Shown one piece after another: positions 1-64,000 of a DNA stretch of 64,000 nt (within the stretch, counting starts at the first letter, position 1; every line of letters starts with the position of its first letter). Source of the stretch: Ruditapes philippinarum (lineage: Eukaryota). The notes below the pieces were generated by a model. That model had not been told where the DNA came from and made no database searches. It was given only the letters and a program-made list of their open reading frames with translations. The stretch lies in NCBI RefSeq assembly GCF_026571515.1, contig NW_026864499.1, positions 1 through 64,000 of the forward strand, read 5' to 3'. Made by a program: the position numbers and the translations under genes.

Positions 1-152
1 CTCCATGTGCTCTGTGGTGAAATCTTCTTTTCACGAGCTTTTCCGTGCATCAACTCCAGGTGGCCAGAAAAGGTAACCACCTTTAATCCATGTTTCGGTA
101 CAACACCCTCTTCTTCCCTGTCACCCTCCATCCACACTGCTCTTACCCACAT
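1..152 (-). pseudogene. First coding exon of the second (accessory) gene of the EnSpm/CACTA element; runs off the window
   Basis: ATG at 152 just after a ttttaag acceptor-like site. Reads MWVRAVWMEGDREEEGVVP, then in a shifted frame TWIKGGYLFWPPGVDARK, then back in frame AREKKISPQSTW. The VP..W....WPP....P...W pattern resembles N-termini of accessory ORFs downstream of animal EnSpm transposases. Confidence 0.55.
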
Positions 153-453
153 TCTTAAAAAGATGGTTTGATCAATAATTTAATAACACAAATTTGAAAT
201 GGAAGTCTTTACTTACATGTATTAAAGCAATGTTTCTATTTGTTACAAAATTAAATGATTCTTTGTACTATTTTTCATAACATAATCATTATTTATCAAG
301 AGATTTTCTTAATTTTATTTTACTACAACAATGTCAATCAGTATATAGAATATTTTCATAAAATTATATCAACTTGCAACATAACATGCAAAAATTGTAC
401 TAAAATAAGTGTGATTAGTATGCAGACCAACAAAACAATGCATATCAACTTAA

Positions 454-2393
454 TTACCATTGCTCCATGGTGTGCAACATAGGTATAAGGACATTCCCAT
501 GCTCAGTAGGCAAACATACTAGTTTTCTGTACAGCTGAGAAATATGTATGTTTTTCCTTTTCATTCGTTGATGACGTCTGACAATAGCAATGTTCAAGAG
601 TTTGGAATCACACGGCTTTCTGAAAAAACTTTCTGACTGTTCTTGCTTTAAAACTTGGCACACTAAATTATGTTTGTCTTTCTTTTCTTTCACAAAAGCA
701 TACGATCCATCATTGAGTAGAAAACATCTATTTCTTTCTTTGATTGAAATAACATTAAATGTTGACTTAAGTCTAACACCCAATACAAATCAGCAGTTTT
801 TCTTTCCTGTATTCTTTTCGCAACCTGAACTATTGGATTTCTAGCTTTTTTCACTAATTTTTTAACTGATTGTAGATGATTTTCAAATGGAAATCCTGAT
901 ATTTCATTCAATGAACACATAAAATGCCTACAGTCATCAGCCAGGTGAGTAAGACAATGGACATTATAGACAATGAATTTCTCTGAATATATGTCTTTAC
1001 TTTTTTTGACAAAATAACTTAAGAGATTTTGTGCATAACTCAAATATGATGTTCTCGTAACTGAATCATTATCAAGAAGTATTGCTATGGCTACAGTTAA
1101 GCTTAAAAAATGTTCATACATTTCTTTGGTTAAAAACTTTTTAAGAACAACTGGACCTGTATATAGGAGGAATTGTCTAAATTCTGTAGCTTTCCAGCGC
1201 TCTATATCATACAATGATCTTGGCTGACGTGCAAACTCTGAAGGCAATTTACCAGAAAGTGAAATCAAGGCATTTGATATTTCTGACACTTGTAATGCTG
1301 AAAGTTTACATACTGTTGGTCCTTGCCTTAAAAACCATAAAACTCGCTTAACAACACCAAGGCATACCAAGTGCATGTAGTCAAGACTAAAACTTGTAAC
1401 ACATGGTATGCCTGATGCTGCAAGTGGAGATATTCCATTTTGGTGAGATGGGTACTTGAAAGCAGCAAAGTCCTCATTTGTCCTTGGAGTGCATACTTCA
1501 TCGGAGTGAAGAATAACACGATTATCTTTATAGTATCCATGAACAGCACATCTCTCACAAGCATTATAACCAGAATGGCCTTTTACATTTTTTAGAAAAG
1601 CTCGTGCTGGAGCATCACAAATGAAAGCATTGATTCTAATATGGAAGTTTTGATTGTCTAACTGTATGCCTTCAGATATAAGTTCATTTAATTCCTCAAT
1701 GAAATCAATTAAAAATTCTTCTAAAGAATTAGGCTTGTGTGAACTGTAGAAAATGGCCACCATAAAAGGTGTATAGCTTTTGAAGTTACAGAGAATTGGC
1801 CAAAACTGTGTTCCAGTTGACTTAAATAAAGGAATTCCATCAATATTGAAATTCAGCTTTATTGTATTCTGTTCTGAAGCATCAAGTGAAAATGACTTCA
1901 AAGATAAAATTTTCAATAACCCAATCCTTATACCAAAGTAAATAAATTTTCCACCACACTTTTCAACATAATCTACCATTTTAGGGGTTTTAAGTAGTGT
2001 TCTACTATCTTTTGGGAGGTAAGTATTACATCTTGAAGTTAGAAGTTTCAATAGATCATCTACACATTTTTTGCTTAAATTATTAGATGTAGCCCATGTT
2101 GCTAATTGTTCCCTTAATGTTGATTCATCATTTTCTTCATCTGACAAATTGTCCGTCTCAGAATCGGTCTCAGATGATACAATTGTCTCAGAAAAGCCAT
2201 AATCCGACAAGTTATCATCACTGTCATCATTATAAGAAACATTATTTTCATCAAAAACTTCAGATGAGGATGTGATATCATATCCTCCTACATTAACTAC
2301 TGTCATATTTGTAGCAACATCATCTTCATCACTGCTCTCAGCCAAAGCTTGTGCAGCAGCCTCATTTTGACGCCAGCGCCTTAAGTATGACAT
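454..2393 (-). CDS. EnSpm/CACTA (CMC superfamily) transposase with one frameshift near 785-800
   Basis: Motifs FNIDGIPLFKS, FWPIL, CDAPARAF, GHSGYNACERC, DYMHLVCLGV, WKATEFRQFLLYTGP, YNVHCLTHL, SGFPFEN in ORF 690-2393. The C-terminus continues in ORF 454-783 (CFLLNDG...KLVCLP...LIPMLH). Confidence 0.9.
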
Positions 2394-2504
2394 GCTTTTA
2401 ATTACCTCTCACTGAAATATGCAAGGTATTCAATTGTTTTTTTTTAAATACTACATAAACCTGTTATCACATAATTCAAAACAAAGGAGTGTAATAAGTG
2501 CCAT

Positions 2505-2848
2505 TTAAAGCAGCACGCCTCCAGATCATGCTAATTTTCATGAAAATTGGAAAATGTATAAAACAGTATATTAATAAGTTACCAAAAGAATACAATTTAC
2601 ACATTTTCAATGGCACTTACAACCTATGTAAATTACCATAAAAGAGGTCAAAATATGCACAAAAAACACTTATTGGGTTGGCAACGCAGTAAAAATATAG
2701 TTATAAACACTGAAAAATCGGTCATTAATTGCACATAACATGTAAAAAATTATTAGAATTTTGAATCTTTATACTTTTCCTAAAGTTTTAGTACATTTTC
2801 AGGTTTGATTTTAATTTTTATCGAAATATTTTTGCTCATCTGGAGGCG
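2505..2848. mobile_element. MITE, possibly Kolobok-like
   Basis: TTAA-AG start. CGCCTCCAGAT (2516-2526) is inverted at 2838-2848. Right tip is degenerate. Confidence 0.55.
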
Positions 2849-2995
2849 AGACGATATTAGACTAGATAACAATATGATGGGTTGTAAAGACATGCTATTA
2901 TGGTAACATTAAACTAAAGGGGCATCGTTGAAAAAATGCTTGGTTTTTCTTACTGTAACCAGGTTTTTTTTTACTAACAAATTGATAGCCTCGTT

Positions 2996-3940
2996 GTACC
3001 ATCTCTCGAACAATAATTTCACTTAACTGTAATTATTTTTAAGATGTTAAGTGTTTTTAAACTTAGTAAAGTTCTTGATTGTAGAGGCATGTATTGTGTC
3101 CGTTTTGACCTACTTAAAATTTGTCAACATGACCTTTAAAAATGGCTGCCGTGAACTCATTGGGGTGCTTGATTAGTAGAACAAAGCTGACCCCTTGCTA
3201 CCAATTATCGAACCAAGTTATTTATAGTGAACGAATAACCTGTAGAAAGAGGAGACCATTTATATTGAATCTATAAGCATTAATTAAATTTTCTACTGTA
3301 ACATAGAACAAAAAAAAAACACATTTTCATTTATTTTCATGTCATGTAACATTCCTGGAGTATTCATCTGACTTTTTAAATACAACAGCTTCTCAAATCA
3401 CAAGCAGCTTTACTTATATCAACCAAAATTTGATTATTCCTTTTCAACATTGATAATGGTATTAATTGCATATTGAGAACATCAGAAGAAATATATTTAG
3501 TGGTGTTCAACTTGATTTATCTTGTTCGATTAAATATTTGATTGAACAAAACAATAAATCAAGAAACTAGGTCAACGTTGACAGTTAATAAAACAAATCA
3601 AAAATACAGTAAAATTACGCTATATTTTCTTAAAAAAAGGGTTCATAAAGTATTCTTATTGTTCTGACTTATTCCACAAATCTACATTAGTAAAGTGGAA
3701 ACTTTACAAAAATACACAATTTCAAAAATGAAAGTAGGCTGCCATTATCTTAAAATTGAACTTTCGTCTACTATTAGAATGGTCAAAATGAAGCTGTAAA
3801 TATGGAACTTTGCCAAAACAAAGCAAATGTAAGTGGTTGTCACTTTATTAAACTATCTCTTGCTGCAAAACATAAATTTGATTTGTCAAATATAAAATTT
3901 ATCACTTTGGTCGAGAGATGGTACCGTTCGAGAGATGGTA
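2996..3940. repeat. Inverted-repeat-bounded element remnant
   Basis: GTACCATCTCTCGAAC at 2996-3011; its reverse-complement core TCGAGAGATGGTA occurs twice in tandem at 3911-3940. Confidence 0.5.
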
Positions 3941-5705
3941 TCAAAAGGCTACCGATAGTCTGCGTCTTCCCCTTGGTAAATAGCCAAGTTTTCCCCCCTA
4001 AAAATCTATTTTTCATTTAAACTGGATCAGATTTAAGTATTTATATGGTTTAAAATATTAATTTTCTCCATTTTATCCAGGAACCTACTAATTGTTGTCT
4101 AAAATAACCAAAAACGTTGCAGGAAACTGCAAGTACTGTCTGAACATGGAGGCGGCCATTTTTTTTCTTGGCTATATCACATACTGAACCGTACTATTTC
4201 TGGAAATCAGTTCTGTTGCTATCAAAATATTGTCATTTTCTTGGTTATTTTTAGTTAAGTAATATATTTTGTATTTCTTATTATGAAAATTACTTGTATG
4301 GAGCTAAAGTGTGTCACAGATACACTATTTTACCTATACTGTATTAAAATTCAGACAAAATTTGATGTATAAAAACCATTCACCACATGATACATACATG
4401 TATTAAAATGTTATACTGCAAAGAATATTTTGCATGATGATTAAGTTTTTAAGGGGAAAAAGATATAGTTGTGATTCTCTACTATGTAGTTCAGCATATA
4501 GTAATAAGTATGAATATCGTCATAGTTATCCCCAAATTGACTTTCTCTTATATTTTTCCCCCTCCCTACCAATGGTTTCCCATTTTCCTAAAAAAAACCT
4601 GCAGTAGACGGTTCTAATTTTAGGTATGAGATAAAATGGTATATAAATTTCCCTTAAGTTCACAACTAATAAATCAACTAAGAACTGTTAATAAAAAATC
4701 ACTGTTTAGGTAAGAGTTAAAATGAAATATCAATTGCCCATAAGTTCACAACTAGTAAATCGACTGTTAATAGAAATAATTTAAAACACTGACTTACATA
4801 TAGCTTGGTCAAGTTTATTGGTACGTATTAACCAAATTGAATTGGTTGCTTGGCTGTGCCGCGCCAGACCAATTTAATTTTGTAAATATATATACTAATA
4901 AACTTTAATCTATACCAAACTAAATGAAAGACATTAACAAAATGAAAGACAGACTTTTAGAATACAAAATAAGTTCGACTGATGCAATATCATTTCCTTA
5001 TATTCATCATAATTTATACAAATGATCACACAACACCAAAAAAAAATCACATGGTTCTGTCACTTTGTAGATATCAACTTTGCCCAGCATGATCCTTTCT
5101 GCTTTCTAGTACATACCATCTGCTAAGGGCAGACTGGCTTAATTAGGGTATTAACTTTTTATGATAATTAGCTGACGGCCCTGCATGAGCTGTGCATATT
5201 ACTTGTTGAACCATATTGGATAGGCAGGCTTTATATTAACCAATTATTACTTTTATTGATTTTTAACACAGGTCATATGTTTTCTATGTTGTCTGATTAC
5301 ATTATGAAAAGATAAATAGTAAAAAAACGGTGTGCTTATAAGAGAAACACATGGTAAATAGTTATGGATAAAGTACTTCAATCAAACAACCAGTTACTTA
5401 ACAACTGCACAGCTATCAAAATCAAACTGTGATCAAGACCCTGTAATTACCTGATGATTGTGTAAATGACTGGCCTCTCTGATAAGGAAAACTTGTGCTA
5501 ACAACATGTTAAGAAATGAAATTTAAAAAAAAAAAACCTATACCTCTATACAACTTTAAATTAAAATGTTATTTTCCCAAATAATTAAATCAATTATACA
5601 GCATTTCATTGTTTTTTCCTTAAACATGTACCAAATAACGGACCCATTAATTTAGAATCACAAGGGTTCTTTCATAATTGTAATAAAATTTTGAAAAAAC
5701 TTCCA

Positions 5706-5791
5706 ATCGCCAGAAGCTCACATAATATGATTTTATTCAACTTGTTCAATAAAATTAGTATTAAGCCTAAACTCATTCAATATCCTCTGTA
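5706..5791 (-). repeat. Half-copy of the palindromic repeat at 45352-45508
   Basis: Reverse complement aligns with AGAGGATATTGA...TTGAATAAAATCATATTATG...CTGGCGA. Confidence 0.75.
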
Positions 5792-6354
5792 AGTTGTTTT
5801 GACAAAAAGAATCATAATAACAATTTAAATGAAGTTGTACGAAAGTTAAATTTTGTATTTGACATGCAATTAAGTTATAAAAGCCTTGCTTTGGTGAATG
5901 GTAGTTATAGAATGCAAAATGGACTTTAACCTACAAATGGACATTTGTTTTAAGCGTATAAATTAATATAACTGTTATAATGAACAAGTGATATATGACA
6001 TAAAATTACCATTAAAACAGTTTGGCATACTTTTTTCATTACTGATACTTGTATATACATTTGAAAATAATGCCCATTCAGTAAGTGAAATCTCCTTTTT
6101 ATGGCCAGAAACTTCGTTTAGTAAAAGCTAGATTATAAAAAGAATTATGACTATAAATAGGAAAATACTATAAATAGATAAAAGTGAATGAAATCGCTGT
6201 TAGACATGGGCAACATGCAGATAATTTTTAAATGATGTTGCTTTAAGAATAAACAAAAATATATCAAAGCAAAATCATATTTTTGGGACTTGATCAGTCA
6301 GTGTTGATGTCTCGGACAAGCCTAATTGAAATGATTAATACTGACAGAAGCGAA

Positions 6355-6815
6355 ACAGGTCAGTTTGGCCCTAAACTGAAATTAGCCCCAGTGCTAAATC
6401 AGTCCCTGGACTTTGCTGCCATTTTCCACGAGACGGTTCGGCCCTACTATGGTTTATTGCTTGATTGTTAACACAAACAATAATTCTATAATAATAATTA
6501 ATCTTTTGATCTCTTGTACTATTTAGATATATGTTAATGTTTTTAAAGGTGTACCAAATATTTAAAGCACTTTTATCCTGGATTTATAAAACAGACAGCT
6601 AAAACTTCTGGATTAAGAAATTTAATTACAGTTACAGATGTACTTTTTCTTTACAAAATCATGATTTAATCAATTGATTTGTTTATTTATTTCAATGCTA
6701 TCTATTATAAATGCTATATTGGGCCAATTTTGTAAAGGGCCAAATGTCCAGGGCCGAAACGTCTTGGGTAATATGGGGCTGAAACTCCTTCGGGCCGAAA
6801 CGACTCGAAATCAAC
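6355..6815. mobile_element. MITE with tandem subterminal GGGCCGAAA motifs
   Basis: About five GGGCC(G/A)AA copies at 6721-6810 and degenerate inverted copies (TTTGGCCC, TTAGCCCC, TTCGGCCC) at 6360-6446. Confidence 0.55.
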
Positions 6816-7289
6816 AGAAATATAAACTGCACAAGTTTAACAGATGATTGCCACAGTAGATCTATTAATTTCTGTGAATTTTATGAAAACTTTAGTATTA
6901 TCTATTCAGAAATAAACTATAATTTTGCAAAATGTAAGAACATCATGCTACATGACAATATTGCTTCAATAAGAAACTAGAGACAATGATTTTTATAGAG
7001 GGCCAAGTGACAAAATTCCTTCGAATTAATATAATTTAGATCTATTTCTTAGACATTTGTTACAACAAATATTCTTCGTGTAAAAATAAAGAAAATCAAC
7101 ATTTTTGATAAGAATTGACCTGCCTGCCTTATGTTCCGATGCTATATAAATATACGAGAAAAACGAATATATTTATCTCGCGAATTCATGTTACATTTAC
7201 AGTATTTTTAGTATTAGGATCAATTAACGGTCAAATCCATGCAAACATGCGGTAAATTATCATAAATAACAACAATATCTAACGTTTGC

Positions 7290-7625
7290 TTACCTGCTTT
7301 CTTTTTGTTTTCAATATAGAAGTCTAGATCTGCAACGCTTCGTCTGTCGATCTTCCACGTGTAAACTTGTCCGCCAAAAAATTGAATTTCAAATCCGAAA
7401 ATTCGAATGCACTTAAGTATTTACCACGAATAAAATAGGCCCACAAAAATGGAACAACCGAATTGTTAATTAGTAAAAACACTTTTTAAACTTCCTCACA
7501 GAAATATTTTATCATGTACAAAGAAGACAGAGCACATATCTTTTATACTGATCTGCGGCTATCCGTTTACAGAGCGCCACCTTGCGAATATCGCATGGGA
7601 ACGCCACCCACGTGACCATGTTCTT
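7290..7625 (-). promoter_or_regulatory. Putative promoter and non-coding first exon of the transposon transcript
   Basis: Strong minus-strand donor CAG|GTAAGC at ~7293. Locally CpG-richer, with CACGTG boxes at ~7357 and ~7609 and GCGCCACCTTGCG at ~7574. Confidence 0.4.
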
Positions 7626-8459
7626 GTTTTGACGGGGAGATAAATGTATATTTTTTTCCTTTCAAAACAGAACAAAATTTCTCGCTGTTAATGATTTGAT
7701 TTAAATATATTGGGTTTCATCAATTATATATAATTAAAGTCACCTATTGTCAGATTACCGACCAATTCCGACGTCGATACGACGTCAAAATGAAACGTTT
7801 GTTAGACGTCGGGGTTTCAACGTTGGTTCAACGTTATATGAAGGTCGCCGACGTCGCGACCAAATTTCAATTATGGTTGTTTCGTCGAACTACTGGCGAA
7901 CTTAATTTATGAAGAGGTGCGAAAGTGGTTTCGTCGATCTTATTTTATATATACGAGTAGTAATTAAAGGCAAAGTAGGCATGGTTCATGTATATAAAGT
8001 GGTTTTATCATCAATATGTTTGTTGTGATCAAATTATGAAGCAAAATTTCATTAATGAATATAATATATTGTAGAAGTATGTCTGTATTTAATACCTATT
8101 TTGATAATGATTTGTTCGTTATTTGATTAATTAGTTTTGAGATATTTTTTTAAAGTTATATTTGTGTCTTTTTCAACGCCTTGGACATGTGTGAAGATGA
8201 TGAGATGACTACGTCCCAAGTTCTGAGATTATGTAGCCACATTTCAGGAATAGGATCAAAGAATTTCAATGACAGGATTTATAAGTACGATTATACTAAA
8301 GAAAATAATATATACATTGTAACAGATTTAAATTTTCAATATCTTATCTTTAATTGCATGAAAATGTGTGATAAACAACAGATTAAGACCCGCGATAATT
8401 GACGAGCCCATTACAATGTATAACCTGTCAAAAATCTTCATAACTAATAATACAAAGGT

Positions 8460-9296
8460 ATGACGACCAGATTAAATTCCATGGACTTAAAGATCAATGA
8501 AATAGACTCAAGTCAAAAGTTTATCAGTTGTCAATATGATGATATTTTGAAGTCAACAGTCTCAAATAAGTCAGTAATCGACACTTTACAGTCAGAGGTT
8601 CGAGCTTTAAGCATGGAAAATGCATCATTACGGACTGAAAGGGAGGTAATAAAAGAGGATGTTCTGGACCTAAAATGCCGTTCAATGCGCGATAATATGA
8701 TGTTTTACGGGATTTCAGAAGGTTCGTCTCTAGGTATTCAGTCCCAACCTACACAAAATGACAACGCAAGCACTTCCGGTGAGGGTCAACATCACTCAGA
8801 TGATATTCGGTCTATTAGTGAAACTTTGCATGATGTTCACGGAGTTTTATATTCCGATGTATGCAACAGTGAGCCGAATTTTGCGAATGATATTTGTGAG
8901 GAAAAAGTGCATTATTTTTGCGCAAACTTATTGAAAATTCCAGATGTGAAAAATAAAGTGCTGATTGATCGTGCGCATAGAATCGGCAAACCAACATCCG
9001 GTAAATGTAGGCCAATTGTGGTTAAGTTCAAGGATACAGCATCAAAATTAGAGGTAAAAAATGCATTAAAATCTGTGAATCTTAAAGGTACAAAATTCAA
9101 TGTAGGTGAGCAATACCCACAAGAAATTCAACAAAGAAGGCGTGACTTAATACCAAAAATGATTGAAGCCAGAAACCAAAATAAAAAAGCAGTTCTTGTT
9201 CGTGATAAACTTTTCATTGACAATAAACTGTATGTGTCACCGCAAAATGGGTACCATGATATGTTCTCTTCTACCACCAAAAATGCTCATAGTTAG
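8460..9296 (+). CDS. LINE ORF1 (coiled coil + RRM/CTD, Transposase_22-like)
   Basis: Heptad region, then LKCRSMRDNMMFYGI, IDRAHRIGK, RPIVVKF, EQYP.EI..RR..L, DKLFID. The true N-terminus may lie upstream and be disrupted. Confidence 0.85.
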   Translation: MTTRLNSMDLKINEIDSSQKFISCQYDDILKSTVSNKSVIDTLQSEVRALSMENASLRTEREVIKEDVLDLKCRSMRDNMMFYGISEGSSLGIQSQPTQNDNASTSGEGQHHSDDIRSISETLHDVHGVLYSDVCNSEPNFANDICEEKVHYFCANLLKIPDVKNKVLIDRAHRIGKPTSGKCRPIVVKFKDTASKLEVKNALKSVNLKGTKFNVGEQYPQEIQQRRRDLIPKMIEARNQNKKAVLVRDKLFIDNKLYVSPQNGYHDMFSSTTKNAHS

Positions 9297-12200
9297 GGAA
9301 TATTTGAAAAGTATGAGCTTAGTTTCCTATCTTGGAATATCGAAGGTTTAACTTGTTTAGATGATGATGAATTTTTGAACTTTATTTATGAATTTGACTT
9401 TATTTTCCTTAGTGAAACGTGGCAGCACAAACCCGAGGGTTTTGACCTTGAAGGTTACCAATCTATATTTGTTCCCAGACCGGCCTCTTTATATGGAACT
9501 AGTAAGAGAGGTCACGGCGGAGTATGCTTGTATTTTAATATCTCTTTGAAAGATGGAGTTCAAATAATGGATATTGACAATAATGGTGTGATTTGGATAA
9601 AATTACTCAAAACGTATTTTGGAAATGATGATGACATTTATCTTTGTTTTATGTACATTCCTCCCCGTAGTTCTGTATATTTCAATTTACATGACATAGG
9701 TTTTTTTGAGATTTTAGAAACGAATGTACGTAAATATTCAAATATGGGCTCGGTGGGAATACTAGGAGATTTGAACTCTAGATGCGGGGTAAAAAGTGAC
9801 ATTTTAGAATCCCCAAACATTTATGAACGTTATTTGAATACTATTGATAATGATATACAATGTACCTAGTTTAGACTTGGATTTATTACCCGTTAGAAGC
9901 TCACTAGACAAAATAGTTAATTCATCGGGGATTAAGCTTTTAGATATATTGATGTGTTCTGATCTTAAGATTGTTAACGGTAGAATTGGTCAAGATTACG
10001 GAGTTGGTAATTTTACCTATATGTCAAGTACCGGTAATAGTGTTATTGATTATGCAATAATGTCGTATCGGTTATTCCCGATTATAAGTAATTTTGTCGT
10101 TCACGACATGTTTTCGTTTTCGGCACATGCTCCGATTCATATTGATTTAAAATGTTTTTGTTTAAAAAATGAAAATATAAATGAGCCTGTCATTGTCAAG
10201 AATATAAAATGGGAAAATGACCGAAACGACATATTTAGAGAATGTATTTCTTCTGATTTATCAAGCATTGAAACTATTGTTAAAGATGTAATTGATAATA
10301 ATTTAAGCTTAGATAGCGGTATTGACTCTATATCTGCTATTTTATACAAAAATTCATATGATATTTTCGGAGTTACGAAAGTCGTTAAAACTTTTAAGTA
10401 CAGACGGAAATTTAAAAGTCAATGGTATGACCAAAATTGTGAGCGTGAAAGAAAGAAGTTTGTTCATGCAAATAGATTGTATTCAAATTATAGATCTGCA
10501 CTTAATAGAGAAAATTTGATTAATAATAGACGATTGTATAGATTAGCTAAGAGGAGAGCAAAGACAAAATATCATTTAGCTCAAAAGAATAAAATGCATA
10601 ACTTATCAAAAACTTCTCCGAAATTGTTTTGGAAGGAAATAAAAAAGTTTAGAAAGAAAAGTCCCGATTGTAAAGTGTCGAGTGAAACGTTTTTTAACCA
10701 TTTTAAGAATTTATTTAATAGCCAAAATGTATTTTCAAATGATGATGTTGAACAGTGTATTAATAGTGATGATGTTATATTACAACATGTTGATATGGTA
10801 GATGAAGAAATTACAATAGAGGAGGTATCTAAGGCTATTTCTTCGCTAAATAGGAATAAAAGTGGTGGTTATGACTTACTTTTACCAGAAATATTTATTG
10901 AATGTAATGATTTATTATCTCCAATTTTAAGTAAAATTTTTAATCATATTTTCACAAGTGGATCTTATCCAACCTCATGGAATAAAGCAATTATTGTACC
11001 TGTCCCGAAAAAAGGGGATCCCGGTGAAGTAAATAATTATAGGGGTATTGCGCTTACAAGTATTTTTTCAAAAATATTCTCAGTAATCCTAGATAATAGA
11101 CTTCGAAAATGGTCAGAGGTCAATAATTTCTTAACAGATAATCAGTATGGATTTAGGAATAGTAGAAGTACTATTGACTGCATATTTGTACTAAATTCTA
11201 TTATTGATAAGATTATTAAACATGATAAAAAGAAATTGTATACTGCATTTGTAGATTTCCGCAAGGCATTTGATTTAACATATAGAAATGGTATTTGGTT
11301 CAAATTAATTGACACTGGTGTCTCAGGTAAAATGTTAAAAATTCTTAAAAGCATGTATGAGGGTGTGAAATTATGTGTACGTAATAATGGCTCACTAACT
11401 GACTTTTTTGATAGTTACATGGGCTTGAAGCAAGGGGAGCCATTATCTCCCTTTTTGTTTATTATGTTTATTAATGATATGCAAGATCATTTAGCTGACG
11501 ATAGTATAGATGTTTTTACCATTGAGGAATTACAAATTTATTTGTTGTTGTTCGCAGATGATACTGCTTTATTTTCTTACTCTGAACAAGGTTTACAAAT
11601 TCTACTTAATAAATTGTATAATTATTGTAGGAAATGGGGTATTGAAGTTAATGCAGATAAAACAGTTGTAATGGTTTTTAGACAAGGTAATAGACCTTCA
11701 AATATATCGCTTAAGTATGACAATAAAATTTTAAAACAAGTTAAAACATTTACTTATTTAGGAGTAACGCTATCATCTAATGGAAGTTTTTATCAAGCTC
11801 AAAAATCATTGTCTGCCCAAGCTTTAAAGGCTCTTTATTCTTTGAACTCCCTTTTTGATAATGTTAATTTAGATATTGAAGATAAATTAAAACTCTTTAA
11901 TTCAATGGTATTACCAATTTTATGTTATGGATCTGAAATATGGGGTTTCTATAAATCTCCTGACATAGAACGTGTATACTTAAAGTTTCTAAAACAAATA
12001 CTTGGTGTTAAACTACAAACATGCAGTACTGCAGTTTATGGTGAATTTGGTGTATTTCCTTTATATATAGTACGTAAAATTAGAATAATCAAGTTTTGGT
12101 ATAAGATTAAAAATATGCCTGACTCAACTATGTATAAATTAATGATGTTGCAAGGACGAAATAATACATTGTTAAATAGTTGGTCATGTAATGTAAAAAA

Positions 12201-12729
12201 GTTATTAGATGACCTTGGTTTTTCTTACCTGTGGAATTGTGATAGAATATCTGAAATGAATGTTAAATTAATTATTCAAAGAATCCACGATCAATATTTA
12301 CAACAATGGTTATCTGAATTAGACTCATCTTCTAAATTAGATTATTATAGAGAATTTAAGTTAAATTTTATTCAAGCTAGTTATTTAAATACTGTTAATG
12401 TCGAAGCACATATGAAAGCACTAGCGAGATTTAGATGTTCATCACACAACTTAGAGATTGAAGAAGGTCGATATAGGAATATTATTAGAAGCGAAAGATT
12501 ATGTAGAAGATGTAATATGAATCAAGTTGAATCAGAGTATCATTTTTTGTTAATATGTCCTTTTTATAGAGAATTACGATTAACTCTTTTAGATAATTAT
12601 TATTACACATGGCCTAATATGAATAAATTCAATAAGCTTATGTCAACAGCCAAAAGATCTGTTATAATAAAACTTGCAAAATTTGTCTATCTGGCTTTTA
12701 AGAAGAGAAACGAGAGTGTTGTTGTATAA
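9297..12729 (+). CDS. LINE ORF2: APE endonuclease + reverse transcriptase, one frameshift at ~9850-9865
   Basis: APE motifs SWNIEG, LSETW, GGV, YIPP, GDLNSR, SVIDY, SAH. RT motifs NYRGIAL, QYGFR, FVDFRKAFD, GLKQGEPLSP, LFADD, YLG. C-terminal C..C....VESEYHFLLICP. Confidence 0.92.
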
Positions 12730-14094
12730 TAAGATATGTATTTCTTTAAACTATTTTTCATATTTATGCTGTATATTATTAGATATGTTAAATATGACAT
12801 GTGTTGTATTGTATGTGTTTATGTGTACTTAAAACTGCCCATCTTTAGTAAAAACATGAAAATGAAACATGAATTATATATTTTCATACTTTTCAATATT
12901 ATATTACTTTTGTTAATATAACCGCCAATTATGTGTGGCGAAAAACATGTATAAATGTTTATGCTAATAAATACTTTGACTTTTGGTATAGACGGGTCCA
13001 TATATTTGGTTCTGTCTAAAATAATATATTAACACACATTTTTTTAAAGACTCCTGGATCATTTGAAGGGGAAATTTTACACTTTAGTTCTGTATTTGCA
13101 AATAATTTTGCATACTGTTTCATACCGTGCTTGTCGAAACCGTTTTGTTTAAGGTGTAAAAGAAAATGCAAATTACTCTCATTCTTTTAAGCGCTTTTAA
13201 TAACTTGACAAACTATCTATTTTTCATGTTAAGATGAATCATGTGGGAAACTAGCTCTGGCAAATTGTTCTTGGACCCTTTATTTGTTGTGTGTATTTTC
13301 AGTGATTCACTGCTGAAGGCATTACAAGTGTGTTTTCTTGGTAAAGCTATCTGTATAAAAGGCGGAATATCTGTCATTAGAAATATTTCAAACCCATATG
13401 TACAGGACAATGTTTCCTCTAAATGTGTTCCATTTTTCAAGATCATCGCGGGAGAAAAAAGAAATTTTAAATTTAAAATGAATTAAAATATTGTTCAAAA
13501 ACCATTGTGTGAACGTGTGTTTTAATGTAAACTTATGAATTATTTATGCATACGTTTGCATATTTTTATGTATGTGTAAATGTTAATGTTTTACAAATCA
13601 ATGAATGTTATTTTATGCGATATTAAAATATACAAAGGGAAATAATGATAATAATCTCTGCATAATTTAACATAATAATCAGAGTTGTCTTTCTTTGATA
13701 AGATATACTGACAAGTGTAGTTATGTTAGACTGAATACTATTTATGTTTTTAATCTGTAAAAGTTATATATATATACTCGAATTCATAGAGAGAAATCAA
13801 AGTAATGATAGTTTGTAGTATCAAGAAAATATGGCACAAACTCAATTATGGCTTCAAGATTCTAAGAGATGACACCTGCCCTGTGCCAACCTGCGAAGTT
13901 TTCTTCTATAGATATCCAAAGTTCAACAACGAACTGTACAGAATCAATGCGGTCGCATAACCTACATGAAGTACGACGCGAAACGCCATACTTTCATTTT
14001 CTGGTCATCTTCAACATTTCGACGAATATAGGTTTTTTTTTTTAAATTAATACTACAATCCTGTGGCAGAATTAAAACATATGGCGGCAAATTC

Positions 14095-14345
14095 AATAGG
14101 AGAAAATGAGAGGAAAGAGAACTTGAATACGGATAGAGAAGATGATTAAAGAAGAAAGAGAACTGAAATAAAAAGGAGGAAAGAGAAATGGAATAAAAAG
14201 AAGAACGTGAGGAAAGAGAACTGCAATAAAAAGAGACGAACGGGAAGAAGAAAGAGAAGACCTTGAGAGAGATAGAAAGAACATGAATGAGAGCATATCG
14301 AGGAAAGGTAACAGCTAGATAGAGAAGAAAGGAGGAAAATCAGCC
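14095..14345 (+). repeat. Purine-rich (GA) low-complexity tract
   Basis: Strongly A/G-biased, with recurring GGAAAGAGAA. Confidence 0.7.
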
Positions 14346-15924
14346 TGTGTAATGAAATCTCAGACTTATATTTCGACAGGGCAGTTGTGTTGGACTGCAT
14401 TACTTTTACACTTCCTATATAACGTATACCAAAGGCCATCATATTCCTTTCCTTATTTTCTGTGTGTGTTTTTTTTTAAAGTTTACCCTGTACTGGGTCA
14501 GACTGATAATCTAATGCTGAAAGAAATGGACCAATTGGGACATAGGCGCATCACCTGATCACTGACTCTGATTCCCATGTTTAATGGCAGATATTTTCAG
14601 TTTATTATACACGAACAATACTTGAGAAGTGTTTGAATGCAAAAAAAAAACCTAACAAAATGCATCATTTTACAACTTTATTTTCTCAAATTTCACATAA
14701 CATCAACAACAGGGTGTTTAAATACATGTGTTATCAACCAGTATTACTTACATTGTACGCCTCCTAACCGGAAATCCAGGAAAACGTGGTAACTTAGCTT
14801 ATTGTTCAATAATTGTTTGTTTTTATGTTTGTCGTTCAGTAACAACAACGCTTCTGGCTACTAATTGCATTGTACATTGTAATTAGTTGTATTCATTTCA
14901 TGTAAATACCGTAAACATATGAAATAGTATCTGATTAAATGGAACGCTATTTATACATCGTAAATTAATACATTTAATAAGATCTGGTGAAATAATTTAT
15001 ATATAGTTTTATCTGTAATATATACATTTTGTAATCTAATTAAAACTAAACATGCAGGAAGTTGTCCTTTTTGCGACTCTTCACGTCAAGATGCATGTAC
15101 CAAATTAATATAAATTGTTTGATTATTTATTACAAATCTCAACCGTGCATTTATCAAAATATGTACGGTAAAACATATAGACAATATATTTTAGTGCACT
15201 GATGAGCTTCGGAATGTATAATATATAATTCCTCGTAACAGTTCAACACCAACGCAGAATGCATTATTGGTAATTGCCGTGTAATTCGTCAGCAAAAATA
15301 TAAGGTTTATGGCAACCTGTCAGGTATAGTCAACAGGAAAAAGAAGCTGATTGTTTTCTTTCTGTCATTTTTTGATCACCTGCTATTTGCATCGGCCCAA
15401 ACAAGATTTAACATTTAACCCTGTCGACAGTCGACACACCTCGGGACTAATTCGTAATTATCTGAATTTTGACGGAAAGGGCCGAGAAGATGCAATTGAA
15501 AGGGCAGGGAAGATGCGATTGTCAACCATGAACAAAAGCGTACCGAAAATATCAAAAATTTTCCTTTATTGTTTTTAATTGTCATTAATGATGTTCGTAG
15601 CTTTCATAATATAACAGGTAACTAAATGAATTGTTAATTGCTGTATATCTACAGCAAGATTACACCGTTATATGAGCAGGTAGCTTTAAGTGGCTTATAT
15701 CATAGCACCCATTTTATTACAGCTTAGACCCATTTTATTACAGATCATATTGATACAAAATATTTCATTCAGTAAAGCGAACTCTCCCAGGTGATTCTCG
15801 AGCTACACTGCTGTGATTTTTTCCTTATAAAAATAATTTCAAACAGGTAATTGGGTGAGCTTTTTCCGAATTTAAAGACCTGCTTTAACAAACACTAATC
15901 TTAGTACGGACGGGTATATATGGA

Positions 15925-16046
15925 TGTTTTTTATTGGGTTTTACGTCACATCGACACAGTATAGGTCATATCGCGACGTTACAGCTTGACTGGTGGAGGA
16001 AGACCTCAGGTGCCCCTCCGTGCATTATTAGGCACGAACGGGCACA
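15925..16046 (-). mobile_element. SINE fragment (tRNA-derived, Deu/Nin-like core)
   Basis: Shares TGGTGGAGGAAGACCTCAGGTGCCC.....TGCATTATT with copies at ~23.2 kb and ~47.4 kb. Confidence 0.8.
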
Positions 16047-17208
16047 TATATGGATGTAACAAATAAACAGCAAGACTAACTAAATTATTTATTATTTGGT
16101 TTTAATTTGTAAAAATCGTATGTACATTATAATGCCTATTGTAGAAAGTTAACAGTCGAAAGTTTCTCAATGATACATGTTTACAGATGGTAATAAATAA
16201 CAACACCCTGTGTGTGAAATACATGTACCATGCATATCAAATTGCCAACATATTGGCCTGTCTAGATACATAAAACACTATACACTTTGTTTTACTTAAG
16301 ATAATAGTTTGACTAACTTAACTTTATCTGTCAAGTGGATGAATCATGTTATATATAAACCGCCCCATAAAATGAGAAGAAAATAAACTGTATTTTAATT
16401 AAATCGATGTTTGCAGAGCTCTATATGATATTGTATTTCACTCTTGGCCAAGTGCCAAAAGGCATACATAATATTCGTATTTAGTGAAATGAGAAAATAT
16501 GCTACTTAAGAAAAAGTATATACAACATTGGTTCATTCAAAATATTAATATATACAAAAGATAACAAAAAATGGTACATGCTTATTGAATATGTATAACT
16601 GATTTAGATCTACCCTTATTTGATTGGAAGAATTTTTGAAATAAAAATATATAATATGAGCTTCAAACAGTATAAAGCCTGATCACTGCACATATATGCA
16701 GGCTGGCCTAAAATGACTGATAACTATCAAACCCAGGAAGTTTTAAACACGGCTACAAAGTGGGCAATCGGATTTCCTCGGCTATTATTCATAACAACCG
16801 AAGACTGGCAGAAAGGGCCGAAAAGTGTCGACTGACAAAGTGAGCTCTCAATATGTAGGTCATTGGGTCAAATCAATTGATTACAAATACAGTTCGTTTT
16901 CATTTTATAATTGTTTTGTATAAAACAAAAATTAAATCTTCTAAGAGTTAAAAATTGTCCTTTGAATACATTCTGTTTTGTCCAGATATGGCCCCATTTA
17001 AAGCAGCTGTAAACTTATGCTAACAAGGATATAAATAACATGTGAAAATAACGTCTTGAAAACTACTATGTAATTTATAATACTGCAAATTGATTTCTTT
17101 CATTAAAAAATCTGTACTGTAGTGTTTAAATATATATTTTTTAAAACATAGCGATAATCCATTACAAACACACACTTTTATAACATTTCTGGAATGCATT
17201 TTATTTAG

Positions 17209-17403
17209 TTTGTTCACGTTTTAACTAAAAATAGTTCACTTTTGAACTTTAATAGTTCACGTTTTAACTATAGTAGTTCATGTTTTAACTATAAAAGTTT
17301 ACGTTTTAACTATAAAAGTTCACGTTTAAACTATATATAGTTCACGTTTTAACTATAATTGTTCACGTTTTAACTGTGATAGTTCACGTTTTAACTATAA
17401 TAG
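17209..17403. repeat. 21-bp minisatellite, about 9 copies
   Basis: Consensus ATAGTTCACGTTTTAACTATA. Confidence 0.95.
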
Positions 17404-18344
17404 ATAATTACACATGTTACATAGAGATTCTCTGGTCGCATAATATCATTTAAAATGAATCAAAATCTGTATTTAAATCAGCAAATAGTAAAATAATTAA
17501 ATGAAATAATACACACTTTTCACAGTTAAAATACAAGATATTTATCACAAAAATAAAATAATAAAAAGCACCATCAAGTAATATATTCATGAAATCATAT
17601 TTTACACTGTTGTCAAACTTATTTTATGTAAAACACTGCTATAAAAACATGTATAATTTTATGTAAATTTCTATACATTGGTAAAACATTTTGGCAGAAT
17701 TATCTGTTAAACAAATTTTGGTTTTTACATGGGATGATATTATGTATAAATGTATAATTATTAATGATATATAATATAAAGCTTTAGTACTTAGCACATT
17801 TAAACAAAATGTACCTAATAACCTGTGATAAGCTGCATAGGTTTATATATTACATTAGTATATAAAATAGGATTGTATATAATTATATCTGTATCTATAT
17901 ATTCGATATATCTGCGCTTGTTTACAGGTAAAGCAATGAAAAGCCTAGAAAATACGCCTAGAAATACGTTTTTCAGTAAAATAGAGAAATATTTCAGTAA
18001 CTAACTGTTTTGCATAGACAGGCGTTAGTTGTTATGTTTAGAGTTAAACTACAGTATTGTTTATATTAAGTGCAACGTTGTAACCATTTTAGTTTATTAA
18101 TAAAGAACACTATCACAATGTATAAAAAAAACCTGCAAATGTATGTTTTTATATTCAGTAAAGCACCTTAAATACAAGTTTAAAATATCTTTTGCAAGGA
18201 CAATCAATATAAGTGCTAGTTGACCATTTAACAAATGTATGGGACATTCAATTAAAGATCCAAATGATTTATTTCATTTGGAAACTGTCGTCTGGTTGTC
18301 GTTAAATATATGGAATAAAAACAGCACCAGTTTTCTCTTCACAC

Positions 18345-19499
18345 CTATATCACAGCTACTTCCTGTACGGAAGCGTATCCTTGGTGAGACCGGAAGCGCA
18401 TATTCGGAACCCTTTTCTTCCATTTTTTGCAGACGAGTCTTATTTTATTCCGGTGTACTATCAGGAATGCAATTAATGTTAATCCAACAACTGCGAAAAT
18501 TATTCCAGTTACTGCCTTCACCGCGGTATTGGACGGAGCTTCGAGTTGTTCACACCTCAGATCTGATAATGACAAGCTCAGCACAGGTTTACCCTTGTAT
18601 GATGAATGGTACCCACCTGCACATAATAATTCCTTTTTATTGACATTTATTTTTGTTGAATTCAACCACTTCCAAGTTTCCACAAGGCCACAGTCACACT
18701 GGAATGGGTTATTGTCTAGTTTAATTACTTTAATGTCGCGTAAGTCCTCGGCCTTGTCCATGAATTCCCTCGGCAGAACTGCCATTTTGTTGTAAGAGAA
18801 ATCTATATGCGTAAGGTTCTCCAAGCAGTCTTTTTGGTTCGGTAATGAAGGTTGGTCTAGATTATTATGAGTTAGATTTAATTTTTTCAATGAAGTTAAC
18901 TGACAAAACGAGTTAGCAGCCGAAAGTGAAAATGAGAAAAATTCATTGTAACCAAGTTCCAGGATCTCTAACTTCGTCATGTCAGTCTCATTGAAAACTC
19001 TAGCGAGTTTGGTTATGTGAATACTTCCGTTCCAAACTTCATCAAAAGTGTTGGTTAAGTCCAGGTGTTTCAAATTCGACACTGAACTGAAGTACCCAGT
19101 CTTATCCGGGCTTCTGTCGACCTGCCATGCATTGTCCCGTAGAATGAGAATTTCCAAGTTTGGTAAACAATGCAAACTTTTTCCATGTATGTTGGATATG
19201 CTATTATTAGACAAATCCAAGTATTTTAATTGGTGTAAGACAAGACCTGATTCATGTTTGCAGGAGCCAACACTGTTAGCTGGCAATTCTGGGATATAAG
19301 ATCCTGTTACTGTCATATTAACCACGTTGTCTTGAATGTAATGCAACAGTTTTGTGATATCACCGTTTAACTTCTGTTCGTGGTGACACTCAACCACTTC
19401 ATCCGTACAAATACAATTATCAAAATGACCTTTACAATAATCCTTAGATGTTGATATATGTACACAAAACAGAATCAAAATCAAGAATTTGACACACAT
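18345..19499 (-). CDS. Intronless type I transmembrane LRR protein, trophoblast glycoprotein (TPBG/5T4)-like
   Basis: Signal peptide from Met at 19499 (MCVKFLILILFCVHISTS), LRRNT cysteines, LRRs (LDLSNNSI, LILRDN, LDLTNT, LELGYN, LNLTHN, IDFSYN), LRRCT NPFQCDC, TM helix, short basic tail ending YASVQEVAVI. No TIR domain. Confidence 0.85.
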   Translation of the reverse strand: MCVKFLILILFCVHISTSKDYCKGHFDNCICTDEVVECHHEQKLNGDITKLLHYIQDNVVNMTVTGSYIPELPANSVGSCKHESGLVLHQLKYLDLSNNSISNIHGKSLHCLPNLEILILRDNAWQVDRSPDKTGYFSSVSNLKHLDLTNTFDEVWNGSIHITKLARVFNETDMTKLEILELGYNEFFSFSLSAANSFCQLTSLKKLNLTHNNLDQPSLPNQKDCLENLTHIDFSYNKMAVLPREFMDKAEDLRDIKVIKLDNNPFQCDCGLVETWKWLNSTKINVNKKELLCAGGYHSSYKGKPVLSLSLSDLRCEQLEAPSNTAVKAVTGIIFAVVGLTLIAFLIVHRNKIRLVCKKWKKRVPNMRFRSHQGYASVQEVAVI

Positions 19500-19732
19500 T
19501 TTACTGTTTACACACCACAATATGTTACAAAATCCAAGTTTAAGTCGCACCTGTGTAGCGATCGCCATTTTCATTTACCTGTATAAACTTTGTTTGTCTC
19601 GTCTACGTACTTAGTGTTATGCCTGAGTGAACAGTTCAGGCTATACACAGCGATTTTAAACCGCACTTGTTTACATCGACAATACCACACTGGCGAAGGT
19701 AATTTATGACTAATTTTCAAAACCGCTTGCTT

Positions 19733-20488
19733 TAGGGCCCGTCTACACCTATCCAAGTCTTGAATGAAAGTATCATATTCTCTTGTATTGGACAGTGTAG
19801 ACACTCAACTTGAATGAGTTTTAAAGAGAAATTATGTGACATCCAAGAAGATAATTCCTTGCAAGAAAGTAACACGTCCTATTTTTCTACAAGTTTTTGG
19901 CTGTCAAGACACTGATAACACCGGTTTGACACAAAACATGTGCCCCGAAGGTGTGATAGTGTTGTTTTTTTCATTATTTTCTGACTTTTTTGTTACTGAT
20001 TCTGTGTTCATGACCTGTAAATTTTAGTAAATGTATAAAATATCTTGGTCAGAGGGACAGATCAATACATTGATACACAGAAGAGCAAAAAAAATAAAAA
20101 AAAAATAAAGAAGAAATCAGTTTTCAAGTAGTCAAAATGGATTTTAAATGATCTTGTTCATTTAGTCAATAACTTTCATCAAATAAAGAATTTGCATCAC
20201 TTTATCAGCTCAAAAATATTTTTCTCACATTTTCCATTATTTTAAAAGGATGTACACATTTCAATATATACTCCATTGTTTTTAGCTAATTGCATCATTT
20301 TCCCGCTTTTTTATTCACATATTTTACAGACACATGATAGTATTGCAAAGACAAAGGTATAAATCCTGGGCAATCTTAATTAGACATTTCAGTAAAAATT
20401 GTGCCTGATAAAATATTGAAAGGGACATTTATTTAGCTTATCTAAATGTGACATGTAAGAAACTTGAATAGGTGTAGACACGGCCTTA
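19733..20488. mobile_element. MITE (~755 bp)
   Basis: TAGGGCCCGTCTACACCTATCCAAGT at 19733-19758 is an imperfect inverted copy of ACTTGAATAGGTGTAGACACGGCCTTA at 20462-20488. Confidence 0.75.
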
Positions 20489-23149
20489 TATTGTCAAGTC
20501 TGTTTACATTTACGCAGATAAATTCAATTGATCTTTCTCAGATTAAAATATTTATTAACAGCAAGTCGAACAGTGTAAAAGTGCACTAGAAGCAGACGGA
20601 GTGACTGATAAAATGTGAAATGTCAGTCACAATAAAATAAGACAGCTTATTTTTCCCAAGCCCTTTAATTTTCAATATGTTCAGACACGATATTTTAAAA
20701 TAATAGTTCTATAATACGCACAACACGAGGTACATCCCACGCTGATTAACCGGAAAATCCCGGTATTTTACGAATCGGAATTGAGCGTCTGTCAGTACAG
20801 GCATTCTGTTCATTTTTCATGTAAATGGTTATCATAAACAAATCTATCATTGTCCACCGCGACCAAAATTACTAAGCAAAAACAGATATAAAATATACGG
20901 AACCGGATATAAATATAAAAAATATGAAAAAATGACTTCACATGTGCACAATTAAATATTTAATACTTGTGAAAACACGAAAAAGATTTCGCCTAGATAC
21001 GGCTCTTCATTGTATATACAGTTATTTCTATAGTAAAATGGTGCTAGATAGAGCCATATATAGACCTTGGTATTTCGATTATACTATTATAATAATATTA
21101 AATAATCAATTGCGTGTGAAGTAATTTTTGTCTCATATTTTTCATAATTATACTTCATACAGTATGTATACACACATATTGTAAACGGGTGCTGGATAGT
21201 TGATTCGGTCTTGGTGGTGAAAGGGAATTATTTTATGATAATTTATCCATTATTGACAATAACTGTGTCACATGACTTTAATAATTATTCGCCATAAAAT
21301 CGCCATGGCCTGGGCGACAACGAGGGGGTTTCTTTACAGATAATGATCGAGGTCGTAAGGATATACCAAAAATAATACTAAATATAGAATACAATCACGT
21401 GATATTTTGTTTAGCCACATATAGTTTATCTTCTTCAAATTAGTGTAGCCCACCTTCAAGCTAACATGATGGTGCTTCCTGCAGCACAAAAAAATATATA
21501 TCCATTAAAGCCGTAGTATGCTCGAAGACCATGCACTGAAATTTGAAGCGGAGAAGATTTTTCATTTGAAACTGTGGTTAGATTGAGGAACAAATATTAA
21601 GTAATTAAATAACCAGTTACAAGTACTGCCAAACAAACTGGTACCAGACACCAACTATGTTCGTACTGGTATATATATACCTTACAGCCTAACAGAAAAG
21701 CCCGAAGTCTAATTCCTTAGCTATATTTTGTTTCTGATTGAGGTTAAATTACTTTGTCCAGATGATAAACATCTAAAGCTAACATGTTTTAAAATATTTT
21801 ATGCATACGCTATAAAACTCATGCTTGTCATTTCTAAAGAAGGGAAAGTATATAAGTTTCTGAATCATTATGTGGCCGATGATGTTCCAGTAATTTAGTA
21901 AAATTGAGCTTCATCTCGTCAATTATGGAAATTATCGTGTTATTCTCCCACTTATATATAAATTATCTTGTCAAATTTTCTAGCGCATTTCCTCTGGTCT
22001 GATATAAAAAATGTTTTCAACAATCAAAATACAGATGTATACTATGTATTTTTGTATTCTATGCTTAATGTACTTATATCATATCTATTTATCCTTAAAT
22101 AATAAATCAGCATATCCGATACAGGAAATATATGGCTATAACTTTTGAAAACAATACCATTAAAGAACTAAATTAAGCACAAAAATAAAACATTAGCCCT
22201 CGGACTTTTTGTGCAGATTTTTATTTGTGTAATCACTATAGAATTATGAATAATCCAAATAACAACTTGGGTATATTCTGGTGCAAAGCACTTCTTGAAA
22301 AAACTTCGACCCAGAAATAAAGTCCTGAAAAGATACACAAAACAACCTTTACAGTACTCAGAAATGACTCTATGTACACAATTACATAAAATATACTTGA
22401 AATATAAACAGTCTTACAAGAGTTGACTTTAAATGAGCCACTTCAAAATTAAAAAGAACTACTTTTTAGACTACAACGGGCTGGGTCTAATTCCGTACCG
22501 GGGTGACACCATCTGTTGATACGTATGCCATTCTATATGAGACAATCTTTTCCCTAAACGTCTTTAGTCTTCTATTAAATATTTCTAAATATTCAGGAAA
22601 AACTTTCGTCAGTTCTTGTTCCCGCGTAATCGATCATGAAAATCTCATGAACTCAACTCGTAACAATCGGATCACAACTTTTCGACCATTTCCTTCATTC
22701 TTCGTATATTGTAATGCATGATCGCCGAGTTGTTACTATAAGATCTCATGAACTTCCAACTGGTAATATATGATAACAAGTAACGAATCTATGCTTATCA
22801 AAACTCGGTTCTATAGTACAGCTGTACTTGTATCATGGAGCCAATTATATACCTGCCGGAATCAAAATTAAAAAAAAAATATGTTGTATAACATAAATGA
22901 TCAAAATTGAGCTAGTTTAGTACGATTTCAATACCGGACGAACATGGCGACTTTGACGCTAGCCTTAATCTGAACACAGAAGCTACCACGGTAATCGTCA
23001 ATGAACTCCTTTGAGAAAGATTGCAGTACCTTATAAAACATTAGATATGATGTATCAATTATACAGATTTTATTTGATATATCAATAGGAACACAGTGAC
23101 GAAAAAAGTAAACATGTTTGAGGAATAAACGTTTAACGTTACTTTTTTA

Positions 23150-23411
23150 ATAATTATGTGAATTTTAGGTCACATCGACTCTGTAAAGATCATATGGCGA
23201 CCTTCCAGCTTTCCCGGCGGAGTAAGACCTCAGGTGCCCCTTCGTGCATTATTTCAGGCCCGGCACCAGCGGGTTCCTGAGTAGAACTACCGACTTTCAT
23301 TAAGCTAGCTGGATATTTTCCCACATAAAAGAATCAAAATCCCGACAGGATCCGAACTCACTGTGGTGAGAGGAAAGTGATTTTAGTCTACGATCTCAAC
23401 CACTCGGCTAT
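23150..23411 (-). mobile_element. Full-length tRNA-derived SINE (Deu/Nin-like)
   Basis: Minus-strand A box TAGCCGAGTGG and B box GAGTTCGGATCC, followed by the shared core. Confidence 0.8.
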
Positions 23412-24190
23412 GTAGTGACCTTAAAAACACGGCCATGGAAGCTCTATAATCATGTAATAGGCTTGACAGACGTTCAATGGTGATATCATAACATATCGTT
23501 ATAATTGTGAATTTATACAATGTACAATATACATATAGATTTATGATACAAAACATAATACATATACATGATTTACTGCAAACATGTCACGGTGACGGAT
23601 AAAATCCCAATGAGGTACAACAAGAAATTCTAACATAGATCAACTGCGACATTTGCACAGAAGTTGTTGATCCAGAATTAGATCAATGGTTACCAAATCT
23701 CGAAAAAATATTTCCAATTCTGTTATGTCAAAAAGCTCATTGGAGTAGGTAAATATTTGTGCGGGCAAAATAGTTTTAATGCAGATACATTATTTCATTT
23801 GCTTATAACAAGGCGAAGCAATAACATAAACCTTTTATATCGAAATATACACGTTAAAAGAAATAAGTCACCAGAAATAGATTTTCCTTTCACAATGACG
23901 TGCAGTAAAATGTGTATTCGTAGGCAACTCTACACCAACTTGCTCCTAAGGATCTTAGTTAAGAAACTCGTAACAATCCAACAAATAGCAAGTTCTTGTT
24001 GAACATACGACTATATTATTAGTTTATACATTATGCACCACATAAAATCAACGCATTTTTCTAAGAAGTTTTAGCATATTCTGATATATTTATGGCTGTG
24101 ACTGGTATTGCTGTGGTAATGATATTTAAATTTCTATATCTTAACTGCTGTCAGATACAGGTTCATAGACTTGAACTGAAGAGAAAAGAT

Positions 24191-27100
24191 TTACTCTTTC
24201 TGGGGGAAAGCTAATCTGCTAAGAAACTGTTGAAGTAAATCCGTTTGTTGCTGCACACATTGCTGAATCTCATTTTTTAACTCAGCCTTGACCAGAGTCA
24301 ATTTATTATCCATGTTTTCACTCATTTCAGCCTTAATTTGCGATACTTGTTTAGCAACTTCTTGTGAAATGTTATCATTTGCAACTTTGAGTCTATCGTC
24401 AACAAGCGAAAGTAGTACTGACGTAGAAGCGTCTTCACTAACTGACGTATTCATTGATATGGCAGAGTCGGTCCTTGAATTTGAGAAAGGTCTGGATGGC
24501 TTTGGGGTAGAAGACCTAAATAAGACATTTGGATAAAGAGACATTGCTGAAGCGGGCGAAAGCAGATCACTGTCTTTCCCAAAAGTTTTTAATGTCCCTT
24601 CGATTGGAAGTTCTAATGCCTTCAATATATCTTTTACTGGGGTAACAATAAATCTTCCGTCATCCAGTCCGCCTTCAAGCATACCTACGAGGCTTAACTC
24701 ATCATTTTCTTCAATGAATACAAAAGCTCCAGAATCACCATTAGCAGCAAATACGTCTTCACCAGCAGAGAGTACTTCTATCTGGTTATGAAGTAAGAAA
24801 CCAGCACCTCCATGTTCTCCAACTGGATTGGAAGTTCGCACTGCTCCACCCTTCAACCGAAAAACACCACGTGTAATTTCTGTGCACCATCCATATTTGA
24901 TCACTACTGATCCTTTATTCAGCTCCTCCAGTTCACATATTTTTCCATTGCAAAAGGTCATTGGGTTTTCTTCTGAAAATCCTGAAAGACATGAATTTAC
25001 TAAGATGAAAAACTTGCAAGAGTGGAAAATACCCTTCCAAGCATATAATGTAATTAATTAAAAATATTTAAAAAATTGAAAGCAATAAAATATGTATTTC
25101 ACTACATAATGACACCTAAATAACAAGAGAGGCCAATGAAAATAGTACCAATATTTAATGTTTACCTGTCCTGTCTGAAAACCTTTGTCTGTATCGGGGA
25201 ATCGTCCGTCCACTGGAAATCTAGAGTCAAGTTTGATCAGTGCAACTTCCACACCAGAATCCCCATTTCCACCAGTGTTATACACTAAACTAACTAAGTG
25301 ACCAAACGAACGTGACCCGGGACAAATTGGTTGAAAAACAGGAACATTTGATTCTTGATCCGTCAAATGTTTTTTTCCATTACTCGGAAGTTTGTCTAGA
25401 TCGCGACAAAGAACATGCCCACATGTTATGCAACATAAACCATGTTTCGGATGTTCAAGAAATCCGCCAAGTGTGCCAGCAAGTCCATGTTCATTTTCAG
25501 TACTGCCCCTTATAGCACATCCCATCCGTAAGTTCTCAAGGTGTTCATCTGGTCGCCCGCCAAGAAATTGTTTAAACACAGCTTCGCGCACATCCACAGG
25601 ATAGTCTCCTACATGTTCAGGAAAAGGTTTCTCTTGTAATGGTATATAACCTTTTACATGAACATACAGTGTAACACATTGTCTGTCTAGAATTTTCTTG
25701 TCAGACTTGTAACCTTTAGATATTTTTGAACTAGCTGACACCATCGTTAATTTACTGTGGTTACGCATCAAGGTAGCTGAATTTTGATTGACACAGTTTG
25801 TCAGTTTAGGTAAATCTTCGAAATCTATTTCTGACTCATATTCAAGCTTGTTTATGTATTTACTTTCGGTACTGCATATGGAGGCCTCTCTTTCATATGT
25901 TCTGAACACATCTCCGATACCTAAGTCGCGTTGATTAGCTTTTATTACAACAAAAGTGATATTGTCCAAAGCAGTTGTCGTATCTTTATCGTAAAAATAT
26001 GCTGGCCATATGTCTATATAATTTTCAGATGCTTTTCCCCGTAAATATTTGCAGACTGATATGCATATATCAGATACAATCAGGGAACATCTTCCGAAAA
26101 TCGAACTTGCCTTATCCAGCAAATCTTGATCTGGAAGCTTTCTTTCTTTTAGCAGTGTACCGATTTGATTATGGTCTTGGAGTTCGAGGCATGACAACCA
26201 GGCTGTGTGATCTAAAACAGATAAAGAACTTGATAGTTATTTTTACCATCTTCCAATGGAAATTATTAAGAGTCCATTTTTAAAAGTTATTATCCAATGT
26301 ACAATGAATAACAAGACATTTATTATCGTAACTCGATTTTAAAAAAGGCACCGTCCCCAAGTGATAAAAGGCACCGACTTGCTAGGGAGCGTGGAAGGAA
26401 ACTTGCCTTTTTTCAACTTTTTTTTGAACAGGCTCGATCAAACCGAGCAGTCTGCATCATTTTCAATTTTGTCGTTTTAGGAGTTCTTTAAGGATTTCGT
26501 TTTTCTCTATTTTTAAATCAATTGCCCCTCACCACTGCTTGCACGACAGCTATCAATGTAGCTTTAAGGAGGTCGGCGGTTCTAATCATGTGCCCACATG
26601 AAGACGCACTTGAGGTCTTCCTCCACAAGTTAAGATAGAAATGTACCTTGTGACCTTTACAGTGTAACATAAAATACAAGAAAACAAACAAACAAAACAA
26701 TCATCAACATCTTATTTATCATAAGACGATGTTTTGGTATACGCCCAACAGTTTATTTTAATGCCACTATTATAGGGAGAGGCACTTAGATTTACCCTTG
26801 TCCGTTCGTCCGTTCTCATGTTGTGTTGCACGTAGCTTAAATAGTATTTGATCTTTAGTAATAACACTTCACATGAATATTGGTCGGCATGTGTAGTTGT
26901 GCACCTGGGCGTTTGCGTGTGTATTTATTCAACATTTTAGAGTTATTGCTCTTGACATTGTAAAAATTTGCAATTTTCAACTTGTGTGTCAAACGTTACT
27001 CTAAAATATTTGTCCTAGGGTCATGGAACTTTACAGGATTGTTGCATAGGATGTGAAATTGTGTGCACTTCTTGGGATTTTGCATGTGGATTTATTCTGT

Positions 27101-30100
27101 TTTGTCAGACTTATGGCCCTTGACTTAGTAAAAATTTGCATTTTTCTGTTTGTGTCGTATGTATTGACCTAGAGTCATAAAATTTAACTGGAATGATGGT
27201 CAGCATATGTTGTTGTGCACCTGGGGGTTTGCTCGTGGATTTTTTTCAGTTTTTGTAGGGTTATTGCCCTGACTTAGTAAAAAGCATTCCCAAATGTTGT
27301 GTTATGTGTGTCTTAAAATCAACCAACTTTAAAGGAATAATGAGATCAATATCATTGTGACGCTGTGTACCAGGGTGTTTTTCGTGGGGATTTTTTTTCT
27401 GTTTTGTTAGAGTAATTTTCAATATTCAACTTGTTCATGCATAGCTCAAAAAGTATTTGATCTATATTCCTGAACGTTTATAAGAATGTTGGTCAGCATG
27501 TTTAGTTATGCACGTTGAGGTTTGCTTGTGGTTTTATTTAGTATTTGTAGAGTTTCTGCCCTTGGCGTAGTAAAATACTTTCAGTTTTTTTTCTTGTGTC
27601 GCATGTAGCCCAAAATATATTTGACATAGAGTCAGTAGATTGACAAAACAGGGGAGTGTTGGGGCACCCGTATCTTTAGACACATTTCTAGTATTGTAAT
27701 CCATTTATCATATGTGAATGGATGTTGTAGATTTCATAACTAATGCACAGACTATGTACAATGTCTCTTTCTAGACATTTATACCTGTATGGTATTTAAG
27801 CATTAAGTACCAGTTTAATATGTTTCATTTGTACAAGTTTTTCTGCATAGATTTCACTGTTTTTGTGAACGTATTATATACGTTTACGTTAATCTTACTC
27901 TATGACCCTTTTCGCCATTATTATGTGTCTAATATGATCAATTATGTACCTATTTTCCAATCATCCTTCTGCGACATTTCCATCGATGTTTCAGATGTGA
28001 AGTTTTCTATGTATTCCCCCAACGTCGGTTTAAATATGTCCTTATTTCGAGTTCCAGTTTCTCTCTGAAGATTGGTTTCATCAAACATACACGTTGTTTC
28101 TTTCTCATTCGAATCGTCTGTTATATTTGTGTTATCGGAACATTCAGACTCCGAATTACTTTCTTCACTTTTGTCATCAATATTGTCACCAGCCTCTGTG
28201 AATTCTGTTAAATTATGTGACGTCGGTCTTTCAAATATAGACTTCTCATCTGAAAATGAACAACTTTGCAAGATAGCATGATTTGGCTGCGTTGATTGTT
28301 ATCATTCCTTTCTTATACATGTTCTTATATAATAAATCGTGTCTTTTTAAAACTATTTTCAGTTCCCTTTTAAATTCCCATATATTGAAACAAATTGACT
28401 GTTAACATCTCATCAAAACAGGTTTTTTTATATAATTATTATAGTATTATGAACATTTTGTAGGATAAAATGATATTAAAATCTTTTTATCCTAGCATAG
28501 CTTTCTTTCATTATTGTGATGAAGGAAACTATAATTATGCTTGACAGTACCAGTTAGGAAAGAAAGAAATCCAGAGGATTTCAGATGTATTACAGTATTA
28601 CACTATCATTGTATAATACAGTGTATATATATATATGTACGTAATTGTCAAAGATAACAAAGGCGCATTTACAAACAATAGAAGATTTCATTGTGTAACA
28701 CAGTTTATCTTCACTTTAAACCATTTGGTTATAAATGCACAAACTGTCTTTACCACTTTACTTGACTGATATAGTTGTTTATTTATATCATGTACATATC
28801 TTATTCAAACAGGTAATCAATTTTGGGCAATACCTAAAATATCCCAGGATAAACATTTAACAGTGGATGTTGTCTCGATAATAAAACATGCATTCTGAAG
28901 GTAATTCATAATTTCAATTACTGAATTCCATAGATTGTTTTGGGGTATCATTTTCATGTGTATATAAATAATTTATTTGTTTTTAAAATACATCATTAAG
29001 GCACTTACTACTGTATTTCCTTGAACAAACAGTACTTGTATCCGTCTACAAAAAATATAATTTTTATGAGATTGTTTTAAATGTAATAAAATACGTCTTC
29101 AATGAATGCTATTCTAAACTAGATTTGTATGGTGATGTTTTTTTAGTTCAATTATTACAAATGTAGCATTTCAAAATCACGATATAATCTTTAAATTATG
29201 TACAGTGTTAAGCATGAATTGATTTGGAGACATTTTTTTGTTTCGGTTCAATTATGATTCTCATACAGGTAGTCGTCTATTCCTTTCCTATATTCCTATA
29301 ATATAAGAAAATAACAAGAACTGTCATTATTACCTGAGTGTCATGGTCAGCTGTATCACTGTCACATTGTACTTTGATCCTTGGACACTGCTCCACCCTT
29401 TCAATTGCATCACGAACTTTACCCAGGCATTTGTTTAACTCAGCTATGTCAGAATGCAATCTGTTTTCAACGTATTCAAACCGTTCTTGTAGTCTACATT
29501 CTTTATCAAAAGCAAAAAAAGAATGGAGCATGTCCTCGATATCTTTGACACAGTTGATCATATATCCCATCTTTTGTACATCAGAACCATGGTAAGCCTC
29601 GACCGCATGAGCAATATGTTTGTGGTTTACCATTCCAAAACCCTGAAAAGATTTTTTTTGAATTGTGCAAGTTGTAAAGGATACATATTTAACTGACGAT
29701 ATTTGATTACTAGTTTTTCTTTGCAAATAAATACACACTCCAAATTTAAACAATACCATATAGGTAATTCTGATTAGAGATTCATCCCGACTTGTAAACG
29801 ATGGTACATGTAAGAAATTGAAATAAATTTCATTAACATTCTTAGATCTATATTATCAATTTCTAATCCGTTATCATCAAACCTGTTCGGGAATTGTTTG
29901 GCAAGTAACCGGGGTGATCTGTCCATGACCATCATAACCTTCCTCTCTGATTTCAATATGAAACTTTCGCTGTGATTGAGAATGCATGTCATGTGCATCA
30001 ATATGCAAGGGGTCATCATTTCCTAAAAAATCATTAAATATTCCATGAAAATGTATAGATAAACACTAACACAAATAACAAAAGAAAACAACACACAAAA

Positions 30101-30454
30101 ACGGCGTTTTATTATTGTAGTAATATTATGTGTAATTGTAATTTTGGAGCTTGCAACATTTTGCTCTATTGAGCGACTTAAAATGTTTCCATTTTGGATA
30201 AAATAGCTTTAAATTACACAAAACCTTTTGTAACACGAGTAAAATGCATATAAAGCAAAATGAATCTTGTTTATGAGCTCTTTGTTCTTGGGTTATATTG
30301 AAGGATTAATACCACTTTCCAAGAGCAGTACACAAGGAAGGCTTATATCGGAAAAATATTGAACACCCTGTTCCCTATGCACTCTGTAATTATTGTTGGT
30401 GATATCATTTCCAGACTCGTCATCAGAAATACTGTCGTCTTCATATTCATCCAT
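24191..30454 (-). CDS. 7-exon gene, ~900 aa: unknown N-terminal region, acidic linker, NAL1-like trypsin-fold serine protease, C-terminal coiled coil
   Basis: Exons 30454-30313, 30022-29883, 29642-29334, 29045-29009, 28249-27950, 26211-~25170, 24981-24191. The first five introns are phase-compatible GT-AG; the last donor is ambiguous. Motifs FPEHVGDYPVDVRE, GTLGG, ITCGHV, GVEVALIKL, KYG.CTEITRG, FAANGDSGAFV, LVGMLEGG. Confidence 0.75.
26520..26700 (+). mobile_element. Degenerate SINE copy in an intron
   Basis: GGTCGGCGGTTCTA...TGAGGTCTTCCTCCAC...TGACCT followed by an (AAAC)n tail. Confidence 0.65.
26755..27692 (+). mobile_element. Non-autonomous Helitron/Helentron-like element with an internal ~150-170 bp tandem array (~5 units)
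   Basis: 5' box with (GTCC/GTTC) microrepeat. Repeated TGGTCAGCATGT.TAGTTGTGCAC..GGG...GCCCTTGACTTAGTAAAA units. 3' end GGGGCACCCGT...ACACATTTCTAGT. Confidence 0.75.
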
Positions 30455-31282
30455 CTTTACACCTGACTGGAGAATATATAAATTGTTTGGTTATTACATA
30501 TTGCTGAACTTTATAAGGAATATTTTTATGAAGTTTAAATTAAAATTGAGCATAGTTCCAACAGTTTAGCTGAGCTGTCTGTAGAATCCGTATTTCATTG
30601 AATAATCATGGGAGATGTGGCGTAAAAAATAGTTAGAACCAACAAAGATAAGAGTTTAAATCTAATAAATATACAGGATTTATGCACCTTCTTTAGCGTT
30701 ATTAACAAAACGAAACAAAAGCATTAGGACACATTTAAAACCCAAGCCCTCGGGGCGAGGGATATAATAAAGTCCGGAGGCATTGCATCTGCAAGAGTAT
30801 ATGCATTAAAAACGGTGCATTGGCGCTATTTTTGTATACAGTATACGTTTGACCCGGTAATTTTGCATTTCGTTATTCGTCTTTCGTTTAGTATTGAATT
30901 TGAGACACAAGCGTGATGCCACTTGATCATCACCCTAGTCTGTGTCTCTTTCAATAGCAGTGACATGATCAAATGAAAATAAATTACAAATACTTAAATA
31001 ATAATCAACACCTGCATATTTTAAAATACAATTTGTAATGCTTAAATAATGTGTGGGATATAGCCTGTAATTAGTTTTGAAAATAAATGTTAACACAGAA
31101 GCGGCAATATTGAAACTTGTTTGTACTTATGTTTTTATTCATCATCTTTTGACATGCATATCGCTGGTAATATGCGATTAAATGCCACCAACTGATTGAA
31201 CAGAAACAACTTTTATCTCTTAAATTATTTATTAACGTTGAATCAAATCAGACGAGTACAAACCCTCAATATCTCCGTGAAG

Positions 31283-31512
31283 GTGATAATCGTGATGGTG
31301 CTGATGATGATGATGACGTTGGTGTTGTTGATGATGGGTATGATGGTGTTGGTGGCGATATTGGAGATGGGGATGATGATGGTGGTGGCGGGGATGATGG
31401 AGATGGTGGCGGTTATGGTAATGATGAAGATGTTAGTAAAGATGATAATGATGACGGTGGTGACGATCCTAGTGATGGTGGATTTTTTTTCTTATGTTGA
31501 TTTTGATGATGA
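31283..31512. repeat. Degenerate (GAT/GGT)n trinucleotide repeat
   Basis: Direct inspection. Confidence 0.85.
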
Positions 31513-34004
31513 TCAGGTCAAAACTTTATTTTCAGTTTAGAAAAACATGAGAAAGTTAGGTATAACCGTAAGCAAGCAATTTTGGAAAGGGATACAGATT
31601 GTGCAATGCACTACACTTAAAATCACTGCCTCCGATCCCTGCCCCCTCCCCTTTACACGATCCTGGAGGGGTTACGGACATAGCAAGGATAAGAAGTCGA
31701 ATTTGGATATTTGACAATGGTATAGGACCAGTTGGATTGGGGATGAGTGTGATCACCTGGCCTTCCATCAACGTTTTTGTCCGTTGACACTGATATCCTG
31801 ATGAAAATTTCAAAATAACTAATAATATTGTATGCTTTTTATTGATTTTGTTTATGCGACGAAACCACATAACATTAACCGGTCTAGTTTAATTAATAAT
31901 TGGAAATCACAGTAAACATGAATTCGACCACGTTTTTGCAGCAGCGCTGTTACTCGGCTGTGATATGAAGGAACTAAATCGTGTCTACAAAAATAGCTGA
32001 TTTAGCAGTGTGTAACCTAACCGTTCTTCCACGCAATCAAAACTTATTATTTCTAGTGTTTATTGGCCTCTACATTAATTTGAATAAAGACTATAAAAAT
32101 TCATTTGATTTCTGGTTGACTTATTTGACACAAAAAACAATAGTTTAACTATGTAATCTATAAAATTCTCATGATTATTTGGCAAAACAAAAGGATTAAC
32201 TACTTACAAATTACAATGTGAATTTCCTCAAACATGCAAACATATTATCATCACTACAGTACATGAAATTCTTCGCTGCAAAACGGATACTTTCTTTTGT
32301 AATGTTTGTAACTAAGTGATTTATCTGGGATTTCGTATTAGATCAGATTTATTTTTAACTTATAGCTGTCGTGACATCACACCAAGGGCGGAAGTAAAAA
32401 GACCGCCGTAATACCAGGGGGTTTAAGGCAAAAATAGCTACCCATGCCATATTCTAAATAAATGTAGATACTATGCATGTTCTTTCTTAGAAACTCTGGT
32501 TCAGTCTGTTTATATTGTTTACCGTCGTTTAAAATGTGGGTATATTTGAATTGGTTACACAAGTGTTTAAATAATAGTTTTGCACATACATTATAACGGT
32601 AGCATAATAAACCTTCAAAATATCCATGCTTTCCGGAAATCTGTACACGGATTATATTTTGTTATCATTCGCAATTTTATGTGTCATATTGTGTAAACGT
32701 GCTATTTTAGTCGTGTTCCATCGGGGACTAGACACTCGCTACGCTGTCTGCTCACTTACGATGTATTAATAGTAGACATTGAATAATAAAATGAATAATA
32801 TTATATTGGTAACAGCTAATTTTAAAATGCGACTCAATTACATAATTACTCATGTTTCTGTAGCGTATATAGGTTGTACATATATCTGGCAGGTGTTGCT
32901 TCACTGTTGTTTTCCAGGTTCTTCTTTTAACAAAGTGTGACGAAAAAACGGGGGAAAGTGCATTTTGTAACATATACATCTTGATAACCAACAAGTAATT
33001 TAGAAGCATTGAAAGCGCGGATCATGAAAGGGGGCGCTTAAGAGGTTATGACACCCCCTAGTTATGACTTCCTAAGATCTGGCAAGTTTGTCGAATCCGT
33101 GATTTCACGAGATTTGAATGTTTTAAATAGCCAAATTTGCGCACACATTTAGCTTGTGACCCCTCTGGAAAACTAGTAAAATGCAATCTCCTTTCGAATA
33201 TGCATTACTCTACCCCCTTTCAATTTTTTTGCAATCTTCTCAGGGAAAAACTGATCCGCATCTATGAATTGACTTTTGTGAATGAAAACAATGCGATATA
33301 ATTAAATTAATAAATTATTATCTAGTATAACTGTTAATGATATATAAAATATTTAATAAGATTCAATTAGCTATACAAATTGACAGTGAATTGATATGTA
33401 AAGGATTTAGTCACTGTCATTTTTGTGACTACCAATAAAGAATAGATGATACTAAACTACCACGTATTTTGATTTATGGTCTGTTATTCACACCGACAAG
33501 GGTTTTATAAACACAAGGGTGTAAGGATTATCTTTAATTATGATGGGTAATCGTATCTTTTACATTTAATCTGCTTGTAGGTAAAAGCATCTATATGTAG
33601 TATCATTTATTGTTACAAAAAAGAAAGATCTTTGTTACTTTTTTTTAGGAAAAGAGGATCTTTGTTACTTTTTTCTATTACAAATCTATAACATGTTTAT
33701 CATTTATAAATATTGTATCAATCATTTTGAAGCGGACATATATTGTTTTTCAATGGATCACAATTATTTCAGCATGATTGATAATTGTTGTTGACGGACA
33801 GATCACTTTTATATAATAGAGGATGCATGCGTTAATAGTAAAATGGTGGTCCTTATAGACCTGCAAACTGCAAAAGATACCGTTTTATATTACCAATCCA
33901 AAACATATCCCTTACAATTTATAAATTATAATGCACTGATTGATATACTGAAATAAAGAATAATGAAGAATAAAGGTCAAACAACGTAATATGCAAGCGT
34001 CATT

Positions 34005-34260
34005 TTTGTTGTTGTTGGGTTTTACTTCGCAACAACAACACAGTGTAGGTCATATAATTATAGCTATTGTCCAGCTTTACTGGTGCAGGGAGAGTTGCCA
34101 TTCCATGCATTCATTCAGGTAAGAACGGGCAAATGATTAGAACCACCGACGTTCCCTTAACTAACATGATAGATTCATCACATGCAGAAAATCTAAGTCC
34201 CTGTCGGTATTCGAACTCACAACGGTGAGTGGCAAGTGTTTTGAAGTCAACGACCTTAGC
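34005..34260 (-). mobile_element. Degenerate full-length SINE copy
   Basis: Core TCCAGCTTTACTGGTG...AGAACCACCGAC and minus-strand B box GAGTTCGAATAC. Confidence 0.7.
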
Positions 34261-35169
34261 GCCGTTTGATAATAGATCTAAGTCACTATTAGGTGATATA
34301 GTAATGTGTGACTTCTGGATTAAACTACAAAGACAACCACTATATTAATAAAAACCAACAACAAACAACAATAACAGCAACAACAACAGATCGTTTTCTA
34401 CATTCGGCAGTCAAATAAATTCCCTTAGCAAATAACACACCAAATCGTCAAAGACATCAAGTCAATATTTACAACACAATAATCATTCATTCATTAAATG
34501 TTATCTTGGTATAGTTAGCACAAAGGTATGAAAACAAATATTCTACTAATTAATGAAATCTTACTTCATATTATTTCAGTCCGAAGACTTTGGCCTTTTT
34601 ACTGACACTAAATATTTGTATTTGTTAAAAAGATACATTTAGTCTAAAATCATAAATGCCATAGAGCAACAATATAAACATGACAAAAAGAGAGTTATTC
34701 TACATTAGATTTTGCTTATTATCAATAAAGTGTCTAAAATAATTTAAATCATTCAGAAGATATATTTCTAATTTAAAGCAAAAGGGCATGTACCAGTAAA
34801 TCAGAAATTATATACCATTCCATAAAAAAGAATTAAAAAAAATATAGAAAAAATATCTGTTTTGGATAAGAACTATATGAGATTTGATGTCCGTCCTTCT
34901 AGAGCATTTGCACAATGTACAAAGTTGAATGTATGTATATAAAACTTGAATAAATGTATGTATATCATTAATGTACACGTATTTTCTGGAATAAAATATG
35001 TTAAAATTAATCATCGGCCATAAAATAGCTGTCAATCAATATAAAACAGACATTTCACTATGATCATCATATCATATGTTATTAATAATTAGTTCTTTTA
35101 CATTGTGTACAATCATATATCAAATATCTCCAACAGTAATTTTTCGAAGCATTATAATCGAGTGTGCGT

Positions 35170-36215
35170 CTATTTGAACAACACTGAACATACAGCAAAC
35201 AAAATAAGAAATGCGATGTTATATTCTGCTGAAAGGGCGCTGTTGAGCTCAGAGTCCAAACACACGAGGTCTGACATGGACAGATCAATGATTGGTTTGT
35301 AGTAGATCCGCGGAATTATTTCATCTGCCGTGCAGTTTAACTCACTTTTATTAACTGGAACGGTGGTTTCGTTTAACCACTTGTAAGTGGTTATAAGTCT
35401 GCAGTCGCATACAAATGGATTGTGGTCAAGTTTTACAAACCGAAGATTCTGCAGTTGTTCAAGTTTGTTCATAAACTCTACAGAAAGTGCTTGTATCTGA
35501 TTGTAAGAGTAATCAATCATTTCAAGACTATCCAAGCAACCTGTTTCCATTGGTAATAAAGCATAATGGAGATCATTATTGTCAAGGTTCAATGCCTTAA
35601 GGGCTGGCATGTGGCACAGAACGTTTGTGGATAAGAATGAATCCGTGAACAGTAACTGTTTGTTGTTACTAAGCTCCAGAGTTTCTAGCGAAATATAATC
35701 CGAGTCGCCAAATATTCTTGCCAGTGGAACGACCTGGAGATCGTCGTCCCAGTCTCCATAGAACGTGTTCGTCAAGTCTAAATATTTCAGAGAGGGAAGA
35801 CTGGCAAAGTAATTTGTGTCAAACGGCATGTTGGAAATTTTCCAATTATTGTTCTTCAATATAAGAGTTTCTAAGTTAGGAAAACAATGGAAGGTCTTCC
35901 TGTGAATTGTTGAAATGTTATTATTTGACAAATCCACAGTTTTTAAACTGAGTAATTCCAGAGACATATCATGTCTGCACGAACCAAACGTATTGGCCGG
36001 TAATTTTTGTAGATTGCTGTCAGTAATGGTAATAGAAGTCACATCGTCTTTGATATAATGAAGCAATTTTGTAATATCTCCAGACAGTTTTTTCTCATAA
36101 TGACATTCCACTTCATAATCCGTACATATGCAATTTTCAAAATGATCTTTGTAATAATCCTTTCCTATAACAGTTTGAACACCAAGAACAAAAACAAACA
36201 GGTTATTAAAACCAT
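35170..36215 (-). pseudogene. Second TPBG-like LRR paralogue; 1-nt frameshift in the signal peptide (pseudogene or assembly error); GPI-like C-terminus
   Basis: Collinear with the 18345-19499 protein (KDYYKDHFENCICTD.EVECHYEKKLSGDITKLLHYI; NPFVCDC). ATG at 36215 gives MVLITCLFLF, and GVQTVIGKDY continues in another frame. Ends ...NSALSAEYNIAFLILFAVCSVLFK. Confidence 0.75.
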
Positions 36216-39200
36216 TGTAAATATAAAATGCGTAGTATTGTCCGACATTATAATATTGTGTAAAACATTATGTAATTGTGCTCACAGAATACACTCACGT
36301 TACTTCAGTGAGCGATAGTGGAACATTCGACCGATGCGCAGAAGAGTAACATCACAGATGCGGGAATATCTCAACTCCACTAAGGCATTACGTAAACTAC
36401 ACTACATAGAATTAACATTACAAACGCACTAAACTATATTTCACATGCTTCAGGTTTGAAAGTTTGCATGAAATTTGCAGATATCCAATTCAAGTATGAC
36501 AGTGACCGTTTATTATATAGTTGACATGAAAACTAAATAAAAATCAACATTTAATTAATTAGAACTTTGCAATCGAAGTACATTTTTATGATGAATAAAT
36601 CATAACACTGATTAGAATATGATTTTAAAATACAGGTAACCTTAAATGTAATTATTCAAATTTTGATGGGGGACAAAACAACAATCAGAATAATTGTATT
36701 CATATTGTAAGAATTAAATTGTGATCGGCTCTTGGAAGACAAGTGATTTTAAATTTCAAGGTATTCTACTTCTGTTCAGAAATCTGTTCTAAATAATAAT
36801 GTGTATTAATTTTCTTTATGATTATATAAAAAAGCAAGCATATATATTATGTTTCTGTGCGTGGTAATTGCAATTACAAAGTTGTCAGTCTTGCGTATTG
36901 CACCATCATTTTTCGTTATTATGCCATAGAATATTTGATCTTTGAATCGTGCATTAATTATTAAATAAATAACATATATGTTTGTGGGAAATAGTAACCA
37001 TGACATCCCGAGGAAAATACTGTTACCCGAGACTGTAACCGCATCTTTACGAAGAATTTGTTGTTGTTTTCACAAAATAGAGAAAATAAGAAGCCCTAAT
37101 GATATTCCAAAACGGTAAAATTGAAAATGTTGCAGACTCGAATGAGTGAGCCTCATGGACTGTACTGTCAAATGCAAACTACCGTCCACGACCCCTAGCC
37201 CCAGCTTAAGCATAACTCAACATTTAAGAATGAAAATGGTGAGATTTTGAATTTAGTAGCATCTGCAGATGTGTTCATACGGCGGTAATAATGGAGCCTT
37301 CTATGTGACACGTAGGTGCCATCCACAAATAGCGGCGTATGGTCCCCAAGCAAAGCAAGCGTGTGCCCTAAACGAGAAAACAATAGGCGGAACTAAGCAA
37401 AATGGAATTTTGAAAGGGGTCAGAGGTTATGAAGCCTGCATATATGTTTTACAATTATTTCATTACGCCAATCAAATACTTCTTTGTGGGACATTGTTTC
37501 TATAGGATTTTATTTTTAAGAATTTGACTATGAAAAACTACTGTTACATATTTAATAGTACAGCAATTTTAGTCACATACATGACATAATACACTTGAAT
37601 TAACAGTACGAATAACTCAACTTATGTACAATTACCATTATAAAAAGTGAGGAATAATAATACATAATGTGTTCCAAAATGCGTTAAACATATATTTTGT
37701 AGAAACAGTCTGATTATAATGTTTAAATCACTTAGAACAAGAACTTGTAAGAAAATAACGTTGACTTGTTCTCCAACACAGCACATACGAGTTATCGTAG
37801 TTATCTGAAAAGACAAAAAAAATTTATATAAAATCAAATCACACACAAAAACAAAACAAAAGGACACAACTTTAATATTCCTAGATAATAAACATGTTTC
37901 CGAGTTTATGGGCAAAAAGTATTGATGCGTTTTAATTTCATTTTGTTTTTTTGTAAGATGTGCAAGCCAATATCATTCTGTCATCTTTTTCTTGATAGCC
38001 CGGAGCTTGACAGGTAGTGGACGATTCAGAGTATTGGAAGTGACGTCAGCTTCGAAACTTTGAGGAACATTAGGATCTTCTCGTAGAAAACTGAAGTTCT
38101 GAAGCAATGTCGTAATTACAAGGAACATCTCAGTTCTTGCCAATGCCTCACCCATACAAACTCGTGGTCGTGTATAAATGATATGATGAAACAAGGTAGT
38201 AATTATTGTTTTTCAATATCAAATACTAAAAGTCTAAAATTCGCCAAAATACACATAAAGTGAAACTTGGTGGCACGTCTCTAAATCAGTGAACTAACTT
38301 AAAGAAATCAAAGTGATGAAAAATACATGTTTTTAGACATAAATGACTATTTACAGTCAATATGAAAATAACAACTTATGCAAATCCGTGCAACTTTTAC
38401 ATTAAAATTATATCCAATCACTTTCAGAGTAAGAGATTTTCTGAATGTTTGGACCAGAATTGGTAACTGCCTCAGCGAAGGTTAAGTCATTAGATCTAGA
38501 CTTAACAACATTTTAATCATAAGAACAGTTTTTTCATTAAAGTTTAAATAAAATTCAACGCAAAGTATGGCATCTTCAAAGCTGGAGTCATTACAAATCA
38601 CTTGCTTCCTAACATGACTATGTTGACGAGGCAAGATGTCTAAGTCATTTTATCCTTTGCCCCTGCTTAAGATGATAGTTTTGGAAACGTTGAAAGGTGT
38701 TTGTGGGGGACAACGTTTTACTTGTACTGAATAAGCAATTGCGCAATTGAATATGTCTGAACATATGACTGAACAAAAAAAAAACAATTTTATGATTATG
38801 TCAATATAAGGGAATGGAATTTTTATTAGTTAAACCTTCAAAATATCTCCATTTATTAAATAACTATACCTGTTGATAAAATGAGAGTACAGCTGAATGT
38901 TAAAAAAAGAACATAGCTAGTCATTTTATTTCATTTTATTTCCTTTATTTTATTTCATTTTAGAGAGAAAAATACATCTGACTAATATTTTACCACTGGA
39001 GTTCTTACGTTGAGTTTATAGCACATTTTTGTTCAGAGTTTATTTTGTGTATATCTTTATTACCTGTTTATATATCTTATATATTGCTTTGTACGAGAAA
39101 TCATACCCGTGGAAAATGGTACGTATGGCAAGTTGTTTATCAGTTGTCCTTCCTCATCAATGAACCTTCCGGGATCAAATTTCTCTGGATCTTTGAAGAG

Positions 39201-40364
39201 GTTAGGGTCCATGCTAACTGAGTATTGCATCGGAAGTATGACAGTACCTTTAGGTATATGAAAACCAGATAGTGTTGTATCTTCACTTGTGTAATGTGGC
39301 AGGTTTAAGGGAACTAAAATGAAATAAAATAAAGACACTAAAATGAAATCGAGTTCGGGACTTCGAATTACATCATGTGCTAGACGAGAAGGTCTGTTGT
39401 TCTATCTAAGTGCTTGCCAGTGCTTGAAATTGTTCAATGAGGAGCAATTGAGGTCGTCACCGTAAACAACAGCATAAATATCCCATTGGCCTTTATAGCG
39501 CCGTTGGTGACTGTCTGTACACGCAACACTGTATTCATTCATATGTTTGTACGGAAGATTTCTCATTACAATGCGCATACGCAACGTCATCTTTGTTTAG
39601 AGGGGGGGGGGGAGTAATAAACAATGATTAATACGAACAGACAAGGTTAAATTATGTCATTTACGAGACGTGATGAAGCAAAAAGGACTAACATAAGATC
39701 TACAAACATCCTCAGTGCCACCTTCTTAAACAAAACAATGTAAAACGAGCGTTAGTGACTTCCAAGAAGAGCAGTGTCGTGAGTATTTGCACAGTTAGTT
39801 GCAAAGAATTACAATTTGTACTTTAAAATTAAAATTGCAATCATTGAAATCGGAGAATGTCATCGGAAGATAAAATGTTTTAGCTATTTGAATATCATAA
39901 TATTATGATTTGCGCAATTTCCAATTTTGAAAGTTTTTTTACAAAGATAAATGTATTTGAATCTATCTTAAGTTGAGTGCTGTTGAAATTTCGATACATG
40001 CAAAAAAGCATTGTACATCCATCAAAGCAATCATACAAATACAAACTCAATGTATATGTATATTAAAGTGACATTATGCTCATATTGTCATAGTCAAGTT
40101 GAGCTGAATTGACTTGTAATTTCAAAAGATTGGCTGATAAAATGGTGTTTGACCAACATTTATTTATGGAAAATGTTTAGGATAAGGACATCACATAAAC
40201 CATTATTTTGTAATTATATATATTCATGTCATGTGTCATTTATGTATTATATTTTGTATTTGTATATGTAATATGGTGATGAGCTTTTTATGCTTAAACC
40301 AAGAAATAAAGTTTCTGTGCTGTTTCTGTTCTGTTATGAATTAACATTAACAAAGACTTTGAAT

Positions 40365-40570
40365 CATTCGCTTCAATCAGGGTCTGTTCGAATCCTGCTA
40401 GGAAAGTGTACATTTATAGTGAGCTTTCAAGAAAATTTTCCACGGAAGTCGATTTTAACCTAGCTTGTAGTAAGTCGGGGCGACAAACCGGGACCTCTCT
40501 CTTCAAGCCACCATTGAAGCTGAAAAGTGTCATGACGTATAGACAGTTTAAATATTATCTTAAACCGAAA
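40365..40570 (+). mobile_element. Degenerate SINE copy
   Basis: B box GTTCGAATCC, core ...CCACCATTGAAGCTGAAAAGT... Confidence 0.55.
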
Positions 40571-42966
40571 AATGAATAGCACTGCAGATGAATGAATGAA
40601 TAAATCAATGAATACCTGGAAAAGGAAGGGAGGGAGGAAGGGCCGACTGAGCGAACGAACGAATAAATTGTAAAAATTGTTTACTACGTTTAAAAGAAAT
40701 AATATAATTTTTGATATCTAATTTGATATCAAAAAGAAATTGTAACTTAAATTCATATGCATGCTTGGTATCATTTGGTAGTACATTGCAAAAAACAAAA
40801 ACCTAAAGAAACGGACTTAGTCTAACACAGTCAGGTAACTGTGCTATATACTAACTTTCACATAAAATGTTTATATTATTCAATACCGTTTAAATTTCCT
40901 TCTGGCATTTTTCGGTACCCGCGACAAATAAATCAACTATGACCCAAAACATGCTGTCCCCTATTCGAAAAAGAAAGACGAAATGAATAGGTTACTAAAA
41001 TACATTATTTGTTTAATATAAAGTTTGATATTTAGTATGCTATATAGCGTTATCTACATTAAGAATGCCATCGTTAAACACTTGAGAAAATATATGATAT
41101 GCTAAGGTTGTTTAGGCTCTTTCTAGTTCCAACTGTTCGTGCCCATCATTATTTAAAGAATTTGATATAAGAAAATATTGACAATTGCTACACAGTCTCT
41201 TTGTAAATATAAAATAAACATGCTTTGACTTCACACAAAGTAGATATGTTATGTATAAAATTCTATACCCTATAGGTGGCCACAATATGAATTTATAGTG
41301 TCATAAAAAAACAAGCAGTTTTTTTTTTCAAGAAAAGACCAAATTTACTTGACCTGTAATAGGAAACACAGATACTCAAACATAGTTCAATATTTTATGC
41401 AAATGAAAAATATTCAGTTAGAATTTCATATATTTCAAATAATTCCTGCGATTAAATATATTTTACTCAAGGATGAACATAGTATATCTTTAAATGCACC
41501 CTGTTTCAATCAATATTTGCTAAATTGGAGACAATTTGTGATATGATAATCTCATTTACTTTATTTCAGAAAAATAACGTTATGCTAATTTGCATATTCA
41601 ATGTTTCAGACGATGTTTTATACTCAATGAATTCCGGTCCTGATTTTCCAGAGTATTTTTGCGAGAAACGTTCGTTACTATTTATAAAGGCATCTTCCTC
41701 ATCTGTCTTGTTCCTGTCAACGTCTAAATATAGATCAAGGAAGTCTCGTATATTAGCAGGATCAAATGTGCTTCTGTGCTCTTCAATTTGTTCACCAACA
41801 TATTTTGCGATATCATTCATGACCACTTTCCTCTTTTCCTCGATCTCGGAATCCTTACAACGACAAAAAAAATCGGAAATATTGTAGTTTCGTTTCAACG
41901 ACATTGAACAGACAGACTGGTTCCTCAGTTCAAATGTATGTATAAAATACAGGCAGATGTTTCACACTGTGCTGATGTAACTATGGAATAATATTTGCAC
42001 AAGTTAATTGTTTGTCACAAAAATAAATATTTGGTAAATTTTTTGAAATAAAATACAAAAAGCGACCACTCTTACTATATTTTTTCATATAATTTTATAA
42101 AACAAAACAAAATAAATACTTCATATAAAGAAACCTGGTTTACATAAAAATACAGTGAAGTTATCGCAAATAAATGACTCCAAGATATTCAGCATGAATT
42201 AAACATGTGAAAAGAAGTACATCTTTTGATCTTATGGTTAACAGATGTCATCCGGAACTCGGCAAAAGGTTTTTCCCCAAGCTTATCCGTGGTACAAACA
42301 AACTTTTACCGTTATATAGCACATCACAATAGATTAGACTTGTCGACCTGTTGCACTTATTTTCGAAGCTGTAACTGTATAAGTTTGTTTGAACATACGG
42401 ATTAGCTGGGAAAACACAAAATATCCTTAACGGACTTGCTCCGGAGAATAAAGAATATTTTGGGTTTTCCCAGCTAATCCGGGGGTACAAACAAACTCTT
42501 ACGAAATAGGCGTAACAGGTTGACTAATGTGTTGTGACCGGTAGTGCCACGTGAAGCTATTGATTAGCATGGAAAAACCCACATTTGCCGAATTCTGGAT
42601 AACGACTATTCCGGAGTTGGTCTATTCCTGATAACCCTAAGGGGAAATATTACCGTTTTCTTGACGAATTTAGCCAGGAACTCCGGCAAAAAGAAAGCAG
42701 CACTAACAGACGAAGCACTGTTGAGAACATCCGATAACTCCGTGATCCGATCTAATTCTAGGTCATCGTAGTCGAACCTAAGGATGTACAGTGAAAATTT
42801 ATTAAAACTGTAGGTTGGCAAATTTATTTAAAATGCCCTCACAAATGCTAAGGATAAGGGGCCTGAATTTGGACGCGACGTTATGTCTTACAATGATGGA
42901 CATTAAGACGCAACACGTGATATGACACATTTCAATACACAAAGTGAATTAGCCCATAATGGAAAG

Positions 42967-43296
42967 TATGGTGGCTGATTTGTGCCATTCTTGTTTTCGC
43001 CCCGCGACTCCGCCATACGAAATGTGGAAAATTAACAGGTTAAAATGGCAGGGGCGCGGAGCAAAAACACGCTAGTTAGCGTGGGCGCGGTTCGAAGTTT
43101 ATTAAAATAACTTCAATCCGCGGGGCGCGGAGCGAAATTGAAGAAATAAAACTGCGGGGGCGCGGGGCGAAGTTTAGAAAATAAAACTTCGCCCACGCTA
43201 ATTAGCGTGTTTCGCCCCGCGACCCCGCCAAGCGAAAAATCGAGAATTAGCAAGTTAAAATGGCGAAAACACGATTGGAACAAATCAGCCACCATA
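42967..43296. mobile_element. GC-rich foldback-type MITE in CYP pseudogene intron 2
   Basis: TIR TATGGTGGCTGATTTGT.CCA...GTTTTCGCC with GGCGAAAACACGATTGGAACAAATCAGCCACCATA. Nested internal inverted repeat AACACGCTAGTTAGCGTGGGCG / CGCCCACGCTAATTAGCGTGTT. Confidence 0.9.
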
Positions 43297-43315
43297 GGAA
43301 GATCTGTTATATAAC

Positions 43316-43532
43316 TTGTTTGTTTCTTTGTTTCATTTTACGCCTTTCCCAACAGTATTTCATTCATATAGGCGGGTAGTTTCCTAACCATCGTTCCTGG
43401 AGAGTTACACCAGTACTAGACTACAATCCTTCGTGCTAAACTACCAAGCATCTCCCGGGGATGGAACCCACGTCAGAGAGGTAACTTGATTAGAAGTCAT
43501 ATCGGCTCTTATCCCTCGACCACGGAGGCGGT
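43316..43532 (-). mobile_element. tRNA-derived SINE of a second family
   Basis: Minus-strand head CCGCCTCCGTGGTCGAGGG (A box) and GGGTTCCATCCCC (B-like box), with an (AAAC)n-like tail. Confidence 0.6.
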
Positions 43533-43560
43533 CTGTAATATAAACACCACAAAATGTTTC

Positions 43561-43645
43561 TGTGTGTGTGCGTGTGTGTGTGCGTGCGTATGTGTTGGTG
43601 TGCGTGCGTGTGTTGGTGTGTGTGCGTTTGCGTGTGTGTGTGTGT
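43561..43645. repeat. (GT)n/(GCGT)n microsatellite
   Basis: Direct inspection. Confidence 0.95.
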
Positions 43646-45351
43646 TGTTTTTTTCTTCTTTTGGTAAAGGTGAGAAACATTATCCGATATAGCAGATTTT
43701 AAATTGTTCCAGAACAAAATATTATTATTGTAAATATAAATATTTTTACAATATCACTTTAAAATGCTATCGCCATTTTTTTTTCAAGAAATATTTCATT
43801 TTGCGTGGAATCTGTTGCCGCAGTATGCACTGTGAATCAAATATTCAAAATTTTACTGGATTTAGTTTGTGTATGATTACCTTTTACCAAAAATTATTTC
43901 ATAATTGACGTTAGCGACTAATTTCCGCACGAGATCACTTATGGATACGGGTTGACCATCGGCTGCTTCAAGTACATCAGTGACGACCTGAATTTCAAAA
44001 TTTATTTTCTCTTCTATAGGTCTCCCGACACCAAAATCATGTAGTGCCCGTTGCGTACTCGCCAATATTGACCATAATTACTCCACACTATACCTGCACG
44101 AGGTTTAAACTTTTCATGCTTAATAATTGAGGAATACACCAAGAAAATGAGAATTTATAATTATTATTATAAGTGAAAAGTATTTTAAAGATATATTGAA
44201 AAGTATTAATTATGGCTGTAATATTCATAAATATCGCAAACATCTTAACTGAATTTTGTAAACTTCAGTAACTGTACATCTTTACAAATTGATGTGAAAT
44301 AACAACATGGTGTCATTTCTCACATATTTGTGGTGCGTACAGATGTACAATGTAAGTTATGATACGAATATTTATTTATGCATCTTGTTACTTACAGTGA
44401 AACCTGTGAACAGAAGTCACCTAAAGGAGATACCAAACATTGGTTTTTAAGTTTTGGCGGTTACTCTGTTCTATTAAATCAAGGTCGTTGAAAAATGTTT
44501 TTTACAGGGTAAACTCAGCACAGAGATATTCTTAAACACAAACTGAACATGTTTTATATTTTTTTCTAAGATTCAATAAGAAATTATAGGTCATGTATTA
44601 CTCACATGTATTATTTTTTAAATGGTTTTTAAACAAGGTTTTAAAAATAATGTGCATTTCTTCATTTTTAAATCAATAAGTTAATAAAACCACTATTGGA
44701 AAAACATAAATTAAACTCATTTAGGATTAAGGTGAGAAGACATATACAAGTTCCAGGGCAACATTTGCCTAAATGTATGAAAAGAAGGACCCACCTTTTG
44801 ATGCACCTGTAACTTCCCCTTTGTTTTCAGGTCTGTCGCTGAATATTTCTGCTTTCTCCACCAGAGCCTCGTTTATGACGTCGATTCCACTTAGAACCAC
44901 AAACATTTGATTCCCTAAGTACCATCGGAAAACGCTTCCATACTTTCTGGCCTCATCAGCAAACACTAAGTGATTCCTTCTTTTTGAAAGTTTGTACAGT
45001 AAAAATATTGAACCAACGATTGGAAATTTAAAATGTCCGGGTGGTTATTTGCTAGGGGTTCTTACAATGTACCACGTCACACAAAATATTACTATCAGCA
45101 TTAAAGTAACAGCGAATTCCATATTTATTTTCCAAGTAATTTTAAATGATATGCCATACTCCATGACAGCTTTTTAGGTGTAAATTTGATCGTTAATATA
45201 TCTTAACATCTCCTAACATTGAAGTAAAGTCATATTTGAGCCCAAGGTTTTACAAAACATATAACTTTACACGCATCAACAAATTTTCATAGTAAGGCGA
45301 CTGTTTTTGGTATAATATTACACATTACATTTTGATGTAAACAGTTTATAC

Positions 45352-45508
45352 ATAGAGGATATTGAGTGAGTGTAGTTCAATATTAAATTTATTGAACGAG
45401 TTGAATAAAATCATATTATGCGAGCCTCTGGCGAGCATAATAGTTTTTTTATTCAACGAGTTCAATAAATTTAATATTGAATCTACACGAATATAATATT
45501 CTTTTTAT
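45352..45508. repeat. ~155-bp imperfect palindrome, end of an interspersed DNA element
   Basis: TTCAATATTAAATTTATTGAAC...TTGAATAAAA / TTTTATTCAA...GTTCAATAAATTTAATATTGAA around the loop GCGAGCCTCTGGCGAGC. Confidence 0.85.
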
Positions 45509-46029
45509 CACATATATAAAACAAAAACAATAAACTGTTAAAATGAGTAATTTTTCAATGACGCGTTTATAGTGGTATGCTAACATTAGCGCGCTTTAAC
45601 ACTATGTTTCTATATAGTGCAAATGACGTCACGTCAAGGTGTTATTACACTAGTGTAATATCGTTTTTATTTGTTTGGGTCGTCAGACCAGACAAATAAT
45701 GGTAGCGAAATTTCAGACTCTACTGCTGTTAATTGCAAATGCCGAAAGTAGTCCGCTTTTTTGAAGCGGTTACTTCCCTTTATATGTACACTAACGCCGA
45801 AAAATTTAGGGGAGATCACTGCGTAAAGATGGTCAAATGACAGGCGCATTAATTTTCAATTAAAATAACTCCTGAATGGTCGAAGATTTCTAATATTGTT
45901 TTATATTCTTTATAGATACATATTCTTATAGTAAGCTCCATGAATATTTACATCTGTGTCAAACAACAGTTAGCGTCGTTACAAACCCTAATTTAGAGTA
46001 ATATGGTTTTCTTGAGGCCGTTAACATAG

Positions 46030-46108
46030 AAATTCACCGTGGCCGAGGTGTTTGCGCGCTTGCTTAGGAAGCGAGAGGTCTGGAGTTCAAATCCCAGTTA
46101 AGGCAACT
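46030..46108 (+). other. tRNA-like remnant (Pol III A and B boxes), not a functional tRNA
   Basis: GTGGCCGAGGTG ... GAGTTCAAATCCC, then a T run; no convincing acceptor stem. Confidence 0.5.
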
Positions 46109-46756
46109 CATTTTTTTTCAAATTGTTTAAGTCAAATCAACATTGGATTGAATATCAGTGTTGCAATAAGTCTTATAGCCAATTAAACATTAAACAATTA
46201 AAACGTTGGAAAGCATTGGTGGCACTATACAAAAACAAATTGGTTTATAATCTCACAACCTTCACCTTTCTGACATTCTGAGACCCAAACAAATTCAGCG
46301 CCTTCTGTGCTTTGATTATTAAATGGCTTTATTACTTTCCTGCGCCGCGGTTTATGTGATAAGGTGTAATATTTCCCAAAAACAGATATGTTTTTCTATG
46401 CTTCAGTGATAGAATACCCGTTTGAAATAAAATAATTTATGTTATGGTGGAAATGATAACTTCTGTATGAGCCAGGGCAAAAGTACAGAGCGAATGGCCG
46501 TAGAAAAGATTGAATTCTCAATCACAACGAACGTGACAAGTCTTTTTTTCTGATGATATAATCGTATTTACAAAAGAAGATGAATTATAAATAGGTAATA
46601 TATATTTTGAATGTCAGGCATAAAGATGAAGATGTTTTAATAGACGGCTTTAATTTTTGTATTTAATCAAATTGAAAATAAAAAGGCACGAATCAACCGT
46701 TATTTTCGCATAAACACGGTGCTTTAAGTGTTTTATGTCTAGATAATGCACCATTA

Positions 46757-46985
46757 AATGAGCCGCGTCATGACAAAACTAACATAGTGTGTTTGCGACC
46801 AGCATGGATCAAGACCAGCCTGCGCATCCGCGCAGTCTGATCAGGATCCATGCTGTTCGCTATCAGTTTCTCTACTTGTAATAGAGTTGGTAAACTTTGA
46901 TTACACATTATCACAAAGTAAAGCATTTGAGCCGCGTCATGACAAAACCAACATAATGGGTTTGCGACAGCATAGATCCAGACTT
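46757..46985 (+). mobile_element. MITE fragment(s) with hairpin and duplicated terminus
   Basis: TGAGCCGCGTCATGACAAAAC at 46759 and 46928. Hairpin CAGCATGGATC...CTGCGCATCCGCGCAG...GATCCATGCTG. Confidence 0.8.
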
Positions 46986-47378
46986 TCCGATTTTGGCAAG
47001 CTTATATTTACTAATGTATGTCATGTCTGCATCTCTTGTTCTCAACGTAGAAATATTGGTCAGAAGATATTGAAATCTTAAGAAGGTTGAACTTCTTCAC
47101 ATAAAAGGTGTCCAAAGTAATAGTATATTGTTATTCATTCTAGTCTGTATCAGTATGTTGAATTGAAGTTAATGCATGTATGTATGTTTAAATTTTGTTC
47201 GTGATAGTTTGCAAATGCACCACTTGTAATTCAGACACATTGTCTTATAGGACTCTTACCTTATTGAAAGGTAACTGTAACTGAAAAACCGAGCTCTTAT
47301 TATATTATTACAATTTCAGAATGTTTTATTATTGTATTATAATGCAGTCAGATTATTCATTATATCCCTCGAAAGAAA

Positions 47379-47542
47379 TTGTTTGTTTGATATGGTTTTA
47401 CGTCACACCGACATGGTATAGGACATATGGCGACATTCAAGCTTTACTGGTGGATGAAGACCTCAGGTGCCCATCTGTACATTATTTTAGGCACGAACGG
47501 GCACCTGAGTAGAACTAGCGACGTTTGTAAGCTAGCTGGATA
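47379..47542 (-). mobile_element. SINE fragment (Deu/Nin-like core)
   Basis: Near-identical to the 15925-16046 core. Confidence 0.8.
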
Positions 47543-47687
47543 GAAAGAAATTGTAAGATAAAAATAAATGTGAGCATATACTTCTACATGATATATTGTT
47601 ATTTGTTACGACACAAACAAACAAAGAGATATAAGTTATTCTGATGCGTTTGATTCACACAATTACTTAAATGTTTGTCAGTGAATA

Positions 47688-50600
47688 TTATTCAGTCTGT
47701 TTTCTCTTAATAGCCCTAAGCTTGACTGGTAGTGGACAATTCAGTTGACTGCAATTGGCATCCGATTCGAAACTTTGAGGAATATTAGGATCTTCTCGGA
47801 GAAATTTGAAGTTCTGAAGCAATGTTGTAATTACAAGGAACATCTCAGTTCTTGCCAATGCCTCACCCATACAAACTCGTGGTCCTGTATAAAATATGAT
47901 AATACTAGTTATAAGTAATGAACTTATGCTATATAAAAGGTCACCATTTTAACTCCGTATGGAGATCTTAAACTGAAAAGCCTCTCGACGAAAAAAGATA
48001 CAGCTAATTCAGGAAATTTAATATCACATAGTTTTTCGAAATGCATAATTATTCACAATCCAAATGAAATTTTGGAAGTTTTTACGAAAGCTATGAAATA
48101 ATTAACTATTTTATCACTAAAATTATTTCCTATTACTACCTGAGTAAGATGATTGTCCTAATATTTTAATCAGAATAGGAAACGTTCTGGCTATAGTAAC
48201 TGCTTAAGGCTGGTTAAATCACATTATATGTACATTTGACGACAGTTTTTACTTAGTTAAACACTTTTTAAAATTCATAATAATGAACATTAATTTGATA
48301 TTCTGCTTAAAGGAACATAATGTATATAAAGCGCATGGAGTCATATTTTTGGACCCCTGAAAAGTCACTACCGTGAAAACACGGTTAGAGACAAACTGTT
48401 ATATGTAAAAAACCATTCACCACTGCTTTAGTTGAATGATATATGTGGAGAGGTGTGGGAAGTTATATAAAATCCAAAATTGAGGCAACTGTCCTCAAAT
48501 ATATGACTGAACATCCTTTAAAAAGAACATTTAACCCATGGCAACACAAATTCAAAAAAATATTTTACCGGAAAGGTCATACGTTATGTTAACAACACAT
48601 GAGATTTATTTTAGAGTTCAAACTGTATAATTGTTTTGTTTGTTTGTTTCTAATCTTTTCTTTTTAAGAGGTTGTACGAGTCATCTTACCAATGGAAAAT
48701 GGAACAAATGGTAAGTTGTTTATCAATTGTCCTTCCTCATCAATGAACCTTTCGGGATCAAACGTCTCTGGATCTTTGAAGAGGTTAGGGTCCATGCTTA
48801 CTGAGTATTGCATCGGAAGTATGACAGTACCTTTAGGTATATGAAAGCCAGATAGTGTTGAATCTTCACTTGCGCAATGTGGAATGTTTAAAGGAACTAA
48901 AATGAAATCAAACAAGGTTTTAGAATACAGAATAAATAACTGAGCGAACAATCCCATCATATCATTGACTAAAAGGCAATCCAGGGCTTCTGTTACGCAG
49001 CGGTTAAGTTATCTGACTTCATATTACTTGCCTCTTACCGTTGTTGAATATGATAAAGTTTTGGACTTCTGATTATTTCATGTGAGACAGCTATTCTTTT
49101 AGCTTGTTCTACTAAAATACCAATCAGTGCAACAGATAAATAAATGAGATGAGGAGCAACTGAGGTCCTAATCCAATAAAAAACTGAAATGAAAAAATCT
49201 CCACTGACAATGAAAGCTTATGAACACACGTTCATGGTTCTTATTATTATTCCTTGTGCTTTTCTGATAAAGAGCATAATGAGCTGGCACTTTTTTACAA
49301 ATTTACGAGAAATTGTATCATTTGAGGACAAGCAAAGTTATAAAGAGAATACGTTTAATGAATTCGTTTACAGAACGTGATAGTAAAACAAAAGCTTGAG
49401 CAAATTGGTGACCCAGATTAAAAATCTATAAACTCACAAGACGAATAGTATTCTGTAGAAAAATAAATTAAAGACTTACGAATACGATATGATAAAAGTA
49501 CTTATATCTATCAAAACAATAACATTCATTCAGACGAGGTTGTTAAAAGAAAAGATTTTAATTGCTGTAAAACAGACATTTTTACAAACACAGTACTACG
49601 CATGCGCACACGATACGTATAAATGTCGTGTCCCTTACCCATACAGCAATGTCTGTGAACTTCCATTATGAAAGCGCTTACATAAACCAGACGATCTCGG
49701 TCACTGTACTGAATAGCTTTATCGTTGATTTTCTAAAATTATACAGAAAAAAATAAAACGATAATGTTTTTTTAATGGATATAATAATTTAACGTTTTCG
49801 AGTGCTCAAAATAATGACTTACAATTATTTTCTTCAGCCACGGTATGTGGATGCGAATATTAATTGTAAGCTGTCAAAGTAACATTATTAGAAGGTCGGT
49901 GTGTTGTTTCTAGCTTGACGTCAGTCGAGATGACAAATCTATCATTTAAGATGAATTGTGTCGCGCATAACGCAATCAAATGAGTGAATAGTTAAAGTTT
50001 GTATTACGTTAAAAATGATTTTGTATTATTTATAATTAATTGTGACGAATGAAATCTATATGCATATTAAAAAATTGCGATTAAAAACGGACTTGCATAG
50101 CACACAAGCAAATGGAATAACAAATGTAAAAGTAACAGTGGCTTGAGACCCATATCAACAATTATCAATCTAGTGATTTGGAATCTATGATCACACAAAA
50201 ATAGTAAATTTTAAATAAAAATAAATAAAAGATTTACAAGTTATTCTACTTGGAAAGATGTTTCAAACATACATTACCGTTTCAATTTCCTTCTGACATT
50301 TTTCTTGAACGCCCGGGAATTCAACCAAGTACAGAAACGCCCAAGAAAGAGCTGTTTTAGTTGTCTCAGTACCCGCGACGAATAAATCAACTATGATCCA
50401 AAACATGCTGTCCCCTGTTTAGAAAACATATTTCTCAAACAATTCACTGTGACTGATAATAACTTATGTTTCTTACAATTCGTGCTAGCCTTTTATTTTT
50501 CTTGTGTTAAACAGAATTCTTGCCATGATGTCTTATATTAATTGTGTTTCACTCAATTAATGTAATAATTAGTTTGATTCATTATGTTTTAGATAAGTCA

Positions 50601-53076
50601 TACTATCATTAGCAGGGTTTGTTTTGCTGCAGAAAATTTATATAAATATGATAGTTGGCATTCATTATTCTAGGTGCTGTGAGTATTTGTTTTCGCCTTT
50701 TTTACATATTTGTTACAAACAACACTTCTAATTTGTTCTGGTAATGATAACAAGAGTACTTTTGCGAAAAGAGTTTCTTACTGTTTATAAATGAATCTTC
50801 CTCATCTGTCTTGTTCCTGTCAACGTCTAAATATAGATCAAGAAAGTCTCGTAAATTAGCAGGATCAAATGTGTTTCTGTGCTCTTCAATTTGTTCACCA
50901 ATATATTTTGCGATATCATTCAAGACTGCTTTCCTCTTTTTCTCGATCTCGGAATCCTTACAAAAATATAATTTTGTTTATTATAGGAAATAATTTATTT
51001 TTCGTTAAAAATAATTGGAATGGTTATAGTGTACGATTGAAATCATTAAATGCGATAGTTTTCAATACAAAATATTGTTTATATTGACACAGGGTCGAGT
51101 TAAGCTTGGATATCAACCGGATATGTTAGCTAAGCTTACATTATTTTGTAACTATTATCATCATGATAAAAAAGAAACCTTAAAAAACGCCGTAAACGGC
51201 AAAACTGAAAATGTTGCAGACTCGGTTGGATCACAAAGATCACTTTGTATCGTTTTCTTTGTAATTTAAAAAAAGAGATATGAAATATATTCTCCACTTT
51301 TCATGCCTGGTGGTTATTTATGAATAAAAGACCTACTAGCAGTAAAGCTATCGGCAATAGACTTCTTCAAGAAACTATATACAGTATAAATTCTACAAAA
51401 ATCTAACGTTCGATATCTCTTTCGCCTGTGATGACTCTCCAGTAGAGCAAACATTACCGTTTTCTTGACCAACTTAGCAAGGAACTCTGGCAAAAATATA
51501 GCAGCACTAATTGGCGAAGCATTATTGAGAACTTCAGAAAGCTCGGTCATTCGATCTAGTTCCCGGTCATCGTAGTCGAACCTAAGATTGTACAATAAAC
51601 TAGCCTAATGCAGCTACAATCCATACAAATAATTCTATATATGCAACGATAGTCATAACTCCATTGAAACATCGGATAAATATTACAAAACAGGAATATG
51701 TGTTATAAAATTGTTCACGGTTTGTGAATTTTATTTATGTTTTAAAACATTTTTTCTTTTGACATCGTGTTCACAAATCAGGCTTTAGAACTATATTATA
51801 ATTATCGTCCGAACATTGAGATTACCTTATGTGGTGCAATATACCGAGCAAGCCTATGCGATTTTCATTACCTATATATTCAATAAACTTGCATGCTAGA
51901 TAAGATATTCAATATCTAACAGAGATTTAACAATCGTGTTAAATTACCTTTTGCCAAAAATAATTTCATAATTGACGTTAGCAACTAATTTTCGTATCAG
52001 GTCACTTATGGATACGGGTTGACCATCGGCAGATTGAAGTGTATCAATGACGAACTGAATTTCAAAACTTATCTTTTCTTCTATAGATGTTTTGCCGACA
52101 CCAAAATCACGAAGCGCTCGGCTCGTGAACTTTCGCAATGCTCGCCAATATTGTCCATAGTTACTCCACGCAATGCCTGCAAGAAATAGCTCAATACAAT
52201 TTGATTCACAAGGGCAAAAGCCGATTGCCGTATGATTTTCTAATATCGAAGAAAATCAACAATTATTCTTTTAAAACATCAAAATGGGGAAATTGGCCCT
52301 TAATGAAAAAAGATTAACTTTGAAATCCGTTCATCTCTATAATCTTGATGTAAAATATCACTTCTTTCTTTGTCGAAGTGTTGCAAATATTGCTGTATGT
52401 GTACAGATAATTTGAGTTCCGTGTTAGTCAAGATGTTTTTTGAACTCAACTTATAAACACATACGTCAGCGTTGGTTATCAGTTTAGTTTTGTTTTTGAG
52501 TTTATGGACATTAACATTAATACTAACAAAGATTATGTAAAACGTTATATTTGGATGCATTTTACTACATTCATTTCAAGGTAAAACAGTTAAAGATCAA
52601 GCCCGAGGAATTTCGAACAGTATAATTATGTACTTGTAATTGTTCCTTGATAGTGTTACTTGCCACACTTATTTCCAGGTCTCCAGGTCGAGGCCATTTT
52701 TTGCTCTGGTTAACCTTTATTTTTTAACAAATGAAGACAAGAACCCACCTTTTGTTGCACCTGTAACTTCCCCTTTGTTTTCAGGTCTGTTGCTGAATAC
52801 TTCTGCTTTCTTCACAAGAGCTTCGTTAATGACGTCCATTCCACTAAGAACAACAAACATTTGATTCCCTAAATACCAACGGAAAACGCTTCCATACTTT
52901 CTCGCCTCATCAGCAAACACTAAGTGATTCCTTCTTTTTGAAAGTTTGTGCAGTAAAAATATTGAACCAAAGATTGGAAATTTAAAATGTCCGGGCGGTA
53001 AATTGCCCGGGGTTCTTATATAGTACAATGTTATGCAAAATATTGCTATCACCACCAGAATAACAGTTAAATCCAT
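47688..53076 (-). CDS. Intact clan-2 (CYP2-like) microsomal cytochrome P450, 8 exons, 496 aa
   Basis: Exons 53076-52749, 52176-51948, 51581-51458, 50956-50782, 50414-50278, 49732-49639, 48896-48690, 47884-47688 (1491 nt, all GT-AG, phases consistent). Signal anchor plus LPPG, WRALR, AGTETT, EVHR, FDPERF, FSIGPRVCMG. Confidence 0.93.
48983..49200 (+). mobile_element. Degenerate SINE in CYP intron 6
   Basis: tRNA-like head (CAGCGGTTAAG...CTGACTTC...ACTTGCCTCT) and core GAGCAACTGAGGTC. Confidence 0.55.
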
Positions 53077-55289
53077 ATTTTTTCAACGACGTTCTAAATT
53101 TCTTTATTACTTAATGACAGCTGTTTAGGTCTTCATTTAATCATTAGAACATATTCACCATCTTACAACTCTTTACATATTACTCTCTTAAACAATGACT
53201 TTATACAACATGTTATCGTTCATATATGATAAATGCAAGTGAGCAAACTGGGCCAGTTCATACTGATAACACACTTAGCGTCACAATAACAATATGTTTT
53301 ACATTGTAGCTTTTTCCACGTTAAATACATAGTTTATCTCTATTCAACAACCAGTTCGATATTGTTTCCCAAGTTGAAAATATGGAAGTAAATTATGCGG
53401 TTACTATATCGTCATTGACTTATAAGCTCTATATGTTTAATTAATTGTATCTCCGTCGGTCTGTTACAAAAATGCCTTGTCATTTATATTATTATTTTGA
53501 CCTTGCAGTTATCACTTTTCACAAAGGTTCAGTGTTTTTAACCTCATGAGTGACTTCAATGTCAAATCTTCGTCACAAGATTAGCCTCAGTCTGTATTGT
53601 TGATCTAGCTTTAATAGTTTGATATAATGCGGTTTCAAGTACAATACATGACATGTGCATTACTCCATGACTTAAAAACGGTAAGAATTGACATTACCAG
53701 GGCATGCATATTACAGATAAATACAGACACAGTAACACTTAACATTACCGGTATTGCCGAGATCATGATATCACATGTTAAATTTACACCTGCAAATATA
53801 CATGTATGTAAATATAATGCACAATGTCTATTTAAAACACGTTTTGTCAATGGAACAAGTAAAATAATATCCTTGTATCTTCAAGCGAGGTTTTACGCAC
53901 TCGTAAAATGGCTGTGAAGGAATGGTCAGCTTTGCATACCTTTAGATGTTACCTGGACGAATGTCTGTTTAGAACTGCGCAGTTTTTGAAATTAAAGGGG
54001 GAGCGTTACGACACGAAAATTACATTGCGTCCGTTCTAGTAGTACTCGTTTTATACTGTGACAGGACGGGTATACTTTGGCAGTCAGTGCCGTAATGTGC
54101 CAGGTATCCGACACCATTTGTCTCATTTATATATAGACATTATTGCACGTAATGGTTTATCATAATGCCTTGAACATTGATTAACAATATCCCCATTAAA
54201 AGGTATATAAACTTTTAATAAGCAAATGACCAACGATAAAACATTAAATTTGAGCATAAACGTAGTACATGTATATAAGATTAATGCCAAATCTAACCAA
54301 AGTAAAACAGCACACGTGTTACATGATTTATGTTTTTGAAACCAAAGAACAAGAGACAACGTGTTTACGCATGATTTAATTTTAGCCTAGTTCCACGATA
54401 TGAAATGTCTGTAAACTACAGACAGTTGCACAGTTCATTATTTGTATACGGAGAAAACATTGTCTTTTAATTTGAAGAAAAAGTAAATAAATATGTTTTA
54501 CAACAAAGCCAGAAATCTATAATTGGTCATGAAGCGTAAAGCTTGAATTTTTATTGACGACTCCCAAAATAAATCGTGTCATTCCGCATTAAATCATGCT
54601 TTTATACAAAATCATATTAGACTCGGCTTTGCAGCCGAATAAATTGAGAAAATGTTTTTTATTTTCATTTTTATACAATCACATAAATCATATCACAAGT
54701 CTAAATGACCCTTTTCTACAATTTCCACATAGAAAATACGTACGTACGACTGCTACTGCAATTATCACCTGTTAAGGGTGCGGCCATACCCTTGAATTGA
54801 TATACAGCAGATTCGATACTTAAGTCTAATAATAAGTTCAATGCAATGTTATTATATCGTATAGCTTTCATAAAAGTTGCTGATTAGCGTTAACGGCATG
54901 AGTCCGCAAAAAGACGTGTACAGCACAAAATAACATCAGTAGGCCTACGCTTATTCTTCAAATGACGTCTATAATATTTAAATTAATGATCTTTACATCA
55001 AATGGCACCAATGTTTAGACTCTGATCTCCCATATTAAAAGATCTAAAAACTTGTATATCACAGAGACACGCACAACTCAATACTGACCTCGCACTGCCT
55101 TTTCTTCAGGAACACATCAGAGATGGCATTGCAGGTCAACTATAAGGCTCATCGGATGAACATAGTAGTGCTGATCCGGCAGTTGCCATTCATGTTTTAT
55201 TTGCGTCCTATCCCAACACTAAAGAATCCAGGTTATGCTGATAAGATAAGAAGGAAACACTTTTATGATGTGTAAAGTTCTTTGTATTG

Positions 55290-55825
55290 CTTATTATTAT
55301 TAGTTATTATTAGGAAAATTCAGAGATATTATGATTGCCGTATCGTCGTCATCGTGGATAGAATAAATGCAGCCGCTTTGTAACATAATTTCAAAAGCAT
55401 CAACTCAAAACTTGGAGTTCATAGTAATCATAATAAGAAATAGTTGAAAGAAATGTGGCATAACCCTATTGAAAGCAATATACATGTATTTGAAATTATG
55501 TCCCCTTTAAAGTTTTTATCAAATGTTTGTCAAAATTGCCTATTAAGTAGATTGATTTCAAAATTATGAATGGTATCAACATGCAAGTTCAAATACTTGC
55601 TGATTATGCAAAGATACAGTTGTTAGACAAGAAACATTATTTTGGATGAAATATTTTTGGAGTTGAGCCTATTTGTAATTAGATTTTTGCATATTTCTTA
55701 AGATGATTTCAAAACAATCAAATCTTTAAAAATGTTACTCGAAACACTTGATTATCCTAATCTAAGATTATTTTTTCTTTATAAACAGGCGAGCTTTAAC
55801 ACTGCAAACGCAGTGTCTTTACACG
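55290..55825 (+). mobile_element. Degenerate Helitron/Helentron-like non-autonomous element
   Basis: 5' (CGT)n microrepeat, degenerate internal units, short 3' hairpin ACACTGC....GCAGTGT. Confidence 0.4.
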
Positions 55826-56806
55826 TGGGCTTAAAAGCAAGGATTTATGGAAGCATTTTGTTTTCTGTATTGTATTTTTATTTTTTTTTTTGTTCCGAAA
55901 AAACGTAAATGTATTTAATCATTGTGTACTGTTTTATAGAAAATATATCATTCAATAAAAATTCGCAAAAAAAAATTAAGAATAAGAAAGTAATACTGCA
56001 TTGTGACCGCTTTTATTTAGTAGGTAGTAACAGTAAATACTTGTGATTTTGTATACATGTAGATAAAATCAAAGTTTAACATTGTGAGGGAAATGCTTCA
56101 TTGTGCAAATAGAAAAACAGTTTTGATATGTATCCTTGGTATATAAATGTTTTCACATTCTTTGTTATGATGTTTGTCAAGTAAAATTCGAGTATTATGA
56201 CTGTCTAATTGAAAAGTCATGTGTTTAGGTAATATGTTTGAGCGTATACAAGTGTATAAAAGCGTATACAAGTGTATAAAGAACACATTTTTAAAAGCAA
56301 ATCTATTTGATTCCTCTGCATTGTTTTAATTTTTTTGAAATTTCAAATAAGACTTTGAAAGCACAAATACATGTAGGCTCACAAGGATATCATATAATAA
56401 TTGTGGTTTCTTTCTATGCATACTATAAGACAAAACTTATTTGGAATTCAGCCATCATCACATCAAATTAAATTTATATAGAATAGCAGGAGGTAACTAG
56501 AGTATGATTTCTTTTGTAATCGTTTCAATTCTTGTACAACTTCTAGCAAATTTCACTTCATACTGCTTTAAGTAAATACTTTTCAACGAATTAAAATATC
56601 AAAACTGAATATTTTTAATCTTTATTTCTTACATACAAAACAACTATTTAGCTAAAGTCAATATGGCATTTGAAAACTAATGTAAAGTTTATAAACTACA
56701 ATGAATTGAGGAATTATAACTTCTTTTTGAAGCGCGACAACCCATTCACTTTTTAAAACTGACTAAATACAAGTTCGTTGTTTGTTTTCAGTCATTTAGA
56801 AGCATG

Positions 56807-59800
56807 CTATGCAACTTGTAGATCTTTTACTCTCTGGTACAGTTCCCAATTGTTTTCCCTTTCCGCAGGGAAAACATTGATTTTACGGCTCACTTCAAAG
56901 GCACCGTTAGGGCCTCCCTGACTCGCCATGCAATACACGGTATGTACATCAGGATCATCTACTGGTGATAATGTCAAGGTCACTCGGGACGTGAATCTGT
57001 TCGGATCTGACTTCCATACCTGCAAAGCGTAGATTATATATTACATATAGTCATAATGAAAAATGGATATGCAAACAGATTTCACAGTCATGAAATGCCC
57101 TATTACGATTTATAAAATTTGAAATACTCGTGCATGGAGCACATGTTAAATGTAAACTCGGTCCCACTCACAAGACAGTGCAGGTAACAGCGATACGAAT
57201 ACGCAAAATATTTCTGCCGTCCCTGGCTAAAAGGTAATAAGTAAGTCATTAACTTTTTGGTGATTTCTTTTTAAAAAGAAATCTCTGTTAAAGTCCCAAT
57301 TATGCGGAGACGTTGTTATATCCGCTTCATGCAAATGCATTATGCTCAGACCTATCGCTTCAGAAAACCAACTAATTGATCCACACTCCCCGGACATACG
57401 GAAAGTAGAATTATAACTATTCAATTGACATGATCGGATCTGCGTTAAGCGTCTTGATGTCGCCCATTATGACCATGCTTGCTCTTGTTTTTGTCACCTG
57501 AGGTACAAAAGGATACGAACCTTGTACATGCCAGATTTTATAAGATCAGGTCCATATTCATCATACAACCGTAGAGACAGTTCCGGTTTCGGTTTTCCAC
57601 GTGCCTTACACGATATTACAACAATCCTGCTGGCATTCTTCGCCACTCCTGTCTTCGTTTCATCAAATACTGCCGGACTAAGAACGACAACTTCTGTTGG
57701 TGCATCAATCGTTTGGTTTCCATTTGTTGCCCTGTAGTATAATGTACATTATTTTATCAGTAATTAGATATTTGGTTTCGATTAAGTTTAAGTGTGAATA
57801 TTCACCGACCGATAAAATTGACATGCTCTTTATGTAAAAATTTAAAAAAACAACAACAACACAAAAAAAGAAAAGATGTTCCACTTTTTACATTATTTTG
57901 TATTGTATATCTATAAAGTCATTTTCTAAATTTATTGGCATCATCTTTTCGTCCATCAGCTTTCTGTGATAGAACAGATGAAAATTAATATACTGTTGTT
58001 GGTAATAAACAACCAATAGTCAATGACAAGCTCTCAAATATACACCGTGCAATAAAAAAATTGTGTATGACATGAACATGCGAATCTCTTTTTCCTTTGC
58101 CAAAATAAACATCATGTGCATAGATGACTCTTTAAAAAAAAAATTCCATTTTCTTTCCTTTGTGATGATTATAAAAAAACTCAATGTGCTACTATTTCTG
58201 TAAACAAAGTGATCCCTCGGAAGCCTTAATCACAATAAAATTACATGAACATTGCAGACTCAGTTTGATTGAGTCTGTACATAAGGAATAATGAATAAGT
58301 GCAACCTCCCTCACGCCCCTAGCACCGGCTTGAGCGGTACTCAATTCTCAACACTCAACAGTGCAAGTAGCATAGTTCATTAATAAATTTTAATCAGATG
58401 AAAACTTAATTTGCCAACGTCACACATTTCATCTAATTAAGATGGAAACAAACCTGCATATATAACGACCCTCTGTCTTCTTCGGTTGTCTAGCTGACAT
58501 TGTCAGTACTTTCATGTTCATAAAGCTGTCTAGAATGACAGTTTCTGTTGGAATTTCATTTGTTTTGCCACCATTCACAAGGTGAAGAATAGTCACATTG
58601 GGTCGTGGATTCCCCATTGCCGCACAGATCATACTCTGAGTTGGTGGGAACACTATCGTTTGCCTTGCCAGTGGGAATATTCCTAATGTGTTGTCAGGCA
58701 CAACATTTGTTGCACCAGGACCGTAGATTTTAATAAATGGTCCGTAGTATAACTCTTCAACCATTCCGGTCATTGAGTCACGGTAGGGCATGCGCACTGT
58801 AAGTATTCCGCCATATTGAACATACGGGTATCGCAGAGTAATATCCATATTAGACGTCGTCTCGGTGCGGCGTGACATGCTCAACCCTAGACCTTCTGAA
58901 TTGAAGTTCATGATTTCAAAAATTGCCGGAGGACTTGCGCTGGTGTTAAGTCCAGTGAAGAAGACTTCTACAAATGCTAACTCATTGAAATCTCGAGCGT
59001 TTTTATTTACAATGGCCGTTATGTTCAAATCAGAGTCATGTGGCGCCATGTAACTACTGTTGACTTTAAGCAGACCGAGGGTTGGTGCTGTGACGTTCTG
59101 TTGCTGGGGCTTTTCTATTTCTGTTAGGTTGAATCTGACATTCACTGATTCTTCGTCATTGTACAAGCGAAAGAACATTTGGCGCATGGATCTCAGCTGT
59201 TCCACATTCACGGTAGACGTATATAAAGAGGATGCTGGGATAGTCTGCGTCCTTTTTCCAGCTGAAATAAATAAAGCACAATAAAAATTCAAACACTGAA
59301 TCAGCATATCATGCTTTAAACAGAAAAGAAACAAATCATAACTATCACACGCTTATAGAAGGGTTTTTTGTTTATGTTTTAGAGAACTTAAAAACATGCA
59401 TTGAAGTAATTTGATTGCGGTTTGTTATAAACATTCACGTTACCAACGTTTTTGCCACATTAAAATTTAACAATACTCTGGCTAATTATATGCAATTATC
59501 GAGATCGACGAAACCATGACCGTAAGAAAATAATAAATTTATTAGAGAAAGATGCAAATGCAACCGGAAAAATCATACCTCGCGCGAGATTTAAACTCGC
59601 GACCGCTGACTAACAGGCGTTCAAGAACAAGTTATATGTCCGAGACCTTGCTGTTTTCAGAGTTTCTCTTAATGGTAATCGAAGTCGGTTTGCGCTAATA
59701 TATAATAATGACTTGTCAAAGAGAAAGTTCTTTTGACTAATAAATTACAAAAATAAGTATAGTTAATCAAACATTTATAATTAAATGTAAATATTACTTG

Positions 59801-61755
59801 TCCTCCACATTCCGCCATTTGTTCTCAGACCAATCCATTCTGTAGTGTGATCAGGGGTGGCAGCATATATTATGGTTACAGTAGTTGGGTCAGTGTTAAC
59901 GCCGGACGATCTTATTGACATTACTTGTAGAGGTAAAGCAGGTTGGTATGGCAGACTTGGTTTAGAGACAGTGTTATTGTTAATCATGTAGGGTTTGTTT
60001 ATCTGAAAAGGAGTAGCATACCCTTCACTAATGAATGATTCCAGTAAAATAAGTGTTGATTATTGAACTATAATGAAAACGTATAAAACCATATCTGAAA
60101 ATACTTTGTAAACATTAAAGGAAGAAAACAACATAAATTTACATTGCTTTTATAACCGTGTGGTAAATTTTCGAAATAAAAGAGAATGTCTCTGTTATTA
60201 AACACAGGTGAATGTTGTATGAAAATCAGGAATAACATATTCCCCTTCTAATTCAAGTTGGGTTAGCCCGTTAAATTCATTTTTAATGTAATATACAAAC
60301 AAATTTCTTTTATTTTATACATTCTGTAGCTACTATAATCATGCTAAAAACAATAATTTTGCAATTCAAATACCTCAACTACATAGCTTTATTCACTTTA
60401 AATGGGCGTAGGTAATGTTGCACTATATGTTATCCTTCATGAATAGACTATATCAAACCGTAAATATACGTGCACGCAGTGGTTACGAATGTACCTAATT
60501 TTACAGTTATAACTTTACCTAAAATTCAGTTGTTCTCATAGGATTTTTAAGGAATTGACATTGATTTGTGCTCATAAATCGCAATTTTATTTATTAATGA
60601 TTATTAAATAATTGAGGTCACTAAATCGGTCAAAAAACCTTGTAATTCTATCGTAATTCTGTCGTAATTCTGTCGTTATAGTATCGTAATTAATTTCCAC
60701 CTGTAATAATGAAACTGAATCAAACTGAATAAGCTGATATTATATCGAAATCAGTAAGCAAGGTACATTTTGTAAAAGGTTTACGGAAAAAAGTACTGGA
60801 CGAAAGTAAATCAAAATAATTTTTAAAGATTTAAAAGATGAAACATCGCGTCTTTCAAAAGCAACAATTTCACAATTTAGGTGGAGAACACGAACATGAA
60901 CAAATGTTTTTCGAAGTAATACGTGTAGTAAAAAGACTTACATTTGACTGTCCAGCACAATCACAAGTTGACATAGTTAATGCTTTACACATTTGCTGCA
61001 TTCCAAACCATACCTGTATTTACAAATGTCTTTGTTATTAAACAATATTTAAGTGAAATACATAAAACGATGCTTTCATGTTAGGTCATCGGTAATTTTT
61101 TTTCATAAAGCTGTTATTAATTAACGGACAAATGGCTCAATGTTCAATTTTACAAACTTGATAAATAAACAATCAACTAAGATCATCATTAAATTTAGAA
61201 CTCTGTATTGACACAATCATTTTTGCAAATATATTCAACGTCTTGAAAACTGTCTCCCTTATGATCTTTGAAAGTTTTGCTTAGTTGCCAGTACAATAGA
61301 TTGTTATAAATAATAGGGCATATTGCAAACAAAAAGTCAAAGAAAACAACACATGTAACAATATTTTTGTGCCTTACGACATGTTCGTGAATGATGTGTT
61401 CTAATCATGCGATTAAAAAGGGACGTGGACAGTAGCTCCAGTGCCGCACATTGACAGACAATCAAATCTTAAGATGTTGCTGCATTTAGCGTCCATTAGG
61501 TTTGACATTTTGACTAAACATGTAGCTAATGTATGTAGAAGTATCTATGTCGCCTTATTAATTCTTACCTTCACATTGCCATCACGTAAAAGTATACGTA
61601 CAAAATTATAATAGTACTCTTACCTGTTGTAATCTATTATTTTGTAACACAAGTCTTCTATTTTGTTCTAGAACAGTCTTAAGCATTGTTCTTAGCTCTT
61701 GTTCTTTACCAACCGCGTGGTTTTGACCTTGAGTTGGCTGTGCGTCGACATTGAC
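56807..61755 (-). CDS. 5'-incomplete gene: coiled coil + Cys motif, unknown beta-rich region, two C-terminal Ig-like domains; no TM helix (probably secreted)
   Basis: Phase-consistent exons 61755-61624, 61013-60942, 60002-59798, 59261-58454, 57731-57521, 57019-56807. Ig motifs [11 protein letters not shown]...GRYICRATN and [11 protein letters not shown]...VYCMAS. Confidence 0.8.
60640..60691. repeat. 11-bp tandem repeat (TCGTAATTCTG), 4-5 copies
   Basis: Direct inspection. Confidence 0.8.
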
Positions 61756-64000
61756 CTTTAAATGGAAATAAAACGAATTACAAATAACATTACAAATGAA
61801 ATTATAGCAATACTAGGCCTACATATTTTGATATCATTTCAAATAAATGTTGGTTTTGGAAAAAGACAAGCATGGTAATAAATATATAACCGAGCAAGCA
61901 AGCGACTGAACGAACGTACAAACAAAAAATATAACTAATAAATACAACACAGACAAGTAGTTGTAGTCAAAAAGCAAACATTCAAAATTTAAATCATAAC
62001 GGACAGGCAGACTAAGAGATACAGCATCCTATAAAAATAGCCCACTCAATTTCATTTGTCCTAGGGAGGGTAATTTGTTAAGGCAAAAAAGCTGAATAAC
62101 AAATATATTGATAGGATCAAGTTAAATTTCTTTACTCTAACTCATATCCCGTATAAATGGGTTTGTGCTGCTTTGACAGCTCATTGCTTTATGGTTGACA
62201 GATATCCTCAAAACGTGAAAGCATAAGTATTCAAAGTTAACGTTTTAATGGTTTGCTGGGTATGATAAAATAAATATTACATTCTGCAGTGCAATATGAT
62301 AATTATGATATAGTTTATATAAGGGACTGACTTTGTTATGCACAAAAAGTATTGTCTTTAACTTTTTTATCCTTTTCCCTGGAAATATTGAGGTTGACAT
62401 TAATGATATGTAGCAAACCTTTCATGTTGGACATTTATTCCAAAATACTTCTTAATAGCCACGGTATAAAATACATTATAAGAGAAATTATAGTCAAGTA
62501 TGACAATTTTAAAGCGATTGGTACACACTATTCTGCAGTATATCACAATTTGATGCACCAGTAAAGAAATTAATTATCAAATTATCTTTTATGTCAATGC
62601 ATTAACTCGTACTTTAGCATAACTGTGAAATCATTCTTACATAGAGAATGTAGTTGTATGACCGTACAATGGGCTTTTTTCTGGCAATTTCGACATTTAA
62701 GAAGTCATTCTTAAACTTTTATTTCCTCGAGCCATCAACATTTATGAAAGAAACGTGTCCTATATATTCAAGTTTTACAATAATTTGATGGCTTCTTATG
62801 GAAAAAAATCATTTGAAGCTTCTCCATGAAACGACATTTTTGTTACGTTTGTGATATTTCTTATTCTTTCTGTTTGATCATTTCATAGTTGGATGGTTCC
62901 ATGTTTTAAATGTGTCTTGACGGTCTGTTATATTCTAGCTTATTAACCTTTGGTTCACAAAGAATTCTTAAACTAAGGGATCACACGCACGCTAACTTTT
63001 TGACACGAATTTGTCACAATTACCGCCGTATGAAGATCGAACGAGGATGTTTTTAATTCTAAAGATTTCGCAATAGATATGCTAAAATGATGCATTTTGT
63101 TTAGATCCGTGTCTGGTGACGGAAGTGGTCGGACAACAGTTTGCATTTGCCATTACCACTCATGAAGGGACTTTGCACCATTTTCAATAGATATTTAAGA
63201 CAAAAAATATACGCTGGTAGTATTAACAGTCCCTTTTCATGTAATCTTACATACTTAGGTAGCTAAATATCAGCTCGATTCTGATTCTCACAAAATTTTT
63301 TGGCTATCACGAGGCATAGATTAAAATGTGTATTAAATTACACAAATCTAGCCAAATCTATTACGAGCAATAAACATTTATATTCTTAATTAGTTCAATA
63401 AGAACTTAAATAGTTTGTATCATGTTCTTAAGCATACGTCATTTTCTAGCTCAATAAACGTATGCTAGTTAATTTATGTTTAATCATTCAAGATCCTATT
63501 TTGAAATCTGCAAACGTTCCTGTAAACCGTTTTAAAAAAATACGAAAAGCAAAGCAAACGTTTTAAGCGTTAAGGCGTTAAGGTTTAACTCACAAATGAA
63601 CTACAATTATGTTAATGACAATGATATAAATTTCACATCACATACTTTTTGTACGTCAATGTTGTCGGCACCTGTAAAAAGAGTCATTGTTCTGTTTCTA
63701 AATAATGTACAAAAAGGTCGTTCCTTTATCACAACTTTGAAACAAACTTGCGTTTATGGTGTAATACCTGATTGCCTGAAATTATTATAGAAGTCAAACT
63801 TAAACAAAATATAACTACACATTACACACCTTACACGTCTTATAACGTTTAAAGGTTATATGATTTATGTGTCATTGAATTAATTAAGACGCAACCAGGT
63901 CACAGGATTTGCAATTATGAATTTTGAATGAACAGTAATCACATCTATGCCAATTATTTGAACATTAATATATATAATAAGTTTAGTTTCATTCCGAAAT

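Follow-up and report, generated by a model that had tools for sequence, protein, structure and literature searches.

An in-frame ORF1–ORF2 stop codon in a LINE from Ruditapes philippinarum and pairing of the RNA after it with the 3′ end: a candidate for programmed readthrough

Layout of the element and its proteins

The window, a stretch of 64,000 nucleotides from Ruditapes philippinarum (assembly GCF_026571515.1, contig NW_026864499.1, positions 1 to 64,000, forward strand), contains a copy of a non-LTR retrotransposon with the following features.

8461..12982, + strand: inactive APE-type non-LTR retrotransposon lacking its 5′ end, from family 1 of the 33 sampled; sister copies are 94–98% identical from about 8461
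8451..9296, + strand: ORF1 remnant (coiled coil, RRM, CTD), with the N-terminal part missing in this copy
9283..9285, + strand: out-of-frame ATG, not the ORF2 start (sister copies, family comparison)
9294..9298, + strand: in-frame TAG that ends ORF1, followed by G(A/G); candidate site of readthrough (32/32 family representatives, 97/105 copies)
9297..9303, + strand: 7-nt spacer from stop to helix (7–9 nt in 29/33 elements)
9304..9317, + strand: purine-rich 5′ arm of the long-range helix; its distance from the stop is fixed
9297..12729, + strand: ORF2, encoding an APE endonuclease, an RT and a C-terminal Cys/His knuckle and lacking a start codon upstream of codon 91
11002..11772, + strand: reverse transcriptase domain (Pfam RVT_1, E 2e-36)
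12502..12558, + strand: C-x2-C...H...C motif seen in the translation, which we take to be zinc-knuckle-like
12883..12896, + strand: partner strand in the 3′ UTR, forming the 3′ arm of the helix (14 bp with 9304–9317)
12922..12941, + strand: conserved 3′-terminal stem-loop, with similar hairpins after the 3′ arm in many families; presumably recognized by the RT, as in stringent LINEs
12966..12980, + strand: AATAAA and the first unit of a (TTGAC)n tail, of which this copy has one TTGAC unit

The ORF1 frame is open from 8451 to 9293 and ends at the TAG of 9294–9296, after which the same frame continues GGA ATA TTT GAA AAG (GIFEKYELSFLSWNIEG) and gives a Pfam Exo_endo_phos match from residue 11 after the stop (E 3e-6). 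The first in-frame ATG of ORF2 is codon 91 (9567), past the SETW motif and well inside the endonuclease, where the sequence-only reading of this locus had placed it. The window copy is dead. Its homology to other copies begins at about 8461, the mark of the 5′ truncation, and ORF2 is frameshifted near 9856 by 7 extra bases relative to its relatives; the earlier reading was silent on both. No target-site duplication of at least 6 bp was found around the window copy, the only one checked.

ORF2 combines an APE endonuclease (PF03372) with a reverse transcriptase (PF00078), and its best solved relative is L1 ORF2p (E 6e-27). For ORF1, searches by Pfam, PDB sequence and ESM Atlas returned only coiled-coil or unnamed matches. 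A modelled ORF1 of a relative matched human L1 ORF1p by Foldseek (E 3e-6), with Z 10.4, rmsd 4.4 and 174 aligned in comparison with L1 ORF1p, the matches covering trimer, RRM and CTD entries. APE and RT, an RNA-binding-type ORF1, 5′ truncation and a 3′ tandem or poly(A) tail are all features of APE-type non-LTR retrotransposons. As to clade, RTEX seems more likely than CR1, as a lead only. The RT fell apart from single-ORF RTE-like rows in a quick tree free of named references; its motifs are presumably of RTE type, and together with the C-terminal knuckle we take them to argue against CR1. RTEX elements (RTE-X) presumably share the two ORFs and the RTE-type RT motifs seen here; a point of difference is that the present ORF1 has no esterase. 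RTEX, unlike RTE, has a full ORF1 (PMC3905857) and has been reported from gastropods (PMC11203168), with no RTEX labels in the available part of the gastropod supplement.

The stop-codon junction across families

The observation that ORF1 and ORF2 lie in frame across TAG-GGA, with no ORF2 start codon, was first made on the window copy and proved to be a trait of the family, not a peculiarity of that copy. Sampling of the same genome gave 33 divergent LINE families, and every one closes ORF1 with TAG and continues in frame with G(A/G); the WN motif of the endonuclease lies 10–13 codons past the stop. TAG-G-(A/G) was present in 32 of 32 family representatives and likewise in the 33rd family (L163), and none of the 32 families scanned contained an in-frame ATG between the stop and the WN motif. 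To count junctions, 114 distinct sequences from the same genome were taken and 9 without the ORF1 side were left out, giving 105, of which 97 read TAGGA or TAGGG. The other eight are single decayed variants (two TAA, one AAG, one with TAG deleted and four others). TGG was found at the stop position in none of the 105 junctions, and no family carried a sense codon in place of TAG.

The endonuclease N-termini of the 32 families range down to about 33% identity with that of the window, yet the frame, the stop and positions +4/+5 are kept, and the ORF1–ORF2 frame relation is constant among families of this genome. Synonymous sites in ORF2 are saturated (observed/expected 1.03), the stops of ORF2 itself vary among families (TAA, TAG, TGA), and its first in-frame Met drifts between codons 66 and 221. 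The same junction joins two open ORFs in L147, L150, L151 and L152; ORF2 is open for 1140 codons in a sister copy (L144), and ORF1 of intact relatives spans about 385–420 aa from its ATG.

Readthrough, put forward at the outset to account for the junction, survives these comparisons, as neither an in-frame ATG at 9283, nor a family with a sense codon at the stop, nor a variable frame among the families of this genome was found, the three sequence outcomes named beforehand as speaking against it. The alternative offered alongside it, that ATG 9283 is the real start and that the window copy has a 1-nt indel, had to be abandoned: this ATG is out of frame in sister copies too, and only 6 of 32 families have an ATG at its offset, in none of them in frame.

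Relatives recovered from metagenomes also retain the in-frame stop, some of them in other known readthrough contexts. At the same place as TAG-GR, the distant relatives L191 and L199 have TGA-CGG and TAG-CAA-GCA; the former matches the Type II motif of PMC3159437 and the latter the UAG-CAR-NBA motif that the same paper gives for yeast. An in-frame Met precedes the WN motif in six external relatives (L166, L170, L187, L199, L246, L247), its position differing among them. Collection scans with the endonuclease alignment gave no usable match, and scanning viral sequences with the RT alignment yielded a single weak match (L250), which was not used. A longer-protein search for natural sense-codon fusions gave three matches; one of them, P0001 from Mytilus edulis, joins ORF1 to mid-endonuclease and was not taken as evidence because it resembles a gene-prediction splice. 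No listed run with these elements is on record as RNA. Two runs labelled RNA-Seq (X23, X24) contained 58–59% chimeric reads that break at GATC on both strands, like proximity-ligation DNA, and were left out for this reason.

Pairing of the junction with the 3′ end

Computed energies and natural covariation show pairing between the junction and the 3′ end of these elements. The predicted RNA helix, of 8–14 bp, begins 7–9 nt past the stop and has its partner strand at the element 3′ end, 3.1–4.3 kb away. In the window, 9304–9317 and 12883–12896 form 14 bp (−16.3 kcal/mol), none of 60 control probes was as good, and the pairing probability was about 1.0 when junction and 3′ end were folded together. 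Of 31 families, 21 had a helix better than every one of the 60 control probes, and in 4 more only one or two controls did better. The first figure is somewhat optimistic: for families with more than one copy, the copy analysed was picked for its intact-looking 3′ end after the first helix results, and five copies (L252, L255, L258, L281, L284) showed no helix. Cognate arms averaged −16.4 kcal/mol versus −11.6 for permuted partners, and none of 20,000 permutations reached the cognate value, although the descent of the families from one another means that binomial and permutation values overstate independence.

The signal was maximal at probe start +11, with none upstream of the stop, and the helix starts at +11 to +13 (spacer of 7–9 nt) in 29 of 33 tabulated elements. 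The table covers 33 of 36 elements; families 22, 29 and 30 were excluded because their helices are bulged and the ungapped register chose other sites. Three or four Watson–Crick pair types occur at each position from +11 to +23. Two-sided compensatory changes separate close pairs (f10/f18, f7/f14, f25/f31, L191/L199 and L195/L214), and compensatory changes were also found in relatives with unrelated arm sequences. The purine motif is fixed at +13 to +19 although the distance from stop to WN varies from 10 to 13 codons. Codon 5 carries G at its third base in 26 of 30 cases against 7.0 expected, and among 143 comparable ORF2 columns the wobble G of the purine motif ranks first (13/14; the mean is 0.25 and the next column 0.625).

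In most cases the 3′ arm is found near the terminal stem-loop and AATAAA. A widened search was needed to find the partner in L164 and in families 24 and 33, and in these two families it lies some 300 nt inside ORF2. Families 11, 26 and 35 gave no partner, nor did L186, L168, L247 and L209. L207 has the stop-anchored helix with ORF2 one base out of frame, and neither of the two ATG-type relatives with a known ORF1 stop has a helix (controls as good: 59/60 for L180, 58/60 for L178). We found no earlier report of such a long-range helix in a LINE.

The stem at the usual position of a stimulator is the long-range helix itself. A local pairing of UAGGGAA with UUUCCUA at 9323–9329, suggested from the window, found no support, being absent from the MFE fold of the window copy (z −0.44) and not conserved: mean z was about 0 in all 14 windows between −150 and +300 across 32 families. 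Nor did these families give any signal of a large local stem-loop 3′ of the stop, as in tombusviruses, and no local folding signal pointed to a compact pseudoknot of the MuLV type, a structure that the folding program does not model. Over 8300–13200, Rfam had no match with E of 1 or less. When the synonymous sites of ORF2 were scanned in windows of 9 codons, no convincing internal element emerged, and the top windows rested on few pairs.

Readthrough and competing explanations

Programmed readthrough that yields an ORF1–ORF2 fusion and is stimulated by the helix between junction and 3′ end is, in our judgement, the probable explanation of these sequences. Translation would begin at the ORF1 AUG, and most ribosomes would terminate at UAG and release the L1-like ORF1 protein. 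In a minority, a near-cognate tRNA would decode UAG, giving an ORF1–APE–RT fusion of about 1,550 residues. At 7–9 nt past the stop the helix would sit at the mRNA entrance of the ribosome, where it may act as the stimulator. By analogy with tombusviruses, the enzyme would be made only from RNAs with an intact 3′ end, which may serve as a quality check, and would arise near the 3′ stem-loop to be copied, a possible basis for cis-preference. More speculatively, melting of the helix by the elongating ribosome could switch the RNA between translation and reverse transcription. Two features of Type III readthrough, a single in-frame stop without a downstream start and UAG-G, are present in 32/32 families each, and the third, a 3′ structure at 7–9 nt, in 29/33 helix-bearing elements as judged by computation and covariation. 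Against readthrough count the purine at +4, which normally favours termination, and nearby poly(A)-binding protein, which promotes it; we also know of no protease in LINEs to cut a fusion.

It is unlikely that ribosomes terminate and then reinitiate near the stop without an AUG, a route proposed for L1 and observed in caliciviruses, with the helix retaining the post-termination ribosome in the way that the downstream structure of SART1 does, so that ORF2 is a separate protein. Studied LINEs do reinitiate, SART1 requires downstream structure and calicivirus reinitiation accepts non-AUG starts (PMC5972666); an in-frame AAG or AGG stands at codon 5 in 19 of 32 families, and both the Met before the WN motif in six external relatives and the out-of-frame ORF2 of the helix-bearing L207 fit such a route. 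Reinitiation, however, requires no single frame, stop codon or +4/+5, yet all are invariant in 32/32 families. A near-cognate start common to all families is absent, families 23 and 25 having none before WN, a UGGGA tether core (TURBS) lies within 120 nt upstream in only 2 of 32, and relatives swap to other known readthrough contexts. Equally, we think it improbable that local context alone drives readthrough while the helix serves NMD escape, by bringing the poly(A) end beside the ORF1 stop despite 3.5 kb of RNA past it, or joins the RNA ends for RNP assembly or template recognition. The usual position of the 3′ arm beside the terminal stem-loop and AATAAA would suit an NMD or template role, a few families keep TAG-GR without a detectable helix, and a poly(A) tail folded near the stop suppresses NMD in human cells (PMC2689704). 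Such roles leave unexplained both the helix start at +11 to +13 in 29 of 33 elements and the partners inside ORF2 of families 24 and 33, and the ATG-type relatives face the same NMD problem without a helix (2/2 tested with a known ORF1 stop). NMD or template roles could also coexist with stimulation of readthrough.

Two further routes to a fusion or a separate ORF2 are very improbable. TAG|G presumably fits the YAG|G consensus of a 3′ splice acceptor, and purine-rich motifs are presumably able to act as exonic enhancers, so that ORF2 might come from spliced RNA with an upstream AUG exon. This is largely excluded: there is no pyrimidine tract (mean pyrimidine share 0.47 from −25 to −5), a further AG lies 16 nt or less upstream in 26 of 32 families, TGA-CGG relatives cannot act as acceptors, and none of the 9 copies without the ORF1 side was seen to start at the G after TAG. 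Two contigs that cross the junction unspliced weigh weakly in the same direction, the RNA status of their runs (X1, X3) being guessed. In principle, ADAR editing of some of the RNAs could turn UAG into UIG (Trp), as happens at the amber/W site of hepatitis delta; UAG is presumably a preferred ADAR triplet, and double-stranded RNA is nearby. The helix begins 7–9 nt after the stop, however, leaving the stop itself unpaired, edited RNAs should be copied back whereas TGG occurs in 0/105 copies, and the route is closed to TGA relatives. A decay artefact, in which one continuous ORF or an ORF2 starting with ATG was damaged in the window copy, is refuted; this copy is damaged elsewhere, but the junction recurs in 97/105 copies and 33/33 families, including elements with both ORFs open.

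Readthrough with a stimulating helix resembles several known systems. The tombusvirus RdRp is made by readthrough that involves RNA–RNA pairing over about 3.5 kb to a 3′ replication element, with culling of truncated RNAs and cis-preference as proposed roles (Cimino et al. 2011, PMC3234231). The span is similar in the LINE, and both pair with the 3′ end on the kilobase scale; the tombusvirus proximal element is a large local stem-loop, whereas in the LINE, a retroelement known here from computation and not an RNA virus, the long-range helix is itself the stem at the 7–9 nt spacer. Firth et al. 2011 (PMC3159437) describe the extended 3′ stem of alphaviruses, tobraviruses and furoviruses and the MuLV gag-pol pseudoknot; these stimulators share with the LINE a stem of about 11–12 bp at 7–9 nt past the stop, the contexts UAG-G, UGA-CGG and UAG-CAR, and compensatory changes, but their partner strand lies within about 140 nt or in a compact pseudoknot and not 3.1–4.3 kb away. 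Human L1 and silkworm SART1 are alike in their bicistronic RNA, L1-fold ORF1p and APE plus RT, and SART1 needs structure past the stop. Both reinitiate at an ORF2 AUG, after a 63-nt spacer in L1 and at an overlapping stop-start in SART1 (PMC5972666), whereas the LINE described here has no such AUG and a fixed frame. Readthrough in a LINE has been proposed before, for the Group 3 non-LTR retrotransposons of Paramecium, on the basis of consensus sequences in which a stop separates ORF1 from an in-frame ORF2 (Guerin et al. 2017, PMC5405496). Compared by description only, these form a separate ciliate clade in the tree of that paper, the available portion of which describes no stop context or stimulator; the long-range helix is new here.

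We lean slightly towards the wider view that an old LINE branch, in animals and apparently other eukaryotes, makes its RT only as a readthrough fusion licensed by the 3′ end of the RNA. How LINE ORF2 is translated and how the protein acts on its own RNA are long-standing questions, answered for few elements, and this clade offers a sharply testable mechanism: the stop is conserved, the spacer is fixed, and compensatory variants of the two-arm helix occur naturally. If correct, it would explain at the RNA level how a retrotransposon achieves cis-preference and passes from translation to reverse transcription, and a LINE would be expected to make a fusion of the Gag-Pol kind. Long-range readthrough control, so far described in plant RNA viruses, would then extend to a retroelement of cellular genomes. 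The mechanism would also be invisible to standard local readthrough reporters, and a local dual-luciferase assay would probably give a false negative because the candidate stimulator is a helix with the distant 3′ end. With the helix, elements of the readthrough type can be tested for by sequence, and the 5′ ends in repeat libraries can be matched to their 3′ ends. Gene callers place the starts of these ORF2 proteins at arbitrary internal codons, which readthrough would explain.

The junction in the window copy and in the families of the genome

The LINE copy of the window reaches the endonuclease in the same frame as ORF1 past a single TAG, confirming the claim of the sequence-only reading that both ORFs share one frame; the first in-frame ATG of ORF2, which that reading placed well inside the endonuclease, is codon 91.

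9294-9296, + strand: TAG at which the ORF1 frame of the LINE copy ends

The copy is dead: its 5' end is truncated at ~8461, and 7 bases near 9856, absent from reads and sister copies, shift its frame. Just upstream of it, an open frame of 82 codons and its flanking DNA occupy window 8154-8460; no match to them was found among sister copies or in Pfam. Sequencing runs X23 and X24 over window 8461-10000 are labelled RNA-Seq and resemble proximity-ligation DNA, with chimeras at GATC.

Related loci were collected from the 1.4-Gb assembly of the same genome by a DNA search together with two protein searches, in each of which 150 of ~1,450 candidates were scored, and from 60 extra stretches spanning different scores in the endonuclease match list. 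At least 138 loci with an endonuclease start were obtained, forming 34 clusters at 82% identity, of which 2 were set aside as decayed old copies of family 1, that of the window copy. In all 32 remaining families, each represented by its least decayed TAG-G copy, the stop reads TAG-GR (G followed by A or G), shares its frame with both ORFs, and lies 10-13 codons ahead of the WN motif near the endonuclease start; L163 is a 33rd family with a TAG-GR junction. The conservation among genomic copies for which the earlier reading had suggested looking was also seen in a separate, unselected per-copy tally, with TAGG(A/G) in 97 of the 105 copies having the ORF1 side.

Both ORFs are open in L147, L150, L151, and L152, with an ORF1 of ~385-420 aa from its ATG, an ORF2 of 1139-1144 codons, and differing ORF2 stops. 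Across 20 elements the first ORF2 Met lies between codons 66 and 221. The ORF1 protein is predicted to fold like human L1 ORF1p. The TAG triplet alone is deleted in L093, a 5'-truncated copy of family 18. Other LINE ORFs directly adjoin the L011, L153, L155, and L163 copies, which suggests nested or clustered insertions.

Pairing of the post-stop bases with the 3' end

With the T of TAG numbered +1, bases +13 to +19 read G-A-R-R-A-G-Y in most families, and they stay in place as the spacing to the WN motif varies. At +18, a wobble G stands in 26 of 30 (7.0 expected), which makes it the most extreme among 143 comparable columns of ORF2, although the synonymous sites of ORF2 are saturated. Folding across the families gave no local structure after the stop, and the local pairing of UAGGGAA with 9323-9329 proposed earlier is absent from the predicted fold (z -0.44). 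A whole-element scan instead placed the best partners of the post-stop bases at the 3' end.

9304-9317 with 12883-12896, + strand: arms of the long-range helix, 14 bp

With 60 control probes per test, drawn from the same ORF2, the junction probe was better than all controls in 21 of the 31 families (of 33) with a 3' end at hand, and only 1-2 controls were as good in families 6, 8, 14, and 27. The best match of family 6 lies beyond the element, with a shorter helix at the expected site; in family 25 the homologous site pairs over 11 bp (4/60 controls as good). For families 24 and 33, a partner ~300 nt inside ORF2 was found afterwards, on a widened search, and the 3' arm seems to have been relocated within the coding part of ORF2, where the two families differ by a two-sided change. 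It lies ~270-305 nt ahead of the ORF2 stop in their copies L264 and L155. The same test found no partner in families 11, 26, and 35. Copies were chosen after the first helix result was seen; no helix was detected in five copies whose 3' parts are enlarged or rearranged. TAG-GR is kept, and no convincing partner was found, in L147, L275, L276 (family 11), L265, and L163; in family 11 the 3' region is long, and its end was not found. In L151, L152, L154, L256, L257, L260, L261, L266, and L268, the 3' arm is the last ORF2 codons, reaching the stop, and the proteins of this subgroup therefore share endings (AAS, TVS, AAP).

Relatives in other organisms and covariation of the helix

Most of 87 loci taken from metagenome, genome, and viral collections lack the junction or come from single-ORF RTE-like elements. 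TAG-GR stands in frame ahead of the endonuclease in L164, L166, L170, L195, L202, L209, L214, L245, L246, and L247; other in-frame stops are TAG-GC (L167), TGA-CGG (L191), TGA-CGA (L187, whose contig begins there), TAG-CAA-GCA (L199), and TGA-CAG with a long leader (L186). An ORF2 ATG is present in L178, L180, L216, L226, and L234; L168 and L207 fell clearly into neither type. Six external elements with in-frame stops have a Met ahead of the WN motif, at varying places. In a quick RT tree, the in-frame types are scattered within one 68-row group (SH-aLRT 91), in several of its sub-branches, separate from rows read as RTE-like; RTEX is a tentative name for the clade. LINE sequences L244-L247 and proteins P0002 and P0011 are filed in bacterial MAGs (titles: Sedimenticola, Ca. 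Thiodiazotropha) and are probably host DNA in symbiont bins.

Among 12 external elements, the probe was better than all 60 controls in L170, L191, L199, and L214, and was equalled by 1-3 of 60 in L166, L195, and L245 and by 8 in L167 (8 bp at +13). The L164 partner, at +814, lies just ahead of the terminal hairpin, beyond the range that was searched at first. No helix was found by this test in L186, L247, and L168, and it is absent in the ATG-type L178 and L180. Because L180 has an overlapping AUGA stop-start (870-881) without helix, both strategies seem to occur in the wider group. In L207, which groups with ATG-type elements in the tree, the ORF1 stop context is TAA-G, and the bases from +11 onwards form a strong helix with the final codons of ORF2 (2753-2790 and 6270-6303). 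Its ORF2 is displaced from the ORF1 frame by one base, and the A-run after the stop is either a contig indel or a -1 shift site.

Over 42 elements, cognate arms paired at -16.4 kcal/mol versus -11.6 when swapped, an energy reached by 0 of 20,000 permutations, the p-values being upper bounds on confidence because related families are not independent; the families of this genome alone gave -16.0 versus -11.8 kcal/mol. With a sliding probe, the excess appeared in either set only for starts between +8 and +17 and was greatest at +11. Among 33 elements with an ungapped helix, 29 start it at +11 to +13 and 32-33 pair +13 to +19; each position from +11 to +23 shows 3-4 Watson-Crick types, and two-sided changes separate close pairs of elements. 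On co-folding with local sequence, 10 of 13 elements formed the helix with a probability close to 1; L150 formed it weakly and L155 in part, and L147 did not form it. The case is strongest where the arm sequences are unrelated, in L191, L199, L195, L214, L166, and family 34.

Readthrough and its alternatives

Known recoding parts occur in an arrangement that was not found reported for a retrotransposon in the portions of the literature covered. For Paramecium Group 3 LINEs, consensus sequences have led to a proposal of readthrough (excerpts of PMC5405496). Judging by titles, the openings of abstracts, and excerpts, no paper found on readthrough in LINEs, on RTEX, or on pairing over long distances describes this junction or such a helix in a LINE; excerpts of PMC4700185, PMC11203168, PMC3905857, PMC5009743, and PMC5753468 were also covered. 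The in-frame stop may be annotated in Repbase Reports, which, like most subscription journals, lies outside the literature covered.

These elements join an invariant in-frame stop and context, with no start codon, to a covarying helix that has a fixed 7-9 nt spacer and a 3'-end partner. While the stop occupies the A site, the helix would stand at the mRNA entrance, where it would favour a near-cognate tRNA and so an ORF1-ORF2 fusion. On these sequence features, readthrough with the helix as putative stimulator is the likely reading; they support the readthrough put forward by the sequence-only reading and supply a candidate stimulator invisible to it. Viral stimulators have the same 7-9 nt spacer (excerpts of PMC3159437 and PMC13517186). 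The 3'-end partner resembles that in a tombusvirus, where a 3.5-kb pairing to a 3' replication element is required, with proposed functions in cis-preference and in the culling of truncated RNAs (excerpts of PMC3234231).

Studied LINEs reinitiate (excerpts of PMC5972666), but we consider AUG-independent reinitiation improbable here; the core of TURBS, the calicivirus-type reinitiation motif, lies within 120 nt upstream of the stop in only 2 of the 32 families. Readthrough might also occur while the helix acts in NMD escape or in handling of the template (excerpts of PMC2689704), an unlikely division of roles. Splicing, editing, and decay, even taken jointly, are very doubtful sources of the junction. 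There is no pyrimidine tract ahead of the stop in these families, and TGG replaces the TAG in 0 of the 105 copies having the ORF1 side.

Follow-up and report, generated by a model that had tools for sequence, protein, structure and literature searches.

A spliced gene of the clam Ruditapes philippinarum encoding a predicted NAL1-type serine protease of a large bivalve family

A protease domain that resembles a plant protein more than the secreted trypsins of animals raises the question of whether it belongs to a genuine clam gene and, if so, what its product might do. In the window, the 64,000-nucleotide stretch of Ruditapes philippinarum DNA analysed here, a spliced gene runs on the minus strand from an ATG at 30454 to a stop at 24191, with seven coding exons and a product of 919 amino acids when intact. 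The preliminary description had given a spliced reading frame of about 900 residues, which is right as to splicing and length, but it had missed a 37-nt exon and the copy in the window is frameshifted. The closest annotated orthologue, P0191 (Mercenaria LOC123534679), matches exons 1, 2, 3 and 6 in the frames used here.

Coding exon 1 (30313–30454, residues 1–47), placed by GT–AG phase, is 50% identical to P0191 over 42 residues. It is acidic and contains no hydrophobic stretch suitable for a signal peptide (best 19-residue hydropathy 0.72), as had been described. Exon 2 (29883–30022, residues 48–94) is 45% identical over 40 residues; its other frame (EMMTPC...) was dropped because the orthologue matches the frame used instead. 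Exon 3 (29334–29642, residues 95–197; 36% over 104 residues) is helical and coiled-coil-like with a heptad score of 0.88, and an RNA-type contig begins within it at 29641. This segment was found in the Mercenaria orthologue only, and an Atlas search with it gave no lead (top match 0.81). The 37-nt exon 4 (29009–29045, residues 198–209) is included because it is needed to restore the phase; it has canonical AG and GTAAGT ends, and 72 additional letters upstream in the X1 contig over exon 5 are consistent with it, though not proof. Exon 5 (27950–28249, residues 210–309; X1 contig piece 27951–28249) is indeed an acidic linker, with 26% Asp plus Glu. The intron that follows holds a high-copy repeat (26327–27868), where the word depth in X16 is 3e4 to 4e5 compared with ~100–300 on the exons. 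Exon 6 (25171–26211, residues 310–657; X1 spliced contig piece 25169–26211) carries two alpha/beta domains, A and B, and the first half of the protease, and scores 372.6 bits against the family profile. Exon 7 (24191–24981, residues 657–919; 167 bits) carries the second barrel with the catalytic Ser, a Ser/Pro-rich linker and a probable coiled-coil tail (~24215–24412). The 3′ untranslated region (23733–24190) extends at least to 23733, as covered by X1 contig pieces 23888–24979 and 23733–23884.

Transcripts join the last two of these exons. A spliced contig of the public run X1, which is taken as RNA on the strength of that contig, links 25169 to 24979 in frame and so unites both protease exons, at a depth of 60. 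The directly read junction is that of exons 6 and 7 only, and not 1–2, 2–3, 3–4, 4–5 or 5–6. Raw RNA covers the exons at a depth of 0 to 3.6 per mate and bin in X21 and not at all in X23. In the window sequence itself, a strong donor at 25165 and an acceptor at 24982 lead to a stop eight codons into the last exon; the frame closes before the catalytic Ser because the extra copy of a tandem 5-nt duplication at the exon-6 donor (25166–25170) shifts it. All three runs informative at 25166–25170 are without the duplication: the DNA-type run X16 (115.7 of 115.7 depth, one contig), the one raw RNA read in X21 (1/1) and the X1 spliced contig. Unless splicing uses a weak in-frame donor at 25182, the window probably carries a null allele or an assembly error.

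The frameshift would also be expected if this paralogue were decaying toward a pseudogene within an otherwise functional family, and the low or nil depth in both raw runs would fit such decay, as would the annotation of P0191, which ends at the same exon 6 junction, before the Ser, and has a Pro in its GTLGGF strand. Set against this are the absence of the duplication from the three informative runs, the in-frame splicing of the X1 contig, and the intact triad and domain B residues (for 40 of the 409 listed differences; other individuals may carry further lesions). We regard decay as rather improbable.

The sequence motifs that drew attention to the gene are present, with LMRNHS at residue 457, VTLYVH at 489, GTLGG at 555, TCGH at 572 and GDSG in the last exon. 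The first had been assigned to a prodomain-like segment; the motifs stand, but two alpha/beta domains rather than one precede the protease. Domain A (~311–435; 25835–26209) consists of a helical cap and a small alpha/beta domain, modelled by AlphaFold with a pLDDT of 93.8. It occurs family-wide and is without a clear structural relative, the best matches (Z 5.5) being KH-II, BON and alpha-lytic prodomain-like entries; TRADD-N is not among its 50 listed fold matches. The idea that domain A is a duplicate of domain B found no support (profile alignment probability 6%), and domain A compared with two of the separate small partner ORFs of bacteria gave 2% and less than 1%.

Domain B (~436–523; 25571–25834) is the equivalent of the ATP-binding domain of NAL1. 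By a mapping bridged by a bacterial ORF in L085 and by a relative's model aligned to NAL1, Lys496 (25652–25654) corresponds to NAL1 K139 and Asp516 (25592–25594) to D166, and across the family rows the Lys is conserved in 180/186 and the Asp in 171/186. Of the ATP contacts in NAL1, K139 and D166–V167 fall in near-invariant columns, and the basic patch R120, R122 and K123 sits in a loosely aligned loop.

The trypsin-fold protease domain (~537–781; 24608–25531) is split by the last intron. Its predicted triad is His575 (25415–25417), Glu631 (25247–25249) and Ser740 (24731–24733). The His is present in 175/175 and the Ser in 141/141 family rows that cover the site, and most rows have FAxxGDSG and a Gly–Gly after the last strand. 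The Asp expected from a D.AL pattern was not borne out: from the alignment we infer that Glu631, in GVEVAL, is the triad acid; at this column 84 of the 136 complete rows have Asp and 52 have Glu. Our literature search found nothing on a trypsin-fold serine protease with a Ser–His–Glu triad. A covariation of the triad Glu with a Glu 20 residues after the Ser (39/52 against 11/84) was rejected because the signal vanished in independent pairs, where 1.3 of 8 pairs changed the same way and 1.2 the other way. Read against the streptogrisins, the FAxxGDSG and Gly–Gly features suggest, as a guess, that cleavage would be after a large hydrophobic residue. The terminal coiled coil described for exon 7 is likely: weak coiled-coil matches appear in the PDB profile search with the family profile, but by a crude heptad score the tail does not rank first in the protein. 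A tail of more than 70 residues is found in 50 of 135 relatives.

The nearest characterised protein is rice NARROW LEAF 1 (NAL1; PDB 7Y77, 8PMG, 8PN2; Pfam PF25608, PF25819; PMC12012508), which has the same motif order, a trypsin fold without a signal peptide and a preceding alpha/beta domain. NAL1 was the best match of the family profile against the PDB (E 2e-9), where the best protease outside the NAL1 type was a trypsin entry (E 0.25), and again in Foldseek (E 4.3e-14) and in the VIA fold search (Z 24.3, rmsd 4.8, 299 residues aligned, followed by the alpha-lytic type at Z 18.4); the fold comparison used the model of a relative, P0048, which is 40% and 39% identical to the window's two protease exons. 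Residues 125–483 of that model align to NAL1 87–449, including the ATP-binding domain. A single-sequence PDB search with another relative, P0001, gave no significant match, and a trimer prediction for P0048 residues 140–472 without alignment scored 0.01, which carries no weight either way.

The clam protein shares the NAL1 architecture, an alpha/beta domain right before two six-stranded barrels and no signal peptide, but differs in sequence (~15–17% identity), in the extra domain A, in Glu for the Asp of the plant triad (H234, D291, S385) and in the coiled-coil tail. At the strict plant thresholds, 26.1 bits for Nal1_C and 27 bits for NAL1_N, no match is listed for the window exons, and the relatives reach at most 21.8 bits for Nal1_C and 14.4 bits for NAL1_N. 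The family differs further from NAL1 in its large gene expansion and in N-termini that vary from member to member, some relatives having NLR, death-fold or HEPN domains there. From sequence and models, the product is predicted to be a serine endopeptidase of the cytosol with a NAL1-type structure, in line with the earlier view of an uncharacterised NAL1-like protease; we found no paper on an animal NAL1-like family in a search of main texts that were largely open access, and the words "protease", "peptidase", "NACHT" and "trypsin" are absent from the main text of the Mercenaria genome paper (PMC8905726).

Other protease families appear more distant. Yeast Ssy5 (MEROPS S64, Pfam PF08192; PMC6761765) is likewise intracellular, without a signal peptide and with a long N-terminal region, and the Ser-bearing barrel of the clam protein matches its profile at a score below the Pfam cut-off: Peptidase_S64 was found on exon 7 alone with E 7.6e-5 and 21.8 bits (cut-off 23.6), a cut-off passed by 1 of 15 relatives (P0012, 27.8 bits). 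The clam protein differs in having no match to the prodomain part of Ssy5 and no SPS-sensor context. Alpha-lytic protease and the streptogrisins, of family S1E, are the second-best fold class for the protease (Z 15.8–18.4). These enzymes are secreted by way of a signal peptide, whereas the clam protein lacks one and is the multidomain product of a spliced animal gene. Neither a signal peptide nor an IVGG-type activation site, the marks of the secreted animal trypsins (S1A), is present; the preliminary description was right that the translation lacks IVGG. The Pfam scan, made one exon at a time, gave no Trypsin and no PDZ match, and the HtrA/Deg proteases score well below NAL1 in fold (Deg1 Z 13.8, HtrA2 Z 11.9 against 24.3). 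FAM111 is not among the listed matches of the PDB profile, Foldseek or VIA searches, NAL1 being clearly closer, and no animal protease family comes close in the profile or fold searches.

The family profile also finds bacterial NAL1-like genes, in 5 of 401 genomes, and these top the Atlas list, as might be expected of bacterial contamination or of a recent transfer from bacteria. The bacterial and phage proteases (L083–L086; BFVD A0A0N9MU75 and A0A7S9XDX3) share domain B and the protease; the one in L085 closely resembles NAL1 itself (E 3.7e-70), and the viral models match at E 1e-14. They differ from the clam protein in being single modules of 300–370 residues with an Asp triad, some with a free small partner ORF in place of the fused domain A. 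Contamination or recent transfer is contradicted by the spliced contig and by the spread of relatives over bivalve orders; the gene has six spliceosomal introns and a GC content similar to its flanks, and the tree puts a long branch between bivalve and bacterial rows. We consider either highly improbable. The tree does no more than separate bivalve from bacterial rows and gives no evidence for the ancient horizontal origin raised in the preliminary description. No phage or plasmid match was found by tblastn, and a clam-pattern search confirmed as relatives 0 of 156 stretches in genome contigs and 0 of 123 in metagenome contigs.

The clam gene belongs, as one of many paralogues, to a bivalve family that is large and turns over fast. 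The family counts 4,300, 983 and 407 clusters at E 1e-3, 1e-10 and 1e-30, respectively, with relatives in venerids, Mya, Dreissena, oysters, mussels, a scallop and an ark shell and, by hand count, at least 27 locus ids in Mercenaria. Exon structure, transcription with in-frame splicing, fold, the invariant His and Ser, and family size are established.

The module of ~480 residues, domain A, domain B and protease, sits behind many unrelated N-termini. In the 73 proteins with an N-terminus of at least 150 residues, these regions form 37 unrelated groups, and the largest group (17) is NLR-related. An N-terminal Pfam domain is recognised in 17 of 44 long relatives and absent from the other 27: DUF4559 in seven (one with NACHT), nSTAND3 and NHL in two each, and DED, ubiquitin, HEPN_DZIP3, HSP70, FN3 and ankyrin in one each. 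NACHT is present in P0001 and CARD in P0004, and RING also occurs among the N-termini. Some fusions may be annotation chimeras, P0004 having an integrase core and P0141 starting with a reverse-transcriptase-like piece. The fusion partners agree with those that have been described for immune expansions in bivalves (PMC8195603, section 10), and DUF4559 is found in 45 of 99 Corbicula NLRs (PMC8298618). Of the PADLOC families, none had a match in more than 1 of 23 members. The LRR paralogues that flank the clam gene (18345–19574 and 35170–36267) are real, being 47.6% identical over 336 residues, and no link between them and the protease gene was found.

From these data we favour, with a probability of roughly 0.55, the reading that the product acts in bivalve innate immunity or cell death, as a cytosolic effector protease that stays latent until it is clustered. 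The module of domain A, domain B and protease would be the effector, kept latent through its two N-terminal alpha/beta domains and activated by the clustering of its copies. Activation by oligomerisation, as proposed in the preliminary description, is an analogy with NAL1, whose triad is correctly formed only in the hexamer (PMC12012508). In relatives, clustering could be brought about by the fused NLR or STAND NTPase, or alternatively DUF4559, DED or CARD could dock on a matching receptor, as in caspases; in this paralogue, the helical segment near the N-terminus and the coiled coil at the C-terminus might serve. Active Ser740–His575–Glu631 would then cut a host protein and relay an immune or cell-death signal. 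The immune or cell-death role proposed at the outset gains only indirect support, from relatives fused to such domains, and this gene carries none that is recognised. Other observations also tell against an immune reading, namely the frameshifted window allele, the low raw RNA depth, the truncated Mercenaria annotation, the 27 long relatives without an N-terminal Pfam domain, the PADLOC result, the possible chimeras and the non-immune precedents.

Those precedents suggest a different role, since the NAL1-type enzymes characterised so far control transcription factors rather than immunity (PMC12012508; PMC6761765). The clam protein could likewise be a developmental or metabolic regulator that trims transcription regulators, either as a constitutive cage or under inhibition by a prodomain, with the immune-looking fusions as by-products of a duplication-prone family. 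The retained K139 and D166–V167 positions and an acidic, low-complexity N-terminus devoid of an immune domain agree with this. Dozens of paralogues per genome, the 37 unrelated N-terminal groups and an identity of only 59% to the closest annotated orthologue in exon 6 are, however, a better fit to an immune birth-and-death family than to a conserved regulator, and we think a regulatory role unlikely.

The latent state might also be held as a tripwire, in which the acidic linker baits pathogen proteases or ubiquitin ligases, and removal or degradation of the N-terminus frees the protease. Ssy5, the model for this, is freed when its prodomain is degraded. After autolysis it is still inhibited by that prodomain (PMC6761765), ubiquitin and RING domains are among the N-termini, and the best, though weak, Foldseek matches of domains A and B come from alpha-lytic pro regions (E 0.086; Z 4.0 by fold). 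These matches are not significant, and in NAL1 the domain equivalent to domain B remains attached and builds the oligomer (PMC12012508), so that a tripwire appears slightly less probable even than decay of the gene.

The effector reading invites comparison with the caspases of NLR and death-domain signalosomes, an analogy of domain architecture only. Both are protease effectors behind DED, CARD or STAND modules and show lineage-specific expansion in bivalves. Caspases use a Cys–His dyad and are unrelated to the clam protease in fold and chemistry. Tentatively, and with less confidence than in the effector reading itself, we suggest that NAL1-type serine proteases may be an unrecognised executioner or signalling class of invertebrate NLR and death-domain complexes, taking the usual place of caspases in bivalves and perhaps also in cnidarians, and that one clam subclade has repeatedly switched between Ser–His–Asp and Ser–His–Glu triads. 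NAL1-type proteases have so far been characterised only in plants, with Ssy5 in yeast. An animal family hundreds of members strong, invariant in its active site, fused to NLR, DED, CARD, HEPN and STAND domains and annotated throughout as "uncharacterized", would give animal innate immunity a further class of protease, and it is a concrete candidate for the target activated by bivalve NLRs. The natural switching between Asp and Glu is a ready-made test of catalytic tolerance in a trypsin-fold triad, and loss-of-function alleles could affect disease resistance in farmed clams.

The module, made up of domain A, domain B and a trypsin-fold protease, resembles the plant protease NARROW LEAF 1 (NAL1) of rice above all other structures searched. 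Because the window protease domain is split by an intron, we folded a relative, P0048, as a stand-in (40% and 39% identity to the two window protease exons). Its model (pLDDT 92, pTM 0.90) retrieved NAL1 chains first in Foldseek (E = 4.3e-14), with alpha-lytic proteases next (1e-8). A Foldseek-free fold search aligned model residues 125–483 with NAL1 87–449 (Z = 24.3, rmsd 4.8, 299 aligned), followed by Lysobacter L5 (Z = 18.4), Deg1 (13.8) and human HtrA2 (11.9). The aligned span takes in the ATP-binding domain, placed at NAL1 residues 89–172 in the available text of PMC12012508. The family profile, run against 177,635 PDB sequences, found NAL1 at E = 2e-9, with every other protease at 0.25 or above, in agreement with the NAL1-like protease of the preliminary description. 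A bacterial ORF (L085, minus strand, 1408–2466) bridges the two, matching NAL1 at E = 3.7e-70 over 346 residues and the family profile over domain B; its protein is very near rice NAL1, and an amidase gene follows it. Through this ORF, NAL1 K139 maps to a column with Lys in 180 of 186 rows and D166-V167 to one with Asp in 171 of 186, so that nucleotide binding by domain B is plausible. The clam protein nevertheless reaches the cut-off of neither Pfam family, Nal1_C or NAL1_N, and Glu replaces the Asp of plant NAL1; we therefore class it as NAL1-type and place it outside the plant family. A rival reading is that it regulates transcription factors in the manner of NAL1 or of the yeast signal-less protease Ssy5 (available text of PMC6761765), which we hold doubtful beside the one to which the fused domains of the relatives point.

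In the predicted protein, residues 1–94 are acidic, residues 95–197 are helical and show a strong heptad pattern, and residues 210–309 form an acidic linker, much as had been described, after which the family-wide module starts. For residues 95–197, the ESM Atlas and protein comparison gave no relative besides the Mercenaria orthologue. An AlphaFold model of residues 1–213 of window exon 6 (83-row alignment, pLDDT 93.8) has two alpha/beta domains, A and B. Fold matches of domain A are middling (KH-II, BON and a protein resembling the alpha-lytic prodomain, Z at most 5.5), and the top Foldseek rows for A and B together, alpha-lytic pro regions, are not significant (E = 0.086). The protease, with putative triad residues His575, Glu631 and Ser740, is followed by the S/P-rich linker read earlier and by a terminal coiled coil that we grade as probable; tails of >70 aa occur in 50 of 135 relatives. 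Every motif of the preliminary description was found in the translation, hydropathy confirmed the lack of a signal peptide, and IVGG is absent from the protein. From FAxxGDSG and the following Gly-Gly, by analogy with streptogrisins, we would guess a P1 preference for a large hydrophobic residue.

The gene has seven coding exons on the minus strand. Exons 1 (30454–30313), 2 (30022–29883), 3 (29642–29334) and 6 (26211–25171) match P0191, the closest annotated orthologue, at 50%, 45%, 36% and 59% in the frame used; exon 4 (29045–29009, 37 nt) is required for phase, and exons 5 (28249–27950) and 7 (24981–24191) are supported by the public sequencing run X1, one of four examined (X1, X16, X21, X23) out of 24 listed. 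A 2,166-nt X1 contig reaches exon 7, joining 26211–25169 gaplessly to 24979–23888. The two protease exons are thus united at the in-frame exon 6/exon 7 junction, the one seen directly in reads or contigs, the first five resting on prediction. Further X1 pieces start or end at most one base from the predicted limits 28249, 27950 and 29642, the first two being both limits of exon 5. Raw reads covered the exons thinly in X21 (0 to 3.6 per mate and bin) and not at all in X23. A very high-copy repeat within an intron (26327–27868) is plentiful in RNA reads too, and a degenerate GAT/GGT microsatellite at 31290–31480 produces several spurious open frames.

In the window copy, a strong donor at 25165, directly preceded by a tandem 5-nt duplication, puts the last exon out of frame, with a stop after eight codons, upstream of the catalytic Ser. 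The five letters are left out in X16 at 115.7/115.7 depth (one contig) and in the single X21 read over the site (1/1). Since the X1 contig carries the in-frame junction and X16 and X21 do not have the extra letters, other animals transcribe the gene and splice it in frame to a product of 919 aa, and the window copy represents either an allele that is rare or a mistake in the assembly. The spliced ORF of ~900 aa thus stands for other animals but not for the window copy, whose lesion at the exon-6 donor had been missed. A paralogue in decay could carry such a lesion; with in-frame splicing in other animals set beside it, we think decay unlikely. The annotated orthologue itself (P0191/P0083, Mercenaria LOC123534679) ends just past the exon-6 junction, before any catalytic Ser, and has Asp at the position of the window Glu. 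Judged from the protein sequence, its final residues resemble the last exon read in this same shifted frame; if so, a frameshift would have arisen independently at almost the same site.

The family is large. With clusters formed at 50% identity, a 23-row profile matched 4,300 at E = 1e-3, of which 983 remained at 1e-10 and 407 at 1e-30. Among the best 150 of the 4,300, which were examined, 30 clusters were looked up: the 27 with names all come from bivalves (genera Mercenaria, Mya, Dreissena, Saccostrea, Mytilus, Mizuhopecten and Tegillarca), annotated nearly throughout as "uncharacterized" or "hypothetical", and the other three are unnamed. Ruditapes has many further members and Mercenaria at least 27 locus ids by hand count, some on small contigs that may be haplotypes. 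Among the open-access papers listed in literature searches, none was on an animal NAL1-like family. ESM Atlas feature matches (0.95–0.97) to plant NAL1, bacterial clusters and a mostly cnidarian cluster are a lead only; the second-ranked (0.97), a 74-member all-eukaryote cluster with Cnidaria as commonest phylum, is a lead for a family beyond bivalves. Across 189 proteins, the catalytic His is kept in 175/175 and the Ser in 141/141 rows covering the site, and in the acid column 100 rows have Asp and 73 have Glu, from which we infer that Glu, where present, serves as the triad acid. On a tree of the 136 rows that cover the three sites, 13 changes are needed at the acid, against 41.8 for shuffled labels (14 changes in 131 rows once five isoform rows are removed). 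The mussel, oyster, scallop and ark-shell rows named in the tree all have Asp, and the switching lies within the clam clade.

Outside animals, 5 of 401 genomes sampled from one bacterial phylum yielded NAL1-like genes with the profile, and a fold search matched two viral models (E = 1e-14). Bacterial genes lie at L083:1230–2595, L084:1021–1944 and L086:1147–2508; one of the three adjoins a phage capsid gene and another is near a Bro-N gene, and the protease genes of L083 and L086 are each followed directly by a small ORF that resembles, by eye, the protease's own N-domain. The P0208 family (L001–L080; 89 of 219 candidate stretches confirmed) comprises 750-aa proteins of Acidobacteria in which a hydrophobic leader at the N-terminus and two repeats at the C-terminus flank a NAL1-like protease, and had no match in the Pfam scan. 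A tree of 36 rows, made up of 29 from animals (27 named as bivalves) and seven from bacteria (three less than half filled), groups all animal rows on one side of a long branch with support 83; being unrooted and without plant, fungal or cnidarian rows, it says nothing on transfer. Contamination is excluded by the introns, the GC and the range across bivalve orders, and we give it, or a recent transfer, next to no credence.

The gene does lie between two LRR membrane-protein paralogues, as described (18345–19574 and 35170–36267, 47.6% identical), but a single locus is no evidence of a link to the protease. The ORF of the latter stops right past its hydrophobic stretch and that of the former has a tail of ~35 residues. 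Elsewhere in the window are a plus-strand LINE-type element (8451–12729), whose ORFs are ORF1-like, endonuclease-like and reverse-transcriptase (RVT_1 E = 2e-36), the reading frame changing from the second to the third, and, on the minus strand, an ORF of 572 aa that weakly matches Transposase_21 (690–2408, E = 0.0065), exons from two or more cytochrome P450 genes (39060–53082) and a 307-aa open frame with no Pfam match whose end looks Ig-like by eye (58429–59352).

The module is fused to varied partners. A Pfam scan of 44 long relatives found an N-terminal domain in 17, namely DUF4559 in seven (P0066 adding NACHT), nSTAND3 and NHL in two each, and DED, ubiquitin, HEPN_DZIP3, HSP70, FN3 and ankyrin in one each; it found none in 27, the window's orthologue included. 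P0001 has NACHT and P0004 a weak CARD, and NLR-body sequence lies upstream of the module in P0001, P0007 and P0008 (Ruditapes), P0058 and P0066 (Mercenaria) and, weakly, P0097 (Mya). The 73 N-termini of at least 150 aa, counted with isoforms and three bacterial rows, fall into 37 unrelated groups, the largest being 17 NLR-related. In the available text of PMC8195603, the variable partners in oyster immune expansions are death-like, STAND, HEPN, ankyrin, beta-propeller and HSP70 domains, and in that of PMC8298618, 45 of 99 Corbicula NLRs have DUF4559. The fusions rest on gene models, at least two of which look like chimeras with mobile elements. That some fusions are real is argued by the ubiquitin fusion P0069, a single open frame on a 2,676-nt contig.

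We take the fused domains to be oligomerising sensors or docking adaptors. NAL1, for its part, requires a hexamer for a correct triad (available text of PMC12012508). On these two grounds we favour, with a probability of about 0.55, the reading that the module is a latent cytosolic effector protease of immunity or cell death, activated by clustering. A tripwire, in which loss of the N-terminal part would release the protease, seems to us quite improbable beside this clustering-activated effector. In the window paralogue, the two helical segments may be the clustering handles.
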